Below, in pieces: positions 1-64,000 of a stretch of 64,000 nt of DNA; position 1 is the first letter of the stretch; every line of letters starts with the position of its first letter. Position numbers and translations under genes: made by a program. The stretch comes from Desulfovermiculus sp. (GTDB lineage Bacteria > Desulfobacterota > Desulfovibrionia > Desulfovibrionales > Desulfothermaceae), in assembly GCA_041686195.1 (NCBI GenBank), contig JAWLEI010000006.1, forward strand, positions 1,728 through 65,727, written 5' to 3'. The notes beneath the pieces were generated by a model. That model worked only from the letters and a program-made list of their open reading frames with translations, was not told the origin of the DNA and ran no database searches.

Positions 1-1320
1 CCAGAGCCTCGCCTGGATTATCAGGAGATATTTCAATATTTACCTGAAGGCGTATTTACCATCGATACCCTGTGGAGAATTACGTCATTTAATAGGACCG
101 CGGAAGGTCTCACCGGGTACAACAAGGACGAAGTCATCGGCCGGCACTGCTGGGAGGTGTTTTGCTCTGAACTCTGTCACAAAGGGTGTCCTTTGGGGGT
201 TTGCTTTGAAACCGGCAAGCTGCAGATGGACCAGGAAGTCCTGGTCACCAACCGGCACGGAGTGACCAAAACGCTCATTGTCAATGTGAATATCCTGCAG
301 GACAAAGACGGCACGATCCAGGGAGGAATTGAAACTTTCCGGCCGCCGCCGGCAGGTGAGCATATTCTGTCCCGGTCCCATGCAGCCTTTGAGGGACTGA
401 TCGGCAAAAGCCCCTCCATGCAGTCCATATTTCAGATGCTCCCGGATGTAGCAGCCAGCGAAGCCAATGTCCTGCTCTGCGGTGAGAGCGGGACTGGAAA
501 AGAAGTCCTGGCTAGGGCAATTCACAGACATTCCTGCCGGTCCAAGGGGCCTTTTGTAGCTGTCAACTGTTCTGCACTGGCAGAATCCCTGCTGGAATCA
601 GAGCTTTTCGGGCATGAAAAAGGGGCTTTTACCGGAGCCGACAGCCGCAAGCTGGGCCGATTTGAACTGGCCAGGGGTGGAACACTTTTCCTGGATGAAA
701 TTGGAGATCTCAAGCAGCAGATCCAGGTCAAACTGCTGCGGGTTATTGAAGAGCGCGAGTTTGAAAGGGTTGGCGGGACGCGGTCTCTCCCTCTTGATGC
801 CCGGATCATAAGCGCCACTAACAAGGATCTGGCCAAGGCCCTGGGCCAGAACCTGTTTCGGGACGATCTCTATTTCCGACTGCGCACAGTGCCGTTTTAT
901 GTACCTCCCTTGCGAAAACGGCCGGAAGATATTCCCCCCTTGGTCTCCCATTTTTTGAAGATTCTCAACCAGCGTTACCACAAACAGGTTCGGGCCGTGG
1001 ATCCCAAAGTCATGCGGATATTCATGAAACATGACTGGCCGGGGAATATACGCGAACTGGAACGAACCCTGGAGTATGCCTTTGTTTTTGTCAAAGGTCC
1101 GGTCATTTTTGAGCGCCATTTGCCGGAAATCACGATCAAAAATCACCAGCAGACCTCCATGGAAGACCACGCGGGCCAGGCACATAAAGGCGCAAGCGAC
1201 AAACAGTCAATACTCTTAGCTTTGTCCAAATCCGACGGCAACAGGCAACATGCCGCAGACATGCTCGGCATCAGCCGGACTTCCCTCTGGCGACGGATGA
1301 AGGAATTCAATCTGACCTGA
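1..1320 (+). CDS. sigma-54-dependent transcriptional activator (PAS sensor, AAA+, Fis-type HTH); 5' end lies outside the window
   Basis: Frame 1 is open from base 1 with a PAS-like N-terminal segment. Walker A GESGTGKE, sigma-54 contact loop [13 protein letters not shown], and a C-terminal HTH ([19 protein letters not shown]). Confidence 0.9.
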
Positions 1321-1323
1321 ACA

Positions 1324-1373
1324 TGTTTCAATCATGTTTCAGTGTTTCATATTCTGTTTCACTTCCTGTTTCA
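1324..1373 (+). repeat. five direct copies of TGTTTCA, starting at 1324, 1335, 1343, 1355 and 1367
   Basis: Read directly: caTGTTTCAatcaTGTTTCAgTGTTTCAtattcTGTTTCActtccTGTTTCAc. It begins 4 nt after the activator stop codon and lies about 80 to 130 nt upstream of the sigma-54 promoter. Confidence 0.8.
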
Positions 1374-1453
1374 CTTTCTGCCATTTCCTCTCCTGACTGA
1401 TCATTTCGCCTCCCAGCACTTCATTTATCCATAAATTCAAAACATTAGATAAT

Positions 1454-1469
1454 TGGCACATTGCTTGCT
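1454..1469 (+). promoter_or_regulatory. sigma-54 (RpoN) -24/-12 promoter
   Basis: TGGCACattgcTTGCt matches the consensus TGGCAC-N5-TTGCW exactly. It lies about 70 nt upstream of the ATG at 1538 and next to a sigma-54 activator gene. Confidence 0.8.
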
Positions 1470-1537
1470 GCCAGAAACATACAGGCACATTTTTGCATCA
1501 GGAGCAGCAACCAGATTCACCGTGCAAGGGGGAGCAG

Positions 1538-2002
1538 ATGATCTCGCATGAATCGCGCATCGATGAAATCACCGAGCGGTATCCAGCCAGTCCTGAGTAC
1601 CTGATATTTATGCTCCAGGATATTCAGAAAAGCTACGGTTACATCCCGCCCGAGGCCATGGATCTGATCTGTGAACAGACCGGTGTCCCGGCTTCTCAGG
1701 CCTATTCTGTGGCCACCTTCTATCAGTCCTTTCGCCTCACACCCCAGGGAGAGCACACCATCAAGGTCTGCCTGGGCACGGCATGTCACTTGAAAGGGGG
1801 ACAGCGAATCATGGATGAGTTGAAGCGGCGGCTGCAGGTCGAACCGGGTGAGACCACCCCGGACATGAAGTTCACCTACACCTCGGTCAACTGTGTGGGG
1901 GCCTGCGCCCTAGCGCCGGTAATGGTTATCGATGACCAGTATTATCCCAGTATCACGGTCAGAAAGCTGGAAAAACAACTCAAGGCCTTGAGCCGTGAAT
2001 AA
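1538..2002 (+). CDS. NuoE/HndA-like thioredoxin-fold [2Fe-2S] subunit of an NADH-dependent redox complex
   Basis: Cys pattern CLGTACHLKG...VNCVGACALAP. The ATG at 1538 is preceded by GGGGGAG. The tracked ORF start at 1493 is a TTG. Confidence 0.8.
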   Translation: MISHESRIDEITERYPASPEYLIFMLQDIQKSYGYIPPEAMDLICEQTGVPASQAYSVATFYQSFRLTPQGEHTIKVCLGTACHLKGGQRIMDELKRRLQVEPGETTPDMKFTYTSVNCVGACALAPVMVIDDQYYPSITVRKLEKQLKALSRE

Positions 2003-2019
2003 CGAACAAAGGAAAAGCC

Positions 2020-3969
2020 ATGGCTGATCAAAGCACTGCCCGAAACCTGGAAAGCTGGCGTCTGGGCTCCCATGAGGAACTCAATGAGCTGCGGGAGAAT
2101 ATCCTGGCCAGCCGGGATCCTGCCGGCCAGGAAATTATTGTCTGCCACGGCACAGGATGTGTGGCCAACGGAAGCCCGAAGGTGGCCCAGGCCCTGAACT
2201 CAGCCCTTCAAGCAGCAAACAAGGAGACCCAGGTCGTGCCGGAAATCAAAAAGACCGGCTGCCATGGATTCTGTTCCCGGGGGCCGCTGGTTATCGTCAA
2301 TCCCTATGGATACTTTTACCAGAAGGTGGGACCCAGGGATGCTGAAGATATCGTGGAACAGAGCATACTCCAGGAAAAGCCAGTGGAGCGTCTGCTGTAT
2401 AAAGACCCTCACAGTGGTAAGTCGATTTTAAGTGAAAAAGAGATTCCTTTTTATAAGCTGCAGCAACGGTCAGTGTTGCGAAATATCGGAAAGATCGACC
2501 CGACGGACATAACAGACACCATAGCTGCAGGTGGATATCAGGCCCTGGCCAAGGCCTTGACCAGCATGACCCCGCAGCAGGTGGTTGAAGAGGTGGAGAA
2601 ATCCGGCTTGCGGGGCCGCGGCGGGGCCGGCTTTCCCACTGGCCGCAAGTGGCACTCGGCCCTGGCCGCAGTGGAGAAAAAAGGCAGACCGATCTACGTG
2701 GTGGTCAATGGGGATGAGGGTGATCCCGGGGCATTTATGGATCGGACCATCATGGAAGGCGATCCACATGCTGTGCTCGAAGGTCTGATCCTGGGGGCCT
2801 ATGCCCTGGGTGCGCAGCAGGGGTATCTCTATGTCCGGGCCGAATATCCTCTGGCCATCCGGCACTTGGAGAAGGCTATGGCCCAGGCTCGGGAGCTGGG
2901 GCTGCTGGGTGAGAATATCCTTGATACCGGATTTTCCTTCGATGCCCGGATCAATCGGGGAGCCGGTGCATTCGTATGCGGAGAATCCACCGCCCTGTTC
3001 ACTTCCATTGAGGGCAAGCCCGGAAATCCTCGTCCCAAGTATGTCCGTTCAGTGGAAGAGGGTCTCTGGGGCCGCCCTACGGTACTCAACAATGTTGAAA
3101 CCTGGGCCAATGTCCCCTTGATCGTGGACAAGGGGGCGGACTGGTATGCCGGGCTGGGGGTGGCTGACAATACTGGGACCAAGGTCTTTTCCCTGGTAGG
3201 CAAGGTCAACAACGTGGGACTGGTGGAAGTGCCCATGGGCATTTCACTGGGCCGGATTATTGAGGATATAGGAGGCGGCGTGCCCGGCGGCGAGCCGTTT
3301 AAGGCCGTTCAGACCGGAGGGCCTTCAGGCGGATGCATCCCGTACTCCCTCAAGGACACTCCGGTGGACTTTGATTCTTTGGCCGAAGTGGGCTCCATGA
3401 TGGGCTCCGGGGGCATGATCGTCATGGACAGCCGGGACTGTGTTGTAGACATCAGCCGCTACTTCTTGCGTTTTCTGGAAGAGGAATCATGCGGCAAGTG
3501 CATTCCCTGCCGTCTGGGGCTGGTCCGGATGCGCAAGATGCTCGATACGTTCTCAGCCGGGAAAGGGACAGTACAGGATGTTGAGGGTCTGATCAGTCTG
3601 TCTCAGGCGGTCAAGGATGGTTCTTTGTGCGCTTTGGGCGGGAGTGCCCCCAATCCGGTCCTGACCACCCTGAAGTACTTCCGGGAAGAATATATGGCCC
3701 ATATCCAGAATCATGAGTGCCCGGCCGGGGTGTGCAAGGACCTGATCACGTACTTCATTGATCCAAAGCTGTGTACCGGCTGCGGAGTCTGCGCCCGGCA
3801 ATGCCCGCAGGGGTGCATCAGCGGTGAGGATAAAGAGCCGCATATCATTGATGCAAGCCGTTGTATCCGATGCGGAATCTGCCTGGAGTCCTGCAAGTTT
3901 GGTGCGGTGCGGGTGGAACCTGGTTACCGTACGGAGGATGCGACTGTACAGCGCGCTGAAAGCACATGA
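2020..3969 (+). CDS. NuoF/HndC-like NAD(H)- and FMN-binding flavoprotein with an N-terminal [2Fe-2S] domain and a C-terminal 2x[4Fe-4S] ferredoxin domain
   Basis: GRGGAGFPTGRKW motif, ESCGKCIPCR cluster motif, N-terminal CHGTGC...CHGFC, and C-terminal CTGCGVCARQCP / CIRCGICLESC. Confidence 0.9.
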   Translation: MADQSTARNLESWRLGSHEELNELRENILASRDPAGQEIIVCHGTGCVANGSPKVAQALNSALQAANKETQVVPEIKKTGCHGFCSRGPLVIVNPYGYFYQKVGPRDAEDIVEQSILQEKPVERLLYKDPHSGKSILSEKEIPFYKLQQRSVLRNIGKIDPTDITDTIAAGGYQALAKALTSMTPQQVVEEVEKSGLRGRGGAGFPTGRKWHSALAAVEKKGRPIYVVVNGDEGDPGAFMDRTIMEGDPHAVLEGLILGAYALGAQQGYLYVRAEYPLAIRHLEKAMAQARELGLLGENILDTGFSFDARINRGAGAFVCGESTALFTSIEGKPGNPRPKYVRSVEEGLWGRPTVLNNVETWANVPLIVDKGADWYAGLGVADNTGTKVFSLVGKVNNVGLVEVPMGISLGRIIEDIGGGVPGGEPFKAVQTGGPSGGCIPYSLKDTPVDFDSLAEVGSMMGSGGMIVMDSRDCVVDISRYFLRFLEEESCGKCIPCRLGLVRMRKMLDTFSAGKGTVQDVEGLISLSQAVKDGSLCALGGSAPNPVLTTLKYFREEYMAHIQNHECPAGVCKDLITYFIDPKLCTGCGVCARQCPQGCISGEDKEPHIIDASRCIRCGICLESCKFGAVRVEPGYRTEDATVQRAEST

Positions 3970-4007
3970 GCTCTGACTGTGAAAAAACGTTCAAGGAGCC
4001 ACAGCCA

Positions 4008-4586
4008 ATGATGACCATTTGTATTGACGGGCAGGAGGTTCAGGCCAGACCGGGCTGGACTGTTCTGGAAACAGCCAGGCACCACGGTTTTTATATCCCC
4101 ACCCTTTGTTACCATGAGGCAGTGAGTCCAAGCGGGGTCTGCCGCATGTGTCTTGTACAACTCGGAGAGGGGCCACAGGCGAAACTGGTCGCTTCCTGCA
4201 TGTATCCGGTGGCTGAGGGAATGAAAATATTTACAGATTCTGATCGGGTCCGCAATGTGCGGCGCTGGATTCTGGAAATGCTCTTGTCTGAATGCCCGGC
4301 CAGCAAAGAAATTCAGGATTTGGCCGCCAGGTACAGCGTGACTGGAACCAGGTTTGAAGTGGAAAACCCGGAGGAGCAGTGCATGCTCTGCGGACTGTGT
4401 ACCCGGGTGTGCACAGAAGTGGTCGGACTGGCGGCTATATCCACTGTCAGCAGGGGAGTGCACAAAAAAATTGGCACCCCTTTTCTGCGGCCCACCGAGG
4501 TCTGTGTCGAATGCGGCTGCTGTGTGACCATATGCCCGACGAATGCCATGCAGGCCAGGATCGACTCGGTGCGCGGAGTATCTTAA
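4008..4586 (+). CDS. NuoG-N-terminal-like [2Fe-2S]/[4Fe-4S] ferredoxin subunit
   Basis: MMTICIDGQEV...IPTLCYH...CRMCLV resembles the NuoG/HndD N-terminus, followed by CMLCGLCTRVC and CVECGCCVTICP. AAGGAG lies upstream of the ATG at 4008. An alternative ATG at 3966 overlaps the upstream stop (ATGA). Confidence 0.75.
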   Translation: MMTICIDGQEVQARPGWTVLETARHHGFYIPTLCYHEAVSPSGVCRMCLVQLGEGPQAKLVASCMYPVAEGMKIFTDSDRVRNVRRWILEMLLSECPASKEIQDLAARYSVTGTRFEVENPEEQCMLCGLCTRVCTEVVGLAAISTVSRGVHKKIGTPFLRPTEVCVECGCCVTICPTNAMQARIDSVRGVS

Positions 4587-4611
4587 CTATTCAGGGGAGG
4601 AGGCAAAACCC

Positions 4612-7035
4612 ATGAGCGCACAAGCAAGAACAGGCGTCTTTCTGTGCCGCTGCGGGGAAAGAATCGGACCACTGGTTGATCTGAATGCTCTTTCCCGCCA
4701 GGTGAGTGAGGATAAAAATGTTGATCACTGTGAAATACTGCCCTATCCATGCCTTAGTCCCGGCCTGGACAGGATGATGAGCGCAGTGGCGGAAAAGGGT
4801 CTGAACCGGCTGATCATCGCCGGATGCGAAAGCCGGTTGATGCTCAAGAAGTTTGAAAAAAAAATCGAACCCCTGGAGCTGCTCAAAGGGCAGATCGACA
4901 TGGTCAACTTACGGGGCCATATTGCGGCAGCCAACGACATATCTCCAGCCTTGCGGGCCGAGAAGGGAGCCAGATTGATTAGGGCGGCGGCAGCGGAAAT
5001 GGCCGTGCTCTCGCCAACCATTCAGAAGCGGGCCTTTCTTGAGGGCCCGGTCATGATCATCGGCGGTGGTGTGGCTTCATGGACAGCTGCCAAAGAGGTG
5101 GCCAAAGAGGGGCTGGACTTCATGATGTGTCCTGGACAAAGCGATTCCCAATGCCTGATGCAGAACCTGCATTGGACGTATCCCGGGGAAAGTGAATTGT
5201 CGCCCCGCCTGGAGAAGATTGTGCGTGAAGTGCTGCAGAGCCCAAGGCTGAGCATGCTTCCGCCCGGGGAGCTCATTTCTCTGTCCGGGGTGACTGGAGA
5301 TTACAAGCTGACCTTTTCCCAGCCCGATGGAAGCTATAGTCTCTATGAGGCCGGGGCTATTATCGCCTGTCTTGACAGCCATTTGCAGCCTCCAAGCCGG
5401 GAATACGGCTATGACGGGCAGAAGGTGATCACCCAGCCCGAGTTTAACGATTTTTTGTCCGTAAGGGGTATTTCCAGCCGACGGGTTGTTTTCTGGGTCA
5501 GTGATTACGAGGCCGGGTATCCGGAATTTGCACAGCTCTCAGCCCTTTCGGCCTGGGACATGGCCTGCCGGGTGCGTCAGTCCTTTCCCAAATCCCAGGT
5601 CGTTCTCCTCTACAACGAGCATATGGAGCTGCCTCTTTTGGCCCAGGACCGGGCATACGCCCGAAAGATCGGAGTCTTTCTGGTCCCCTATGACCAGGCC
5701 ATCCAGCCCACGGTACAGGAGGGATTCATCACCGTCGGCAATGCCAATGATCATGTCGAGTATGACCTGCCCTGGGATGTGCTCATCCTTTCCCCGGAGC
5801 GGGTACTGGGGGAAGAGACGCAACGGACAGCGGAAACTCTCGGCCTTCTCCATCAGAACCGGTTTTTGACCGGACACCATGCCAGGGTACGCCCTGAACA
5901 GGTCGGACGGGAGGAGACCTATCTGGCCGGCAGCGCCAGGTATCCCTGTGACCTGCATGAAGCTCTGGCCCAGGGATACAAGGCGGGCAGAAAGACAGCT
6001 GAGCTGTACGCAAAGTCCAGGGCAGGAGAGCTGTTTGTTCCCCGGATTGTATGCGCTGTAGATCCGGACAAGTGCATCGGATGCGGTTTGTGTCAGGAAC
6101 TGTGCGACTGCGGAGGCATCGGAGTGGAGGAAAGCTCCGGCGGTGGCCTGCCGCGAGTTGTGGACCCCCTGATGTGTACCGGGGGAGGGACATGTGCGGC
6201 CGCCTGCCCATATAAGGCCCTGGTGCTGCAAAACAATACCACGGATCAGCGCGAGGCCCGGATCACATCTCTGGCCAGGCAGCTGGGGGCAGACGATATC
6301 ATCGCCGTATGCTGCGCCTGGGGCGGGCAGCCGGCTGCGGACAACGCGGGGAAAAAAGGGCTTGGCCATGATCCAAGAGTTCATATGCTGGGAGTGCCGT
6401 GTGTGGGACAGCTCGATCCCGGAATCCTGGCCCGTGCTTTACTGGAAGGGGCATCCGGCCTGATCCTGGTCGGATGTGATCCAGAAGCGTGTCATCACTC
6501 CTATGGGGTCGATCATGCCTGGAGCCGCATCAATTTGATGAAAAAGCTCCTTGATTTGTGCGGGCTGGATAGACGCCGTATCGCCCTGGCCCATGCCGAT
6601 CTGAACCGGCCGGAAGACTTTGTGCGCACAGTGAATAGTTTTGCCGATACCATCTCGGTCCTTGGTCCCATAGAAAAGACGGACCAGAATATGAGCAAAC
6701 TGGAATGCATGTATGATCTGGTGTCCAACAACACCCGCATCCGGCATCTGCTGTGCGTCACTCTGCGTCAGAACAATGAGACTGAGTACAAGGGCAGTCA
6801 GCGGCATTCACTGGAATTTGACCGCGATTTTTCTGTCGCTCTGCAGGAGGAATTCCTGCGCACCCGGGTACTGCATGTGCTGCGGGAGGAAAACAGGCCT
6901 CTGCCTCTGCGTGATCTCAGCAGCGAGCTGATGGAAAGCTGGGAATATGTGGGTGAGCAGTTGTGGTCCATGGTTCAAGACGGCCTAATTCAGCGCAGGC
7001 ATCAGGACCACAAGGCCCTGTTCACTATCCAATAA
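4612..7035 (+). CDS. HdrA-like flavoprotein fused to an MvhD (methyl-viologen-reducing hydrogenase delta) domain, with an extra C-terminal winged-helix-like tail
   Basis: N-terminal VFLCRCGERIG motif and a dinucleotide fold (MIIGGGVASWTAA). 2x[4Fe-4S] motifs CIGCGLCQELC / CTGGGTCAAACP. MvhD-like segment (IIAVCCAWGG...VPCVGQLD...LILVGCDPEACHH). GGAGG precedes the ATG at 4612. Confidence 0.75.
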   Translation: MSAQARTGVFLCRCGERIGPLVDLNALSRQVSEDKNVDHCEILPYPCLSPGLDRMMSAVAEKGLNRLIIAGCESRLMLKKFEKKIEPLELLKGQIDMVNLRGHIAAANDISPALRAEKGARLIRAAAAEMAVLSPTIQKRAFLEGPVMIIGGGVASWTAAKEVAKEGLDFMMCPGQSDSQCLMQNLHWTYPGESELSPRLEKIVREVLQSPRLSMLPPGELISLSGVTGDYKLTFSQPDGSYSLYEAGAIIACLDSHLQPPSREYGYDGQKVITQPEFNDFLSVRGISSRRVVFWVSDYEAGYPEFAQLSALSAWDMACRVRQSFPKSQVVLLYNEHMELPLLAQDRAYARKIGVFLVPYDQAIQPTVQEGFITVGNANDHVEYDLPWDVLILSPERVLGEETQRTAETLGLLHQNRFLTGHHARVRPEQVGREETYLAGSARYPCDLHEALAQGYKAGRKTAELYAKSRAGELFVPRIVCAVDPDKCIGCGLCQELCDCGGIGVEESSGGGLPRVVDPLMCTGGGTCAAACPYKALVLQNNTTDQREARITSLARQLGADDIIAVCCAWGGQPAADNAGKKGLGHDPRVHMLGVPCVGQLDPGILARALLEGASGLILVGCDPEACHHSYGVDHAWSRINLMKKLLDLCGLDRRRIALAHADLNRPEDFVRTVNSFADTISVLGPIEKTDQNMSKLECMYDLVSNNTRIRHLLCVTLRQNNETEYKGSQRHSLEFDRDFSVALQEEFLRTRVLHVLREENRPLPLRDLSSELMESWEYVGEQLWSMVQDGLIQRRHQDHKALFTIQ

Positions 7036-7044
7036 GCCAGGAAT

Positions 7045-7096
7045 CAGAAAACTTACCGGAGGGCCCGCTAACGTCGGCCCTCCGGTAAGTTTTCTG
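7045..7096. terminator. 21-bp perfect-stem hairpin between convergent genes; probable bidirectional terminator
   Basis: The arm cagaaaacttaccggagggcc (7045-7065) pairs with ggccctccggtaagttttctg (7076-7096) around a 10-nt loop. There is no separate U-tract beyond the U-rich end of the stem. Confidence 0.6.
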
Positions 7097-7099
7097 TGA

Positions 7100-8929
7100 T
7101 TACTTTGAAATTCCGGCAATCGAATAGACTGTCTGTCCATCCACCTCTTCCTGATCCAGCAGGGTTTGGGCCAGCTGGTCCAGGGCCTGCCGGTGGCGGC
7201 TCAAAAGGTCTTTGGCCTGTTCAAAAGCATCCTTGAGGATGGATTCCACTTCTTGATCCACTGCCTGGGAAGTGGCTTCGCTATATTCCTTGGTTTTGCC
7301 CAACTCCTCGCCCAGAAAGACCTGCCCCCCGGCACTGCCCAGGGCCATATGCTCGAACTGGCCGCTCATGCCCCACTCCAGGACCATTTTGCGGGCCATT
7401 TTCGTGGCCTGCTGCAGATCATTGGCCGCCCCGCTGGTCGCGGTTTCAAAAACCAGTGACTCGGCGCAGCGTCCCCCCATCATCACCGCCAGCCGGTCAT
7501 GCAAATATTCCCTGGGGTATATGTAGCGATCCTGATCCGGAAACTGCTGGGTCGCCCCCATGGACTGGCTTCTGGGTACAATGGAAACCTTGTGCACCGG
7601 ATCGGCATTGGGCAACAGGGCCCCCACCAGGGCATGCCCGGCCTCGTGGTAGGCCACCATGCGTTTTTCCTCATCAGTCATGACCAGACCGTGGCGTTTA
7701 AGGCCCATTAAAATCTTGTCCCTGGCGGCCTCAATTTCGTTATGGGTGATGGTTTCCTGTCCTTCCCTGGCTGCCAGCAGGGTGGCTTCGTTGAGCATAT
7801 TTTCCAGATCAGCCCCTGAAAACCCCTGAGTCTCCCGGGCCAGACGGTCCAGATCCACATCATCGCTGAGTTTCTTCTTTTGGGTGTACAGCTGCAACAG
7901 CTCCAGTCTGTCCTGAGTGGTGGGAAGATCCACCATGATCTGGCGGTCGAAACGACCCGGACGGCTCAGGGCCGGGTCCAGGATGTCCGGCCGGTTGGTA
8001 GCGCATATGACAATGATATTTTCATGGGCTTCAAAGCCGTCCAGCTCAGACAGAAGCTGGTTCAGGGTCTGTTCCCGTTCGTCGTGACCACCGCCCAGTC
8101 CGGCCCCCCGGCGCCGGCCGATAGCGTCTATCTCGTCGATAAAGATAATGCACGGGGCGTTTTTCCTGGCATCCTGAAACAGGTTGCGCACCCTCTTGGC
8201 CCCAACGCCCACAAACATCTCCATAAAATCAGAACCTGTTATGGAGAAAAAGGGCACTCCCGCCTCTCCAGCCACGGCCCTGGCCAGAAGGGTCTTCCCT
8301 GTGCCCGGGGGGCCAACGAGCATAAGCCCTTTGGGGATCTTGCCGCCCATTTCCTGAATTCTGCCCGGTTCTGTCAGATAGTCTACAACTTCCTGCAGCT
8401 CGACCTTGGCCTCCTGGGAGCCGGCCACATCGTCAAAGGTGGTTTTTTCCTGACTCTGGTCATACTTCTTGGCCTGGCTCTTGCCGATATTAAAGGGGCC
8501 TCCTCCCCCTCCTTGTCCCTGCATCCGCCGGTATTGGATATAAATGAGAGAGAAAATCAAAAGCATGGGCAGTAAAGAGATGATAATATACCAGAATACG
8601 CGATCGGTTTCCGGCTCAGTGGTCACCTCAACTTCCTGCTCCTGCAGCTCAGACATCAGCTCCTGATCACCGAAGGAAGGGAAATAGGTGGAAAAGTCGG
8701 TATATTTTGTATCTTGGTACGAGGCCTCTTCTTTCACCGTACCTTCGATGCTCTCGCCCTTGACCGTTATTTCCTGCACATTGCCATTTTCTACCTGCTC
8801 CAGAAATTCACTGTAGCTGATCTTGGTCGCGGCCTTGTACTGCGAAAGATAGCTCCAGGCGAAAAAAGCAAAAAATACAGCGAGAAGGATGAAAATATGC
8901 CTGTTTTGCTGCAAGTAGTTATTGGCCAT
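7100..8929 (-). CDS. ftsH: ATP-dependent zinc metalloprotease FtsH
   Basis: N-terminal TM segment, Walker [19 protein letters not shown], second region of homology, and the zinc motif HEAGHAL. Confidence 0.97.
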
Positions 8930-9160
8930 TTTTTACTCCGAATCGGGTGTATGTATCAATTCCATCCTCTTGCGGTATGAGCCTGAAAGCGTATATTAAT
9001 GGGCTGCACAATGGATTTGCTTAATCCGCTTGGGGCAGGCCGCAGGTAAGAACGTGCATAGATTCCATTTCAAGCATGATTTTGTCAACTAAGCTGGTGA
9101 GACCAGATCCGCCATGCCGGAAAGAGATCTCCATACCAGAATGACCATAGGACCTTTCAT

Positions 9161-10093
9161 ATGTACCTTAACCATTCTTTTCCCTCAGTCTTGGCCCGAT
9201 ACGATTTTATTCTCATGGAGGCGGCGGTCAGTGAGCTCTTGGCACACAGATATCAGTACCCTGTACATTCACAACTCGGCAGCGCTCCGGCTATCTATGA
9301 CCGGGCCGGGCAGCTGGCCTTAAAGAAGCTGTACAGCGGATTCCTGACCCTGGCCCGGGACAGCAATATACCCCTTTTGATCACTGCCCCGACCTGGAGG
9401 ACCAATCAGAACCTGGTCAGTATCTCGGATATTCCGGACACAATCAACCGGGACGCGCTCAGATTCACGCAAGGGTTGCGCCAGGAGCTCGGTCAGGAGA
9501 TGGAGCATCCGGTCCCCATCGGCGGATTGCTTGGACCGCTAAATGACGCCTACAGACCGGACCTGGCTCTGGATGAAGAAACCGGGCACCAGGTGCATGC
9601 CTGGCAGGCACACGAACTGGCCCAGGCCGGAGCGGACTATCTCATGGCTGCCACCCTGCCGGCAGTGGAAGAAGCAGCCGGTCTGGCAAAGGCCATGGCC
9701 CGGACCGAAATTCCCTATCTGGTCAGCTTTGTCATCAATCGGCAGGGCCGTATCCTGGACGGCAGTTCTCTGGATCAAGCCATACAGCGCATTGACGCTG
9801 ATTGCTCTCCGCCTCCAATTGGGTACATGATCAATTGTTCCTATCCGTCTTTTTTCCAGCCCCACGAGGAGCCAGCCAGATTTTTGGCCAGGATTATAGG
9901 CTATCAGGCCAATGCCTCTTCCCTGGAGCATCAGGAGTTGGACCAGGCCAGGGAGGTTCGGGCCGATGCAGTGGAGGATTGGGGAGAGCGGATGCTTGCT
10001 CTGCACCGGCGTTGGGGGTTGAAGATTCTGGGCGGATGCTGCGGAAGCGGCGAGGAACATCTGCGCTATCTGGTACAGGGGCAGAAAAGTTGA
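9161..10093 (+). CDS. homocysteine S-methyltransferase-domain protein
   Basis: The C-terminal GGCCGSGEEHLRYL is typical of the Hcy-binding zinc domain. Length and layout match standalone S-methyltransferase family members. Confidence 0.7.
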   Translation: MYLNHSFPSVLARYDFILMEAAVSELLAHRYQYPVHSQLGSAPAIYDRAGQLALKKLYSGFLTLARDSNIPLLITAPTWRTNQNLVSISDIPDTINRDALRFTQGLRQELGQEMEHPVPIGGLLGPLNDAYRPDLALDEETGHQVHAWQAHELAQAGADYLMAATLPAVEEAAGLAKAMARTEIPYLVSFVINRQGRILDGSSLDQAIQRIDADCSPPPIGYMINCSYPSFFQPHEEPARFLARIIGYQANASSLEHQELDQAREVRADAVEDWGERMLALHRRWGLKILGGCCGSGEEHLRYLVQGQKS

Positions 10094-10110
10094 AAGGTTC
10101 AAAAAAATAT

Positions 10111-10148
10111 AAAAAAAATGGCCTCCCGCGGGAGGCCATTTTTTTTAT
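10111..10148. terminator. bidirectional rho-independent terminator
   Basis: A8-tggcctcc-cgcg-ggaggcca-T8. It serves the + strand gene ending at 10093 and the minus-strand tRNA-Ala. Confidence 0.85.
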
Positions 10149-10153
10149 ATTTT

Positions 10154-10229
10154 TGGTGGAGGTGACGGGGATCGAACCCGTGACCTCAGCGTTGCGAACG
10201 CTGCGCTCTCCCAGCTGAGCTACACCCCC
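10154..10229 (-). tRNA. tRNA-Ala (anticodon CGC)
   Basis: The reverse complement is GGGGGTGTAGCTCAGCTGGGAGAGCGCAGCGTTCGCAACGCTGAGGTCACGGGTTCGATCCCCGTCACCTCCACCA. It has the G3:U70 identity pair, the anticodon loop TTCGCAA and an encoded CCA. Confidence 0.95.
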
Positions 10230-10352
10230 GATGCTGCACTATGCGCAGGAAAATCGTGTACACCCCAGACTCCGCATCTGTCAAGAAAGAGGTCATAGAG
10301 TTCCACGTTACGAAATCTCAAAAAAAGGTTTTGCGCCACGTGAGTACAACGT

Positions 10353-10916
10353 TCAGGCCGATTTTTTCTCCAGCCCCACTTCGGAGGCGATATCCTGCAT
10401 GGCGGCAATGCCGATCTGCAAAAATTCCCCCAGATCCAGGCCGATCTTCTCACATTCCTTGATTCGCTCCCGGTCCACATTGGCAGCAAAGCTCTTGTCC
10501 TTCATCTTCTTTTTCAGGCTCTTGGGCTTCATGTCTTCCATGCCTTCCGGCCGGACCAGTGCATTGGCCGAAATGAGTCCGGTGACGGTCTCTGCACAGC
10601 GCAGGGCGTAGTCAAATGTGCTCTGGGCAGTGGTCCCGTTCACCTCACAGTTGTGGGCGGCTATAGCCTGGACTGCCTCCTCTGGGAGCTTTCCCTGCAG
10701 TTTACGGGCGGAGATAAGTCCGTGGTCAGCAGGGTTGTTTCGGGTCTGCTCAAAGTCCAGGTCGTGAAGCAGTCCGGCCAGACCCCACATCTCCGGGTCA
10801 GCTCCCAGGCGGCCGGCCAGGCCGCGCATGACTGCCTCTGTTTCCAGGCTGTGATTGATGAGGCTCGCTTCATGCAGATTGGAATGCAGCATCTCCAAGG
10901 CGTTTTCTCGATCCAT
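10353..10916 (-). CDS. HD/HDIG-domain phosphohydrolase
   Basis: HNS...LLHDLD motif pattern. The ATG at 10916 is preceded by GGAG just after the ubiB stop. The longer tracked ORF (to 11078) overlaps ubiB and is rejected. Confidence 0.65.
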   Translation of the reverse strand: MDRENALEMLHSNLHEASLINHSLETEAVMRGLAGRLGADPEMWGLAGLLHDLDFEQTRNNPADHGLISARKLQGKLPEEAVQAIAAHNCEVNGTTAQSTFDYALRCAETVTGLISANALVRPEGMEDMKPKSLKKKMKDKSFAANVDRERIKECEKIGLDLGEFLQIGIAAMQDIASEVGLEKKSA

Positions 10917-10927
10917 TCTCGTCTCCT

Positions 10928-12586
10928 TCACATCTTTTTTCGCCGCAATATATCTATGACCAACCAGAAACCGACACAGGCGGATAGGAGATAACCGATC
11001 AGCCCCAGGGCCGGATAGCCGAAAATAAAGGGCCGTACCCCGGTGGTGATGATCATGGAAGATCCAATGATCATGCACCCAGTGATGATGCCCAGGGTCA
11101 GACGGTTGGCGATGCGGTCCAAGGTCAGACGCATCCCGTCCAGGTTCTTATGCTCAAACCTGATGGACAGCTGATCGTGTTCCAGCTTGGCCAAAATTTG
11201 ATTGGCCTGACGGGGGAGATCCTTTTGCATCTGCAGGGCATTGCTCACCCCTTTGCGCAGCTGGCGGTAAATGAGGCGGGGGGAATATTTGCCCAGGGCG
11301 ATGCGCCGTACAAAGGGAGTGGACTCAGTGACCACATCCAGCTTGGGGTATAAAAGGCGGGCCGAGCCTTCGCTGGTGACCAGGGCTTTGATCATGATGG
11401 CCAGATCCGATTTTATCCGGATCTTGTACTGGTGCAAGAGGCTGGTGATCGCGGAAAGGAGCTGGCCGATGTTGATTTCTTCCAAGGGCAGGGAATAGAA
11501 ATCATCCAGGAGATCCATGATATCCCGATGCAGCTCATCAGTATCAACTCCAGGGTCGTGTTCGGAAAAATCAAGGAGGATGTCCAGTACGGTCTCGCTG
11601 TCCCGGTCCACGATCCCTTCCAGCAACGTGATCAGCTTGAGTCTGGTGTTTGGCGTCAAGCGGCCGACCATGCCCCAGTCCAGCATGGTGAATGTCCCGT
11701 CATCCATGACAAAGATATTGCCAGGATGAGGATCGGCGTGGAAGAAACCGTCCTCTAGGATCTGCTTCAGAGAGGCCCGCAAACCGTTCCGGGCCAGGAG
11801 CAGGCGTTTTTCCTCAGGCAGAGCGGTAACATTGCGCAATTTGGTGCCCTGGACGAGTTCCATAATCAGCACTTTCCGCGTGCTGTATTCTGAGAATACC
11901 GCTGGAAACCTGATGTACTCGTGGCCCTGGAAATTGGCCTGGGCCAGGCGGATGTTCCTGGCCTCGCGCTCAAAGTCCAGCTCCCGCAAAAGCATGCGTC
12001 GAAGCTCATGAACCAGCCCGGGCAGATCATACAAGGTCATGACCTCGATGCGCTCATGGATCTGTTTGGCCAGTCCGGCCATGATATCCAAATCGTTGCG
12101 AATAACCTGTTCGATACCCGGACGCTGAACCTTGACGGCCACGACAGTATTGTCCGCAACCAGTCGGGCTCGGTGCACCTGGGCCAATGAGGCCGCAGCC
12201 AAAGGCTTGGGCTCGATATAGGCAAAAATCTCCTCTACCGGGCGTTCCAGATTCTTTTCAATCTGAGAGGATATTGCCTCCCAGTTTTCGGCCTGCACCT
12301 CGTCCTGGAGGCGGCTTAATTCATTGGCTAAAGCCGGTGGAAGGAGGTCTGTACGAAGGCTGAGGAGTTGTCCAAACTTGACAAAAGTCGGTCCCAGTTC
12401 GGTGAGAACATACCGGATGCGCTTCCAGGTGCTTTCGTCCTGCCGTTCCGACTTTCGAGACGGCTTGGGAAATATGATCTTGTCCGGAAGATCCAGCCTG
12501 GAAAGCAAATCACCGAATCCGTACTTGATCAGGGTAAATGAGATTTCCTTAAACCGATTCAATCTGGACAGGGTGTGCAGATCCAA
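10928..12586 (-). CDS. ubiB: ABC1/UbiB-family atypical kinase
   Basis: ABC1 kinase-like core (AAASLAQVHRA...FHADPHPGN) plus two C-terminal TM helices. The start codon is TTG. Confidence 0.85.
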   Translation of the reverse strand: MDLHTLSRLNRFKEISFTLIKYGFGDLLSRLDLPDKIIFPKPSRKSERQDESTWKRIRYVLTELGPTFVKFGQLLSLRTDLLPPALANELSRLQDEVQAENWEAISSQIEKNLERPVEEIFAYIEPKPLAAASLAQVHRARLVADNTVVAVKVQRPGIEQVIRNDLDIMAGLAKQIHERIEVMTLYDLPGLVHELRRMLLRELDFEREARNIRLAQANFQGHEYIRFPAVFSEYSTRKVLIMELVQGTKLRNVTALPEEKRLLLARNGLRASLKQILEDGFFHADPHPGNIFVMDDGTFTMLDWGMVGRLTPNTRLKLITLLEGIVDRDSETVLDILLDFSEHDPGVDTDELHRDIMDLLDDFYSLPLEEINIGQLLSAITSLLHQYKIRIKSDLAIMIKALVTSEGSARLLYPKLDVVTESTPFVRRIALGKYSPRLIYRQLRKGVSNALQMQKDLPRQANQILAKLEHDQLSIRFEHKNLDGMRLTLDRIANRLTLGIITGCMIIGSSMIITTGVRPFIFGYPALGLIGYLLSACVGFWLVIDILRRKKM

Positions 12587-12740
12587 GGGGCGTCCTTAAT
12601 GCAGGCTACAAATTCCAGGTATATAAACAAGAGGGACAAAGCCACAAAGGAAGAAGGAAGTACTGATTCCAAGCACCAAATCTCAAACTATGAGAACGAT
12701 CTCTTGTCCTCAATTTCTTTCATTTGCCAGAAGGGGGCGA

Positions 12741-13118
12741 TTATTCTCCCTCTGGCCCAGGTTTTTCAATTTGTGGTGCACTGGTTTGTCCGCCGGCAGC
12801 AGCTGCGGCAAGTTGATCTTCCAGGAGCATGACCCTCTTTTCCAGATTGTCCACCCGGTGGCGTAATTGGTCCACATCTTCGGCCTGAGCCAGATGCATG
12901 CCTTTGGTCACCCGTTCCACTATCTCGGTAATCTGGTTTCGGATGTCCTGCATTTCCTTCTCTCCAGTTTTACACATATCATTGGTGAACCGTTCCGCCT
13001 CTTCAGTGGTCAGCTTGCCCTGATGGACCAGGGACTCCATGGTTTCCTGGACCTTGGCCGTGGATACTACTGCTGTACCAAGACCGGCCAAGGCCAACTT
13101 TTTGGCCAGTTCCAGCAT
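12741..13118 (-). CDS. phasin-family protein (PHA synthesis regulator-like, coiled coil)
   Basis: MLELAKKLALAGLGTAV...QGKLTTEEAERF resembles phasin-type (COG3937-like) proteins often found next to ubiB. AGGAG precedes the ATG at 13118. Confidence 0.55.
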   Translation of the reverse strand: MLELAKKLALAGLGTAVVSTAKVQETMESLVHQGKLTTEEAERFTNDMCKTGEKEMQDIRNQITEIVERVTKGMHLAQAEDVDQLRHRVDNLEKRVMLLEDQLAAAAAGGQTSAPQIEKPGPEGE

Positions 13119-13332
13119 AGAGATCACTCCTTTTCTTGATTGACAACATTTCCAACAGGGTTGGAATGAAGAGATTACAGACATGCGCAATATTAGGCGA
13201 AGCTGAACATTTCTTCAATAGAACTTGATGAACACGGGGCATAGGCTCAGGTGTGCAAAGAGTTACTCAGCTAAGTCCTTTGTGCTTCAGAATGGGTATA
13301 TCCTGTTTGCATAGAGTGATAGGCTCGCCATT

Positions 13333-13671
13333 TTATGAGCCTGAAGGGATCTCTTCTTCGTCTTCCAGGATATGAAAAAAGTCTATCAGCTTGACCAGAC
13401 TCAAGGTCTTGCGGACCTGTGGAGAAGGGGCAAGGAGATAGAACTCCTTGTTTTTACTTGTCTTGCGGTTGTTGATATGGACCAGAAAACCTATCCCCGA
13501 ACTGTCTAAAAAAACAGTTTTGGACAGATCCATGACCAGAGCCATGCACTCGGATCCGCTCAAGTATTCTTCGATTTGGTCTTTCAGGCTGTCTATGACT
13601 TCAAGGGTCAATTCACCTGAGTAGCGAAGGATACAGGCTTGCCCTTTTTTGTCGACTTTCATCCTTTCCAT
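13333..13671 (-). CDS. STAS-domain anti-sigma-factor antagonist (SpoIIAA/RsbV-like)
   Basis: STAS length and the phosphorylatable motif FLDSSGIGFLV. Confidence 0.85.
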   Translation of the reverse strand: MERMKVDKKGQACILRYSGELTLEVIDSLKDQIEEYLSGSECMALVMDLSKTVFLDSSGIGFLVHINNRKTSKNKEFYLLAPSPQVRKTLSLVKLIDFFHILEDEEEIPSGS

Positions 13672-14081
13672 GCGCTCTCCTCAATACGTCGTTCCATGCT
13701 CAGGGCATTTTGCCCCTGGTTATGCTGATAGCCAAAAGAATCAACGAGTCGGGAAATGATAAACAGACCTCGTCCGAACTCATCTCGAGGGTCGGAGCAG
13801 ACAGTCTCTTCAGGGCCTTCAAAAGGAGGGCCGTTATCCCTTACCTCCATCCGGATTCTTGTCCAGGGATCAATATGGATATGAACCTCCAGCTCCCCCT
13901 TGGCCTCCGGTCCGTAGGCATGAAGCATAACATTAGTGCACGCCTCGCTCAATACCAGACGGAAATCATAGATCAGGTCCGAGTCCTGTATCCATTCCTG
14001 CAGAAATTCAGCCACAGATCTCGTCAAGGCGTTTATCTGTTCAGGTGTGGCCCGGGAGTGAAACACCTTACTTATTTTCAT
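13659..14081 (-). CDS. RsbW/SpoIIAB-like serine kinase (HATPase_c)
   Basis: N-box EACTNVMLHAY and G-box DNGPPFEG...GRGLFII. It overlaps both neighbours by 13 to 14 nt. Confidence 0.8.
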   Translation of the reverse strand: MKISKVFHSRATPEQINALTRSVAEFLQEWIQDSDLIYDFRLVLSEACTNVMLHAYGPEAKGELEVHIHIDPWTRIRMEVRDNGPPFEGPEETVCSDPRDEFGRGLFIISRLVDSFGYQHNQGQNALSMERRIEESAWKG

Positions 14082-15219
14082 CGTGTTTCCAGTGGATCCA
14101 CAGTGCGCTGCGGTCATCAGGAAAGGCCGGCCGGCCTTCCAGGTCTTGGACCATTCTGGCTTCAAGCTTTTCCATGCTGAAGTTTGGCTCACATAAAAGT
14201 TGAGAAGCCAGGTTCAGGAAATTATTCAGCCCATAACGCCGAGTGGGCGAGATCTTCCACTCGTAATAGCCGTCGGTAAAGAGAAAGAGCCCGCAACTCT
14301 CTGAGATATCCAGAGTGACCGGCTGAAATTCCAGATTAAAAAAGCCAAGGATAGTGCTGGTAGGTTCTAATAGGTCTGTGTGCTGATTTTTGCTGACCAT
14401 CAAACCTGGGCAATGACCGGCATTGATATAGGTTATGACATTATTGTTTTGATCGATATCAGCTGCAAACATGGTTACAAAATCCATTTCCTGGCCTAAA
14501 ATATCATTTAGCTGGGTATTGATGAGCTGTAAAGTATGGGCCAGATCCAGATAATGGATTTCGGTTGTTCGGGTTAAGGCCCGGACAATGCCCATTAAAA
14601 AGGCCGCCCTGGCTCCGTGTCCGGAAACGTCGGCAATGACTACCCGGAGTACGTCGTTTTGAACATTGAAAAAATCGTAATAGTCTCCACTGGCTCGACC
14701 GGAAGGATAGTAGGCGCTTTGAATGGCCAGATCATGGGTATAGTAGCATTCCTTGGGGATGAGCTTGTCCTGCAGGGAGGCTACAGTGTCGAACTCCTGA
14801 GCGATACGTTCAAACGCGGCCCGGAGTTGCTTGTTCAGCCTGATCTGTCTCTTGGCCACATTGATTCTGGCCTTGAGTTCCTCGTGATCAAAGGTTTTGA
14901 CCAAAAAATCATTCGATCCAAGGTTTAAGGCCTGGGTCTTTGTGCCCACATCGGCAATCGAGGTCAGGGATATGATGTAGAGATCATTGTCCCCCATCTG
15001 GTTGCGAATAAAGCGAATGATATCTTTCCCGTCGCAAGAGGGAAGGTTGAGATCCAATATCAGGATGTCCGGCTTGAATTGCTTATACTCCTGCACAGCC
15101 TGATCACCATCTTCAGCCATGCGCAACTGATAATTCTGACCTTGGAAGACAGAATTGAGGCTCTTCCGCCAGATGGAGGAATCGTCTATGATCAGGATCT
15201 TGATATCGTTATTTTGCAT
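14068..15219 (-). CDS. response-regulator receiver fused to a PP2C/SpoIIE phosphatase (RsbU-like)
   Basis: Receiver motifs ILIIDDS...DILILDLNLP. PP2C motifs GDYYDF...ADVSGHG...TDG. Confidence 0.9.
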   Translation of the reverse strand: MQNNDIKILIIDDSSIWRKSLNSVFQGQNYQLRMAEDGDQAVQEYKQFKPDILILDLNLPSCDGKDIIRFIRNQMGDNDLYIISLTSIADVGTKTQALNLGSNDFLVKTFDHEELKARINVAKRQIRLNKQLRAAFERIAQEFDTVASLQDKLIPKECYYTHDLAIQSAYYPSGRASGDYYDFFNVQNDVLRVVIADVSGHGARAAFLMGIVRALTRTTEIHYLDLAHTLQLINTQLNDILGQEMDFVTMFAADIDQNNNVITYINAGHCPGLMVSKNQHTDLLEPTSTILGFFNLEFQPVTLDISESCGLFLFTDGYYEWKISPTRRYGLNNFLNLASQLLCEPNFSMEKLEARMVQDLEGRPAFPDDRSALWIHWKHDENK

Positions 15220-15306
15220 GCAAGATGTAGTCCAAAGGTGACAAAATGTCGTGAGACTCAGCTTTTTTTGAGGCTGACCAAGGGGGCGAAAGATTTTTCG
15301 CTCCTC

Positions 15307-15777
15307 CTATCCACCCCGGTGGTTACTGTCCAATGTCAAGGTAAACGGACCCCAATTGCAGAGCTGGATATCCATCTCCTGCCCAAAAAAACCACTGGAA
15401 ACCGGGCCCGGGGCAACTCTGGTCAGGTCCTGCACAAAGCGATCATAAAGGGCTTGGGCCTTTGGGGCCGGGGCAGCCGGGGTGAAAGAGGGACGCCGCC
15501 CTTTATTCCAGTCTGCATACAAGGTGAATTGGGAAATAATCAGAAGAGATCCGCCGATATCCTTCAGGCTGGCTGCAGAACGCCCCTTATGGTCTGGAAA
15601 GATACGCAAGCTCACGATCTTGTCAAGGAGCTTGGACCAGATGGGAGAATGCGGCAAGTCCAGATCATCGCCCCGGCCGAATCCAATCAAAACAACCAAG
15701 CCGGTCGAGATGGCCGCTTTTTCCAGACCATGGATCAACAGGCGGGCGTTTTTTACCCGCTGCAAGACAATGCGCAT
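15307..15777 (-). CDS. dtd: D-aminoacyl-tRNA deacylase
   Basis: MRIVLQRV...SQFTLYAD..KGRRPSF signature. The ATG at 15777 directly follows the queD stop. Confidence 0.9.
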   Translation of the reverse strand: MRIVLQRVKNARLLIHGLEKAAISTGLVVLIGFGRGDDLDLPHSPIWSKLLDKIVSLRIFPDHKGRSAASLKDIGGSLLIISQFTLYADWNKGRRPSFTPAAPAPKAQALYDRFVQDLTRVAPGPVSSGFFGQEMDIQLCNWGPFTLTLDSNHRGG

Positions 15778-15778
15778 G

Positions 15779-16177
15779 CTATCTTTCGCTGTAGATGGCT
15801 TCCGAGCTTTCTTTTTCAGCCACACTTACTTCCCGCAGACGGACCGGATGATCAGCCAGAAGGGATTTGAGCCGGGTATAGATGTATTTGGCTACATTTT
15901 CTGAAGATGGATTGTCCTTGAGAAATGGTTCCAGCTCATTTAAGTGCCGATGATCCAAGGTATCCAATACGGTTTTCAGTTGTTCCTTAAGTTTCTTGAA
16001 ATCCATAAGGATTCCAGTCTTGGGCTCCAGATGATCGCCTTCAACCTCCACCCGGACCTGGAAGTTGTGACCGTGCAATTCTTCGCACTTGCCCTGGTAA
16101 TGACGCAACTGATGTGATGAGCTGAAGTCGTCAGTGATTCGCAGCCGATATACGGACAGGGGACTGTTCTCGGACAT
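15779..16177 (-). CDS. queD: 6-carboxy-5,6,7,8-tetrahydropterin synthase
   Basis: CEELHGHNF zinc/catalytic motif. GAGGAG precedes the ATG at 16177. Confidence 0.9.
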   Translation of the reverse strand: MSENSPLSVYRLRITDDFSSSHQLRHYQGKCEELHGHNFQVRVEVEGDHLEPKTGILMDFKKLKEQLKTVLDTLDHRHLNELEPFLKDNPSSENVAKYIYTRLKSLLADHPVRLREVSVAEKESSEAIYSER

Positions 16178-19100
16178 GGACTCCTCTCTGGTTCAGGGTC
16201 TGTTTCCACTGCGTGATTTCCTGCTGCAGGCCGGTTCCAGGCAAAATACAAAAATTGGGCCCCAATTGTAAACGGCAATGACCGTGCGCAAAGCTGATCA
16301 GCAAGTGGACCGGATTCTTGCCTGGATATCGAAGGAGGATTTCTTTAAACCTTTGCCAATCCCGGGTGGTGACCTGATCACCCGGGATTTGAATCTCGTA
16401 GGGCTCGCTCTCCGGGAGGGGTACATTCTGCAACAGGCTGACCGATTGGGCCAGGAGCTTGACTTGTTTTGGCCCATCCTCGGACCCGGACTTTTCCCGG
16501 TCCTGGGTAATAGTCGCCGTACAAAACAAGGGTTGATCCACGTCCAGATGGGCCTTTACCTGGGCATACACCTCAGGAAAGAGTGTCATTTCTCCGGTGC
16601 CGGTCAGATCTTCCACCTGGCAGAAGGCCATACGGTCTCCTTTCCTGGTGGTGATTTCTTTGCTGGATGTGACCAGGACAGCGGTTTTCACTTCAGACTC
16701 CCTGGGCAGTTCAGAGCATTCCTTCAGACCGGTTACTCCGAGAAGTTGCAATTGGTCCTGGTAGCCGACCAGGGGATGGCCGCTTAAGAAAAAGCCAAGA
16801 TTTTCCTTTTCAAAGCGCAGCCGATCTTCTTCAGACCACTCGTGTATATCCGAGTCCGGGATATTCATCCCAATGCCGTTTTGGGCTTCAGCTGCACTCT
16901 GGGCTGAGGCAGGGACCATGCTGAGAAGTGAGAGCTGACCATGTGATTTGTCCTTGTGGGTTTTTTGAGCTTTGGCCACCACTCGGTCCAGGGCCGCGAT
17001 CAGAGCCGCCCGGCTGCAGCCGAAGGAGTCCATAGCTCCACTCTTGATCAGACTTTCCAGGACCCGTTTGCTCACTTTGCGCAGATTCACCCGCTGACAG
17101 AGATCGAGAAGGTTCTTAAAAGGGCCGTTTTTATCCCGTTCCTGAACCAAATTGAAAATCGCCGCATCACCGACATTCTTGATCCCGGACAGTCCGAACA
17201 GGATGCCCTGATCGGTGACACTGAAAGGATGGATACTTTTGTTGATGTCCGGCCCCAGGACCGAAATACCCATTTCCCGGCAGGCATGAATGTGACTGAT
17301 CACTTTGTCTGTGTTGCTCACCTCGGAAGTGATCAAAGCAGCCATGAACTCGCGAGGGTAATGGGCTTTCATATAGGCGGTCTGATAGGAGATCAGGGCA
17401 TAGGCTGCGCTATGGGACTTGTTGAATCCATAACCGGCGAACTTTTCAATCAAGTCAAAAATGTACTCGGCAGTTTCCCGGGGCAGGCCGTTGTCTTCAG
17501 CCCCGGCCAGGAATTTATCCCGCTGCTTGCCCATAACAGCCGGATCTTTTTTGCCCATGGCCCGGCGCAGGATATCTCCGTCTCCCAAAGAGTAATTGGC
17601 CAGCTCTGAGGCAATGCGCATGACCTGTTCCTGGTACAGGATGACTCCGTAGGTTTCCTTGAGCACTGGCTCCAGACTGGGATGGGGATACTCCACCTCG
17701 ATCTCCCCGTGTTTACGGCGAATGAAATCAGTGACCATGCCGCTTTCCAGGGGGCCGGGCCGGTACAGGGCCAGAAGGGCGATGATGTCTTCAAAGCAAT
17801 TGGGCTGCAGGTCAGTGAGCACCCGGCGCATGCCTGAGCTTTCCAACTGAAACACACCGTCGGTCTGGCCTTTGCACAACAGGTGAAAGGTCGCCTCGTC
17901 GTTTAAGGGCAGGGTATCCAGGTCCGGCAGGTCGGCGTGCCGATCCCGGGCCAGGTTGAGGGCGTCGCTGAGCACGGTAAGGGTCTTTAAGCCCAGAAAG
18001 TCGAACTTGATCAGCCCCACTTTTTCCACTTTTTTCATGTCATACTGGGTGACCACTTCTCCCTTTTTTCCTACATACAAAGGCAGGTATTCCTGCATGG
18101 GCCGGTCGGAAATAACGATTCCGGCCGCATGGGTGGAGGCGTGGCGGGCCAGGCCCTCCAGCCGTCTGGAAATATCCATGAGCTGAGCAATGCGCTCATC
18201 GTTTTCCACCTTGGCCTTGAGCTCCGGCTCCTGCTCCAGGGCCTTGTCTATGGTCATTTTCAGGTCGTCGGGAATGAGCTTGGCGATCTTGTCTGTTTCG
18301 GCAAAGCTCATGCCCATGGCCCGGCCCACATCCCGGACCGCAGCCTTGGCCTTCATGGTCCCGAAGGTGGTTATCTGAGCTACAGAGTCTTTGCCGAACT
18401 TATCTGTGACGTACCTGATCACCTCTTCCCGGCGGTTGTAGCAGAAATCTACATCGATATCCGGCAGGCTCTCCCGCTCAACATTCAAGAAACGCTCAAA
18501 AAGGAGGTTGTAGCGGATGGGATCCAGGTTGGTTATGCGCAGAGAGTAGGCGGCCAGGCTGCCGGCAGCCGATCCCCGTCCCGGACCGACCGGAATACCA
18601 TGGGCCTTGGCCCAGTTGATGAAGTCCTGGACGATGAGGAAGTATCCGGCAAATCCCTTGCTGCAGATGATTTCCGTCTCTTCCTGCAGCCGGTCCCAAT
18701 AGGGCTGTTCATCCTGCACATAGGGCAATTGCTCCAGGCGTTCCCGGAGCCCTTCCCGGCACAGGCGGGAAAATTCATCCTCCAGGCTTCGACCGGCCGG
18801 AGGGTCGTAGACCGGGAAATGATGGCGGCCGAGTTCAATCTCCAGATTGCAGGCCTGGGCAATACGATATGTATTCTCCAGGGCCTGGGGACAGTGCGCG
18901 AACTCCCGGGCCATTTCCTCAGGACAGCGATAGTGCAGTTTGTCTGTATTAAAGCGCATGCGCTTGCTGTCCTGGACGCAGGCATTGGTCTGGATGCAGA
19001 GCAGGATGTCATGGGCCTGAACATCGTCAGGCAGAAGATAGTGGCAGTCGTTGGTGGCCACCAGGGGAAGATCACAGGCATTGGCCAGATCTATAAGTTT

Positions 19101-19667
19101 ACTGTTCAGTTCGTCCTGTTCCGGTATGCCGTTGGCCTGGAGCTCGAGATAGAAGCGGCCGGGGAAAAATCCGGTGTACTGATCCACGGTTTCCTTGACC
19201 TCGGCAAGGCCTTTGCCCTGCATGAGCTTGGCCGGGATTTCGCCTTTCAAGCAGGCCGACAGGGCAATGAGTCCGTCATTCCACTTGGCCAGGAGTTCTT
19301 TGTCCACCCGGGGCTTATAATAAAAGCCGTCCAGATTGGCCTGGGATACCAGTTTGATCAGGTTGTGGTATCCTGCCTGGTTCTGGGCCAAAAGGACCAG
19401 GTGATAGCCGGCTTCGCTTGCGGAGCGGGCATCCTTGCGAGTGCGGTGGGTTGGGGCCACATAGACCTCACAGCCCACTATGGGCTTGATTCCGTGGGAT
19501 TTGGCCGTGGTGTAAAAATCAATGGCCCCGAACAGGTTTCCGTGATCAGTGATGGCCGCAGCCGGAAGACCGAAGTTCACAGCCTGAGCGCACAGGTCGC
19601 GGACCTTGATCGCCCCGTCCAGGAGGCTGTATTCAGTGTGGCAGTGGAGATGGACGAAGTGGTTCAT
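16131..19667 (-). CDS. dnaE: DNA polymerase III alpha subunit
   Basis: PHP domain HLHCHTEYSLLDG, polymerase core, and OB fold. 1178 aa. Confidence 0.97.
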   Translation of the reverse strand: MNHFVHLHCHTEYSLLDGAIKVRDLCAQAVNFGLPAAAITDHGNLFGAIDFYTTAKSHGIKPIVGCEVYVAPTHRTRKDARSASEAGYHLVLLAQNQAGYHNLIKLVSQANLDGFYYKPRVDKELLAKWNDGLIALSACLKGEIPAKLMQGKGLAEVKETVDQYTGFFPGRFYLELQANGIPEQDELNSKLIDLANACDLPLVATNDCHYLLPDDVQAHDILLCIQTNACVQDSKRMRFNTDKLHYRCPEEMAREFAHCPQALENTYRIAQACNLEIELGRHHFPVYDPPAGRSLEDEFSRLCREGLRERLEQLPYVQDEQPYWDRLQEETEIICSKGFAGYFLIVQDFINWAKAHGIPVGPGRGSAAGSLAAYSLRITNLDPIRYNLLFERFLNVERESLPDIDVDFCYNRREEVIRYVTDKFGKDSVAQITTFGTMKAKAAVRDVGRAMGMSFAETDKIAKLIPDDLKMTIDKALEQEPELKAKVENDERIAQLMDISRRLEGLARHASTHAAGIVISDRPMQEYLPLYVGKKGEVVTQYDMKKVEKVGLIKFDFLGLKTLTVLSDALNLARDRHADLPDLDTLPLNDEATFHLLCKGQTDGVFQLESSGMRRVLTDLQPNCFEDIIALLALYRPGPLESGMVTDFIRRKHGEIEVEYPHPSLEPVLKETYGVILYQEQVMRIASELANYSLGDGDILRRAMGKKDPAVMGKQRDKFLAGAEDNGLPRETAEYIFDLIEKFAGYGFNKSHSAAYALISYQTAYMKAHYPREFMAALITSEVSNTDKVISHIHACREMGISVLGPDINKSIHPFSVTDQGILFGLSGIKNVGDAAIFNLVQERDKNGPFKNLLDLCQRVNLRKVSKRVLESLIKSGAMDSFGCSRAALIAALDRVVAKAQKTHKDKSHGQLSLLSMVPASAQSAAEAQNGIGMNIPDSDIHEWSEEDRLRFEKENLGFFLSGHPLVGYQDQLQLLGVTGLKECSELPRESEVKTAVLVTSSKEITTRKGDRMAFCQVEDLTGTGEMTLFPEVYAQVKAHLDVDQPLFCTATITQDREKSGSEDGPKQVKLLAQSVSLLQNVPLPESEPYEIQIPGDQVTTRDWQRFKEILLRYPGKNPVHLLISFAHGHCRLQLGPNFCILPGTGLQQEITQWKQTLNQRGVHVREQSPVRISAANH

Positions 19668-19695
19668 GGGTTATTATGGGTCATGGGTTATGGGG

Positions 19696-19803
19696 GAAGA
19701 AGAAAATTCCAACTTACTAACAAAATTCGAATTTGAGGGAAACTCAAAATTCGAAACAAAACCAGAAGACCGCTGCGGCGGACATTGAACGCTCCTACGC
19801 AGA
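19696..19803. repeat. intergenic repeat, module K (AATTCGAAATT-rich plus a GC hairpin), copy 1
   Basis: Colinear with 29778-29902: gaagaagaaa...aaattcSaaatt...gagggaaaYtcRaaattcSaaac...ccgcNgNgcggaca...cgctcctRcg. Confidence 0.75.
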
Positions 19804-19834
19804 GCATGGGAGCGATAAGAGTGCTCGGTGTTCA

Positions 19835-19915
19835 GCCTTGCCTCCGGCAAGTCTGAACTATTTTTTGGGCCAAAGCGCCCCAAAAAAAATTGCCGGATTG
19901 ATCATGAATGAAACT
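19835..19915 (+). repeat. intergenic repeat, module H (TTGCCTCCGGCAA, T-run/GC-stem/A-run hairpin, TTGCCGGATTGATCA), copy 1
   Basis: gccttgcctccggcaagtctgaactaTTTTTTGGGCcaaagcGCCCcAAAAAAAAttgccggattgatcatgaATGAAAC. Related copies are at 25102-25200 (inverted), 60984-61057 and 57021-67, with fragments at 57766-800, 62341-76 and 63819-45. Confidence 0.85.
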
Positions 19916-20125
19916 AGATTTTACCCCTAAGATGACTCTGGCTTTCCCGGGTAGGGCTGGTTCTCTCCGAGAGCCAGCCTCTTTGATCAAGACACTCCCG
20001 GCCCTCGGAGAGGCCCGGGCTACTGGGCCCAGCCCTCTTCATACCCTGTTTCTTTCTCGATCAAACTGGCGGTCACAGCCAGAGGCGGCGCTGACACCTG
20101 AAGCCTCCAGAGCTCGTTTCATATG
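19908..20125 (+). repeat. intergenic repeat, module L (about 215 bp, multi-hairpin), full copy bounded by ATGAAAC and GTTTCAT
   Basis: It starts with ATGAAACtagattttacccc and ends with ctcGTTTCATatg. It aligns by eye with 25194-25368 (+), 54568-54779 (-), 33285-33345 (-), 44948-45048 (-) and 63971-64000 (+, cut by the window end). Confidence 0.85.
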
Positions 20126-20146
20126 AGCTATGCCGGAGGCAAATCA

Positions 20147-21145
20147 CTATATCATCTGGGCCGCTTTCTGGGCCAGGCGCAAAAGCTGGTGGGTAAATCC
20201 GGCCTCGTTGTCATACCAGACAATGAGCTTTACCAGGCTCCCATCGGTGACCGTGGTGGTCAAGGCGTCCACCACCCCCCCGTAAATGGAGCCCACATAG
20301 TCAACTGAGACCAGCGGTTCTTCGCTGTATCCCAGGATGTTTTTAAGTTCTCCCTGCGAGGCGGCCTTCATGGCCGCATTGACCTCCCGGGCAGTTACGC
20401 TTTGTCCCAGATCTGCACTCAAGTCCACTAAAGAGACATTGGGAGTAGGGACCCGGATGGCCATGCCGTCGAGCTTGCCTTTGAGTTCCGGAATGACGTC
20501 GGCCACGGCTTGGGCCGCTCCGGTAGAGGTCGGGATCATGGACATGGCAGCCGCCCGGGCCCGCCGCAGGTCCTTGTGCGAACCGTCCAATATGCGCTGG
20601 GTCATGGTGTAGGAGTGGACCGTGGTCATGCTGCCGCGCAAGAGTCCAAAATGGTCGTGCAGAACTTTTACAGCCGGGGCCAGACAGTTGGTGGTGCAGG
20701 AGGCATTGGAAATAATGGTATGTTCCGGCTGCAGGGCCTGGTCGTTCACGCCCATGACAATGGATATGTCGCAGTCTTTGCTCGGAGCGCTGATCAAGAC
20801 TTTTTTCGCTCCGGCCTTGAGATGCGGCTCACATGTCTTGCGGTCCTTGAATTTGCCCGTAGTCTCCAGGACAAGCTCGATCCCCATATCGCCCCAGGTC
20901 CACTCGCCGGCTGGATTTCTGGTTACAGCGATCTGCTTTCCGTTGATTTCCAGGCCTTGATCAGTGGCCTGAACTGAACCCTGAAAAGGGCCATGCACAG
21001 AATCGTATTTCAGTAAATGGGCCAGGGATTGGTTGTCTGCCCGGGCATTGACGGCCACCAGCTCCAGTTCGCTGTTTTCAGCCAAAATACGGGTTGCATA
21101 ACGGCCTATACGCCCAAAACCGTTGATTCCTATGCGTATACCCAT
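20147..21145 (-). CDS. gap: type I glyceraldehyde-3-phosphate dehydrogenase
   Basis: INGFGRIGR and SNASCTTNCLAP motifs. AAGGAG precedes the ATG at 21145. The tracked start at 21154 is GTG. Confidence 0.95.
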   Translation of the reverse strand: MGIRIGINGFGRIGRYATRILAENSELELVAVNARADNQSLAHLLKYDSVHGPFQGSVQATDQGLEINGKQIAVTRNPAGEWTWGDMGIELVLETTGKFKDRKTCEPHLKAGAKKVLISAPSKDCDISIVMGVNDQALQPEHTIISNASCTTNCLAPAVKVLHDHFGLLRGSMTTVHSYTMTQRILDGSHKDLRRARAAAMSMIPTSTGAAQAVADVIPELKGKLDGMAIRVPTPNVSLVDLSADLGQSVTAREVNAAMKAASQGELKNILGYSEEPLVSVDYVGSIYGGVVDALTTTVTDGSLVKLIVWYDNEAGFTHQLLRLAQKAAQMI

Positions 21146-21215
21146 GAGCAGCACTCCTTTTCTGAGGATTTTTGGTAACCAAATTTATACGTCACTCGCA
21201 CCACATTCCAGGCAA

Positions 21216-23423
21216 TTATTCTGTGTCATCGCCCCCAAACAAGCTCTTGAGCGCATCTTTGGCCTTCTGGCCTGTATCTGAGGTCTGATTGCCATCTTTG
21301 GACTCGGACAGACCGAGCTTTTTTTGCAGTTTTTGGATGCCTTTGTCTACCTCCTCGGATATCTTTTCCTGACCCATGATCTTGACCAGGGTCTCCTTGT
21401 TCAGCCCCAGACGAGGATCTGTTAAGGAACCCTGGACATCGATGGGGATTTCTTTTCCCTCCAGGTCGGAAAGCTCTGGATACTGTCCGGAAAGGTCGCG
21501 GTCAAAATTTACCTGGAGCAGATAATCCAGACTGCGCTGGATTAAGTCAATCTGGCCTGATCCCTGTACACTAAAAAGCGAAGAGACCAACTCAAGATTG
21601 CTTTTGCGCACCATGCCCTGGGCAATGTCAGCATCAAAATCCAGAGAAGAGAACTGAGTGTTCTCAGTCTCGGATTCTTGTGGTGCCTTGCCTTGCAGGG
21701 TCAGATAGACGGTGCGGATGCGATGCAGAAGATCTGCTCCCTGGAAGGAGCCGTCCTGGAGGTCCAGGTTCAGATTGCCGTTAAGTGCCTTAAGCAGTGA
21801 CCGGGCATCAAGGCCCTGGCTGGAAAAGGAGCTCTGAACAGAACCCGATCCGGAAAGAAGACTTTTGCCGGTCATATCCTGGAGAAGAGACTCCATCTGG
21901 ATCGTATCCAGACGTGTTTTGGTGTTCAATTTCGGAGTTTGTCCACTGACATCCAGTGACGTGGTGGAGTCAAGAGTTCCGCCGTAAAGCTGACCCTGAA
22001 GAGGGGAGATATCTATCTGGCCGTCTTTGGCCTGGACGGTCAAAGTGATCTCTTCCATGCGCATGCCTTTGACCTTCATCTTTTGGACGCGGATCTGACC
22101 GTCCATGTTCAGCTGGCGCAGAGGAGCCAGGGGCAGGGCGGCTGCTGATGGTTCCTTGTCTTGTGGTGATTCGTCCTTTTTCTTGTCCTCTTCCTGGGGG
22201 CCGGTTTCTTCCTGGCCGGCATCTTTGCCCGGCGGGAGATACCGGTCCACGTCTATCTGATCCACGCGAAGGTCAAAGCTGGAATCCGGAACTGATCCGC
22301 GAAGATCTGCGGCTGCCTGGCCTTGAATGCTGGTGTCATCCAGGACCATGTCCAGGGATGTGAGCTGAAGCGATGAAGGCGTGGCTGTAAATTGGGTTTG
22401 GGCCTGCACAGCACTTAAGGCCTCTGGATCACTTGTTTGTATCTGAGGCAGATCGAGCCGGGTGATGAGTTCTTGAGGATTGAACTCCTCCAAATTGATC
22501 TCTCCGGTGATCCGTGGATCGCTGAGCACAGATTCTCCTTCAGCCTGAGCAGTGACCCGGAGATCAAAAGCAGTCAGGGACAGCTCTGGCACCTCGAGAT
22601 ATCCTGAGTCCAAATTCAGGCTCAGAGAAGTCTGAAGCCGGGTCTTGGCTTCCCCGCCCGGGATATCCGGCCCGGAGGCCAGGGTCTGGACATCAAGATC
22701 ATTAATGTGAACAACTTTTTTCTGCACATCAACCTCGGCCTGACCCGTGGTGCTCATCTCTGCCTGCACCTCCGGCTGAGCGTTGTCGATGGCGCAGCTC
22801 AAGCGGAAAGGAATGGGGCTGTCCATGTTGACCGGCCCGACTTCCAAGTCCAAATCCCTGATTTGGACCTCGGTCCCGGCAATCTTATCCGACCAGTTCA
22901 AGCTGGTGTCTTGAATCTCTATCTTTTTAATGCTCAAAGCGGCCAGCCCCATGGAAGGATCTTTAGATTCTTTACCTACTTTTGAGTCAGCCTGGGCTTC
23001 ACCTGGGGCCTGGCTGGTCTCGGGCATCAAGTCCTCCCAGTTGGTCTGGCCTTTTGCATTTTGGGCCAGGTTAAGCTCTGCCTGTTCCAGAAGCAGGGTT
23101 CCCACCTGGACTTCGCGGTTGACCAGGGGCAGGAGTTTGACTTTCAGGCCTGCTTTGTGCACTGAGAGCATATGTTCAGGGGCAAACCCCTGGGCGTTGG
23201 ATAGAGACACGTCCTGAACTTCCAGGCCAATCCAGGGGAAAAAGGAGAGCTCCATGGGCCCGCGTATCCGGACTGAACGGCCTAACTGGTCGCTGGCCGC
23301 CTGTTCGATGCGCTCCCGGTAGTCATTGGGATCGACAAAGATGATCACCCCGGCGATAAGCAGGACCAGGATGAGAATGATTCCGCCGAGAGCGTAGAGT
23401 ATGTACTTGAGTGCTTTAGGCAT
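21216..23423 (-). CDS. AsmA-family outer-membrane assembly protein
   Basis: An N-terminal TM anchor followed by a long beta-rich AsmA-like region (VDPNDYRERIEQAASDQLGR...). Confidence 0.8.
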   Translation of the reverse strand: MPKALKYILYALGGIILILVLLIAGVIIFVDPNDYRERIEQAASDQLGRSVRIRGPMELSFFPWIGLEVQDVSLSNAQGFAPEHMLSVHKAGLKVKLLPLVNREVQVGTLLLEQAELNLAQNAKGQTNWEDLMPETSQAPGEAQADSKVGKESKDPSMGLAALSIKKIEIQDTSLNWSDKIAGTEVQIRDLDLEVGPVNMDSPIPFRLSCAIDNAQPEVQAEMSTTGQAEVDVQKKVVHINDLDVQTLASGPDIPGGEAKTRLQTSLSLNLDSGYLEVPELSLTAFDLRVTAQAEGESVLSDPRITGEINLEEFNPQELITRLDLPQIQTSDPEALSAVQAQTQFTATPSSLQLTSLDMVLDDTSIQGQAAADLRGSVPDSSFDLRVDQIDVDRYLPPGKDAGQEETGPQEEDKKKDESPQDKEPSAAALPLAPLRQLNMDGQIRVQKMKVKGMRMEEITLTVQAKDGQIDISPLQGQLYGGTLDSTTSLDVSGQTPKLNTKTRLDTIQMESLLQDMTGKSLLSGSGSVQSSFSSQGLDARSLLKALNGNLNLDLQDGSFQGADLLHRIRTVYLTLQGKAPQESETENTQFSSLDFDADIAQGMVRKSNLELVSSLFSVQGSGQIDLIQRSLDYLLQVNFDRDLSGQYPELSDLEGKEIPIDVQGSLTDPRLGLNKETLVKIMGQEKISEEVDKGIQKLQKKLGLSESKDGNQTSDTGQKAKDALKSLFGGDDTE

Positions 23424-23467
23424 GGACAGAGTCCTCCAGATTTGAGGTTTTCAAAATATAATTTAGC

Positions 23468-24244
23468 ATGAAGAGGAAAATTCAATCAAGTATGAGCGAG
23501 CAAAGAAAATCGCGGGCTGATCAGCTATTAATGCACCAGGGTTTGAGCTCGAGCCGGGAACAGGGCAAACGGCTGATCATGGCCGGGCAGGTGTATATGG
23601 TGGATGAAGCTGGTAGTGTCCACCAGATCAGCAAGTCGGGCACTCTTCTGCCCTGGCATGTCCGCCTGCAGGTCAGGGAACAGGAAAGATTCGTCAGCAG
23701 GGGCGGAGAGAAGCTGCTCACGGCACTGGAGCACTTTCAACTCCAGGTTCAGGGTGTGGTGGCTCTGGATGTCGGGGCTTCTACCGGAGGCTTTACAGAT
23801 TGTCTGCTCCAAGCCGGGGCCTTAAGAGTGTATGCTGTGGATGTCGGATATGGCCAGCTGCATTGGCGTCTGCGCAATGATAACCGGGTGGTGGTTCTGG
23901 AACGGATCAATGTCCGCCATGCAAACCCGGACCTGATTCCTGAGCCCGTGGACCTGGTGGTTATGGACTGCTCGTTTATCTCTTTGACCAAGGTTCTGCC
24001 CCCCTGCCTGCACTGGATGAGGCCCGAGGGGTATGTCTGTGCCCTGATTAAGCCCCAGTTCGAACTTCCCAGGGGCTCAACAGTTAAGGGAGTGGTCCGC
24101 TCCCCGGAGATGGAAGAGGAAGCCGTCTCCCGGGTCATCGGCTTTGCCCGGGAGATCGGGCTGAGATGTTACGGATATGTACCATCCAGGGTGCGCGGAC
24201 CCAAAGGAAACCAGGAGTATCTGGCCCTGTTTGCTCTGGAATAG
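23468..24244 (+). CDS. tlyA: TlyA-family rRNA 2'-O-methyltransferase (S4 plus FtsJ domains)
   Basis: S4-like RADQLL...GLSSSREQGKRLI and the SAM motif LDVGASTGGFTDCLLQ. An alternative ATG lies at 23492. Confidence 0.9.
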   Translation: MKRKIQSSMSEQRKSRADQLLMHQGLSSSREQGKRLIMAGQVYMVDEAGSVHQISKSGTLLPWHVRLQVREQERFVSRGGEKLLTALEHFQLQVQGVVALDVGASTGGFTDCLLQAGALRVYAVDVGYGQLHWRLRNDNRVVVLERINVRHANPDLIPEPVDLVVMDCSFISLTKVLPPCLHWMRPEGYVCALIKPQFELPRGSTVKGVVRSPEMEEEAVSRVIGFAREIGLRCYGYVPSRVRGPKGNQEYLALFALE

Positions 24245-24248
24245 GTGT

Positions 24249-25058
24249 TTAGCTTATGATCACTCCGGCATACCCCACCACATGAGATCTGTCGCCGATA
24301 ACATCTCCTGAGGTGGCGTAACGCACAAGTTCAGCCTTTTGTGCACCCAGGGCCAGGGCTGTGTGCAGCCCGATGTACATGGGCAGGATGCCGCACATAC
24401 TGATCCTGTGCCTGGCCACTACCTCCAGGAGCTTTTCCGGGTCCAGGGCTAAAATGGCCTGCAAGGCCAGATCATCCTGGCTCTTGGCCTCGTCTTCAGG
24501 CAAAAAATGGCTCATATCCGAGCTGACCACCAGGCTGACCCGACTCTCCCAGGTCTTGAGCACCTGAGCCAGATTGCCGGCTATTCGTTTGAGTTTCTCC
24601 CGATCCGGGAGAGAGATGCATACAGGGACAATTCTGGCCTGCGGGTCCATGGCCCATAAAAAGGGCAACAGGACCTCCAGGGAGTGTTCAGCCCGGTGTG
24701 CGTCATAGTCCGCAGTGAGGTCCGGATCGGATTGAACCACAGCTTGAGCCAGCTCGGCATCCACCTCCATATGTGCACCAGGCAGCTCCCATTTGCCGTC
24801 AGGCCACACAGCAGCAGACTGACCTTGACCGGTGTGATTGGGACCTAACAGGAGGAGAGTGGGGGCCAGATCCACCCGGGCCAGGGTCACCCCGGCTACG
24901 TGGCCGGAAAAGATATGCCCGGCATGGGGAAGCATGACCAGCCTGGCCTGGACTTTGTCCCCCCCGGTCTCTGGCTGTAAGTAATCTCTGACCTTTCCTT
25001 CCCATTCACTTTTTGAACCGGGGTAAAACTGCCCGGCCACGACAGGTTTCCTATCCAT
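24249..25058 (-). CDS. AmmeMemoRadiSam system protein B (Memo-like)
   Basis: PVVAGQFYPG N-terminal motif and Memo-like His/Asp/Cys pattern. GGAGGG precedes the ATG at 25058. Confidence 0.85.
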   Translation of the reverse strand: MDRKPVVAGQFYPGSKSEWEGKVRDYLQPETGGDKVQARLVMLPHAGHIFSGHVAGVTLARVDLAPTLLLLGPNHTGQGQSAAVWPDGKWELPGAHMEVDAELAQAVVQSDPDLTADYDAHRAEHSLEVLLPFLWAMDPQARIVPVCISLPDREKLKRIAGNLAQVLKTWESRVSLVVSSDMSHFLPEDEAKSQDDLALQAILALDPEKLLEVVARHRISMCGILPMYIGLHTALALGAQKAELVRYATSGDVIGDRSHVVGYAGVIIS

Positions 25059-25101
25059 ACGCATTCCCTCCATTTTGAATAAAGCGTAATACTTCCAGTA
25101 T

Positions 25102-25200
25102 GTTTCATATATGATCAATCCGGCAATTCTCTATTTTTGGGGCCGCGTTGGGGCAAAAAAAAATATCTCGGATTTGCCGGAGTCCAAGCTCGTATGAAAC
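25102..25200 (-). repeat. module H, inverted copy, bounded by GTTTCAT (25102-08) and ATGAAAC (25194-200)
   Basis: GTTTCATatatgatcaatccggcaattctctaTTTTTGGGGCcgcgttGGGGCAAAAAAAAAtatctcggatttgccggagtccaagctcgtATGAAAC is the reverse complement of the arrangement at 19835-19915. Confidence 0.85.
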
Positions 25201-25368
25201 AAGATTTTACACCCCAGATGGGCCTGCCCTTGAGGGCAAGGGCGGCCTACTGGTGGCCCGGCTTTTGGGTAGGGCGGGCTTGACCCCAAGCCCAGCCCTT
25301 TTCATACTCAGTTTCTTTCTTGATCAAGCTGGGCGTCTGCCGCCAGTGGCGGGGCTGAAACCTGACAC
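25194..25368 (+). repeat. module L, copy 2 (3'-truncated)
   Basis: ATGAAACaagattttacaccccagatgggcctgcccttgagggcaagggcggcctactggtggcccgg...cccttttcatactcagtttctttcttgatcaagctgg... Confidence 0.85.
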
Positions 25369-25579
25369 ATGTGGGGCTTATGTCATCTTGGTTCTTGAAG
25401 AGCAATGTCTTGAAAGTCAGCAATATTTCATGTTCTCTTATGTTTGCTCAAAGCAAGACTCGGGTCAAGTTGTGCTTGGACATTACAAGAAAATCATTGT
25501 AGCCTGATTTCGGAAAAACCAAACATTCTGGCCTGATTGAAATAGCGAGATACGCGAAAAAAAAGGTGAGACCGAAACG

Positions 25580-28500
25580 ATGCATGCACACATCCATTTT
25601 GGTTTGGACGTGGGATCAGGAACAGCCAAGGGCGTAGCCCTGGATGGTGATACGCAAGTCTGTTTTTCAGCCTATCGGCCGACCCAAGGACGGCCTATGC
25701 AAACCGCCCTGGATATCCTGCAGGGCCTGGAAGAAACATATGCCCCGGAGCAAATAGCCAGCCTGACTTGCACCGGAACCGGGGGAAAACGCATTGCCGC
25801 TTTGCTGGAAGTGGGCTTTGTAAATGAAATCATTTGCCATGCCAAGGGAGTGGAACAGTTTTTCCCCCAGGCCAGAACCATAATCGATATAGGCGGGGAA
25901 GATGCAAAATTGATCATTGTCCGCCCAGGGGACAAGGGCCGTTTGTCCATACACGACTTTGCCTTAAATACAGTATGCGCTGCAGGCACCGGCGCCTTTC
26001 TGGAGCAGCAGGCAGCCAGGCTGGGCTACGACATTGAGACGTTTTCCCGGCTGGCTGAACAGGCAGCCAATGTACCGACCATCGCCGGAAGATGTACGGT
26101 TTTTGCGAAATCGGACATGATCCACCTGCAGCAAAACGGGGTGTTAGATGATGAAATCATTGCCGGCCTGTGCTTTGCCATTGTCCGCAACTTAAAAACC
26201 AATATTGCCAAGGGCAAAGAGATTGTCCCTCCCCTGGTCTTTCAGGGCGGTGTGGCTGCCAACCTGGGGGTGCGGCGGGCCATTCTGGAGCTTTTGGTTG
26301 ACAGTCCGGATAACTTGATTATTCCGGAGCATTTTAGAGTCATGGGCGCAGTGGGTGCGGCCCTGCAGGGTCAGGAAGAGAAACAAGCCCGTGGTTACCC
26401 TGGACTAGCGGCCCTGCAGAAGGCTTTGAGCCAAAAACAGCCAACCACGCACCGCCTTCCGCCCTTGAGTGGGGTGAAAGGGCCACAGGAGGCTGAACAG
26501 GCCCTGTCTGGTCCTGTCCGGCCTGCAGCCCGGACAGGGCAGCGGGAAGTCATACTGGGTATTGATGTGGGGTCTGTGACCACCAAGATGGTTCTGCTCG
26601 ATGCGCAGGCCACCCGAGATGGAGTGCTTCAGGTGCTGGCTAAGACCTATCTTTCCACTTCCGGCCGGCCGTTGCAGGCCATTGCCACCGGCCTGCAGAA
26701 GCTGCAAGACCAGGGCCCGGAACAGATGAAGGTCCAGGCCGTAGGCAGCACAGGCTCCGGCCGGGCACTATGTTCTGCCTATGTCGGCGGGGATGTGGTC
26801 CGCAACGAGATCAGTGCCCAGGCCGCAGCCGCCACCTGGCTGGCCCCGGATGTGGATACCATATTCGAGATCGGAGGCCAGGATTCAAAGTATATCCGCC
26901 TGGACAATGGGGTGATTACCGATTTTGCCATGAACAAGGTCTGTGCCGCTGGGACGGGCTCGTTTCTGGAAGAACAGTCCCACCGCTTAGGCATATCAGT
27001 GCAGGAGTTCGGAGATCTGGCCCTGTCCGCTCCGGCCCCGGTAAAAATGGGCGAACGGTGCACTGTATTTATGCAGTCCGACCTGGTGCATTATCAGCAG
27101 CAGGCAGTGGAAAAGGCCGATCTTGCGGCTGGATTATGTCATGCCATAGTGGCCAACTACTTAAACAAGGTCGTGGAACAGCGGTCCATAGGCCACAAGA
27201 TCTTTTTCCAGGGCGGGACGGCATTAAATCATGGCATCACAGCCGCCTTCACCCAGGTCCTGGGGCGGGAGGTTATTGTCCCGGAACATAATGAGGTCAC
27301 CGGAGCCATTGGAGTAGCTCTTCTGGCCCAGCGCCAGCACCAGGGATCCAGTACATTTCTGGGTTTTGATCTCTCCTGGCGCGAGGCCCAGACGAAATAT
27401 TTTACCTGCTCAGGCTGTGCCAATGCCTGCGAGGTGCAGAAAATCATCTTCCAGGGCCAGTCAAAACCCCTGTATTTCGGCCATCGGTGTGAGCGTTACG
27501 ACCAGGTCGCGGTCGCAGGCCGGGATGAGATCCTGGATGGCGTTCAGAAAAGACATGAGCTAATAAGCGCGTATGCCCGCAGCAGCCAGACGCAAGATTC
27601 GCAGGCCAAGCGGATCGGCCTGCCCAGGTGCCTCTTTTTTCAGGAATGGCTTCCCTTTTTCAGTACCTTGTTTTCCGAGCTTGGCCTGGAGGTGGTCTGC
27701 AGTGAGTCCACCACCCGCAAACAGATCAGCATTGGTTCAGAGCGCATGGCCACAGAGGCCTGTCTGCCCATGAAGGCGGCCCATGGGCATGTCCAGGACC
27801 TCATTGCCAAGGGGGTGAGTACGATCTTTTTGCCTCAGATCCGTGAACTGCCCGCCTGGCCTGGCTCGAATCAGACCGGGAATATCTGTCCCTATGTCCA
27901 GTCTCTGCCCTGGGTCATCCGCTCAGCCTTTGCCCTGGATACAAAGGGGATTACGCTTCTCTCTCCTGTTTTGCGTTTGGGCAATGGCGTGACTGAAGAC
28001 CTGCGCCAATGGAAGGACCTGGCCCGAACTCTGAACCTGCCTTGGCGGAGGATGCGCACGGCCCTGGACCGGGCTGAGCAGGCTCAGAGAGAGTTTGCCG
28101 CCAGGCTGCGTGAATACGGACAACAGGTTCTGCAGCGGGTAGAGGGCGGAGAAAGAGCGGTGCTGCTCATTGGCCGGCCATACAACGCCCTGGACCCGGG
28201 CATGAACATGAATGTGCCGACCAAGCTGCGCAAGCTGGGGATGCCTGTCATTCCCCTGGACTGCCTTCCCCTGGATGAAGCCGGTCAGGACGGTTCTCTG
28301 GATCAGATGTATTGGGCCTTTGGCAAGAGAATTTTGGCCGCAGGGAGTCTTTTGGCCGCGTATCCGGGGTTGATTCCTGTATTTATTACCAATTTCTCCT
28401 GCGGGCCGGATGCATTTATTCTGCACTTTTTTGAGCGCCAGATGGGAAGTCGGCCTTTTCTGGAGCTCGAGATCGATGAGCACACTGCAGACGCTGGAGT

Positions 28501-29779
28501 GCTCACTAGGCTGGAGGCCTTTCTGGACAGTGCGGTGAGCGGGAGACAGGAAATAACAGCCACACCGCCCTTTATCCATTCAGTCAAAGGATTTCATCGG
28601 GACCGGACTTTGTACATGCCGCCCATGACTGACCATCTGCATGCCTTTGTGGCCGCCTTTCAGGCCAATGGGGTGGATGCCAGGCTGCTGCCGGCCTCGG
28701 ATGAACAGAGTCTGAATCTGGGCCGCAAATACACCAAGGGCAAGGAGTGTCTGCCTGCAGTCCTGACCACCGGTGATATCCTCAAAGCGGTTCAGGCCCC
28801 TGATTTTGATCCAAGCCGGGCGGCGTTCTTTATGCCTGCAGCCGGAGGGCCCTGTCGTTTTGGGCTCTATCATCAACTGCATCGTCTGGTCCTCAATGAG
28901 ATCGGGATGACCCAGGTTCCGGTCTTTTCTCCCCAACAGGGCAGTACCCTGTATCAGGACCTCGGTGTGGTCAGCAAAGATTTTGCCAAGCTGGCCTGGA
29001 AAGGGGTGGTGGCTGTGGACCTGCTGCTCAAGCTCTCTTTGGAAACCAGGCCCTATGTCCAGGATGTTGCAGAGTGTGAATCCTTATATCAGAAGTGGCT
29101 GCAGACTATCAGCAACGTTGTGGCCGGCAATGAAGATCTGCGGCCGGTGGTGCGGCAGGCGGCGGATGAATTCGCCCTCCTGCCCCGGAGGCAAAAAAAT
29201 TCCAAACCGGTCGTGGGTATTGTGGGTGAGATTTATGTCCGTTCCAATCCCTTTGCCAATGAATATCTGATCCAGCGACTGGAAGATCTGGGTATGGAGG
29301 CCTGGCTGCCGACCATTGGGGAATGGATCCATTATGTGAACCATAACGGCAAAAAACAGGCCATACGTAACCGGCAGTTCAAGGCCTGGCTGAAACTGGA
29401 ATTGGAATCGCTGATTCAGGGCCGCTTGGAACGCTCTTTGCTGCAGGCCGGGAACGGATGGCTGCGTTCTCTCCCCGAGCCGGAAACCAAAGAGCTCCTG
29501 GCTGCGGCCAGTCCATATCTTTCACCAGAGTTCGAGGGCGAAGCCGTGCTCAGCATTGGCAAGAGTGTCGATTACCTGGAAAAGAAGGTACAAGGGCTGA
29601 TCAATGTCATGCCTTTTACCTGCATGCCCGGAGGAGTGGTGGACGCTCTTTTGCCCAGGCTGAGGCAAAAGGCTTCCATTCCCATGCTCTCCCTGGCCTA
29701 TGACGGGCAGACCGAGACCAATATCCAGAACCGGTTAGAGGCCTTTGCCCATCAGGTCAGGCAGAGGGTGGGGGATTGA
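25580..29779 (+). CDS. 1399-aa fusion: two BcrAD/BadFG-type (2-hydroxyacyl-CoA dehydratase activase-like) ATPase domains plus a large 'CoA enzyme activase'-associated domain
   Basis: Two ASKHA-type starts (GLDVGSGTAKGV; GIDVGSVTTKMV) and two cluster-bridging motifs (NTVCAAGTGAFLEQ; NKVCAAGTGSFLEEQ). A long C-terminal region follows, typical of activase-related (DUF2229-type) proteins. Confidence 0.8.
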   Translation: MHAHIHFGLDVGSGTAKGVALDGDTQVCFSAYRPTQGRPMQTALDILQGLEETYAPEQIASLTCTGTGGKRIAALLEVGFVNEIICHAKGVEQFFPQARTIIDIGGEDAKLIIVRPGDKGRLSIHDFALNTVCAAGTGAFLEQQAARLGYDIETFSRLAEQAANVPTIAGRCTVFAKSDMIHLQQNGVLDDEIIAGLCFAIVRNLKTNIAKGKEIVPPLVFQGGVAANLGVRRAILELLVDSPDNLIIPEHFRVMGAVGAALQGQEEKQARGYPGLAALQKALSQKQPTTHRLPPLSGVKGPQEAEQALSGPVRPAARTGQREVILGIDVGSVTTKMVLLDAQATRDGVLQVLAKTYLSTSGRPLQAIATGLQKLQDQGPEQMKVQAVGSTGSGRALCSAYVGGDVVRNEISAQAAAATWLAPDVDTIFEIGGQDSKYIRLDNGVITDFAMNKVCAAGTGSFLEEQSHRLGISVQEFGDLALSAPAPVKMGERCTVFMQSDLVHYQQQAVEKADLAAGLCHAIVANYLNKVVEQRSIGHKIFFQGGTALNHGITAAFTQVLGREVIVPEHNEVTGAIGVALLAQRQHQGSSTFLGFDLSWREAQTKYFTCSGCANACEVQKIIFQGQSKPLYFGHRCERYDQVAVAGRDEILDGVQKRHELISAYARSSQTQDSQAKRIGLPRCLFFQEWLPFFSTLFSELGLEVVCSESTTRKQISIGSERMATEACLPMKAAHGHVQDLIAKGVSTIFLPQIRELPAWPGSNQTGNICPYVQSLPWVIRSAFALDTKGITLLSPVLRLGNGVTEDLRQWKDLARTLNLPWRRMRTALDRAEQAQREFAARLREYGQQVLQRVEGGERAVLLIGRPYNALDPGMNMNVPTKLRKLGMPVIPLDCLPLDEAGQDGSLDQMYWAFGKRILAAGSLLAAYPGLIPVFITNFSCGPDAFILHFFERQMGSRPFLELEIDEHTADAGVLTRLEAFLDSAVSGRQEITATPPFIHSVKGFHRDRTLYMPPMTDHLHAFVAAFQANGVDARLLPASDEQSLNLGRKYTKGKECLPAVLTTGDILKAVQAPDFDPSRAAFFMPAAGGPCRFGLYHQLHRLVLNEIGMTQVPVFSPQQGSTLYQDLGVVSKDFAKLAWKGVVAVDLLLKLSLETRPYVQDVAECESLYQKWLQTISNVVAGNEDLRPVVRQAADEFALLPRRQKNSKPVVGIVGEIYVRSNPFANEYLIQRLEDLGMEAWLPTIGEWIHYVNHNGKKQAIRNRQFKAWLKLELESLIQGRLERSLLQAGNGWLRSLPEPETKELLAAASPYLSPEFEGEAVLSIGKSVDYLEKKVQGLINVMPFTCMPGGVVDALLPRLRQKASIPMLSLAYDGQTETNIQNRLEAFAHQVRQRVGD

Positions 29780-29902
29780 AGAAGAAACTTTAAATCACAA
29801 ATTCCAAATTCCAAACAATCAGAGGGAAATTCGAAATTCCAAACTTGAAACGAAGATAGAGAAAAGAGGAGGTCCGCAGGAGCGGACAACGGCCGCTCCT
29901 GC
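29778..29902. repeat. module K, copy 2
   Basis: Colinear with 19696-19803. It begins within the activase stop codon. Confidence 0.75.
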
Positions 29903-29912
29903 GATCTTTTTT
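29876..29912 (+). terminator. rho-independent terminator of the activase gene (also the 3' hairpin of module K)
   Basis: gcaggagcgg-acaacgg-ccgctcctgc followed by gatcTTTTTT. Confidence 0.7.
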
Positions 29913-29916
29913 CCCA

Positions 29917-30507
29917 TCACTGTTCCCTGGCTGCATCGAATCCGAGCTGGGAGGCCTGGAGGTTGATGTCTACGATCTTGGCCGGCAGGTGGTTTTTGAC
30001 CGCCTGCTGCAAGGCCTGGAGGGAGAAGGGTTCCACCCCGGCCGCACAGAGGGCCCCCAGAAGAACCATGTTCGCGCTTTGGACCGTCCCGGCTTGGGCG
30101 GCCAGGCTTTTACAGGGCACAAAGCTGGCCCGGTTGGTGCATTTCCTGCTGCTGGCCTCCACAGTATCCAGATCCGGATACGTCTCCTGGCCTGAGCTGA
30201 CCCCTACAGGCACTGTGGGTTCGGTATTGCTGACCAGGATTCCGCCCCGGTGCAGATAGGGCAGGGCGCGCAGGGTTTCTAAGGGTTCAAAGCCAAGCAG
30301 AACATCGGCCTCTCCCGGAGCGATTTTAGGGCTCATATACCCACCCAAAAGCAAGGCTGATTCCACTATCCCTCCTCGCTGGGCCATGCCGTGGATTTCT
30401 CCGGCGCAGAGGTAAATGCCCCGGTCCATAGCCACCAGTCCCAGAAGATTGGTGGCCGTGAGGGTGCCCTGTCCGCCGACACCGGCCAAAAAAACGCGCA
30501 CTTTCAT
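29917..30507 (-). CDS. iorB: indolepyruvate:ferredoxin oxidoreductase beta subunit
   Basis: MKVRVFLAGVGGQG... The ATG at 30507 is preceded by AGGAG and lies 2 nt after the iorA stop. The longer tracked ORF (to 30777) is rejected. Confidence 0.8.
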   Translation of the reverse strand: MKVRVFLAGVGGQGTLTATNLLGLVAMDRGIYLCAGEIHGMAQRGGIVESALLLGGYMSPKIAPGEADVLLGFEPLETLRALPYLHRGGILVSNTEPTVPVGVSSGQETYPDLDTVEASSRKCTNRASFVPCKSLAAQAGTVQSANMVLLGALCAAGVEPFSLQALQQAVKNHLPAKIVDINLQASQLGFDAAREQ

Positions 30508-30511
30508 TCTC

Positions 30512-32350
30512 TTAGCTCCTTTTCCTGGCTTTAATGGTCGGAGAAATCTGCACACAGAGCATGCACCCGGTACAGAGGTGGTCATCAATCCGTATTTCCC
30601 CATCCTGGACATAAAAGGCCGGACAGGCCAACTCCTCGAGGCAGCGGCGGACGTCCTCGTTTTGCTCAGCCACATAGGCAGTCTGGAGATTCTGTCTGCC
30701 CAGGGTCCGGCGGGCAAAGAGAACACAGGGTTCCCTGGCAATGATGACCCGCACTCCGGACATCTCTTTGTAGGCATGCAGGGTTTCCAGGCTCTTTTTC
30801 AGGTTCGAGGGCCGAATGGTGCTGACCTCCTGTACCCCGCAGCCGCGGACCACCTGCTCAATATCTACCAGGGAGGGATTCGGACCGAAGCGGGTCTGAG
30901 CTACACCTGGATGCGGCTGATGACCGGTCATGGCCGTGGTTTCATTGTCCAGGATGATGAGCAGGAGATCATGCTGATTATGGACCGCGTTGATCAATCC
31001 GGTAATTCCAGAATGAAAGAAGGTGGAGTCCCCGATATACGCCACCACCGGTCGAGCCGTGGCCTGCGCCATCCCTGTGCCGCCGGAGACCGAAGAACCC
31101 ATGCACAGTAAAAAGTCAGCAGCCCGCAGAGGGGGGAGAAACCCCAGGGTGTAACAGCCGATATCTGAGGAGTAGATGGCAGCATCCCCAAAGACCTGGC
31201 GCACGGCATAGTACATGGAGCGATGGGAGCATCCTGGGCACAGGTTTGGAGGCCGGCCGGGCAGGTTTTCCTGGCTGGGGCACAGATCGGGTTCTTCTGG
31301 CCCATGTCCCAGAAAGCGGAGCAGGGCTTGGCGTACAGCCTGAGTGGAGTATTCACCCAGCCGGGTCAAGTGGTCATCCTTGCCCTGGACCTGGACATCC
31401 AGGCTGTGCTTTTGACACAATATGCGCACCTGTTCTTCCAGGATGGGCTCCAGCTCTTCCAGAATCAGGACAGACTCTACTCTTTGCAGCAGGTCAAGCA
31501 TGGCCTGTTCCGGGAAGGGATGAGTAATTCCCAGCTCCAAGACCTGAAACGAGCCGGCCAACTCCAGATCGGACAGGGCATCGTGCAGATAGGCCCGGGA
31601 AATGCCGGAGGCGATGATACCTTGCTTTCCCTGGCCGGAGTGTCTGGTCCAGGAAGACTGTTCGATTTCGGCCTGAATGGAGGACAGGGCTTGCAGCAGG
31701 GCAGGATGACGCTGGCGGGCGATAGCTGGCAAAGGGACGAACCTGGATGGGTTTTTGCTAAAGGTTCCCCGAGGCTGAGCTGGACGCAGGGGGCCGAAAA
31801 CAACCGGGCCCCGAAGATGGTTGATCCGGGTCGTGGTCCGGAGGAGCACCGGTTGCTGCCATTTGGCGGACAGGAGCAGGGCGTCCCTGGTCATGTCCTT
31901 GGCTTCCTGGGCCGAGGCAGGTTCAAAACAGGGCATCCCGGCCAGCCGGGCGTAATAACGGTTATCCTGTTCGTTCTGGCTGGAATGGCAACCGGGATCA
32001 TCCGCGCTGAGCAGGACCAGACCGCCAGGGGTGCCGATATAGGCCAGAGTCATCAGGGGGTCTGCGGCTACATTGACCCCCACATGTTTCATGGTCACCA
32101 GAGTTGGAACTCCGCCGAGAGCAGCGCCCCCGCCAACTTCCAGGGCCACTTTTTCGTTGACAGAATATTCAAAATAAAAATTTCCTTCTCCGGACAGGCC
32201 GAAAAAAGTATCCGGGACCTCAGAAGACGGAGTGCCGGGATAGCAGGTTACACATCCCACCCCAGCTTCCAGGGCTCCCCGGGCAATCGCCTCATTGCCC
32301 AGCAGAAGATGGGTTGATCCCTGTTCAGCTGTCAAAAGAGAATGCGTCAT
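30512..32350 (-). CDS. iorA: indolepyruvate:ferredoxin oxidoreductase alpha subunit (TPP-dependent, C-terminal 4Fe-4S)
   Basis: 2-oxoacid:ferredoxin oxidoreductase layout, TPP region GDSTFFHSG, and C-terminal CTGCMLC. Confidence 0.85.
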   Translation of the reverse strand: MTHSLLTAEQGSTHLLLGNEAIARGALEAGVGCVTCYPGTPSSEVPDTFFGLSGEGNFYFEYSVNEKVALEVGGGAALGGVPTLVTMKHVGVNVAADPLMTLAYIGTPGGLVLLSADDPGCHSSQNEQDNRYYARLAGMPCFEPASAQEAKDMTRDALLLSAKWQQPVLLRTTTRINHLRGPVVFGPLRPAQPRGTFSKNPSRFVPLPAIARQRHPALLQALSSIQAEIEQSSWTRHSGQGKQGIIASGISRAYLHDALSDLELAGSFQVLELGITHPFPEQAMLDLLQRVESVLILEELEPILEEQVRILCQKHSLDVQVQGKDDHLTRLGEYSTQAVRQALLRFLGHGPEEPDLCPSQENLPGRPPNLCPGCSHRSMYYAVRQVFGDAAIYSSDIGCYTLGFLPPLRAADFLLCMGSSVSGGTGMAQATARPVVAYIGDSTFFHSGITGLINAVHNQHDLLLIILDNETTAMTGHQPHPGVAQTRFGPNPSLVDIEQVVRGCGVQEVSTIRPSNLKKSLETLHAYKEMSGVRVIIAREPCVLFARRTLGRQNLQTAYVAEQNEDVRRCLEELACPAFYVQDGEIRIDDHLCTGCMLCVQISPTIKARKRS

Positions 32351-32409
32351 AATCAGCTCACCTCAGGTATGAAGTTTTTTTTCGTTTGAAAATTCAATGT
32401 TTTTGGGTT

Positions 32410-33090
32410 TTATGACTCTTGCGAGTTCACTTTGTCTTTCATGAGCGTAATTTTGTGCTCAATAAATTCATCCCGCTGGGACGTGAGGTCTGCCATCTTG
32501 GCGACCTTTTGATAAGCCGCAAGGGCCGTTTCCCAGTTCTCAGCCTTTTCGGCAATCGTAGCCATCTTGAGGTTTAAATTGCGCTGATAGCGTTCAGGGG
32601 CCTGGGAGGCATTATCCTGCAGTAGATCCAGGGCCTGTGCATTCTTGTCCTGACCGGCCAGGGCAGAGGCTTGACCCAGGACAGCAATTATCTGCAGATC
32701 CTGGTCTGTGGAATCTTTTCGAATATGCTGCCAATGGGAGGCTGCCCGATCAAAAAGCTCTTCCTGCATGCATAATCTGGCCAGCTGCAGACGCAGGCCG
32801 GTCTTCATTTCTTTCGGGGCCTGGGGTAAAAATTCTGCCAGGGATTCAATCCTGGCCTGCCCTTGTTCTTCGGTCATAATTTGGTCGACGCTTTGCTGTG
32901 CATTGCGCAGAGTGCGGTCTTTGTAGTAGGAGTAGCCGCTAAACAGGGCGGCAATAACAATGATAGCGGCCAGAACAAGGCCAATGATCTTGATATTTTC
33001 GGTGACAAACCTGGTCCACCCGGAAGCCGGGGGCACGTTGGTCTGAGCGGCTTTGTTTTCCGGGGTCTGATCTTGACGGGAAGCGGACAT
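32410..33090 (-). CDS. membrane-anchored TPR-like protein (YfgM-like architecture)
   Basis: One TM helix (IIGLVLAAIIVIAALFSGY) followed by a helical-repeat region. AAGGAG precedes the ATG at 33090. Confidence 0.5.
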   Translation of the reverse strand: MSASRQDQTPENKAAQTNVPPASGWTRFVTENIKIIGLVLAAIIVIAALFSGYSYYKDRTLRNAQQSVDQIMTEEQGQARIESLAEFLPQAPKEMKTGLRLQLARLCMQEELFDRAASHWQHIRKDSTDQDLQIIAVLGQASALAGQDKNAQALDLLQDNASQAPERYQRNLNLKMATIAEKAENWETALAAYQKVAKMADLTSQRDEFIEHKITLMKDKVNSQES

Positions 33091-33284
33091 TTGGGACTCC
33101 TTATCCAATAAGTTCCTTTGATGGGCATACAACACATTCGATTCGTATACGCAGATCAGGGGCGGCTGCAGGGGATGAATCGCATCCACCCCGGCCCCAG
33201 ACATGCTTCAGCAGATGCAAGCCAGAACGTTGTAATCAGAATGGAGTCAAAGGTCAAAGGATAAACCCAGGGAACGAAGAGGAT

Positions 33285-33450
33285 AGGCTGGGCCTCGGAG
33301 AGGGCCAGCCCTACTCGGAAAAGCCAGAGCTACCTGTAGGCCGCAGATGCCAGTTTGATCCAGGATGAAACGTGTGCTTTGGCAAGGGGCAAATAATTAT
33401 TCGCCTTTTTGGCCAAGCCAGCGACCAGGGTTGAGTCTTGTTTTATATGA
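33285..33450. repeat. mosaic repeat: a partial module L (inverted) joined at ATGAAAC (33365-71) to module P and a GGCCAAGCCAGC...TTGAG...TGTTT segment
   Basis: 33285-33345 matches 54650-54735. 33349-33410 matches 57643-57715. 33411-33450 matches 61216-61256. Confidence 0.75.
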
Positions 33451-33506
33451 AGAACCAGCACTGTTCTTCGAGAATCACAGCAGATAAGGAAAGGAGAGGA
33501 ATCGGC

Positions 33507-34259
33507 ATGGAGGTTGTCTTTTTGGGTGTTGGCGAGGCCTGTGACGAAGAGATTGGGAATACTTCGCTCTTGGTGCACACGAACAATGCCTGCATCCTTC
33601 TGGATTGCGGATTCAGTGTGGCCCATGCCCTCTTTTCTGAGCTTCAAGCCCCAAATGAGCTGGATGCAGTCTGGATTTCCCACTTTCACGGCGATCACTT
33701 CTTCAGCCTTCCCTTGCTCCTGCTTCGTTTGTGGGAGACGAAAAGGGACAAGACCTTAAGCATCATCGGCCCGCCCGGGGTTGAAGAGGTGATAACCCAG
33801 AGCGTCCGCTTGGCGTATCCCGGATTTTGGGACAAATTTTCCTTTCCCATCCAGTTTCACCACTTGGAGCCGGGAATACCGCACCAACAACTTGGCTGTT
33901 CCTGGCAGACGGCCTGGACAGAGCATTCCCGCCCCAATCTGGGACTTCGCCTGGATGAAGACCGGTCCAGCCTGTATTACAGTGGGGACGGGCGGCCTGG
34001 AACAGGGACCCGGGATCTGGCAAAGGGCTGCTCCATGCTGGTGCACGAAGGGTTCAGGGTCGATCAAAGTGTTCATGGACACGGCACGGTGCTAGAGGTC
34101 ATGAATCTGGCCGTGCAGGCCCGGGCCGGCCGCCTGGCGGTGGTCCACATGCAGCGTGATGAGCGAAAGAAAAATGCCGATCAGGCCCGCTCCATGCTGG
34201 AAGGCATGGACAATGTGCAGGGCTTTTTGCCCCAGCCTGGGGAGAGAATAAGGATTTAA
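33507..34259 (+). CDS. MBL-fold metallo-hydrolase (RNase Z-like)
   Basis: HFHGDH motif and an MBL beta-lactamase-fold pattern. AAGGAGAGG precedes the ATG at 33507. Confidence 0.75.
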   Translation: MEVVFLGVGEACDEEIGNTSLLVHTNNACILLDCGFSVAHALFSELQAPNELDAVWISHFHGDHFFSLPLLLLRLWETKRDKTLSIIGPPGVEEVITQSVRLAYPGFWDKFSFPIQFHHLEPGIPHQQLGCSWQTAWTEHSRPNLGLRLDEDRSSLYYSGDGRPGTGTRDLAKGCSMLVHEGFRVDQSVHGHGTVLEVMNLAVQARAGRLAVVHMQRDERKKNADQARSMLEGMDNVQGFLPQPGERIRI

Positions 34260-34268
34260 TTCAATTAT

Positions 34269-34308
34269 TGTCATTTTGGAGCGCCTGCGCAGGCGCTCCA
34301 AAATGACA
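34269..34308. repeat. perfect 40-bp palindrome abutting the proA ribosome-binding site
   Basis: tgtcattttggagcgcctgc|gcaggcgctccaaaatgaca. It is followed immediately by GGGAGG and the proA ATG at 34322. Confidence 0.9.
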
Positions 34309-34321
34309 GGGAGGTCTGGAT

Positions 34322-35575
34322 ATGACTGATCAGATTCAAACTATGGCCCAAGAGGTCAAGCAGGCCTCACGAGTACTGGGCGTCCAATCCAGTCAAGTGA
34401 AAGATAAGGCCTTACACCGCCTGGCCGAGCTTTTGGAGAGAGAAGGCCAGGACGTCCTGGAGGCCAATGCCCAGGATCTGACTCAGGCTGAAGAGATGGG
34501 CCTGAGCGCAGCCATGCTGGATCGACTGCGACTAAATCAGGCCGCACTGACGGGCATGGCCCAGGCCAGCAGGGGGGTGGCCGGCCTGGAGGATCCGGTG
34601 GGAGGTATAGAACAGATGTACAAACGGCCCAATGGGATGCGCGTGGGCCGGATGCGCATTCCCTTGGGCGTGGTGGCCATGATCTATGAATCCAGACCCA
34701 ACGTGACTGTGGATGCGGCCATTTTATGCCTTAAGGCCGGAAACGGGTGCATCTTGCGCGGGGGATCCGAGGCCTTTGCTTCCAATCAGGCCTTGGGCAG
34801 ACTGATTTCCAAAGCCCTGCTGGAGGCCGGTCTGCCTGGACAGACAGTACAGGTGGTGCCGAGCACGGATCGGGAGGCAGTAAATACCTTGCTCAGCCTG
34901 GACGAGTATATCGACGTGGTGATTCCCAGGGGAGGGGAAGGGCTGATCCGGGCCGTAACCAGCCAGGCCACCATGCCGGTGCTCAAGCACTATAAAGGTG
35001 TCTGCCACATTTATGTGGACGAGACAGCCGATCTGGAACAGGCCCTGACAATTGTTCAAAATGCCAAGGTACAGCGGCCGGGTGTATGTAACGCCCTGGA
35101 ATGCCTTTTGGTTCATAAAAATGTCGCCCGGGAGTTTCTGCCCCTGCTGGCCTCCAGGCTGGATCAGGATGGAGTGGTGTTCAAGGCCGACCCGGAAGCA
35201 GCCGTTTTTCTGGGAGACACGGCCGAGCCGGCCCAGCCTTCCGATTTTGGCCACGAATTCCTGGATCTGACTCTGGCTGTGCGGGTGGTTGAAAATCAAG
35301 ATCAGGCCCAGGAGCATATAGCCAAATACGGTTCAGGACATACTGAAGCCATCCTGACCACCAGACATGACCGGGCCATGCGCTTTATGCAGGAAGTAGA
35401 TGCTTCCCTGGTGGCGGTCAACGCGTCAACCCGATTCAATGACGGCGGTCAGTTGGGGCTGGGTGCGGAAATCGGGATCTCCACCTCCAAGCTGCATGCC
35501 TACGGGCCCATGGGCATAAAAGAGTTGACCAGCACCAAATTTGTCCTCCTGGGCCAGGGGCAGATCCGGGAGTAG
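34322..35575 (+). CDS. proA: gamma-glutamyl phosphate reductase
   Basis: Full-length similarity to ProA (aldehyde dehydrogenase fold, ...VCNALE..LVH...). Confidence 0.95.
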   Translation: MTDQIQTMAQEVKQASRVLGVQSSQVKDKALHRLAELLEREGQDVLEANAQDLTQAEEMGLSAAMLDRLRLNQAALTGMAQASRGVAGLEDPVGGIEQMYKRPNGMRVGRMRIPLGVVAMIYESRPNVTVDAAILCLKAGNGCILRGGSEAFASNQALGRLISKALLEAGLPGQTVQVVPSTDREAVNTLLSLDEYIDVVIPRGGEGLIRAVTSQATMPVLKHYKGVCHIYVDETADLEQALTIVQNAKVQRPGVCNALECLLVHKNVAREFLPLLASRLDQDGVVFKADPEAAVFLGDTAEPAQPSDFGHEFLDLTLAVRVVENQDQAQEHIAKYGSGHTEAILTTRHDRAMRFMQEVDASLVAVNASTRFNDGGQLGLGAEIGISTSKLHAYGPMGIKELTSTKFVLLGQGQIRE

Positions 35576-35577
35576 CT

Positions 35578-36210
35578 ATGAAAGCAGGTCTTTTGGGCGG
35601 CAGCTTCAATCCTGTCCATAACGGCCATCTGCGTCTGGCACTTGAGGCCCTGGAACAGGGGGGACTTGATCGGGTGGAGTTGGTCCCGGCCTTTATTCCG
35701 CCGCATAAAGACGCGCATCAGGTGCCCAGCTTTGCCACCCGCTGCCAGCTGATCGAAGCGGCCATTGAGCATATGCCCGGCCTGGTTATAAACCGCATGG
35801 AAGGACAGAGATCCGGGCCCTCTTACACAGTAGACACTCTTGATACCTATCATCGCCTGCATCCGGGCCGGGAAACATATTTCCTCATCGGCTGCCCGGA
35901 TTTTGTTCAACTCCCGAAATGGCATCAGTGGGAACGCCTGCTCGAGCTGACGCATTTTATTGTTGTGGCCAGGGAAGAAGGGGATGAGCAGGCCTTGTCC
36001 AGTTTTGTGGCCACTTCCCTGTCCCGGAGGACGAGAAAAGATCAAAACACCTGGCTTCTGCCCTCAGGCTATAGCATCTGGATGATGCATGCACCTCTGC
36101 TGGAGATCAGCAGTTCCCTGATTCGGGGAAAAATAACTCAGGGCAAGAGTATCCGCTATCTGGTGCCTGATGCGGTCTGGGTTGAGCTGAGCGGATCTGA
36201 CCGGAACTAA
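35578..36210 (+). CDS. nadD: nicotinate-nucleotide adenylyltransferase
   Basis: GGSFNPVHNGHL (H/TxGH) motif and a C-terminal ISSSLIR motif. Confidence 0.9.
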   Translation: MKAGLLGGSFNPVHNGHLRLALEALEQGGLDRVELVPAFIPPHKDAHQVPSFATRCQLIEAAIEHMPGLVINRMEGQRSGPSYTVDTLDTYHRLHPGRETYFLIGCPDFVQLPKWHQWERLLELTHFIVVAREEGDEQALSSFVATSLSRRTRKDQNTWLLPSGYSIWMMHAPLLEISSSLIRGKITQGKSIRYLVPDAVWVELSGSDRN

Positions 36211-37469
36211 AGGTCTTCGAACTCATATCCGAGCAAAGACGTGATATGCTCAAAGGCGGCCAGGATTTCATCCCGGCTGTTTCCAGGAATATCCAGCATA
36301 CAGTAGCGGAAGCTTTCTGGATTGTGCTTGTAATCGGAAAGCAGGGACTGTTCATAGATCAGATTCCGGATGTGCACATCCGGATAAAGAAGCCGGATTT
36401 GTTCATATCCGCTTTGAGTGGGCGTTTTGACTATTTTGCGGTCAGTGAATGAATGCAGCTCAAAATTCAAGCACAGGGGATATGTTTTGCGCTGGGTCCG
36501 GGACAGATCCGGCTGCTCATTGCTGGCCACATCGCAGAGCAGGTGCAGGGGATCAAAGCCGGTGACCAGCTCGATGGTCTTGGCAAACTGAAAGGCGATC
36601 CGGCTGTTGACCTCCAAAATGGCGAAAGCCTCTTTTTCCGGGTCCGCCCGGAGCTCCACGTTGAAAAAGCTTTTGTCGATGCCCAGGGCCGGGACAAGAC
36701 GAGTAAGCCCGGCCTTGATCTTTTCATCCAGGGCAGGGGAAAAGGAATAGGGGAATTCGTGATGGCTGAAGCTGTTGCTGCCTGGATAAAACACCGCCTT
36801 GGTCATGCCAAAGAGGTGTACCTCGCCGTTGCACACAAATCCGTCCACTGTGACCTGCTCCCCGGTGATCAGTCCCTCGCACAGGAAGCTGTTGCAGGTA
36901 GCCACGTTTAAGCCGTTGGACATATGCGGCCGCAGAGAAAGAGCATCAAGAAAGTATTGATTGTACACGGCGATGTCTTTGCTTTCCAGGCCGATATAGT
37001 ATTCAAGCTCTTCCGGTGTTTCAATGAGGTGGGTGCCGAAGGAGATATTGGCCCGGACCGGCTTGATGAAAAACGGGGGACTAAGCCGGGACGGATTCTG
37101 GAGATATTCCAAGGCTAAACAGAATTCAGGCACAGCCTGGGGCAAAACCTCTTTTTGCTTATGTCTGGAAATGTACTTGTTCTGGCAGTTGATGACACTG
37201 GGTAAAGAGGCAAAGGTCTTTCCGGTCTCGGAGCAGATAATGGCCGCAAACACGGCTGATGAGTCGTGTGTGCCCACGACTCCATCATACATTTCAGGAT
37301 ATTCTTTGACCAGTTTAATGGTCTGCTCCAAGTATGGCTTGACTCCGTAGTCCAGAATCTTTTCCGTGGTCTCTATTGTGATCTCGTAATCATTAGAGTC
37401 GGCAAAGCTCTTGTCCACAATATCTGTATCACTGGCATCGCAGAGAAAAAGAATCTTTTTTCCGGGCAT
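36207..37469 (-). CDS. ATP-grasp domain protein of unknown specificity
   Basis: ATP-grasp-like core (FFIKPVRANISFG...ILEVNSRI). AGGAGG precedes the ATG. The 3' end overlaps the nadD stop by 4 nt (convergent). Confidence 0.65.
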   Translation of the reverse strand: MPGKKILFLCDASDTDIVDKSFADSNDYEITIETTEKILDYGVKPYLEQTIKLVKEYPEMYDGVVGTHDSSAVFAAIICSETGKTFASLPSVINCQNKYISRHKQKEVLPQAVPEFCLALEYLQNPSRLSPPFFIKPVRANISFGTHLIETPEELEYYIGLESKDIAVYNQYFLDALSLRPHMSNGLNVATCNSFLCEGLITGEQVTVDGFVCNGEVHLFGMTKAVFYPGSNSFSHHEFPYSFSPALDEKIKAGLTRLVPALGIDKSFFNVELRADPEKEAFAILEVNSRIAFQFAKTIELVTGFDPLHLLCDVASNEQPDLSRTQRKTYPLCLNFELHSFTDRKIVKTPTQSGYEQIRLLYPDVHIRNLIYEQSLLSDYKHNPESFRYCMLDIPGNSRDEILAAFEHITSLLGYEFEDL

Positions 37470-37627
37470 GACTTCCTCCTTGTAGGTCTCACCTCCTGAT
37501 TTTGAGGTCTGAGTGGCTCGTCATTTCTGAACTGCCCTATAGCACTGGGCCATTCTTGCTCTGGTTCTTGTTTGCGATATGTAAGATGAGTCACGGCAAT
37601 TGCCAATTTTGGTTTAAAAATTTTTCC

Positions 37628-38962
37628 TCAGCCAAATCCCAGCGATGAACACTCCCTCCATTGGCTGATATCCACCTTGCCGCGCACCGCTTGCCCGCCC
37701 TTGAGCACGCAGTGGATATTGTCCAGATCCAGCAGACAATGAATATCAAGAAGCGGATCGGTATTTAAAATCAGGAGATCGGCTTGTTTTCCCGGCTCTA
37801 AAGTCCCAATATCCGGTAAAAGCCCGATAGCGTCCGCCGCCACCTTTGTCGAGGCCATCAGAGCCTGCATGGGATCCATGATCTTTTTGTCTACATACTG
37901 GATAAGTTCCATGGCGTTGCGGCCGTGATAGTTGTAAGGGGTTCCGGCGTCCGTGCCCATGGCTACCTGCACCCCGGCCTGCAAGGCCCTATGCAGGTTT
38001 TCGACCCGTATTTTGGATATCTCTTCCGCCTTCTGGTACATAAACTGGGGAAGCCCGTTTCTGGCCGAACCATTGAGCATCCAGAAGTTGGAGCATAAGG
38101 TAGAGACCAGAAACACACCCTGGTTGGCCATCATTTCCAGGGATTCGTCGTCAGCCAGGGTGCCATGCTCAATGGTTCGGACCCCGGCCTTGATCGCATT
38201 CTTGATACCTTCCGCTCCATGGGCATGAGCAGCGGTATGCTTGCCCGTCTTTTCCCCCTCTTCCACTACAGCCCGGATTTCTTCCACATTCAAATGCGGA
38301 GCCCCCGGAGCACCTCCCGGGTTCATAATGGCCCCGGTGGCCATGACCTTGAGCAGATCCGCTCCTTCCTTGAGCTGCTCCCTGGCCGCCCGGCGGTTCT
38401 CGTCCACGCCGTCGGCTTCCCGGTACAAGCCCTGAAAGTATTCGCTGCCCGCAGTCAGCATGCATATGATCTTACCGCTGGCCAATATTCGGGGCCCGGT
38501 GACCAGACCTTCATCCACAGCCCTTTTCACGGCAATATCGATAAAATTGGCTGAACCGCAGTTGCGCACAGTGGTGATGCCGGAGCGCAAGGTATTGGCC
38601 ATTTCTATGCTGGCCCGGATGGTCCGCAGTTTGTCTTCGACCAGGCTTTCATGATAGGTATCCGGCATACCATGCATGTCCAGATGGACGTGAGAATCGA
38701 TCAGTCCGGGCATAATGGTCTTGCCGGACAGATCGATATCTAAAGCCCCTTCGGGAATGGCTACGTGCGCTGATGGACCCACTGCAGTGATATTTTGGCC
38801 TTCAACAATGACCACTCCCTCGGCAATGACCTGGCCGGTACAGGGTATCACCTGTGCTCCGGTCAGGGCTACCGGTTTTTTTTCCTGACACTTAACGGTC
38901 GTCAGGATTTCTGCTGTTGTATTGGCATGTTGATCCCATTCTGTCACGCTGTGATCATTCAT
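37628..38962 (-). CDS. amidohydrolase-superfamily metal hydrolase (imidazolonepropionase / Xaa-Pro dipeptidase-related group)
   Basis: IDSHVHL metal motif, ...AHAHG..., ...IEHG..., and C-terminal ADLLIL. Confidence 0.8.
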   Translation of the reverse strand: MNDHSVTEWDQHANTTAEILTTVKCQEKKPVALTGAQVIPCTGQVIAEGVVIVEGQNITAVGPSAHVAIPEGALDIDLSGKTIMPGLIDSHVHLDMHGMPDTYHESLVEDKLRTIRASIEMANTLRSGITTVRNCGSANFIDIAVKRAVDEGLVTGPRILASGKIICMLTAGSEYFQGLYREADGVDENRRAAREQLKEGADLLKVMATGAIMNPGGAPGAPHLNVEEIRAVVEEGEKTGKHTAAHAHGAEGIKNAIKAGVRTIEHGTLADDESLEMMANQGVFLVSTLCSNFWMLNGSARNGLPQFMYQKAEEISKIRVENLHRALQAGVQVAMGTDAGTPYNYHGRNAMELIQYVDKKIMDPMQALMASTKVAADAIGLLPDIGTLEPGKQADLLILNTDPLLDIHCLLDLDNIHCVLKGGQAVRGKVDISQWRECSSLGFG

Positions 38963-39079
38963 TGTTCTGTCCTGTTGGGTCTGGAGACGATCGTTGCTAT
39001 GTCCGGATCAGGCCAAGCATGGTTCCATGCACTTATAGTCTTTTATTCGGGTCAGTCAAGGGAGTACTCTCACGCCTCA

Positions 39080-39922
39080 CTATCCGCCGGGCAGAGTACC
39101 GTATAAGGCCAGGCTGAGGTCGTTGATGATCTCAATCTCTTTTTCGGCTCTCTCGGTATTAATACTTAGCATGGGTATTTTTTGCATAAGCAAAGTTTCC
39201 ATGGCCTGACCGGCACGTCTCTTTTCCAGAAAAGCAGCCCGATCCAAACTGTGTTCCAAGAGCTCTTTCTTGACTGCCAAGGCCTGGACCATATCTTCGT
39301 TTTCAAAACATTCCTGGACAAAAGCCAGAGCAAAGCCGAAGTATTCCGGGAAAAAAGGCGAAGAAACCGGGACATGTCTGAGAACTGCAGCCAGAAATGC
39401 GGCCCTGGTTCCGGTCAATGGAACTGCGGCCAGACGCAGGCGAGCCCGGACCCAGGTCTGCCAGGAATGGGGGACAGAGTCGGTCACTGCCTTTTCCAAC
39501 TCCGGAGCCAGAGTGCGCTGGATATGTAAGCGGCTGACAACGCCTTCCATAAGGCCCTGGTTTAGTTTAAGATGTATTTGCAGCCCATCCGGAAAGATGA
39601 TCCGAGCTTTCGGACACTGGTGCATGAGGACCCGAGTCAGATCAGCATGGGAGACCGAGTTCGCATCCGGGCCTTGCAAAAATGGCTCCAGCTCCATACG
39701 TTGAGCCATGGAGGGCGAGAGCAAAAGGTCAAGAAGACACTCCTGTTCTGAATCGGGAGAGTCGGGAAGATTTGCGAGTGCGGATCTGATGGCCTGGACC
39801 GAGTCCAGGCCCAATGTGGAGCTGGCAAAGTGGAGCACTTCCTGGTTTAAATCAAAGGAAGAAAGAATCACCCGGCATATGGCCTGAGCCAAATCATAGG
39901 TGGTATCAGTTTTGCCGGCCAT
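39080..39922 (-). CDS. hypothetical protein (280 aa, helical, no recognisable domain)
   Basis: Long ORF with coding-like composition. AAGGGGA precedes the ATG at 39922. I recognise no motif. Confidence 0.5.
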   Translation of the reverse strand: MAGKTDTTYDLAQAICRVILSSFDLNQEVLHFASSTLGLDSVQAIRSALANLPDSPDSEQECLLDLLLSPSMAQRMELEPFLQGPDANSVSHADLTRVLMHQCPKARIIFPDGLQIHLKLNQGLMEGVVSRLHIQRTLAPELEKAVTDSVPHSWQTWVRARLRLAAVPLTGTRAAFLAAVLRHVPVSSPFFPEYFGFALAFVQECFENEDMVQALAVKKELLEHSLDRAAFLEKRRAGQAMETLLMQKIPMLSINTERAEKEIEIINDLSLALYGTLPGG

Positions 39923-39956
39923 GCTCGTCCCCTTATTTATTTCAGTGATAAAAAAC

Positions 39957-40799
39957 ATGATGTCTTTGTCTTCTCTTCTCATATCAGTGATCATTCCCAC
40001 ATACAACCGGGCCCATATCCTGCTTCGGGCCGTGCAATCGGTCTTGAGTCAGACGCATTCTCATTTGGAATTGATCATAGTGGACGACGGCTCTGAAGAT
40101 GCCACCCTCAAGGCGGTATCAGCTCTGCAAGACCCTCGGATACGCCGTGTGCATCAAGATCATCAGGGAGTGGCGGCTGCCAGGAATGCAGGGATCCTCC
40201 AAGCCAAAGGCGAGTACATAGCCCTTTTGGATTCCGATGATGTCTGGGAACCGAGCAAGCTTGAGCTGCAATTGTCTTTTACTCTGCAGGGAGGGTGGAA
40301 CATCACCCAAACCGAAGAAATCTGGATCAGGCACCAGCAAAGGGTCAATCCTGGCCTGCGGCACATTAAGCCCAGCGGGTGGATCTTTGCTCCCTCTCTG
40401 AACATGTGTCTGGTCAGTCCCTCCTGTGTGCTCATGCATCGCAGGTGCTGGGATGAGATCGGGCTGTTTGATTCGCGGCTTTTAGCTTGTGAGGACTATG
40501 ATCTGTGGTTGCGCTGTGCACTGCACTACCCCGTCGGGTTGGTTCCGCAACATCTCGTGACCAGGTATGCCGGACATGCTGATCAGCTTTCAGGAAAGAT
40601 TATTGGGATGGATCTGTACCGAATCATGAGTTTGAGCAAGTTGCTGTCCTGGTCCGATCTCACTGCGGAACAGCGGCATATGACCCGGATGCATCTTCAG
40701 AGCAAGGGGAAACGATATGTCCAGGGCTGTTTGAAACGCGGCAAGGAGGAAGAGGCCATGCGGGTGCAGAAAATGATCACAAAAGGGTTAAAACAGTGA
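39957..40799 (+). CDS. family 2 glycosyltransferase
   Basis: SVIIPTYNRAHIL...ELIIVDDGSEDAT...LDSDD motifs. The start is uncertain (39957/39960; no clear SD). Confidence 0.85.
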   Translation: MMSLSSLLISVIIPTYNRAHILLRAVQSVLSQTHSHLELIIVDDGSEDATLKAVSALQDPRIRRVHQDHQGVAAARNAGILQAKGEYIALLDSDDVWEPSKLELQLSFTLQGGWNITQTEEIWIRHQQRVNPGLRHIKPSGWIFAPSLNMCLVSPSCVLMHRRCWDEIGLFDSRLLACEDYDLWLRCALHYPVGLVPQHLVTRYAGHADQLSGKIIGMDLYRIMSLSKLLSWSDLTAEQRHMTRMHLQSKGKRYVQGCLKRGKEEEAMRVQKMITKGLKQ

Positions 40800-40850
40800 T
40801 GCCTGTCCCGGCCTGAGATGTGCGGGCTCAGCTGGGCGTAAAAAAAGGGG

Positions 40851-41207
40851 CTAAACTTCCTGTTTGTGGACTGCTTCGCTTTTTATTCTATTTAAGAGTT
40901 CAGACAGCACAGGGTGTACGTTTTCCCGGACATCTCCGGCCACAATGATAAACAACAGGTCCTGGCCGGGCTGAAATTCTCCCTGGTTGGCCTGAACAAT
41001 GATTCGAAATATGCCTGGCCGAGATTCATACTCCCGGCGCAAGGCCTCTATCCGTTCCTGATCAGGGGTGACCTTCAGAGAATGAACTGGATCCTTGCTG
41101 CCCCGGGAATGGCCGCGAACGACCCCGTTATGGATAAGGACCATGCCCACCTGATCCTGAAAACCGGGTTCGTTTTTCAACCTGCTCAAGGCCTCTGTAA
41201 TATCCAT
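40851..41207 (-). CDS. MoaE-like small protein (molybdopterin synthase large-subunit fold)
   Basis: VGMVLIHNGVVRG...LLFIIVAGDVRENV...LLNRIKSEAVHKQE parallels the MoaE pattern (G.F.G.vR...v.v.s.HR...lK...p.wKkE). AAGGTGA precedes the ATG at 41207. Confidence 0.5.
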   Translation of the reverse strand: MDITEALSRLKNEPGFQDQVGMVLIHNGVVRGHSRGSKDPVHSLKVTPDQERIEALRREYESRPGIFRIIVQANQGEFQPGQDLLFIIVAGDVRENVHPVLSELLNRIKSEAVHKQEV

Positions 41208-41357
41208 TGCTTCACCTTTGGTTATTCTCAATATATTTCAGAGAGAAAGGGCGGCATAAAAATATGCCGCCCTTGTACTTGGGAAGTATTCCGGGAACTT
41301 GCTGGCCATGCATTCCACGGAAGATCTCTTCCCTGCATAAAAGCTCTTTGACTTTCT

Positions 41358-41675
41358 TTACACGCAACCAGTTGGTTTGGGCAATCCGGCCATCTTGCAT
41401 GCTCCCTTTCCAGGCCCGGAAGGAAACAACTCGTAGATTTTTTTCAGCTTAAAGCCGGTTACCTTGGACAGGATACGTACCATGGGTGCGATGCCATTTT
41501 TCTTGTAATAGTCTTGCAAGAACTCGATGACCTTGCGGTGTTCATCTGTGAGTTCCTTGATCCCTTCAGATTCTTTGACATAGTCTACCCATTCCGGGCT
41601 CCAGTCATCAAAGCTCTGCAAGAAGCCGTCTTCATCGATTTCGAATGTTTTGCCTTTAAACTCGACAGTTGCCAT
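41358..41675 (-). CDS. dsrC: DsrC (TusE-family sulfur-transfer protein of dissimilatory sulfite reduction)
   Basis: 105 aa. The C-terminal arm CKMAGLPKPTGCV has the two conserved Cys residues (CX10C, with the penultimate Cys). A strong AAGGAGG RBS is present. Confidence 0.9.
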   Translation of the reverse strand: MATVEFKGKTFEIDEDGFLQSFDDWSPEWVDYVKESEGIKELTDEHRKVIEFLQDYYKKNGIAPMVRILSKVTGFKLKKIYELFPSGPGKGACKMAGLPKPTGCV

Positions 41676-41856
41676 GTGTCAACCTCCTTGACCGACAGTT
41701 TATTGAGAGTTGGCTTGCAAAAACCAAAAGTCAAAGACACGTCTACAATCAGACATGTAATTGAAACTTGTTGAGAAATGGGTAATTGAAATTCACCCCC
41801 CCGTCAAGGGGACGATGCGCTGCACAGTGCCCAATACGTCAACGCATAAAGTATAT

Positions 41857-41886
41857 TTTATAAAAGCTTGCAAAGGATCTTGTCAA
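41857..41886 (-). promoter_or_regulatory. candidate sigma-70 promoter for dsrC
   Basis: On the minus strand, TTGACA (41886-41881), an 18-nt spacer, then TATAAA (41862-41857). This would give a leader of about 170 nt. Confidence 0.4.
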
Positions 41887-41984
41887 GGCTGGTTCCTTAG
41901 AGAGGGTCAGGTTCTTTTGCTCTCCTTGCTATAGCCAGTGATCTCAATATGCTAACTTTATGGCCTGATGGTATTGTATTTTGT

Positions 41985-43724
41985 TTACTCTCGGGCCAAT
42001 AGGTCTTTTAATTCAGAACGCGCGGCTTCCAGACCAGGATCGAGCTCTAAACCGGCTTGTAAATAGCTAACTGCCTGCTTGGTTTTCCCGGCCCGCTTCA
42101 AGCATATGCCCAGATTGGCCAGGTCCATGGCAGACCCGGGATCCAGGCGCAGAGCGGCCTGAAAATCTTCAATAGCCTGTTCGTACCTATGTTCCTTGAA
42201 GTAGCAGACTCCGCGCAGGTTGTATACAGCATGGAGATCAGGAGCAAGATCCAGGGCCCGGGAAAGAATAGGTTCCATCTGCTGCCACTTCCCCTCCTGG
42301 CTTAAGCAGTATGCTTGATAAAACGCAGCAAAAGCCTGATCTTGAGCTGTGGGTTGCAGGGGTTCTGCCTGGACAAAGGCATCAAAGGCTTCCTGCATAC
42401 GTCCCTGGCGCATAGTGAGCAGGCCCTGGAAAAAAGGGAGAAAATGAGCGCTGGGATAGATTGAACCCAAAACCTGCAAACCGCGCCGTGCATCGTCCAG
42501 AGGCCGCTTTTCGGCCAGAATACGGCCTACGAACAAACCCAGGCTGGTATGGGTGCTACGTTCCCGAAAATCAAAGCCAGGGATTATGGAGTAATGAGCA
42601 GGTATGTTCAGTTCAGGGTGGGTGGTATCCACTATATAGGATGAATACCCGTGTTCTTGAAGCATATGTGCCACTCTGGACAGTTCCACAGCCATGTCCG
42701 GATGGTTCATGTCCGGTAAGGCGGACAATGGAATGTCCGGGCCTTGCCGCAGCCAGCCGCAGTCCTCCAGTCGGGTAAACTTGCCCAGTCCGGAGGGCTC
42801 ATAACAACTTCCGGACTCAAAATCACCAGCCAGTTGAGCGACCTCAGTCAGGGCCCTGATGGCCGCCTTATCCGGGGATGTGGCTGTCCCGGCTGTAAAC
42901 ACAATTTCACTGGAATGCGGGAATGTGCCTGGATCATATGCCAAGGCCCCCACTGTAGGCACAGCAAAGTCAAGGCTTAAGTCTTTGAGCCAAACCTGAA
43001 CTCCGTTGCGGACAAAGGCAGCGTAGAGTTGGTGCAGGACAGGATTGTTTAATGAGGCAGGGTCTATGCCGGGCAGGTTCGGGTGCTGCGCATCTATCCG
43101 AGCGCACACATGGCGCTCGACAAGTTCGCAAATCCCCTGCAGCGCGGACTCCACGGCCAAATTTCCAGCCGATGAGCCATTGAATTCATTGATTGTCTGA
43201 AACCAGTCCAGGGGGAGGAATGTCTCCCGCCCGGCGTGCAGGTCATAGCCCGAACAAAAGGACCAGGGTATCAAATCCAGAATTTGGACTGCTTCCTCCT
43301 GTGGGAGGTCTTCGTGCACTGAATTTAAGATTTCCTGGATCGGGATCAAGGCCGTACCAAACTGCTTCCGGGCCTGAGTCCAGGTCAAGCGGGGCAGCTT
43401 CTTCAACTCATCATCCTGGTTCAGGAAAGAAAAGAGGCTGTAGCGTTCTATGAATTCCATTAAGGCCGAGGCTTCGGCCTGGGCCGGAGACGCACCTTTG
43501 CCCATCTGTTTGCGGGTAGGCATGACTTCTCTGGCCTTTGGCCCGCAAACAGATAAATAGACAGGAATTCCCAGTCGGCCGGTATCAACCCTTTGGGTTC
43601 TTTCCAGAAGGCTATCTCCGCTGCGCTCCAGAACGGAGCGGACATAGCTCACCGTTTGTTCCGGAGAAACGGCCTTGTCCAGATCCCGGGTATATCCTTT
43701 GTGACAGGAGGAGAGTTCAAGCAT
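41985..43724 (-). CDS. YcaO-domain protein fused to C-terminal TPR repeats
   Basis: YcaO-like N-terminal roughly 400 aa (...GIPVYLSV...MGKGASPAQAEASALMEFIERYS...GSSAGN...). The C-terminal roughly 140 aa carry several TPR motifs. Confidence 0.8.
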   Translation of the reverse strand: MLELSSCHKGYTRDLDKAVSPEQTVSYVRSVLERSGDSLLERTQRVDTGRLGIPVYLSVCGPKAREVMPTRKQMGKGASPAQAEASALMEFIERYSLFSFLNQDDELKKLPRLTWTQARKQFGTALIPIQEILNSVHEDLPQEEAVQILDLIPWSFCSGYDLHAGRETFLPLDWFQTINEFNGSSAGNLAVESALQGICELVERHVCARIDAQHPNLPGIDPASLNNPVLHQLYAAFVRNGVQVWLKDLSLDFAVPTVGALAYDPGTFPHSSEIVFTAGTATSPDKAAIRALTEVAQLAGDFESGSCYEPSGLGKFTRLEDCGWLRQGPDIPLSALPDMNHPDMAVELSRVAHMLQEHGYSSYIVDTTHPELNIPAHYSIIPGFDFRERSTHTSLGLFVGRILAEKRPLDDARRGLQVLGSIYPSAHFLPFFQGLLTMRQGRMQEAFDAFVQAEPLQPTAQDQAFAAFYQAYCLSQEGKWQQMEPILSRALDLAPDLHAVYNLRGVCYFKEHRYEQAIEDFQAALRLDPGSAMDLANLGICLKRAGKTKQAVSYLQAGLELDPGLEAARSELKDLLARE

Positions 43725-44487
43725 CTGATCTGGTCAGGTTATTGTTCATGTCTTTTTTTTGTTTCATCCGCAATATATTGCACAAATGCCTTTCCGGCCG
43801 ACCGGATTCTGGATTTTGTTCCTTATAACCCAAGGTCCGTTCCTGCACAGCAAACCTGCTTTCAATCAATTCAAAAAATCCGGAGGCCTGGAAGATATGG
43901 CTTTTGGCCAGCAGGACTTCTCCGCCGGGAGCCAAATGGTTCTGCAAAAAGTCCACCAGTGGGGTATACGTCTCATCCCGGTACAGGACCTCAGAGCCAA
44001 TAATTCGGTCAAAACGGCGGTCCAAGCGGTCTGCAGTGAAATCAACAGCTGCAAGCTGTACCCTGTCCTGCAGGGAATTTTGCAGGACATTGATCCGGGC
44101 AAAGAGCAGAGCGTCCGGGTGATAATCGGTCATAACCACATAAGCCCCCTGGCTTGCTGCCACAAGTCCGCAGACCCCGACTCCAGCCCCTATTTCGAGG
44201 ACCTCAAGGTCAGTTAGGGCATAGGAAGAGGCCAGGATATGGCTGAGCAGGATAGACGTGGGCCAGATCTTGGCCCAAAAAGGCAGATCCAGTCCTTCAT
44301 CGTTTCGGGCCGACGCGGCCAGATTTTCGATGTAGGCTTCCATGTCCTGGATTTGCAGAATTTGCAGTTTGATGTCACCGATATTTACCGGTTCAAAGTG
44401 GACCGGATAACGGACCTTGACTTGTTCTAAGAGCTCGTCCAGTCCGGCCTGGGGAGAAAATTGAAGTTGGTGGTTGTTCTTTGGCAT
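43717..44487 (-). CDS. class I SAM-dependent methyltransferase, Methyltransf_16/METTL21-like (protein-lysine methyltransferase type)
   Basis: IWPTSILLSHIL...LEVLEIGAGVGVCGLVAA..GAYVVMTDY...IIGSEVLY. The stop overlaps the ycaO-like ATG (ATGCTTGA). The tracked start at 44526 is a TTG; the ATG at 44487 is used here. Confidence 0.7.
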   Translation of the reverse strand: MPKNNHQLQFSPQAGLDELLEQVKVRYPVHFEPVNIGDIKLQILQIQDMEAYIENLAASARNDEGLDLPFWAKIWPTSILLSHILASSYALTDLEVLEIGAGVGVCGLVAASQGAYVVMTDYHPDALLFARINVLQNSLQDRVQLAAVDFTADRLDRRFDRIIGSEVLYRDETYTPLVDFLQNHLAPGGEVLLAKSHIFQASGFFELIESRFAVQERTLGYKEQNPESGRPERHLCNILRMKQKKDMNNNLTRSDA

Positions 44488-44530
44488 AGATAAAAAAAAG
44501 CCAAACTGGGTTTGGCTTGGATGCAATTGG

Positions 44531-44605
<75 letters not shown>

Positions 44606-44613
44606 TGAAAATA

Positions 44614-44688
<75 letters not shown>

Positions 44689-44693
44689 TTATC

Positions 44694-44768
<75 letters not shown>

Positions 44769-44947
44769 TCGTTGCGAGCGAAATACTATGTAAGGAAAAT
44801 GGTCTTTCTTGTCAAGGGGCACGTGTTTGGGCAGCAAGTAATTTTGCCCTCAGGTGTAAGGAACCAGGAGTGTTCAGGTTTAAGAGCCGCCTCTGGTGGC
44901 GACTATCAGTTCGATCGAGGGTGAAACTGACAAAGAAGGGCAGGGCT

Positions 44948-45048
44948 TGGGGCAAACCCGCCCTACGAAAAAGCCCGGCTCGCATGTAGGCCGCCCTTGC
45001 CCTCAAGGGCAGGCCCTCTTCAGGGTAAAGTTTCATGCGAGCTTCAAA
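44948..45048 (-). repeat. module L, partial inverted copy (5' half), ending in GTTTCAT (45039-45)
   Basis: The reverse complement, cgcATGAAACtttaccctgaagagggcctgcccttgagggcaagggcggcctac...gggcgggtttgccccaagccc, matches 25194-25300. Confidence 0.8.
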
Positions 45049-45176
45049 AGGCACATGAGTGTCGTACCAATTTCTTGTTATCCACCTCTTTACTTTTATC
45101 CGCTATATGCGCTAAAGGAGATGTTTCGCCAAGACGTACATCGCTCACAAAGAGACTCGTGGAAGGAGGATTGGTC

Positions 45177-45539
45177 ATGGATCAGAGCGATCTTCAATAT
45201 TTTCGGAATATTCTGGAAAAAATGCTGGATGAGATTCAAGAGAAGGGCCAGAACACTTTAAATGACATGTCCGGCTCAGCCCAGGTGTATGCGGATCCTG
45301 CGGACCGGGCGTCCCAGGAATCGGACCAGTTTTTTACCCTGCGCCTCAGAGACAGGGATCGGAAGTTAATCAGCAAGGTCCAGGCCGCTTTGGAGAGGAT
45401 CGATGAGGGAACCTACGGCATTTGTGAGGAATGCGGTGAGGAAATCAGCATTCCCAGACTCAAAGCCCGGCCGGTGACTACCTTGTGCATTCATTGCAAA
45501 AGTCAGCAGGAAGAAGAGGAGCGATTGGGCCCCAAATAG
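45177..45539 (+). CDS. DksA/TraR-family C4 zinc-finger protein
   Basis: Coiled-coil N-terminal region and CEECGEEI...CIHC. AGGAGG precedes the ATG at 45177. Confidence 0.85.
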   Translation: MDQSDLQYFRNILEKMLDEIQEKGQNTLNDMSGSAQVYADPADRASQESDQFFTLRLRDRDRKLISKVQAALERIDEGTYGICEECGEEISIPRLKARPVTTLCIHCKSQQEEEERLGPK

Positions 45540-45605
45540 TATTCTTTTGACGTATGACCGATGTTCTCTCGGTGCATGTAAAAAAGGCCTGAATGCTCAA
45601 AGAAT

Positions 45606-47135
45606 ATGGAGGCCAATTTTTTTCGGTTTTTCATGCAGGAAATCGTTCCTGATCTGCATGGTAGGCGGGTGAATAAAATATATCATCCTCAGCCTGGAGC
45701 ATGGACCCTTCAGCTTGGTACCAGGATGCACCTGATGTGTGCAGCTGGTAAGCGGCAGCAGGCACTGTTTGTTTCTGAGCATAAACCGAAAAATCCCAAA
45801 ACACCACCTGCGGACGTGGGCTGGTGGAGAAAACGAGTACAAGGCCGCAAGATCGTTGCATGCAAATTTGATTGGCCCTCCAGGCGCTTGGCCCTTGGCT
45901 TGAATACAGTCCCTGGTACTTGGTTGGTGCTGGATGTACAAACCGGCCTGTCTCTTATTGATGCCCTTGATGACGATTTTGGACATGATCCCCAATGGCC
46001 AAGTTGGGATCAAATAATGAGTGAATCTCAAATTTTTCGAGGCTTTCCGCACATCACCCCGCCTCTGCGCCATACCTTGACTGCATTGAACGAACGTGCC
46101 GGACGTGAGCTCTTGCAGTATCTGCAAACAGCAGCCACACCGGAAATAGTGAGTTGGGCCAAGTCCAAGACAAACCAAGGACAAGACTGGCTTGTCCCCT
46201 GGCTGGTTCCTGCTCAACTTGGCGATCGCTTTTCCCGGATTTGCACCTTTCATGATCCGGCCCGGGCAGCTGAGGATTACGGATGGTCGGTGTTGCAAAA
46301 ACTGGACTCCATTCAATCAGGAGCCGAAAGTACCTATAAACAAAGACACAGAAAACTTCTTAAGCAATTAACCAAAATTGCTGAGGATGAAGAACGGCTG
46401 AAAAAAATGGTAGAGCGGCAGGAGCAGGCCGAACTGATCAAAGGTTCACTCTATCAACTTGATCCGGATGCCAAGGCTGCCCGCTTGGAGCTTAAGGATG
46501 ATCACGGTCATTTAAGGATTCTCAAACTGGATCCCCGCAAAAGTGTTCGGGAAAATATGGAACACTTTTTTCACCAGGCCAAAAAAGGTCGTCGAGGGCT
46601 GGAGCATGTGGCCAGGAGACGTCAGGAGGCAGAGGGGGCTTTGGCCGCTGTGGACGGAGGCAATGAACCGGGATTGGAAGGTAGGGGGCCAGGTGAGACA
46701 GGCCATATCCCCAGAGAAGCCCCGGAGGTTCGAAAGAAGAGCGAATTTAAAGGCCTGCATGTTTATACCAGCAGTGATGGCTTGTATATCCTGCGGGGGA
46801 AAAACAAGCGGGCCAACCATGACCTTTTGACCCGTGTGGCCCGGCCCTATGATCTTTGGTTTCATGCAGCAGAGGGTCCAGGGGCCCATGTCATTTTGCG
46901 CCGGCCAGGACCAAACAGTGAAGTTCCGGAGGCAAGCCGACGGGAGGCAGCTATGATCGCAGCTTTACGCAGCCATTTTGCCCAAGCCGGCAAGGCCGAG
47001 GTTATGTGCGCCCACGTCAAGCACGTCAGTCCAATCAAGGGCAAAAATCCTGGCCAGGTCAAAGTTCGCGAAGTATTGGAGACCCTGCGGGTAGCCCTGG
47101 ATGCAGGGCTGGAGGATCGCCTGCGGACAAAATGA
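45606..47135 (+). CDS. NFACT-family protein (RqcH/FbpA-like, with a DUF814/NFACT-R domain)
   Basis: C-terminal LWFHAAEGPGAHVILRR motif, a central coiled coil, and an NFACT-N-like N-terminus. Confidence 0.7.
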   Translation: MEANFFRFFMQEIVPDLHGRRVNKIYHPQPGAWTLQLGTRMHLMCAAGKRQQALFVSEHKPKNPKTPPADVGWWRKRVQGRKIVACKFDWPSRRLALGLNTVPGTWLVLDVQTGLSLIDALDDDFGHDPQWPSWDQIMSESQIFRGFPHITPPLRHTLTALNERAGRELLQYLQTAATPEIVSWAKSKTNQGQDWLVPWLVPAQLGDRFSRICTFHDPARAAEDYGWSVLQKLDSIQSGAESTYKQRHRKLLKQLTKIAEDEERLKKMVERQEQAELIKGSLYQLDPDAKAARLELKDDHGHLRILKLDPRKSVRENMEHFFHQAKKGRRGLEHVARRRQEAEGALAAVDGGNEPGLEGRGPGETGHIPREAPEVRKKSEFKGLHVYTSSDGLYILRGKNKRANHDLLTRVARPYDLWFHAAEGPGAHVILRRPGPNSEVPEASRREAAMIAALRSHFAQAGKAEVMCAHVKHVSPIKGKNPGQVKVREVLETLRVALDAGLEDRLRTK

Positions 47136-47153
47136 TGGTACTTTTTTAAAAAC

Positions 47154-48200
47154 TTGTGGCTTGCGTATTGGTATTTGCACCTTGCAAGCACATTTGCTCC
47201 CCATGGTGGAAAATTGTCTCTAACAAAAACAACTTATTTGACCCAGGATACGAGCATACTGCTCTTGGACCCCGATATTGAGCATGGCCGGCATGTGCAG
47301 AGCGTGCTTGAATCACAAGATCTGCAGGTCGTCTGGTCCACAAGGCATCTGCCCGGGTTTGTCCGTATTGATGAGCAGTCTTTTTCCCTGGTGCTGGCTA
47401 CGGTTGATGGACAGGATATAGATGGTCTGGAGTTCTGTGCCCTCTTACAGCGCAGGCAGCAGAGACAAGGGTCCTCAAGTCTCGGAGTTGTTCTTATCGG
47501 CCAGGAGCGGCATCGAGAGCAGCTGGTGACCAGCGATCCAGGCATGGATGATTACTTGATCGAGCCCTGTTTGGATGCCGAGATCCTCTGGCGGGTCAAA
47601 CGCAATCTCAAGATGGACAGGTTGCAGCCTCAAAAGTTCCTTGAACTGTATGGATTGGATAATGTTTTCAGCAAAGGAGACCTGCATTCTGTACTCACAA
47701 GTGAGCTGAACCGGGGAAGCAGGCGCTCAGACAGTATTGGGGTGGTTCTGATCAAGGTCCAGGGCTGGTCGTTGTTGGCCATGGATTTTGGATCAGCCGG
47801 AAGCCAGATAGTGGAAGACATCATCATAAGCCGAATCCGGGGTTCTGTCCGCATTTACGATACGCTCTTCCGCATAGGTCAAGGAAGGCTCGCTGTACTC
47901 CTGCCACATACAAATGACCAAGGAGTTCTGGGTTTTATGCAGCGTATCCGCCAGACCTTGATTAAGATCCTGCGCGATGACGTCTTGACCCAAAATGAGC
48001 TCGGGTCAGTGCATATAGAAGGAATCTGCGCCTCTACAGATGTCCAGTCCAGACCGCAGCCCGATACGGTGCGCGAATTTCATGCCCGCATAATCCAGCA
48101 GGCCGAATCAGAAAGTTTTGGACCTGATTTTGTCTCCATCAGGCTGGGGGCCAGGGGAATGCAGGTGGATCCTGATCCAGGACAGGGAAAGCCTTCATGA
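47154..48200 (+). CDS. receiver-domain protein with a degenerate GGDEF domain
   Basis: Receiver-like ILLLDPD...LVLATVDGQDIDGLEF. The GGDEF-like fold has RIGQGRLAVLLP in place of RxGGDEFxxxLP. The start is uncertain: the tracked start is TTG, there is another in-frame TTG at 47238, and no early ATG. Confidence 0.65.
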   Translation: MWLAYWYLHLASTFAPHGGKLSLTKTTYLTQDTSILLLDPDIEHGRHVQSVLESQDLQVVWSTRHLPGFVRIDEQSFSLVLATVDGQDIDGLEFCALLQRRQQRQGSSSLGVVLIGQERHREQLVTSDPGMDDYLIEPCLDAEILWRVKRNLKMDRLQPQKFLELYGLDNVFSKGDLHSVLTSELNRGSRRSDSIGVVLIKVQGWSLLAMDFGSAGSQIVEDIIISRIRGSVRIYDTLFRIGQGRLAVLLPHTNDQGVLGFMQRIRQTLIKILRDDVLTQNELGSVHIEGICASTDVQSRPQPDTVREFHARIIQQAESESFGPDFVSIRLGARGMQVDPDPGQGKPS

Positions 48201-48796
48201 GTCTGCGTATTGCCGCCGGCCGGTACAAAGGACAGAAGATTACCACGGTTTCCGGTCCTGGCTACCGCCCGGCAATGGACAAGGTCCGGCAAGCCCTGTT
48301 TTCCATGCTGGAATCAAGAGGGGTTTCTTGGGAAGATATGCGGGTCCTGGATCTGTTTGCCGGCAGTGGCAGTCTGGGGCTGGAGGCTATAAGCCGGGGT
48401 GCTCAGGAGGTCGTTTTTGTCGAACAGTCTCCAAAAGCGGTTCGGGCCTTGCAGGAAACCTTGACCAGGTTGCAGGTTCCCAAATCACAATGCCGCTTAG
48501 TGGCCAAAAAGGCGGCCGGTTTTTTGCGTCAAACTCCCAAGCAGGCGTTTGACCTTGTTTTTGTCGATCCCCCCTATGGCCAAAAACTCCTGTATTCCAC
48601 ATTGCAGGCCTTGCAATCAGGAAACTGGCTGACTCAGTCCGGATTTGTGGCCGCAGAAGTTGAAGCTGAGATGGACTTGGAGGATATTTTGGGTCTTCAG
48701 CAAGAAGTGAACCGGACCTATGGACAAACAAGGATAGTGATATGGAGAATGAAAAGCCAAAGACCGCGGTCTACCCCGGAACTTTTGATCCCTTAA
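48197..48796 (+). CDS. rsmD: 16S rRNA (guanine966-N2)-methyltransferase
   Basis: LDLFAGSGSLGLEA and VFVDPPY motifs. ATGA overlap with the upstream stop. Confidence 0.9.
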   Translation: MSLRIAAGRYKGQKITTVSGPGYRPAMDKVRQALFSMLESRGVSWEDMRVLDLFAGSGSLGLEAISRGAQEVVFVEQSPKAVRALQETLTRLQVPKSQCRLVAKKAAGFLRQTPKQAFDLVFVDPPYGQKLLYSTLQALQSGNWLTQSGFVAAEVEAEMDLEDILGLQQEVNRTYGQTRIVIWRMKSQRPRSTPELLIP

Positions 48797-49248
48797 CCAA
48801 CGGACATGTGAGCATTGTCCGCCGGGGACTGGATGTCTTTGACATCATTGTCCTGGCTATTGCCAGGGATACCCCTGTTCAGAAACGCCCTTTGTTTTCT
48901 CTTGAGGAGAGGGTGAGCATGGCTGAAGAGGTATTTGCCAATTCGCCCCAGGTAGTGGTTGAACCTTTTACCGGGCTGTTGGTGGAATATGTAGAAAACC
49001 GGGGTGCACAGGTTGTGCTTCGGGGGCTGCGGGCTATTTCAGATTTTGAGAACGAATTTCAGATGGCTCTTATGAACCGCCGCTTGAAGCGGGATGTACA
49101 CACCTTGTTTATGATGACCGACTACAAGTGGTTGTTTACCAGCTCCTCCATCATCAAGGAGACTGCCGGCCTGGGCGGTGATGTCCAGGGGCTGGTTCCG
49201 GAGCCGGTATGGTTCCGCTTGCGGCAGAAGTATGCAATGGATTCCTGA
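48742..49248 (+). CDS. coaD: phosphopantetheine adenylyltransferase
   Basis: AVYPGTFDPLTNGH motif. 168 aa. Confidence 0.95.
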   Translation: MENEKPKTAVYPGTFDPLTNGHVSIVRRGLDVFDIIVLAIARDTPVQKRPLFSLEERVSMAEEVFANSPQVVVEPFTGLLVEYVENRGAQVVLRGLRAISDFENEFQMALMNRRLKRDVHTLFMMTDYKWLFTSSSIIKETAGLGGDVQGLVPEPVWFRLRQKYAMDS

Positions 49249-49250
49249 TC

Positions 49251-50198
49251 ATGTCTTTTGGAGCAGCTCCGCCGATCCTTTTTGTGATCGGCCCTACCGG
49301 GACGGGTAAAAGCGCCCTGGCCCTTCAGGTGGCCCGGGAACTGGACGCCGAGATTGTCAATTGCGATTCCCGGCAGGTGTATGCTGATTTCCCCTGCATC
49401 ACCGCTCAGCCGTCAGCTGAAGAAAAGGCCAGGTGCGCCCATCACCTGTATGGCTTCCTGCCGAGTACAAAGTCCATGGATGCCGGGAAGTTTGTCCGTA
49501 TGGCCCAGGATGTTCTTGCTGACCTGCAGTCCAGGGGGAAGCTGCCCGTCCTGGTGGGCGGCACCGGGTTGTATATGCGTTCTCTGGTTTATGGATTGGC
49601 CCCGATTCCAGATATTCCCCAAGATATCCATGAGCGCATCCTGACCCTGTGTCAGGAGCAAGGACCGGGAAAATTACATCACAGGCTGCAGGATGAAGAT
49701 CCAGATACTGCATCCCGGCTGCATCCCCACGACTGGCAGCGGATAACCAGGGCCCTGGAAGTGTATGCGGCAACCGGTCGACCCTTGTCCTGGTGGATAC
49801 GAATGCATCCCTGTGACCAACCCCGATATGCGGCCAAAAGCATCGGTCTGTGGTCTGACCTGGAGGTTCTGACCCCTTTCTTGCAGGCCAGGATCGAGAA
49901 TATGTGCGCCCAAGGAGCTGTGCAGGAGGTTGAACAGGCCTGGCGGCGCTGCCCTGACGAGTCCGTGCCTGGCTGGTCGGGTATTGGTTGCTGGGAGCTT
50001 CTGCAGGCATTTTTGGGGCGCTGGTCCCTGGAAGAAGCCAAGCGGGCTTGGCTCAAGAATACCCGGGCATATGCCAAGCGCCAGTTGACGTGGTTTAAAA
50101 AGGAACCAAGCATTGATTGGTGGAGTCCAGGACAGGATATCTCGATTGTTCAGGCAGTTAAGGATTGGCTTGGGCATTCAGGGGTTGGTACGAAGTGA
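49251..50198 (+). CDS. miaA: tRNA dimethylallyltransferase
   Basis: P-loop GPTGTGKS and a MiaA-like core. The ATG at 49251 lies 2 nt after the coaD stop. Confidence 0.9.
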   Translation: MSFGAAPPILFVIGPTGTGKSALALQVARELDAEIVNCDSRQVYADFPCITAQPSAEEKARCAHHLYGFLPSTKSMDAGKFVRMAQDVLADLQSRGKLPVLVGGTGLYMRSLVYGLAPIPDIPQDIHERILTLCQEQGPGKLHHRLQDEDPDTASRLHPHDWQRITRALEVYAATGRPLSWWIRMHPCDQPRYAAKSIGLWSDLEVLTPFLQARIENMCAQGAVQEVEQAWRRCPDESVPGWSGIGCWELLQAFLGRWSLEEAKRAWLKNTRAYAKRQLTWFKKEPSIDWWSPGQDISIVQAVKDWLGHSGVGTK

Positions 50199-50235
50199 AT
50201 ACAAGATATCCGTTCTTTGGAAATTGGGGGGCTGA

Positions 50236-51180
50236 ATGCAGTACGCGGTGACGCTAATGAGAAAATGGGGCCGAACTTGGGTCGTCGCTTGGCTGATCCT
50301 TGTGCTGGGGGTTCATTCGGTATGGGCTGCACCTGCCCTGGAAGAGAAATTGGGTCCGGCCCGCATGAATTGGCAGACCCGCGTCTTGATTGCCCGGGGT
50401 GAGGCTGAGTTTGGGCTTGGAAATGAAGCCAATGACCAAACGAGCCGGCAGACACAAATACGTCAGGCCAGGCTCCGAACCAGGCGATCCTTATGGCAGG
50501 GCTTGCTCCGGGTGCGCGTTGACAATGACCTGAGAGTGGAGGATATAATCCAGGACAATCCGGACCAGGCCAAGGCTTTGCGTGAACACGTACATACCTC
50601 ACATATCAGGCAGGTTTCTGGTCCAAAAGCCAAAGAAATTTCGGACTTTACTGACCAGGTCAAGAGGACCTTGACCTATGAAGCGCGCTTTCACCTGACC
50701 GGTCAAAGAGCAGCTCTGTGTATCCCTTCCAGTGTGTGGTATGAGGAGCAGGAGCTCTCAGCTCCAGAGGTCAACGCCACAGTGGAGGAAACCGATGCCT
50801 CTTACACTGGACTGGTTGTGGATGCCAGAGGATTGGGGGGGAAGGCTGCCCTGATTTGTCGGTTATTTGATGAACAGGGTCACCTCGTGTACGGACCTTC
50901 TCTGGTCTCCAGGCAGATTGGAGAAGAGAAGGGCATGGTTGGGTATGCCTCTTCCTTGCAAAGAGCCCGATCAAGCTCCAGGGCCGGAGATGCCCCCTTG
51001 GTGGTCCGGGCCCGTTCCAGGCATTCCGATTCCCGGACAGAGTTTGTGGTCCCCGCAAGCGAGGTCCATTCTGCGTGGCCGGCCGGAACAGGTGAGGTTT
51101 TCAGGCAGGGCAAGGTGATCATATTATTGCAGGAAGAAGATGGAGATCAGGTCGTGGAATACCCCTTGGATCAATCATGA
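50236..51180 (+). CDS. hypothetical exported protein
   Basis: Signal-peptide-like N-terminus (WVVAWLILVLGVHSVWA/AP). I recognise no catalytic motif. Confidence 0.55.
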   Translation: MQYAVTLMRKWGRTWVVAWLILVLGVHSVWAAPALEEKLGPARMNWQTRVLIARGEAEFGLGNEANDQTSRQTQIRQARLRTRRSLWQGLLRVRVDNDLRVEDIIQDNPDQAKALREHVHTSHIRQVSGPKAKEISDFTDQVKRTLTYEARFHLTGQRAALCIPSSVWYEEQELSAPEVNATVEETDASYTGLVVDARGLGGKAALICRLFDEQGHLVYGPSLVSRQIGEEKGMVGYASSLQRARSSSRAGDAPLVVRARSRHSDSRTEFVVPASEVHSAWPAGTGEVFRQGKVIILLQEEDGDQVVEYPLDQS

Positions 51181-51199
51181 AGGATGAAGAAAGCACATC

Positions 51200-52105
51200 A
51201 TGTCGAACGCATTGAGCAAAAAGTCTATCCTGGTCTGTTTTTTCCTTTTATTGGGGCATATGCTTATTCCTGGCCGCCTGTGGGCCGGGGAACAAATTGT
51301 GCGCCTTGATGATCAACCAGATATCGTGGCTCAGGGAACACAGAGAGAGCAGGCCATGCTTCTGGCTGTGGTTCGTGAATCGGCAAAAGTTCTGCCCGGG
51401 AATTTGGATCCAGCCCGGGAACAGATTTTAGCTGAGTTTATTCAGCCCAGATATCAGCAATTTATCTTGAGTTATTCCCGGCTGGGAGGAGGCTCGTCCC
51501 AGGAGCATATTTGGCAGGTACAGGTAAATACAGAAGCGTTGATCAACTTGCTCAAGGAGCTGGGAGTTTATTACACCGTCAATAAATCCCTGACCTACCG
51601 CTTAGAATTGATCAATTCTGGTGGAAGTGGGCAGGGAAATATCTCTGATCTGGAGCTTTTGACCGGCTGCACTCAGGGCAATGTTCAACACCCTCTTCTT
51701 AAGATACAGACAACATCAAGTGGTCAGCTGCGAGGACTTTTAGAGGGGCAAAAGAATAAATGGACTGCTTCTGGGGACAATCTGGATGAGCTGTGGTGGG
51801 CATTGTGGGCCAAGTATTTTTCCAGTTCGGAGGGCATCCGTTCTTTTGTGCAGGAGGTTGACGTGCATATCAAGGGATGGAGCACTCTCAGTGCAATTTC
51901 CGGGCTCTCCAGACAACTCGCAAATTGGCCTCGGGTCGTGGATCAATCTTCCCTTGTCTCCCTGCGTGGAGATTCGGCCGGATTGCACGGATGGTGGAAA
52001 GTGGTCACCCCGCAAAGCCGTGACTTGCAAAAAAAGCTGGAGGAATTTACCCGATCCAGGGACCTGAGTATGAAGGTCCAAGAAAAATCTGAAGACAAGG
52101 GATGA
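51200..52105 (+). CDS. hypothetical exported protein
   Basis: Signal-peptide-like N-terminus (ILVCFFLLLGHMLIPGRLWA/GE). It begins 19 nt after the preceding gene. Confidence 0.55.
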   Translation: MSNALSKKSILVCFFLLLGHMLIPGRLWAGEQIVRLDDQPDIVAQGTQREQAMLLAVVRESAKVLPGNLDPAREQILAEFIQPRYQQFILSYSRLGGGSSQEHIWQVQVNTEALINLLKELGVYYTVNKSLTYRLELINSGGSGQGNISDLELLTGCTQGNVQHPLLKIQTTSSGQLRGLLEGQKNKWTASGDNLDELWWALWAKYFSSSEGIRSFVQEVDVHIKGWSTLSAISGLSRQLANWPRVVDQSSLVSLRGDSAGLHGWWKVVTPQSRDLQKKLEEFTRSRDLSMKVQEKSEDKG

Positions 52106-52135
52106 AGGAGCGACACTATGCCGCTCCTTTAAGTA

Positions 52136-52345
52136 CTAGGAGGAATGGGAATTGTCTTCCTGGGACGAGGATTTGGACTTGGAGGAAGATGATACGTCGA
52201 TCTCTTCGGGTTCATCAGAAGCTTTTTTGAAGTTCCTGATGGCCCGTCCCATGCCAGAACCTATTTCAGGCAGTTTGTTGGCTCCAAAAATAACCAAAAC
52301 TATGGCTAAGATAATAATCAGTTCCGGGATACCTATTCCGAACAT
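52136..52345 (-). CDS. tatA: twin-arginine translocase subunit TatA/E
   Basis: [27 protein letters not shown]... followed by an amphipathic helix and an acidic tail. GGAGG RBS. Confidence 0.9.
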
Positions 52346-52610
52346 GATGCCTCCTCACCTTAGGATATAAGGCAGAATAATTCGTTGCTTGGTGCAGTCC
52401 TTACTAATACGCTTTTTGGTTTTGCTTGGCAACAACAAACACGTATCCCGGGAACGGCTCCGGGAATCAAAAAATGATTGCCAAACAGGCCAATGCCTTC
52501 TATACAACAAACTTTTTACGGAACACAATTTTAGGATAAGCAGGCCAGTTCTCAAGCTCCCAGCAATACTGCATGACAAAACGCTGAATACAAAGGCAGA
52601 ATTCTAAGAA

Positions 52611-53423
52611 ATGAGTGGTATATTTTTTCCTCACATGCATCCGTCCCTGGTCCGGGAGGCGTGCCCTGACTGGGTGCATTTTTTATTACCAGGTATGCCT
52701 GCAGATATGGAGAGATATCCCTGGTTTCGACCCCCGGACCTGCCCATGTCTGAGCAGGAGAGTGTGCGCTATGCCCAGAAGGTCAGCGAGTTTGCCAATC
52801 AATTTCGTAATCCTAAGGAATTGAGCGCTTTCAGCGCCCAGGCTGGACAAACTCCTTTTTACCAGGAAACTGTCCAGGCCCTGCGGGACGATCTGAGCGC
52901 CCATCTGAGACAGGACTCAGGACGGAAAAATTCAGACCAAGAGAGGTTGAAGCTCCAGGGACAGATGAATCTTATCATGGCCTGGATCATCGAAGAACAG
53001 GCAATCGCTTTGCACGGCCTGAAAGATACGCTTGATTCCTTTCAAAGATCCATGGATCATGTCCTGGGCATTGAGGACAGGCCGGAAGGTGAAGTTTCCG
53101 GGAATCTCTCCGGCCCGGACCATGATCAACAGCTGGTTCATTGGTCAAAGCTTTTACCCTGGTTTTTGTTGTTCCTTGGCCCCCAGGATGCCCTGGTCAT
53201 TCAAGATCCAAGCTTGATTGCGGAGTGGGCGGAAAACGGTGTGGGTTTTGAACCACTACGGTCGGCTGAGCATGCGGAGCAGCTTATTCACGCCCCGGGG
53301 ACAAAGACTGGTTTGCTGACTGCTGCCTGCACTGGGGCTGACCTTATGGGCCGGGGCGAGCCAATGCACCATCTGCCCTGGATGCAGAAGCAGATCCGGG
53401 TCTTTTGCCTGCCCTCAGGATGA
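52611..53423 (+). CDS. hypothetical protein (270 aa)
   Basis: ORF with an ATG start and coding-like composition. No recognisable motif. Confidence 0.45.
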   Translation: MSGIFFPHMHPSLVREACPDWVHFLLPGMPADMERYPWFRPPDLPMSEQESVRYAQKVSEFANQFRNPKELSAFSAQAGQTPFYQETVQALRDDLSAHLRQDSGRKNSDQERLKLQGQMNLIMAWIIEEQAIALHGLKDTLDSFQRSMDHVLGIEDRPEGEVSGNLSGPDHDQQLVHWSKLLPWFLLFLGPQDALVIQDPSLIAEWAENGVGFEPLRSAEHAEQLIHAPGTKTGLLTAACTGADLMGRGEPMHHLPWMQKQIRVFCLPSG

Positions 53424-53520
53424 TATGTGATTGGTCCTCTCTGAGCATTGGGTAAGGTCACTACGGGGTTTAAGGTTCCAAGCCCCTGGTTTTTAAAATA
53501 AAGCAAACAAGGCAGGTTCT

Positions 53521-54180
53521 ATGTGGGAGGATGTGAGTTGGGTGCAGGGAATCATTTTTGACTGTGACGGTGTGCTCATCGAGTCGCAGGAGGCCAATAT
53601 TTTATTCTATTCCCTGATCCTGGAAAGGATGGGACTTCCAAAGATCAGTGATCAGGACAGGGTCTATGTGCATATGCACACTGTCCATGAGTCTTTGGCC
53701 CGAATTGTTCCCGATTCCCGTTTGCCCGAAGCCCGGCGTATCGCCAGGGAGATAAGCTACAGCCAAGTCATGGATTGGGTGCGGCCTCAACCCGGGCTGG
53801 CCAACTTCTTACGTCTGCTGCAGGCCGGGGATATCTTATGTGCAGTGAATACAAACCGGACTGGAACATTGTCCCTGGTCCTGGAACGTTTTGACCTCAG
53901 GCAATACTTTTATCCTGTCATCAGCGCTTCGGACGTGACCTGGCCCAAGCCCCATCCTGAAAGTGTGCACCTGGTACTTCAGTCTTGGAAATTGAGCCCA
54001 CAGAACGTTGTATTTATAGGTGATTCTGATGTTGATCAGCAGACGGCCGAGGCAGCTGGGGTCACCTTTTGGGCCTATTCCAACCCACAACTGGAAGCCG
54101 ATCGACATATTGATGATTTTTGGAGCCTGCATCAGAATTTCCGCTGGCAACAGCCCAAATGCCGGGAGGTAATGATCTGA
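53521..54180 (+). CDS. HAD-superfamily hydrolase (phosphoglycolate phosphatase-like subfamily IA)
   Basis: DCDGVLIES (DxDGxL) motif I, ...NTNR... motif II, and GDSDVD motif IV. Confidence 0.8.
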   Translation: MWEDVSWVQGIIFDCDGVLIESQEANILFYSLILERMGLPKISDQDRVYVHMHTVHESLARIVPDSRLPEARRIAREISYSQVMDWVRPQPGLANFLRLLQAGDILCAVNTNRTGTLSLVLERFDLRQYFYPVISASDVTWPKPHPESVHLVLQSWKLSPQNVVFIGDSDVDQQTAEAAGVTFWAYSNPQLEADRHIDDFWSLHQNFRWQQPKCREVMI

Positions 54181-54220
54181 AAAGAGGCCAGAGTAAATTT
54201 TAGAAGCGCAAGGAGAGAGG

Positions 54221-54520
54221 ATGTTCATTTTAGCCAACTTATTGCAAGCAGTCGCTGTTGTATTAAATATTGTATTGACTCTGTATTTTTGGGTGGTCAT
54301 CATTTCCGCTATCTTATCCTGGGTCAGTCCGGACCCCTACAATCCTATTGTCCGCTTCATCCGGTCCCTGACTGAGCCGGCATTTTCCATGGTCCGGCGG
54401 TGGCTGCCGTTCACCTTTCTCGGGGGGTTGGATCTTTCTCCTATCGTGGTCCTGCTTTTGATTCAATTCTTCAAGGTCTTCCTGGTCCAATCTCTTTCTC
54501 AGTTGGCCATGACCGTGTAG
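54221..54520 (+). CDS. YggT-family membrane protein
   Basis: 99 aa, two or three TM segments, and a YggT-like motif (ILSWV.PDPYNP). Strong RBS. Confidence 0.8.
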   Translation: MFILANLLQAVAVVLNIVLTLYFWVVIISAILSWVSPDPYNPIVRFIRSLTEPAFSMVRRWLPFTFLGGLDLSPIVVLLLIQFFKVFLVQSLSQLAMTV

Positions 54521-54567
54521 CAGGATGGGAGCGCAAAACCTTCTCTTGTCCTGGCCAGAGCACAGCG

Positions 54568-54779
54568 TCTTCGCTGGCTGTGACCGCCAGTTTGATCAAG
54601 CAAGAAACAGGGTATGAAAAGGGCTGGACCTTTGGAGCCCGGGCTCTCCGAGGGCCGGGAGTGCGTTGATCAAAGAGACTGGGCCTCGGAGAGAACCAGC
54701 CCGGAAAAGCCAGAGCCACCAGTAGGCCGTCCTTGACCCCAAGGACAGGCCTTTTCAGTGTAAAAGAGAGTTTCATACG
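54568..54779 (-). repeat. module L, near-full inverted copy ending in GTTTCAT (54770-76)
   Basis: Its reverse complement is colinear with both 25194-25300 (5' half) and 19950-20100 (3' half). It therefore defines the complete unit. Confidence 0.85.
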
Positions 54780-54948
54780 AGGGAATTGACTGTTCAGCGA
54801 ACTCTTGTCATAAACAGAAGAAAGAGGATGCCAGATATCCAGTTCGGGGAAATGCCCTGATATTTTACAGGTGTTTAAGATATTGAGCCCTGATAAGGGC
54901 TCAAAGCAAAATCATCGGATTGGGACCTGAGATGCCGAGGAGGATGAA

Positions 54949-55191
54949 ATGGAGCAATACGAGTTGGAGCTCATCTCTAAGTATGGGGATGTGGATGAAG
55001 ATTTGCATCGGCTGTGGCAAGAGCATCTGGAATACGAGAAACAGCTGGATGTGTATGAGAACAAGTCATATTTGACCTGGGCAGAAGAGGCGGAAATGAA
55101 GAGGCTGAAGAAAATGAAACTGGCTGGAAAGACCAAGATTCAGAACATCCTGGAGAAGTACAGAAGGCAGGAGGCCGGGAATGGAGCGTAA
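54949..55191 (+). CDS. DUF465 (YdcH-like) small coiled-coil protein
   Basis: 80 aa with the pattern ...L..EH..YEK.L......YL...EE.E...LKK.KL..K. GAGGAGG RBS. Confidence 0.6.
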
Positions 55192-56872
55192 AGGTTCTCA
55201 GATCCTGCTTGAATCAATGATTAAAGAAGGCGTGGACACAGTGTTTGGCTTTCCGGGGGGATCTGTCCTGGATATCTATCACCAGATTCCAAATTATCCC
55301 CTGCGCCATATCCTGGTCCGGCATGAACAGGGGGCTGTGCATGCAGCAGACGGGTATGCCCGGGCCACCGGACAGGTAGGGGTTGCCTTGGTTACTTCAG
55401 GTCCCGGAGCCACGAATACGGTGACCGGGATTGCAACCGCCTATATGGATTCCATCCCTCTTGTCATCTTCACCGGCCAGGTGCCCACCCAGCTGATCGG
55501 CAATGACGCCTTCCAGGAAGTGGATATTGTGGGCATAACCCGTCCATGCACCAAGCACAACTACCTGGTTAAAGATATAAAGGATCTGGCCCGGACCATT
55601 AAAGAGGCTTTTTATTTGGCCAGATCCGGACGTCCCGGCCCCGTGCTTGTGGACTTGCCCAAAGATGTCATGGCTGCTTCCTGTAAATTTGAATATCCGG
55701 AACGGATATCAATGCGCAGCTATAACCCTCATTACGAACCTAATCTGAAGCAAGTCCGCAAGGCCTTGACATTAATAAAAAAAGCTCGGCGTCCTCTGAT
55801 CTTTGCCGGCGGCGGGGTCATTGCCGCCAATGCCCATGAAGAGCTGACCTGGCTGGCCCGAACCCTGCAAATACCAGTCACCACCTCCATGATGGGCCTG
55901 GGCGGGTTTCCGGGGAACGATCCTTTATGGCTGGGCATGCTGGGCATGCATGGGACCTACGTGGCCAATATGGGGATTCATAACTCCGACCTGCTTATTT
56001 CCGTAGGGGTCCGCTTCGACGACCGGGTAACCGGAAAGTTGCAGACCTTTGCCCCGGAAGCCAAGCGCATCCATATTGACATCGATCCTACCTCCATCCG
56101 CAAGAACGTATCTGTGGATGTGCCCATTGTGGCCGATTGCCGGCTGGCCTTGCAGGCTTTGCGCACTGAAGTGGAAAAGGTCCTGGAAAGCGAAGATCTC
56201 AGCCAGCGCTATGCCCCATGGAGGGAGAAGCTTGCAGCCTGGAACGAGGCCCAGCCCTTGAGCTGTCCCGAAGGAGGAGAGAGGATCAAGCCCCAGTTAG
56301 TGGTCCAGAAACTGTACGAGATCACTCAAGGGGAGGCCATCATCACTACTGAGGTTGGGCAAAACCAGATGTGGGCTACCCAGTTTTATCGCTATCACCG
56401 CCCCCGGACCTGGATATCCTCGGGTGGGCTGGGCACCATGGGCTATGGTTTCCCCGCGGCCATAGGGGCTCAAGTAGCCTTTCCCGATCGTCTGGTCATT
56501 GACATTGCCGGAGACGGATCCATTCAGATGAACAGTCAGGAGCTGGCCACTGCTGTAAGCTATGAGCTGCCGATCAAGATCATTATCTTAAACAACGGCT
56601 ATTTGGGCATGGTCAGGCAATGGCAGGAGCTCTTTTACGACCGGAATTACTGTTCCACATGCATGCACCACAATCCGGATTTCGTCCTTCTGGCCCAGGC
56701 CTATGGCGCAGAGGGCTTTCGGGTGGAAAAGGGCGATGATTTAGAACCGGTATTGCGCCAGGCCCTGGCCTCCAAAAAAACAACAATAGTAGATGTTGTC
56801 GTGGAGCAGGAAGAAAATGTCTATCCCATGGTGCCGGCCGGGGTCGGGCTGAGCGAGATGCTTCTGGTCTAG
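55181..56872 (+). CDS. ilvB: acetolactate synthase large subunit
   Basis: TPP enzyme with three-domain layout: GFPGG..., [15 protein letters not shown], and [15 protein letters not shown]. Confidence 0.95.
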
Positions 56873-57020
56873 CATTTTTTCATCACATGCAGGGGGCAAG
56901 GAGTCAAAAAACCTCTTGGCCAGGGCTTTTTGGTTCTGTTTCGCATTGTCATCAATTCCAGGTGACTCAAGCTGTATTTGGACAACAGCATTTTGTGTTC
57001 AGTCCCGCAGTAGTAGGACT

Positions 57021-57067
57021 TCCGGCAAAGCTGAAACATTTTTTTGCCCCCTTTGGGGCAAAAAAAT
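57021..57067. repeat. module H core (CCGGCAAAGCTGAAAC plus T7-GCCCC-ctt-tGGGGC-A7) inserted between ilvB and ilvN
   Basis: tccggcaaagctgaaacaTTTTTTTGCCCCctttGGGGCAAAAAAA, 17 nt upstream of the ilvN ATG. Confidence 0.75.
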
Positions 57068-57083
57068 GAAGAGGAGCAAAGTG

Positions 57084-57569
57084 ATGCGGCATACCCTTTC
57101 GGTATTGGTGGAGAATGAGCCCGGCGTCCTTTCCAGGGTGGCCGGGTTGTTTAGTGGACGCGGCTTTAATATTGAATCCCTTAATGTAGCTCCGACCCTT
57201 GAACAGGGCATATCCTTGATGACCATTGTCACAGACGGCGAAGAACAGATTATTGAACAGATCATTAAGCAGCTGCGCAAGCTTATATCTGTGGTCAAGG
57301 TCGTGGACATGAACGAGATCAAGTGTGTGGACCGGGAGATGGTTTTGCTCAAGGTCAACGCCATGGATCAATATCGGGCCGAGGTCCTGCGTATTGTGGA
57401 TATTTTCCGCTGTAAGGTGGTGGATGTCAGTCCAGCTGAGCTTACCTTGGAGGCCACAGGAGACAGGGGAAAGATCAGTGCCTTGATCCAGCTGCTGACT
57501 CGCTTTGGGATTAAGGAAGTTGCCCGTACCGGCAGCGTGACCATGCGCCGGAGCATGCAAACGGATTAA
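57084..57569 (+). CDS. ilvN: acetolactate synthase small (regulatory) subunit
   Basis: ACT domain MRHTLSVLVENEPGVLSRVAGLFSGRGFNIESL. GAGGAG precedes the ATG at 57084. An alternative ATG lies at 57066. Confidence 0.9.
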   Translation: MRHTLSVLVENEPGVLSRVAGLFSGRGFNIESLNVAPTLEQGISLMTIVTDGEEQIIEQIIKQLRKLISVVKVVDMNEIKCVDREMVLLKVNAMDQYRAEVLRIVDIFRCKVVDVSPAELTLEATGDRGKISALIQLLTRFGIKEVARTGSVTMRRSMQTD

Positions 57570-57642
57570 GCGAGTGTTCAGATTTCAGCGCCGCCGTTGG
57601 CGGACCTGTTATTCGTTATTAGTTATTTGTTATTCGTAAGAA

Positions 57643-57730
57643 GCCGCCAGTTTGATCCAGGATGAAACTGGCGAGTGGGTGGTAGGGGCGAATGATCATT
57701 CGCCCTCTTTGGGCTGAGGCTATCTCCCAC
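57643..57730. repeat. module P: GCCAGTTTGATCCAGGATGAAAC plus the perfect 18-bp palindrome GGCGAATGATCATTCGCC (57687-57704)
   Basis: Colinear with 33349-33410. The tail gggctgaggctatctcccac is the inverse of gtgggggataacctcagcc at 61103-61121. Confidence 0.75.
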
Positions 57731-57765
57731 GCAATTTTGAATCTCTCGCAGTTCTCTTGGTAAGT

Positions 57766-57800
57766 TTTATTTATGATCAATCCGACCAATTTTTCTTAAA
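57766..57800 (-). repeat. module H fragment (ATGATCAATCCG.CCAA)
   Basis: ttatttatgatcaatccgaccaatttttc resembles 25108-25135. Confidence 0.55.
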
Positions 57801-57817
57801 GCACTAAGGAGGAGACA

Positions 57818-58807
57818 ATGCAGGTCTTTTATGAACAGGATGCAGACTTGAATCTGCTGGCGGATAAAACCGTGGCCATTATCGGTTATGGGAGCCAGGG
57901 GCATGCCCATGCTCAGAATCTGCGGGATTCCGGGGTAAATGTTATCGTCGGCCAGCGTCCCGGGGGAAAGAACTATGAATTGGCCAAGGAGCATGGATTT
58001 GATCCGGTCAGTGCGGCCGAAGCAGCCAGGCAGGCCGATCTGATTCAGATTTTAGTCCCGGATCAGCATCAGCCTGCTGTCTTTGAGCAGGATGTCCTTC
58101 CCCATTTGACTGCCAATAAAGTCCTCCTGTTCAGTCACGGCTTTAATATCCACTTCGACCAAATCGTTCCTCCGGCAGAGGTGGATGTGGTGATGATCGC
58201 TCCCAAGGGTCCGGGGCATCTGGTGCGCAGGGAATACGTTGAAGGCGGAGGGGTACCCAGCCTTGTGGCCGTGCACCAGGACGCCAGCGGCCAGGCCTTG
58301 GATATCGCTCTGGCCTATGCCAAAGGCATTGGAGCTACCAGGGCCGGAGTCATTGAGACCTCCTTTCGGGAAGAAACCGAGACCGATTTGTTCGGAGAAC
58401 AGGCTGTCCTCTGCGGCGGGGTTACCGCCCTGATCAAGGCCGGATATGATACTCTGGTCCAGGCCGGATATCAGCCTGAGATCGCTTATTTTGAGTGCCT
58501 GCATGAGATGAAGCTCATTGTGGACCTCTTTTACGAGGGGGGGTTCCAGAAAATGCGGCATTCAATCAGCGATACTGCTGAATTTGGTGATTATGTGAGC
58601 GGCAAGCGAGTGATCAATGATCAGGTCAAAGCAGAGATGAAAGAAATACTGACCGATATACAGAATGGGTCTTTTGCCAAGGAGTGGATCTTAGAGAATA
58701 AAGCCGGGTTACCGGCATTCAAGGCCATGCGCCGAATGGAGCGGGAGCATGGTATTGAACAGGTTGGAGAGAAACTCAGAACCATGATGCCTTGGCTGCA
58801 TAAATAG
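57818..58807 (+). CDS. ilvC: ketol-acid reductoisomerase
   Basis: [18 protein letters not shown] Rossmann motif. 329 aa, class I KARI. Confidence 0.95.
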
Positions 58808-58875
58808 CGACAGAGGGCAGGAGACACGGTGGTGGGTTTAAACATCCCTGCCTCCTGCCAAAACGAAGGGAAGTA

Positions 58876-60963
58876 ATGTTCTCCAAAGGCCAAGCCTTAT
58901 ACCGCAACAGTGATTATGAGCAAGCCCAACGTATCTTTCTGTCCCTTTTTGAAAAAGGAGATACTGGTTTTCGCACCTTGAAATATCTCATCGGGTGCTA
59001 TGAAAAAAGACACAAATGGGATGATATAATTGATCTTCTTACCTCTCTTCATCTGGATTCCTACCAGCCCAAGGAAGCTTCCGCCCTCTACTTTCGCCTG
59101 GGCCGGGCCTATTTAAAGACCGGCAGGTACAGTCAGGCCAAACAGAGCTTTTGGCAAATCAAGCGCCTGGTCCCGCAGTTCCCGGGGCTAGATGACGCAT
59201 TGCGGGAATTGGAGCAGGTCAGGGTTCAGGCCAAGACACGCTATGATTACCTCCTGGAAAAAGGATTGCTGAACAAGGCTCAATTGGATGAGGCCTTAGA
59301 GCAAAGTCGAGTCCAAAACCTGGATCCCGATCAATATATCCTGGAGCATCTGGCTGTCAGCAAGGAAGATCTGGGCCAGTCTTTGACTTCCTTTTACGGG
59401 GTGCCTTTTGTGTCTTTTGATCCGACTATCGAACCTCCATTTGATATATTTGAAAAGCGAAATCTGGATCCTGACTTTTTGAAAAAGTATCATTGGGTCC
59501 CTTTTGCCCGCAACGGGTCCATGATCCAGGTCTTAACCGACAACCCCTTTGACCTGGGCAAAGGGGATGAGATAAAGTTTATTCTGGGTACCAGTCGGAT
59601 AGAGTTCCAGATCGCCTTGCGCCACGATATTGAGGCCTTTGTTGATCGCTTCTTCCAGGAGCTGACCGGAGGAGCGGAGCTTACACAGTTCGAAGAAGAG
59701 GTCGATTATGAAGCGGATGAAGGTGAAACCCCTGAACTGGAAACCATGGTCCAGGATGAGGACAGCGAGGTCGTCCGTCTGGTGAATGCCATGCTCATAG
59801 AGGCCTGGAAGCGGGGAGCTTCAGATATCCATGTCGAGCCCAACAGCGTATCCAAGTATTGTGCTGTCCGCTACCGGGTGGACGGAACCTGCCATGAGTT
59901 TCGCAAACTGCGTTTGGGTTTGGCTCGGCCCATAATTTCAAGGATCAAGATCATGGCCAGGCTGGACATTGCCGAGAAGCGCCTGCCCCAGGACGGAAAG
60001 GTTAAGGTCAAATTGCCGAAAGTGAACCGGGTTGTGGAATTTCGGGTGGTAACCATTCCTACTGTGGACAACCAGGAAGATGTGGTCTTGCGCCTTTTGG
60101 CTTCAGGAAAGCCAATGCCCTTGGAATCTTTGGGCTTAACTTCATATAACCTCAAACACGTCCAGCGCTTGGTGGCTCAGCCCTATGGGATGATTCTGGT
60201 TGTAGGGCCTACTGGTTCGGGTAAGACGACCACCCTGCATTCAGCTATCAGTACCATAAACACTCCGGAAAAAAAAATATGGGCGGTGGAAGACCCGGTG
60301 GAAATCACCCAGGAAGGCCTGCGCCAAGTCCAGGTCAATCCCAAGATCGGTCTGACTTTTGCTTCTTCCTTGCGCTCTTTTCTCCGGGCCGATCCGGATG
60401 TGATCATGATTGGGGAGATGCGGGACAAAGAAACCGCTCATATTGGTGTTGAATCCTCCCTGACCGGACATCTCGTCTTCTCCACTTTGCACACCAACTC
60501 CGCTCCGGAAACCATTACCCGGCTCCTGGACATGGATTTGGACCCATTTAATTTTGCCGACTCCCTGCTCTGTGTCTTAGCCCAGCGCCTGGTAAAAACC
60601 TTGTGCCCCAAATGCAAGGAAACATATTCCCCAAATCCAGAACACTTGGCGGAGATCAAGCAGGAGTTTGGTCCGGAGTGGGATACTGCCCTGCCAGAGG
60701 AGATACGTGAAAATCCTGTTCTGGCCCGGACCAGGGGATGCCGGCATTGCCTGGGCGGATATAAGGGGAGGATGGGCATTCATGAGCTCATGGTTTCCAG
60801 CCCGGCCATCAAAAACCTGATCAAGTTTCGCAAGCACACCCAGGATATTCTGGCCCAGGCCAAGGAGGATGGGATGCTGACCTTAAAACAGGATGGACTT
60901 ATCAAGGTCCTGCAAGGCCTGACCACCATTGAGCAGGTCCGGAGCGTTGCTGGGGGGGAGTAG
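58876..60963 (+). CDS. GspE/PilB-family secretion ATPase with an N-terminal TPR-like extension and a T2SSE_N/MshEN-like domain
   Basis: Walker A GPTGSGKTTT, Asp/His boxes, and a tetracysteine motif (CPKC...CRHC). The N-terminal roughly 120 aa are helical-repeat-like. Confidence 0.85.
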   Translation: MFSKGQALYRNSDYEQAQRIFLSLFEKGDTGFRTLKYLIGCYEKRHKWDDIIDLLTSLHLDSYQPKEASALYFRLGRAYLKTGRYSQAKQSFWQIKRLVPQFPGLDDALRELEQVRVQAKTRYDYLLEKGLLNKAQLDEALEQSRVQNLDPDQYILEHLAVSKEDLGQSLTSFYGVPFVSFDPTIEPPFDIFEKRNLDPDFLKKYHWVPFARNGSMIQVLTDNPFDLGKGDEIKFILGTSRIEFQIALRHDIEAFVDRFFQELTGGAELTQFEEEVDYEADEGETPELETMVQDEDSEVVRLVNAMLIEAWKRGASDIHVEPNSVSKYCAVRYRVDGTCHEFRKLRLGLARPIISRIKIMARLDIAEKRLPQDGKVKVKLPKVNRVVEFRVVTIPTVDNQEDVVLRLLASGKPMPLESLGLTSYNLKHVQRLVAQPYGMILVVGPTGSGKTTTLHSAISTINTPEKKIWAVEDPVEITQEGLRQVQVNPKIGLTFASSLRSFLRADPDVIMIGEMRDKETAHIGVESSLTGHLVFSTLHTNSAPETITRLLDMDLDPFNFADSLLCVLAQRLVKTLCPKCKETYSPNPEHLAEIKQEFGPEWDTALPEEIRENPVLARTRGCRHCLGGYKGRMGIHELMVSSPAIKNLIKFRKHTQDILAQAKEDGMLTLKQDGLIKVLQGLTTIEQVRSVAGGE

Positions 60964-60983
60964 GCTCCAAAGCTGTCCGATGT

Positions 60984-61057
60984 CAGCTTTGCCTCCGGCA
61001 AATCTGACCTATCTTTTGCCCCCAAGCGGGCAAAAAAAGAAAATTTGCCGGATTGAA
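60984..61057 (+). repeat. module H, copy 3
   Basis: cagctttgcctccggcaaatctgacctatcTTTTGCCCccaagcGGGCAAAAAAAgaaaatttgccggattgaac. Confidence 0.85.
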
Positions 61058-61059
61058 CT

Positions 61060-61256
61060 TACATGAGACATACCAAAAGAACCGCGCTCAATTCGAAATT
61101 TAGTGGGGGATAACCTCAGCCCTCAAGGTAGGGGCAGGTCTAGGCGGCTTTCGCCACGCGTCTGCGCGTGGCTGCCCTCTTCATCCTGCCAGTCTGGAGC
61201 CTGGCGGTCCCGGACGGCCAAGCCAGCAACAGGGGTTGAGCCTTGTTTCACACGAG
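61060..61256. repeat. mosaic of repeat fragments (K-like aattcgaaatt, inverse P tail, GC hairpins, GGCCAAGCCAGC...TTGAG..TGTTTCA segment)
   Basis: 61216-61256 matches 33411-33450. 61103-61121 is the inverse of 57711-57730. Confidence 0.65.
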
Positions 61257-61274
61257 CAACGCAAAAGAGAATTG

Positions 61275-62270
61275 ATGACCAAAATTCAGGTCATGATCCT
61301 GGCTGTGATCTTGGGGGCATTGCTCATGGCCCTCAAGTTCGGAGCCTATCTGCTCACTGGTTCGGCCGGAATTCTTTCCGATGCCCTTGAGTCCATTATT
61401 AATGTGGCGGCCAGTGGATTTGCCCTGTACAGCGTCTATTTGAGTACCAGGCCCCCGGATGCCAACCACCCCTATGGCCACGGCAAGGTCGAGTATTTTT
61501 CCGCCGGGTTCGAGGGAGCACTCATTGTCCTGGCCGCAGGAGCCATTCTTTTTCAAGCCGTGCCCCGGTTCTTCGATCCCCGACCTCTGACCCATTTGGG
61601 CGGCGGGATGCTCTTGCTGGCCGGAGCCACTGTCTTGAATCTGGCCCTGGGTCTGCTCCTGATCCAAACCGGAAAGCATAGCAATTCCTTAGCCCTGACT
61701 GCAGACGGAAAGCATTTACTCACCGATGTGGTTACCAGTCTCGGGGTGCTGGGCGGGCTGGTTCTAGTTCACTTTACAGGTCTGGTATGGCTTGATCCCC
61801 TGGTGGCCTGCCTGGTGGCCGGGAATATCCTGTATGCCGGTTCCAAGCTGTTGCGGGAGTCAACAGGCCGGCTCATGGATGAGGCCGATCCTGAACTGCT
61901 GGAACATATTGTGCAACTGCTCAATGCCCATCGCAGAACGGAATGGATCCACATCCATCACCTGCGGGCCAGGCGGTATGGACCGAATGTCCACGTAGAC
62001 CTGCATGTTATGCTGCCCAGAACCTATGATTTGACCCAGACCCATCAAGCAGTCAAAGATATTGAGCAGGTCTTAAAGGCGGATTTGGGACCAGAAGCGG
62101 AGATCATTGTCCATCCCGATCCGTGCACCGACACCTGGTGCCCGATTTGCGGGCTTCCTGACTGCCACAAGCGAAGTGTGCCCATGTCGGACAATGCTGT
62201 GCAGGGTTTTTCCCTGCACGAAGCCAGACAAGCTCAGCCTGAGCTGCCTGATTTGAATTCATTGTACTGA
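61275..62270 (+). CDS. cation diffusion facilitator (CDF) family metal efflux transporter
   Basis: Six-TM N-terminal domain with LSDALES / HLLTD metal-site motifs and a C-terminal cytoplasmic domain. Confidence 0.85.
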   Translation: MTKIQVMILAVILGALLMALKFGAYLLTGSAGILSDALESIINVAASGFALYSVYLSTRPPDANHPYGHGKVEYFSAGFEGALIVLAAGAILFQAVPRFFDPRPLTHLGGGMLLLAGATVLNLALGLLLIQTGKHSNSLALTADGKHLLTDVVTSLGVLGGLVLVHFTGLVWLDPLVACLVAGNILYAGSKLLRESTGRLMDEADPELLEHIVQLLNAHRRTEWIHIHHLRARRYGPNVHVDLHVMLPRTYDLTQTHQAVKDIEQVLKADLGPEAEIIVHPDPCTDTWCPICGLPDCHKRSVPMSDNAVQGFSLHEARQAQPELPDLNSLY

Positions 62271-62297
62271 ATTCGCCGTGAATGGCCAGAACATTAC

Positions 62298-62415
62298 ATG
62301 AAACTCGAATTTAGGTTACCTTTCTAGCTGAAATCTCAAATTTCATCATTTATCAATCCGGCAAATTTTCTTTTTCAATCAAACTGGACGTATGCGGTCA
62401 GCGGTGGGACTGAAC
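62298..62415. repeat. mosaic repeat fragments (ATGAAAC + K-like; inverted H half; L 3'-end-like caaactggacg...ggtgggactgaac)
   Basis: 62341-62376 resembles 25103-25135. 62377-62415 resembles 20059-20098. Confidence 0.6.
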
Positions 62416-62426
62416 AGGAGACTGAC

Positions 62427-63116
62427 ATGATTTTAGCCTTTCACTCCAGTCCGCATCCAGAGGGTAATCTGGAGAGGATAGTTCATTGTGTGGCCCAGGC
62501 CAGTGGGTTGGAGTATGAAATCATCAGATTGGCAGAGATGGAGATTGCCCCATGCACCGGATGCGTGCGCTGTGCGCGCAGCAAGCGGTGTGTTCAGCAG
62601 GATGACATGGCCCCCTTGTACCAGAAACTGGAAGCAGCCAAGGGCCTGATTGTCGGCGGTGTGAACTATAATGGCCGATTTAACTCCATAATCCACATTT
62701 TCTTGGAACGGCTCTTTCCCTTGTACCATCAGGAGCCGGCCCTGCGAGGCCTTCCCGTGGCCGTGGTTGCAGTGGGCGGTGAAGAGCCGGAACGGGCCGG
62801 AATGGACATAGCAGGCTACTTAAAAGAGGTCTGGATGTGCACTCTTGTGGGCACAGCCCTTTTCAAGTCCGATACCCCTCCCTGTTTTTCCTGTGGCCTG
62901 GGTCCTGATTGCCTGGTTGGCATGCCGGCCTTGCATTGGCCGAAGGAAGAGTTTGAGGCCTTTACTGCTGTCAAAAAAAAGATGTTCCAGCGCTTTGAAG
63001 ACAACAAGGATGTTGTTGCCGGCTGTGAGCGCTTAGGGCAATCTTTGTGCATTTCCGTCCGGGAAGGCTTGTCCCGGCCTCGATCGGGTGGAGGATACTA
63101 CCTGCCGTTCTCATGA
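62427..63116 (+). CDS. iron-sulfur flavoprotein (Isf-like, NADPH-dependent FMN reductase fold)
   Basis: Compact cluster motif CTGCVRCARSKRC (CX2CX2CX5C) in a flavodoxin-like fold. Confidence 0.7.
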   Translation: MILAFHSSPHPEGNLERIVHCVAQASGLEYEIIRLAEMEIAPCTGCVRCARSKRCVQQDDMAPLYQKLEAAKGLIVGGVNYNGRFNSIIHIFLERLFPLYHQEPALRGLPVAVVAVGGEEPERAGMDIAGYLKEVWMCTLVGTALFKSDTPPCFSCGLGPDCLVGMPALHWPKEEFEAFTAVKKKMFQRFEDNKDVVAGCERLGQSLCISVREGLSRPRSGGGYYLPFS

Positions 63117-63495
63117 GCCCATAACCCCTCATGCCTGCCAGACCGCAGGCAGGCTGACGCTAACGAAACATACAAAATAAACATGCAAAGAACCGGTGCT
63201 TGCAAGGCGTTTGGCACTCAATTGCAGAAACTATCGGATATCTTTGTAATAAGCTTTACATCTGCAATTGAGCGCCGGACAGCCCATTGGGCTCAGGAAG
63301 AATGGGCAGCGATTGAGGGCAACCGCGTCCTACTGACGAACCAAGCCTTCTTATATCATACTGGATGATATCTCCCTCTTTGTCCCCAAACACCTGGGCA
63401 TGAGTTGACCCCCGGAGAGTGAATCCATCCTGGCTCTGCAATCTATATTCGAAGTTGACCAGTACAAACACAAAGCGAGCTCTCCTTTGCAAAGA

Positions 63496-63807
63496 CTACA
63501 GCTTTTTCAAGTGCAAAACCTCGTCTGTCTTTTCATCCCAGGCGCCGAGGTCATACACGCGAACCTTGCGGCTCCTGGGGAACTCTTTCTTGAGCATCTT
63601 TTTGAGCGTCTTCTTGACCTTGTCTTTTGAGACGGTGAATTGATCCTGGTAAAAGCCATTCTCCACAAAGTAAAAGCTCTCCTCGCCCTCTTTGCGGATG
63701 ATAACACTGCGGTTGCGCTTGTAGGTACGAAGGTCGATGGCATGTCCTGTGGGGAGCTTGTCCAGTTTGGCCAGGACAGCCGGTATAAGAGCAGTTACTT
63801 CGAGCAT
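63496..63807 (-). CDS. hypothetical small basic protein (103 aa)
   Basis: ORF only. The tracked longer start (63951) runs through repeat DNA. The ATG at 63807 lacks a clear SD. Confidence 0.35.
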   Translation of the reverse strand: MLEVTALIPAVLAKLDKLPTGHAIDLRTYKRNRSVIIRKEGEESFYFVENGFYQDQFTVSKDKVKKTLKKMLKKEFPRSRKVRVYDLGAWDEKTDEVLHLKKL

Positions 63808-63818
63808 GATCTTGGTGT

Positions 63819-63845
63819 TCAGTTTTGCCTGCGGCAAATCTGAAG
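63819..63845 (+). repeat. module H fragment (TTTGCCTGCGGCAAATCTGA)
   Basis: cagttttgcctgcggcaaatctgaagaa resembles 60986-61010. Confidence 0.6.
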
Positions 63846-63970
63846 AATTGTGCGTTGCAGGCGGATACTTTTTAGGGCAGCTTGGATAGCTTAACTCTTC
63901 CCAGGCAAAGCGCATATTTTCACACTTTAAAGATGCTGGCAAGCTGAGCATCCATAGTGATATAAAACTG

Positions 63971-64000
63971 ATTTACCTCGTAGAGGGCCTGCCCTTGGGG
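63971..64000 (+). repeat. module L 5' end, cut by the window edge
   Basis: atttacctcgtagagggcctgcccttgggg resembles attttacaccccagatgggcctgcccttgaggg at 25204-25236. Confidence 0.55.

Follow-up and report, generated by a model that had tools for sequence, protein, structure and literature searches.

The YcaO protein of E. coli thioamidates the folded ribosomal protein uL16 at Met82, and does so in vitro with sulfide (Rice et al., Biochemistry 2026, PMC13063428). A protein of the same general plan, here called YcaO-TPR, is encoded in the 64-kb stretch of DNA analyzed in this work (the window). Both are stand-alone, acidic proteins of ~580 residues in total, with a YcaO domain followed by TPR (~150-190 residues) and with no E1-like, RRE or TfuA partner; they also align structurally over their full length, and E. 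coli YcaO has a folded protein, not a RiPP, as its target, as is predicted here for YcaO-TPR. However, their identity is just 14-16%, sequence likeness is confined to the ATP-binding stretch (E 3e-5), and YcaO-TPR fails the NCBIfam model of the E. coli protein, NF040716, with 45 bits where 700 are required. YcaO-TPR also differs in belonging to Desulfobacterota, in being translationally coupled to a methyltransferase, and in having a neighborhood that points toward DsrC and sulfur-relay proteins rather than the ribosome.

Closest by sequence and fold are the archaeal YcaOs that modify a glycine of McrA (methanogenesis marker 1; MJ1094, 6pe3/6peu, and M. kandleri, 6ci7). In that system the target is the key catabolic enzyme of an anaerobe, and McrA is also methylated by separate methyltransferases; the archaeal enzymes have no TPR, whereas YcaO-TPR is bacterial and McrA is absent here. 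The ATP-dependent amide activation domain is further common to the TfuA-YcaO thioamide RiPP systems and the azoline-forming TOMM cyclodehydratases, but YcaO-TPR is without TfuA, E1/RRE partner, dehydrogenase or precursor peptide, and scores 80 bits on TIGR03604 (cut-off 219). The coupled methyltransferase (MT) falls in the Pfam family of METTL21/Methyltransf_16 enzymes (METTL21A, VCP-KMT, eEF1A-KMT3), where its best PDB matches also lie, and has the (D/E)xx(Y/F) motif of these seven-beta-strand lysine methyltransferases, whose usual activity is trimethylation of a single lysine in an abundant folded protein. Unlike the METTL21 enzymes it is bacterial, carries a conserved N-terminal extension of 65 aa, and shares an operon with a YcaO gene.

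YcaO-TPR is already represented in the literature, as it is of the same family and architecture as DVU2210 of D. vulgaris (Zane, Wall, De Leon 2020, PMC7774982). An S195R substitution in the ATP motif of DVU2210, or its deletion, confers resistance to molybdate (possibly also tungstate) only in combination with deletion of sat (PMC7774982), and a DVU2210 mutant, like a sat mutant, reaches higher density in fermentation, and the gene is mutated in lines evolved under syntrophy as well (PMC7774982, PMC8319347). These genetics tie YcaO-TPR to the sulfate-reduction system. Direct action on molybdate was proposed, and the neighboring methyltransferase, dsrC and moaE were not mentioned (PMC7774982).

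Organization of the locus

MT and YcaO-TPR form a translationally coupled two-gene operon that is conserved across Desulfovibrionales (Table 1). On the minus strand the gene order is MT, YcaO-TPR, dsrC and moaE, preceded by a tRNA Gly-Cys-Gly cluster, and what an earlier note had read from the letters alone on these points holds throughout.

Table 1. Features of the MT-YcaO-TPR locus in window coordinates.
Feature	Position	Strand	Basis or detail
tRNA Gly-Cys-Gly cluster, including terminator-like hairpin	44498..44768	minus	
tRNA-Gly(gcc)	44694-44768	minus	
tRNA-Cys(gca)	44614-44688	minus	
tRNA-Gly(gcc)	44531-44605	minus	
Terminator-like hairpin 3' of tRNA cluster	44518-44498	minus	ends 10 nt before MT start codon
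MT, class I SAM methyltransferase, Methyltransf_16/METTL21-like, 256 aa	43717..44487	minus	PF10294; ATG at 44487, stop at 43717
MT stop/YcaO start overlap, 8 nt, ATGCTTGA	43717..43724	minus	read directly
YcaO-TPR protein, 579 aa	41985-43724	minus	PF02624 and TPR families
YcaO domain, residues 1-392	42549..43724	minus	PF02624
C-terminal TPR domain, residues 393-579, and stop codon	41985..42548	minus	TPR_1, TPR_2 and related families
dsrC promoter: TTGACA (41886-41881), 18-nt spacer, TATAAA (41862-41857)	41855..41886	minus	read directly
dsrC, 105 aa	41358..41675	minus	PF04358 (E 1.6e-37), TIGR03342
dsrC intrinsic terminator: GGGCGGCATA-tttt-TATGCCGCCC, then T-rich tail	41240..41272	minus	read directly
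Short MoaE, molybdopterin synthase catalytic subunit, 118 aa	40851..41207	minus	PF02391; ATG at 41207

The assignment of MT to the METTL21 type is borne out by its match to Methyltransf_16 (62.1 bits, cut-off 21, E 7e-17) and by METTL21A as its nearest solved relative (2.7e-13), followed by METTL21B, C and D. The diagnostic motif reads E-V-L-Y and is kept in homologues, with which a start at MPKNN is also consistent; every named one of the 275 MT homologues belongs to Desulfovibrionales. Coupling to YcaO-TPR, likewise proposed earlier, recurs in most relatives: 18 loci have an 8-nt overlap, 13 have one of 4 nt and 5 have one of 1 nt, and the two genes overlap or lie at most 20 nt apart in 44 of 55 loci. 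RNA contigs span the MT-YcaO junction and also cross from the tRNA into MT (X12, 43719-44558; X8, 42931-44523). A tRNA sequence lies directly 5' of MT in several other genomes as well.

Profile searches uphold both domains that had been called in YcaO-TPR. PF02624 matches residues 74-384 at 203 bits (E 8.5e-60), and TPR families match from about residue 400 to 575, where the AlphaFold model (pLDDT 90.7) has 11 helices beyond residue 395. The ATP/Mg-binding motif is intact (E90xxE93R94 and S185-x6-E192-x3-Q196-x3-E200-xx-E203-R204), with its residues invariant in our alignment (A1); S193 corresponds to S195 of DVU2210, and in a Nitratidesulfovibrio homologue this ATP motif is one residue off that published for DVU2210. 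The best YcaO match in the PDB by sequence is MJ1094 (5.5e-18) and the best fold matches are the thioamide-forming YcaOs of M. jannaschii and M. kandleri (TM to target ~0.73-0.78), while the E. coli structures 4q84-4q86 align with the TPR domain included. Nevertheless, YcaO-TPR (pI 4.5-5.7) lies below the trusted cut-off of every functionally defined YcaO subfamily, the best NCBIfam match being TIGR03266 at 108 bits against 365, which counts against the function that we favor below. The earlier claim that RiPP partners and precursors are missing stands: among ORFs of at least 220 aa in the 64-kb window there is no TfuA, ThiF/E1-like protein or nitroreductase-type dehydrogenase, and we found no RRE partner, protease, exporter or precursor-like ORF at the locus, no MoaD/ThiS-like ORF ending in GG, and no conserved small ORF in the YcaO-dsrC spacer.

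dsrC and moaE

The dsrC product, correctly recognized before as a TusE-family protein with a CX10C arm, is a genuine DsrC of dissimilatory sulfite reductase, the arm lying at C93-X10-C104. In a phmmer search it matches the DsrC chains of DsrAB-DsrC crystal structures (E 2.2e-58), with ~85% identity to D. vulgaris DsrC (PDB 2v4j) as judged by eye from the printed alignment, and it retains the conserved lysines K48 and K78. Any suggestion of a single operon of four genes is not supported; dsrC and moaE are transcription units apart from MT-YcaO. The dsrC promoter, missed by a consensus scan because the last base of its -10 box is A, is conserved in loci L001-L004 together with the ~180-nt leader 3' of it, whereas conservation does not extend into the spacer 5' of the promoter. 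RNA contig depth is 900-16000 over dsrC and 8-90 over MT/YcaO in three of four runs, a ratio of ~50-700 that also counts against our preferred function; the fourth run is flat. Past the dsrC terminator, where Rfam matches only the terminator portion at the 3' end of CsrC, RNA contigs continue into moaE at ~2-26% of dsrC bin depth.

The MoaE call is likewise sound (PF02391, 37.8 bits, cut-off 23.4), but the role of a special sulfur-trafficking partner that had been suggested for this gene is not: it is the ordinary short MoaE of the order, belonging to an ordinary molybdopterin synthase. Its AlphaFold model (pLDDT 93) has the fold of MoaE/MOCS2B, which make up all of its 33 best matches in the PDB (TM 0.70-0.82). 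R31, R94, K109 and K115 are invariant; K109 aligns with K119 of E. coli in the printed alignment, and counting along it gives R31=R39, R94=R104 and K115~K126. In D. vulgaris the ortholog, DVU2212 (363 nt), is handled in the literature as moaE and has a Moco/Wco phenotype, and the DVU2211/DVU2212 layout beside DVU2210 matches related loci.

Gene neighborhoods across genomes

dsrC lies just downstream of the MT-YcaO pair in 51 of 69 Desulfovibrionales species genomes, within a block, NFACT-DksA-tRNA-MT-YcaO-dsrC-MoaE-GT2, that is syntenic as a whole within the order. Because the unrelated NFACT, DksA, tRNAs and GT2 share this synteny, part of the dsrC adjacency is inheritance. However, dsrC also adjoins YcaO-TPR in three deep, separate lineages outside Desulfovibrionales (L169, L170 and L173; YcaO identity 34-40%) with different flanks, and in reversed order, dsrC then YcaO, in L169, the other two having YcaO first; we roughly estimate that any one gene would stand directly beside another with a chance of < 1e-3 per genome. 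The link to dsrC that was noticed from a single locus is thus not coincidental. Elsewhere other sulfur genes are found beside YcaO-TPR: LarE (TIGR00268, 291-307 bits) lies 5' of it, at a median of 39 nt, in L081, L085 and about 23-25 of the 80 metagenome loci; L081 and L111 have a gene resembling DsrE2 close by, and L084 has a NIL-ferredoxin gene 3' of YcaO-TPR.

Other aspects of the distribution count against the function that is proposed below. MT is limited to Desulfovibrionales while YcaO-TPR is more widely distributed, neither MT nor dsrC adjoins YcaO in Desulfomicrobiaceae, and in D. vulgaris Hildenborough dsrC (DVU2776) is located away from DVU2210, in contrast to its position here.

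Proposed function and alternatives

What is observed at this locus is its domains and motifs, the arrangement of its genes in an operon, their synteny and their expression; the thioamide chemistry, the identity of the substrate and what the methyltransferase does are inferred. Our leading hypothesis, held tentatively and with a little less than even confidence, is that YcaO-TPR is a stand-alone thioamidase of protein backbones, partnered by a lysine methyltransferase and functionally tied to DsrC. The YcaO domain would bind ATP/Mg and phosphorylate the oxygen of a backbone amide in a folded protein, and sulfide, abundant in a sulfate reducer, or protein-bound sulfur would displace the phosphate to give a thioamide, in parallel to E. 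coli YcaO on uL16 and archaeal YcaOs on McrA. The TPR domain may serve enzyme dimerization, substrate docking or both, and MT may (tri)methylate a lysine of the same target or target set. DsrC would be the functional partner, most probably as the substrate, modified at the hinge that precedes the C-terminal arm (LK*xxYELFPSGPGK), or alternatively as sulfur donor.

A folded-protein substrate and a thioamide product had both been put forward in the earlier note, whose reading of the domains, the coupling and the dsrC link also stands, whereas its sulfur role for MoaE does not. The folded-protein view is supported here. Thioamide chemistry gains indirect support from the thioamide-forming activity of the closest characterized YcaO domains, from that of the similarly built E. 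coli enzyme (PMC13063428), from LarE, a sulfur transferase, as operon partner in another clade, and from a published DsrC peptide at +42/+16 Da (PMC3125180). That native D. vulgaris peptide, LK*EVYELFPSGPGK, was assigned 'Trimethylation+Oxidation' in three pull-downs; it has no Met, its ProtScore is the lowest in its table, the 100 ppm tolerance is too coarse for +15.995 versus +15.977 (O to S), and trimethyl-lysines were assigned to ApsA, ApsB and RplL as well (PMC3125180). The +16 Da could be ordinary hydroxylation or an oxidation artefact. To our knowledge, neither a thioamide nor a trimethyl-lysine has been reported from native DsrAB-DsrC crystal structures. Against the hypothesis, sulfate is respired as fast by the DVU2210 deletion mutant as by the wild type; the cell can thus do without any modification that DsrC may receive. 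If the hypothesis is correct, these are two protein-modifying enzymes beside the gene of the key sulfur carrier DsrC, and tailoring of DsrC or a partner accounts for both the published mass shifts and the molybdate phenotype.

DsrC might instead act as a TusE-like persulfide donor for thioamidation of another conserved protein, for example a ribosomal one as in E. coli, a role taken in other lineages by LarE, DsrE2, NIL-ferredoxin or MoaD/MoaE. This would suit the TusE family membership of DsrC, the acidity of YcaO-TPR, and variable YcaO neighbors that are all sulfur-relay or sulfur-insertion proteins, as well as recurring translation-related neighbors (the tRNA cluster, NFACT in the Desulfovibrionales block, divergent PrmA at L086 and L168, divergent MnmA at L084), and the physiological donor of E. 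coli YcaO is itself suspected to be borrowed from primary metabolism (PMC13063428). We nonetheless consider it unlikely: free sulfide is plentiful in the cytoplasm of a sulfate reducer, the +16 Da is seen on DsrC itself, YcaO-TPR falls outside the E. coli YcaO group, and its distribution tracks sulfur-metabolizing Desulfobacterota rather than a universal substrate. The YcaOs of M. jannaschii and M. kandleri, moreover, are reported to use sulfide with no need of TfuA, in organisms rich in sulfide.

A place in or on the Mo/W cofactor system, with MoaE-docked MoaD thiocarboxylate as sulfur source, or with a Mo/W enzyme or molybdopterin synthase as the target, would explain the molybdate phenotype of DVU2210 loss in the sat-deletion background. 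TfuA is reported to supply YcaO from a ThiS/MoaD-type thiocarboxylate, MoaE is in the YcaO block in Desulfohalobiaceae and Desulfovibrionaceae and follows the YcaO stop at a distance of just 12 nt in Desulfomicrobium (L046), and the distant lineage L087 has MoaA 59 nt downstream. Yet MoaE is present in only 38 of 80 YcaO loci, many genomes have YcaO without a Moco gene within 10 kb, no MoaD-like gene was found nearby, and the seven Moco/Wco genes with a chlorate phenotype include moaE (DVU2212) and not DVU2210; MoaE also travels with GT2, so its adjacency to YcaO may be inherited. We regard this role as improbable. Much the same doubt, slightly stronger, attaches to gene order as inheritance only, MT-YcaO having an unrelated target or a RiPP peptide and no role with DsrC: the syntenic block, the independent dsrC transcription unit and the separated genes of D. 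vulgaris are in its favor, but the three deep lineages with other flanks, once reversed, and the missing RiPP machinery are not. Finally, Zane, Wall and De Leon would have the YcaO act on an oxyanion, adenylylating or phosphorylating molybdate (or sulfate) in a futile ATP cycle, and mutation of the ATP motif or deletion does relieve molybdate toxicity in D. vulgaris once sat is absent. This is highly improbable in our judgment, as the conserved TPR, the coupled protein methyltransferase and the dsrC/LarE neighborhoods are left unexplained. We know of no YcaO with activity on a small oxyanion, and E. coli expressing DVU2210 is not sensitized to molybdate.

Coupling of YcaO-TPR to a METTL21-like methyltransferase

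The earlier note had described a methyltransferase gene (MT) overlapping a gene for a YcaO protein with TPR repeats (YcaO-TPR), followed by dsrC and a MoaE-like gene, and this description proved right in every checkable detail (see the table of locus features). The YcaO assignment was upheld by Pfam PF02624, which matches residues 74-384 at 203.2 bits (cut-off 25.7), and by the ATP/Mg motif S-x6-7-E-x3-Q-x3-E-xx-E-R (definition quoted in PMC7774982), which appears as S185, E192, Q196, E200, E203 and R204 and is invariant, together with N-terminal E90, E93 and R94, in our alignment A1. The nearest proteins bear the name Desulfovermiculus and the nearest genomes are from the same group, which makes the source of the window a Desulfovermiculus-like bacterium of the Desulfohalobiaceae (Desulfovibrionales). 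Identity is 69-75% to the proteins of other Desulfovermiculus-like genomes and 52-57% across the remaining Desulfovibrionales.

Features of the YcaO-TPR locus in the window
Feature	Coordinates	Strand	Remarks
tRNA-Gly, tRNA-Cys, tRNA-Gly	44531-44768	minus	upstream of MT
MT	43717-44487	minus	256 aa; Pfam Methyltransf_16 (PF10294), 62.1 bits, cut-off 21
YcaO-TPR	41985-43724	minus	579 aa; YcaO domain, then about five TPR pairs (profile match, predicted model)
dsrC promoter	41886-41857	minus	TTGACA-N18-TATAAA, near-consensus; followed by leader of ~180 nt
dsrC	41358-41675	minus	C93-X10-C104 arm; true DsrC
dsrC terminator hairpin	41272-41249	minus	dsrC's own
moaE	40851-41207	minus	118 aa; PF02391, 37.8 bits, cut-off 23.4

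The protein fails the sequence model of every defined YcaO subfamily. The best-scoring of these, TIGR03266 (McrA-glycine thioamidation), reached 107.8 bits against an equivalog cut-off of 365; TIGR03604 (SagD-type TOMM/azoline cyclodehydratases) reached 80.4 against 219; and NF040716, the model for uL16 thioamidases of the E. coli YcaO (EcYcaO) type, reached 45.4 against an equivalog cut-off of 700, in an alignment limited to residues 164-265. By sequence and fold, the nearest relatives of the YcaO domain are thioamide-forming archaeal enzymes, with a sequence match to MJ1094 (E 5.5e-18) and TM about 0.73-0.78 to the YcaO folds of M. jannaschii and M. kandleri. The stand-alone architecture, in which an acidic YcaO carries a C-terminal TPR domain, is the same as that of EcYcaO, although the EcYcaO family model excludes the window protein: the pI is 5.25 (family range 4.5-5.7; EcYcaO 4.4, PMC13063428), and EcYcaO structures 4q84-4q86 superpose on the whole protein, TPR included, at TM about 0.41-0.49. 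Work published in 2026 established that EcYcaO thioamidates folded uL16 at Met82, without a partner protein and with sulfide in vitro; its TPR domain serves dimerisation and perhaps substrate binding (PMC13063428). By analogy, YcaO-TPR may be likened in action to the thioamide-forming YcaOs, but it lies outside their families.

The partner genes that the earlier note had failed to find were indeed absent from the 64-kb window. TfuA, which would mark a TfuA-dependent thioamide YcaO, occurs neither among the annotated window ORFs nor in the related loci inspected, and no TOMM partner (E1-like/RRE protein or dehydrogenase), protease or exporter is encoded in the 64 kb. As the spacers of the locus also hold no conserved small ORF resembling a precursor, we dropped the reading of the locus as a RiPP cluster.

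Assignment of MT to the Methyltransf_16/METTL21 proteins likewise stands: besides the profile match, human METTL21A is the nearest solved structure (E 2.7e-13), with METTL21B, C and D behind it. The post-II motif (D/E)xx(Y/F), typical of seven-beta-strand lysine methyltransferases, reads E-V-L-Y and is conserved among homologues, which were found only in Desulfovibrionales. MT also carries a conserved 65-residue N-terminal extension. The MT stop codon and the YcaO ATG overlap in the sequence ATGCTTGA, and the claimed translational coupling is borne out by relatives, in which the overlap is 8 nt (18 genomes), 4 nt (13 genomes) or 1 nt (5 genomes), the two genes overlapping or lying at most 20 nt apart in 44 of 55 genomes. 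MT and YcaO-TPR are two intact, co-translated predicted protein-modifying enzymes.

Transcription of the locus

The dsrC gene was correctly identified, with PF04358 at 128.6 bits, TIGR03342 at 121 bits and both arm cysteines in place; its product is ~85% identical, judged by eye from the printed alignment, to the DsrC chain in the crystal structure of D. vulgaris DsrAB (2v4j_C, E 2e-58). Its promoter and leader are conserved in four related genomes (L001-L004), and the spacer upstream of the promoter is not. The promoter/leader stretch (41676-41886, minus strand) contains a conserved hairpin, CCCCTTGACGGGGGGG, and a block conserved at the DNA level, TTCAATTACCCATTT; the leader may have a regulatory role for dsrC, whose expression is the highest in the locus. 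In none of the related loci is dsrC closer than 129 nt to the YcaO stop (median distance 244 nt). Given this spacing and dsrC's own conserved promoter, leader and terminator, a single four-gene operon is ruled out.

Salt-lake metatranscriptome assemblies contain the exact window sequence, on contigs that lack strand information and may include DNA carry-over. Contig depth in three of the four runs was 900-16000 in dsrC bins, 8-90 across MT/YcaO and 66-354 over moaE; the fourth run (X4) was flat at about 85-111. The MT-YcaO junction is spanned by contigs from runs X4 (41614-44472) and X8 (42931-44523), one RNA contig extends from tRNA-Gly into MT, and in two of the three runs of uneven depth contigs run on from the dsrC 3' end into moaE. 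Depths, junction contigs and the dsrC promoter and terminator together indicate three transcription units: MT-YcaO, possibly with the tRNAs, has a low level of transcription and dsrC, on its own, a very high one, while moaE is probably transcribed by read-through from dsrC.

A terminator-like hairpin of the tRNA cluster (44498-44518, minus strand) ends just 10 nt short of the MT ATG at 44487, and no Shine-Dalgarno sequence is visible before that codon. Because of this closeness, the missing Shine-Dalgarno and the tRNA-MT RNA contig, MT-YcaO may be expressed by read-through of the tRNA operon. An Rfam scan of the region returned only the tRNAs and one terminator-like partial match.

Recurrence of dsrC and sulfur-transfer genes beside YcaO-TPR

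Synteny was surveyed in 80 species-level Desulfovibrionales genomes (loci L001-L080), counting MT where the locus had enough flank. MT lies directly upstream of YcaO-TPR in 47 of 67 loci, so that the pair is syntenic in related genomes; dsrC lies directly downstream in 51 of 69, and both flank YcaO-TPR in 37 of 58. Within this order inheritance alone could account for the adjacency, since synteny with YcaO-TPR extends to NFACT, DksA, the tRNAs and a GT2 gene. The survey was then widened to full-length YcaO-TPR proteins from outside Desulfovibrionales (34-45% identity), found among 50%-identity representatives and including named members from Desulfatiglandales, a Desulfobulbus MAG and Thermodesulfobacterium.

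Neighbours of representative YcaO-TPR proteins outside Desulfovibrionales
Neighbour	Protein (locus)	Remarks
dsrC, adjoining, same strand	P0252 (L169); P0256 (L170); P0260 (L173)	L169 reversed, order ValRS-dsrC-YcaO
LarE sulfur transferase	P0246 (L085); P0248 (L081)	TIGR00268, 291-307 bits; 12-36 nt upstream
NIL-ferredoxin	P0403 (L084)	downstream; divergent MnmA
MoaA	P0265 (L087)	downstream
PrmA	P0250 (L086); P0247 (L168)	divergent
No telling neighbour	P0251; P0258; P0254	

The three distant lineages with adjacent dsrC occupy separate deep branches of the YcaO-TPR family tree, and each encodes a bona fide DsrC that is 75-78% identical and keeps the arm cysteines, K48 and K78. Because dsrC recurs in this way, once in reversed order, against a roughly estimated chance below 1e-3 per genome that a given gene is the immediate neighbour, there is strong evidence for a functional tie, and the adjacency seen in the window is unlikely to be coincidental. 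In L170, a MiaB/RimO-like radical-SAM methylthiotransferase (UPF0004, Radical_SAM and TRAM domains; 8912-10267) lies two genes downstream of YcaO-dsrC, recalling an old link between E. coli YcaO and RimO.

The alternative neighbours share a sulfur-transfer theme. The LarE-type PP-loop sulfur transferases upstream of YcaO (L081, 5135-5965; L085, 986-1792) contain CxxC...C cysteines, which presumably denote the iron-sulfur type; the L081 gene had been considered as an MT homologue and was rejected as such once recognised as LarE. In a metagenome scan of the clade of P0248 (L088-L167), LarE lies upstream on the same strand (median 39 nt) in about 23-25 of 80 loci, the remaining neighbours being housekeeping genes, and a DsrE2-like gene occurs near YcaO-TPR in L081 and L111. 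Among the Desulfovibrionales loci L001-L080, neither LarE nor NIL-ferredoxin adjoins YcaO-TPR, and PrmA does so in two only. The association of YcaO-TPR with dsrC or with sulfur-transfer genes is conserved and recurrent.

The moaE gene

The earlier note had also counted the MoaE-like gene among the sulfur-trafficking neighbours, and a special role of this kind was not borne out. The predicted model (pLDDT 93) finds exclusively MoaE/MOCS2B among its top 33 PDB fold matches (TM 0.70-0.82), NCBI names the family MoaE, and R31, R94, K109 and K115 are invariant among homologues; K109 corresponds to E. coli K119 in the printed alignment, R31 and R94 to R39 and R104 by counting along, and K115 approximately to K126. 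E. coli H103 is V or I in the short MoaE, and a C-terminal tail of ~25 residues is missing. In D. vulgaris Hildenborough the 363-nt DVU2212 is preceded by the opposite-strand 2619-nt DVU2211, the layout of related Desulfovibrionaceae loci, and DVU2212 has been treated as moaE, with the chlorate-resistance phenotype of Moco/Wco genes, as for moaA, moaC, moeA, moeB and mogA (PMC10102598). On the strength of fold, catalytic residues, family name, layout and phenotype, we take the gene to be an ordinary MoaE and not a dedicated sulfur partner, and disfavor a specialised dock for MoaD thiocarboxylate; no MoaD or second partner was found near moaE in the window. The DVU2211-type protein (~870-910 aa; for example L054, 12668-15394, minus strand), which Desulfovibrionaceae encode on the opposite strand between dsrC (or YcaO) and moaE, gives weak TPR matches and no others.

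DVU2210 and the marks on DsrC

Judged from its sequence, the window YcaO-TPR belongs to an already described family, that of D. vulgaris DVU2210: a Nitratidesulfovibrio homologue has an ATP motif one residue different from that published for DVU2210, and DVU2210 S195 corresponds to the invariant window S193. Deletion of DVU2210 or its S195R substitution rendered a sat-deletion strain molybdate-resistant, while the single mutant respired sulfate normally and, like the sat mutant, grew more densely by fermentation; direct activation of molybdate was proposed by the authors (PMC7774982). DVU2210 was also mutated in syntrophy-evolved lines with eroding sulfate respiration (PMC8319347).

Trimethyl-lysine has been found in native D. 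vulgaris ApsA, ApsB, RplL and DsrC (...DHQK*IIDF...) (Chhabra et al., PMC3125180, Table 1); as cited there, Gaucher et al. 2008 were the first to report trimethylated lysines in proteins of sulfate reduction. The DsrC peptide LK*EVYELFPSGPGK appeared in three independent pull-downs and was assigned "Trimethylation+Oxidation" at a mass tolerance of 100 ppm, at which oxygen (+15.995) and O-to-S exchange (+15.977) are indistinguishable; no enzyme was proposed for these DsrC marks, and the supplements give no site for the +16 Da (PMC3125180). The peptide contains no methionine, cysteine or tryptophan and forms the hinge at the base of DsrC's catalytic C-terminal arm. Encoded beside dsrC, a METTL21-type methyltransferase and a thioamide-type YcaO would be natural candidates for the trimethyl and +16 Da marks, respectively. 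Our literature search found no paper connecting YcaO with DsrC.

A possible role in DsrC modification

We tentatively propose that DsrC, the central sulfur carrier in dissimilatory sulfate reduction, is tailored by a dedicated operon, with YcaO-TPR installing a backbone thioamide at the hinge and the METTL21-like enzyme trimethylating the adjacent lysine and perhaps others in ApsA and ApsB. YcaO would phosphorylate a backbone amide of the folded protein, sulfide or carrier-bound sulfur would then yield the thioamide, the TPR domain would serve enzyme dimerisation or substrate docking, and MT would methylate a lysine of the same target. That DsrC is this target is a possibility we hold with some doubt; that it is instead the sulfur donor seems to us unlikely. 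Several observations weigh against the involvement of DsrC: dsrC is separated from DVU2210 in D. vulgaris, whose DVU2210 mutant respires sulfate normally, Desulfomicrobiaceae lack adjacent MT and dsrC, and MT is restricted to Desulfovibrionales. The +16 Da may be trivial oxidation, and we know of no report of thioamide or trimethyl-lysine marks in native Dsr crystal structures. Normal respiration of the mutant is not decisive against a DsrC modification, since the thioamides of McrA and uL16 are non-essential too. A less likely alternative is a role of YcaO-TPR tied to the Mo/W cofactor, favored by the position of MoaE 12 nt after YcaO in Desulfomicrobium and of MoaA downstream of YcaO-TPR in the distant lineage L087.

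Stand-alone thioamidation of a folded protein by a YcaO-TPR enzyme was already known from EcYcaO, and DVU2210 was a described gene. New are the coupling of YcaO-TPR to a METTL21-like methyltransferase, the link to dsrC recurring across the phylogeny, the sulfur-relay partners, LarE among them, seen in sister clades, and a testable assignment for the orphan DsrC modifications and the molybdate phenotype. To our knowledge, protein backbone thioamides are known in two proteins only, McrA of methanogens and uL16 of Pseudomonadota. Were the proposal true, DsrC would be the third protein with a YcaO-made thioamide and the first in the sulfur cycle, and both the DsrC peptide published with +42/+16 Da and the DVU2210 molybdate phenotype would be explained. 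A third thioamide case, on DsrC or served by it, would bring a rare modification to the core of microbial sulfate reduction, which carries global weight in biogeochemistry and industry; it would also assign a function to DVU2210, in the model sulfate reducer the second genetic determinant of sensitivity to molybdate, and name the enzyme behind lysine trimethylation of sulfate-reduction proteins. LarE, DsrC and DsrE2 would be natural examples of sulfur supply to a TfuA-less YcaO, a question that EcYcaO raises as well. The hypothesis is directly testable because D. vulgaris mutants and proteomics methods exist.

Other features of the window

A GC-rich palindromic element (GGCCGCCCTTGCCCTCAAGGGCAGGCCC...) of ~45-60 nt has two intergenic copies, at 44971-45033 (plus strand) and 25218-25247 (minus strand). 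It is strongly structured (z -3.4) and reaches a metatranscriptome contig depth of 3000-10000, with many contigs diverging on either side; it matches no Rfam family, and the related loci retrieved lack it. The abundant signal at 44971-45033 had suggested a local small RNA, but with its second copy the element looks like a dispersed REP/MITE-like repeat instead.

At 39080-40006 (minus strand) lies the gene for a 308-aa protein ending ...LPGG, without Pfam or NCBIfam match and syntenic with GT2 and amidohydrolase genes in Desulfohalobiaceae; its true start is probably further in, since the listed TTG reaches into the 5' part of the GT2 ORF, which is divergent. At 2020-7035 (plus strand) a NuoF-like flavoprotein (Complex1_51K) precedes a large FlpD/MvhD-domain protein with 4Fe-4S domains, which may form an electron-bifurcating module of the sulfate reducer, unrelated to the YcaO-TPR locus. 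The start of dksA is most likely the ATG at 45178, after GGAGG, and not the TTG at 44997, the Pfam DksA_N match beginning at residue 66 of the long ORF.
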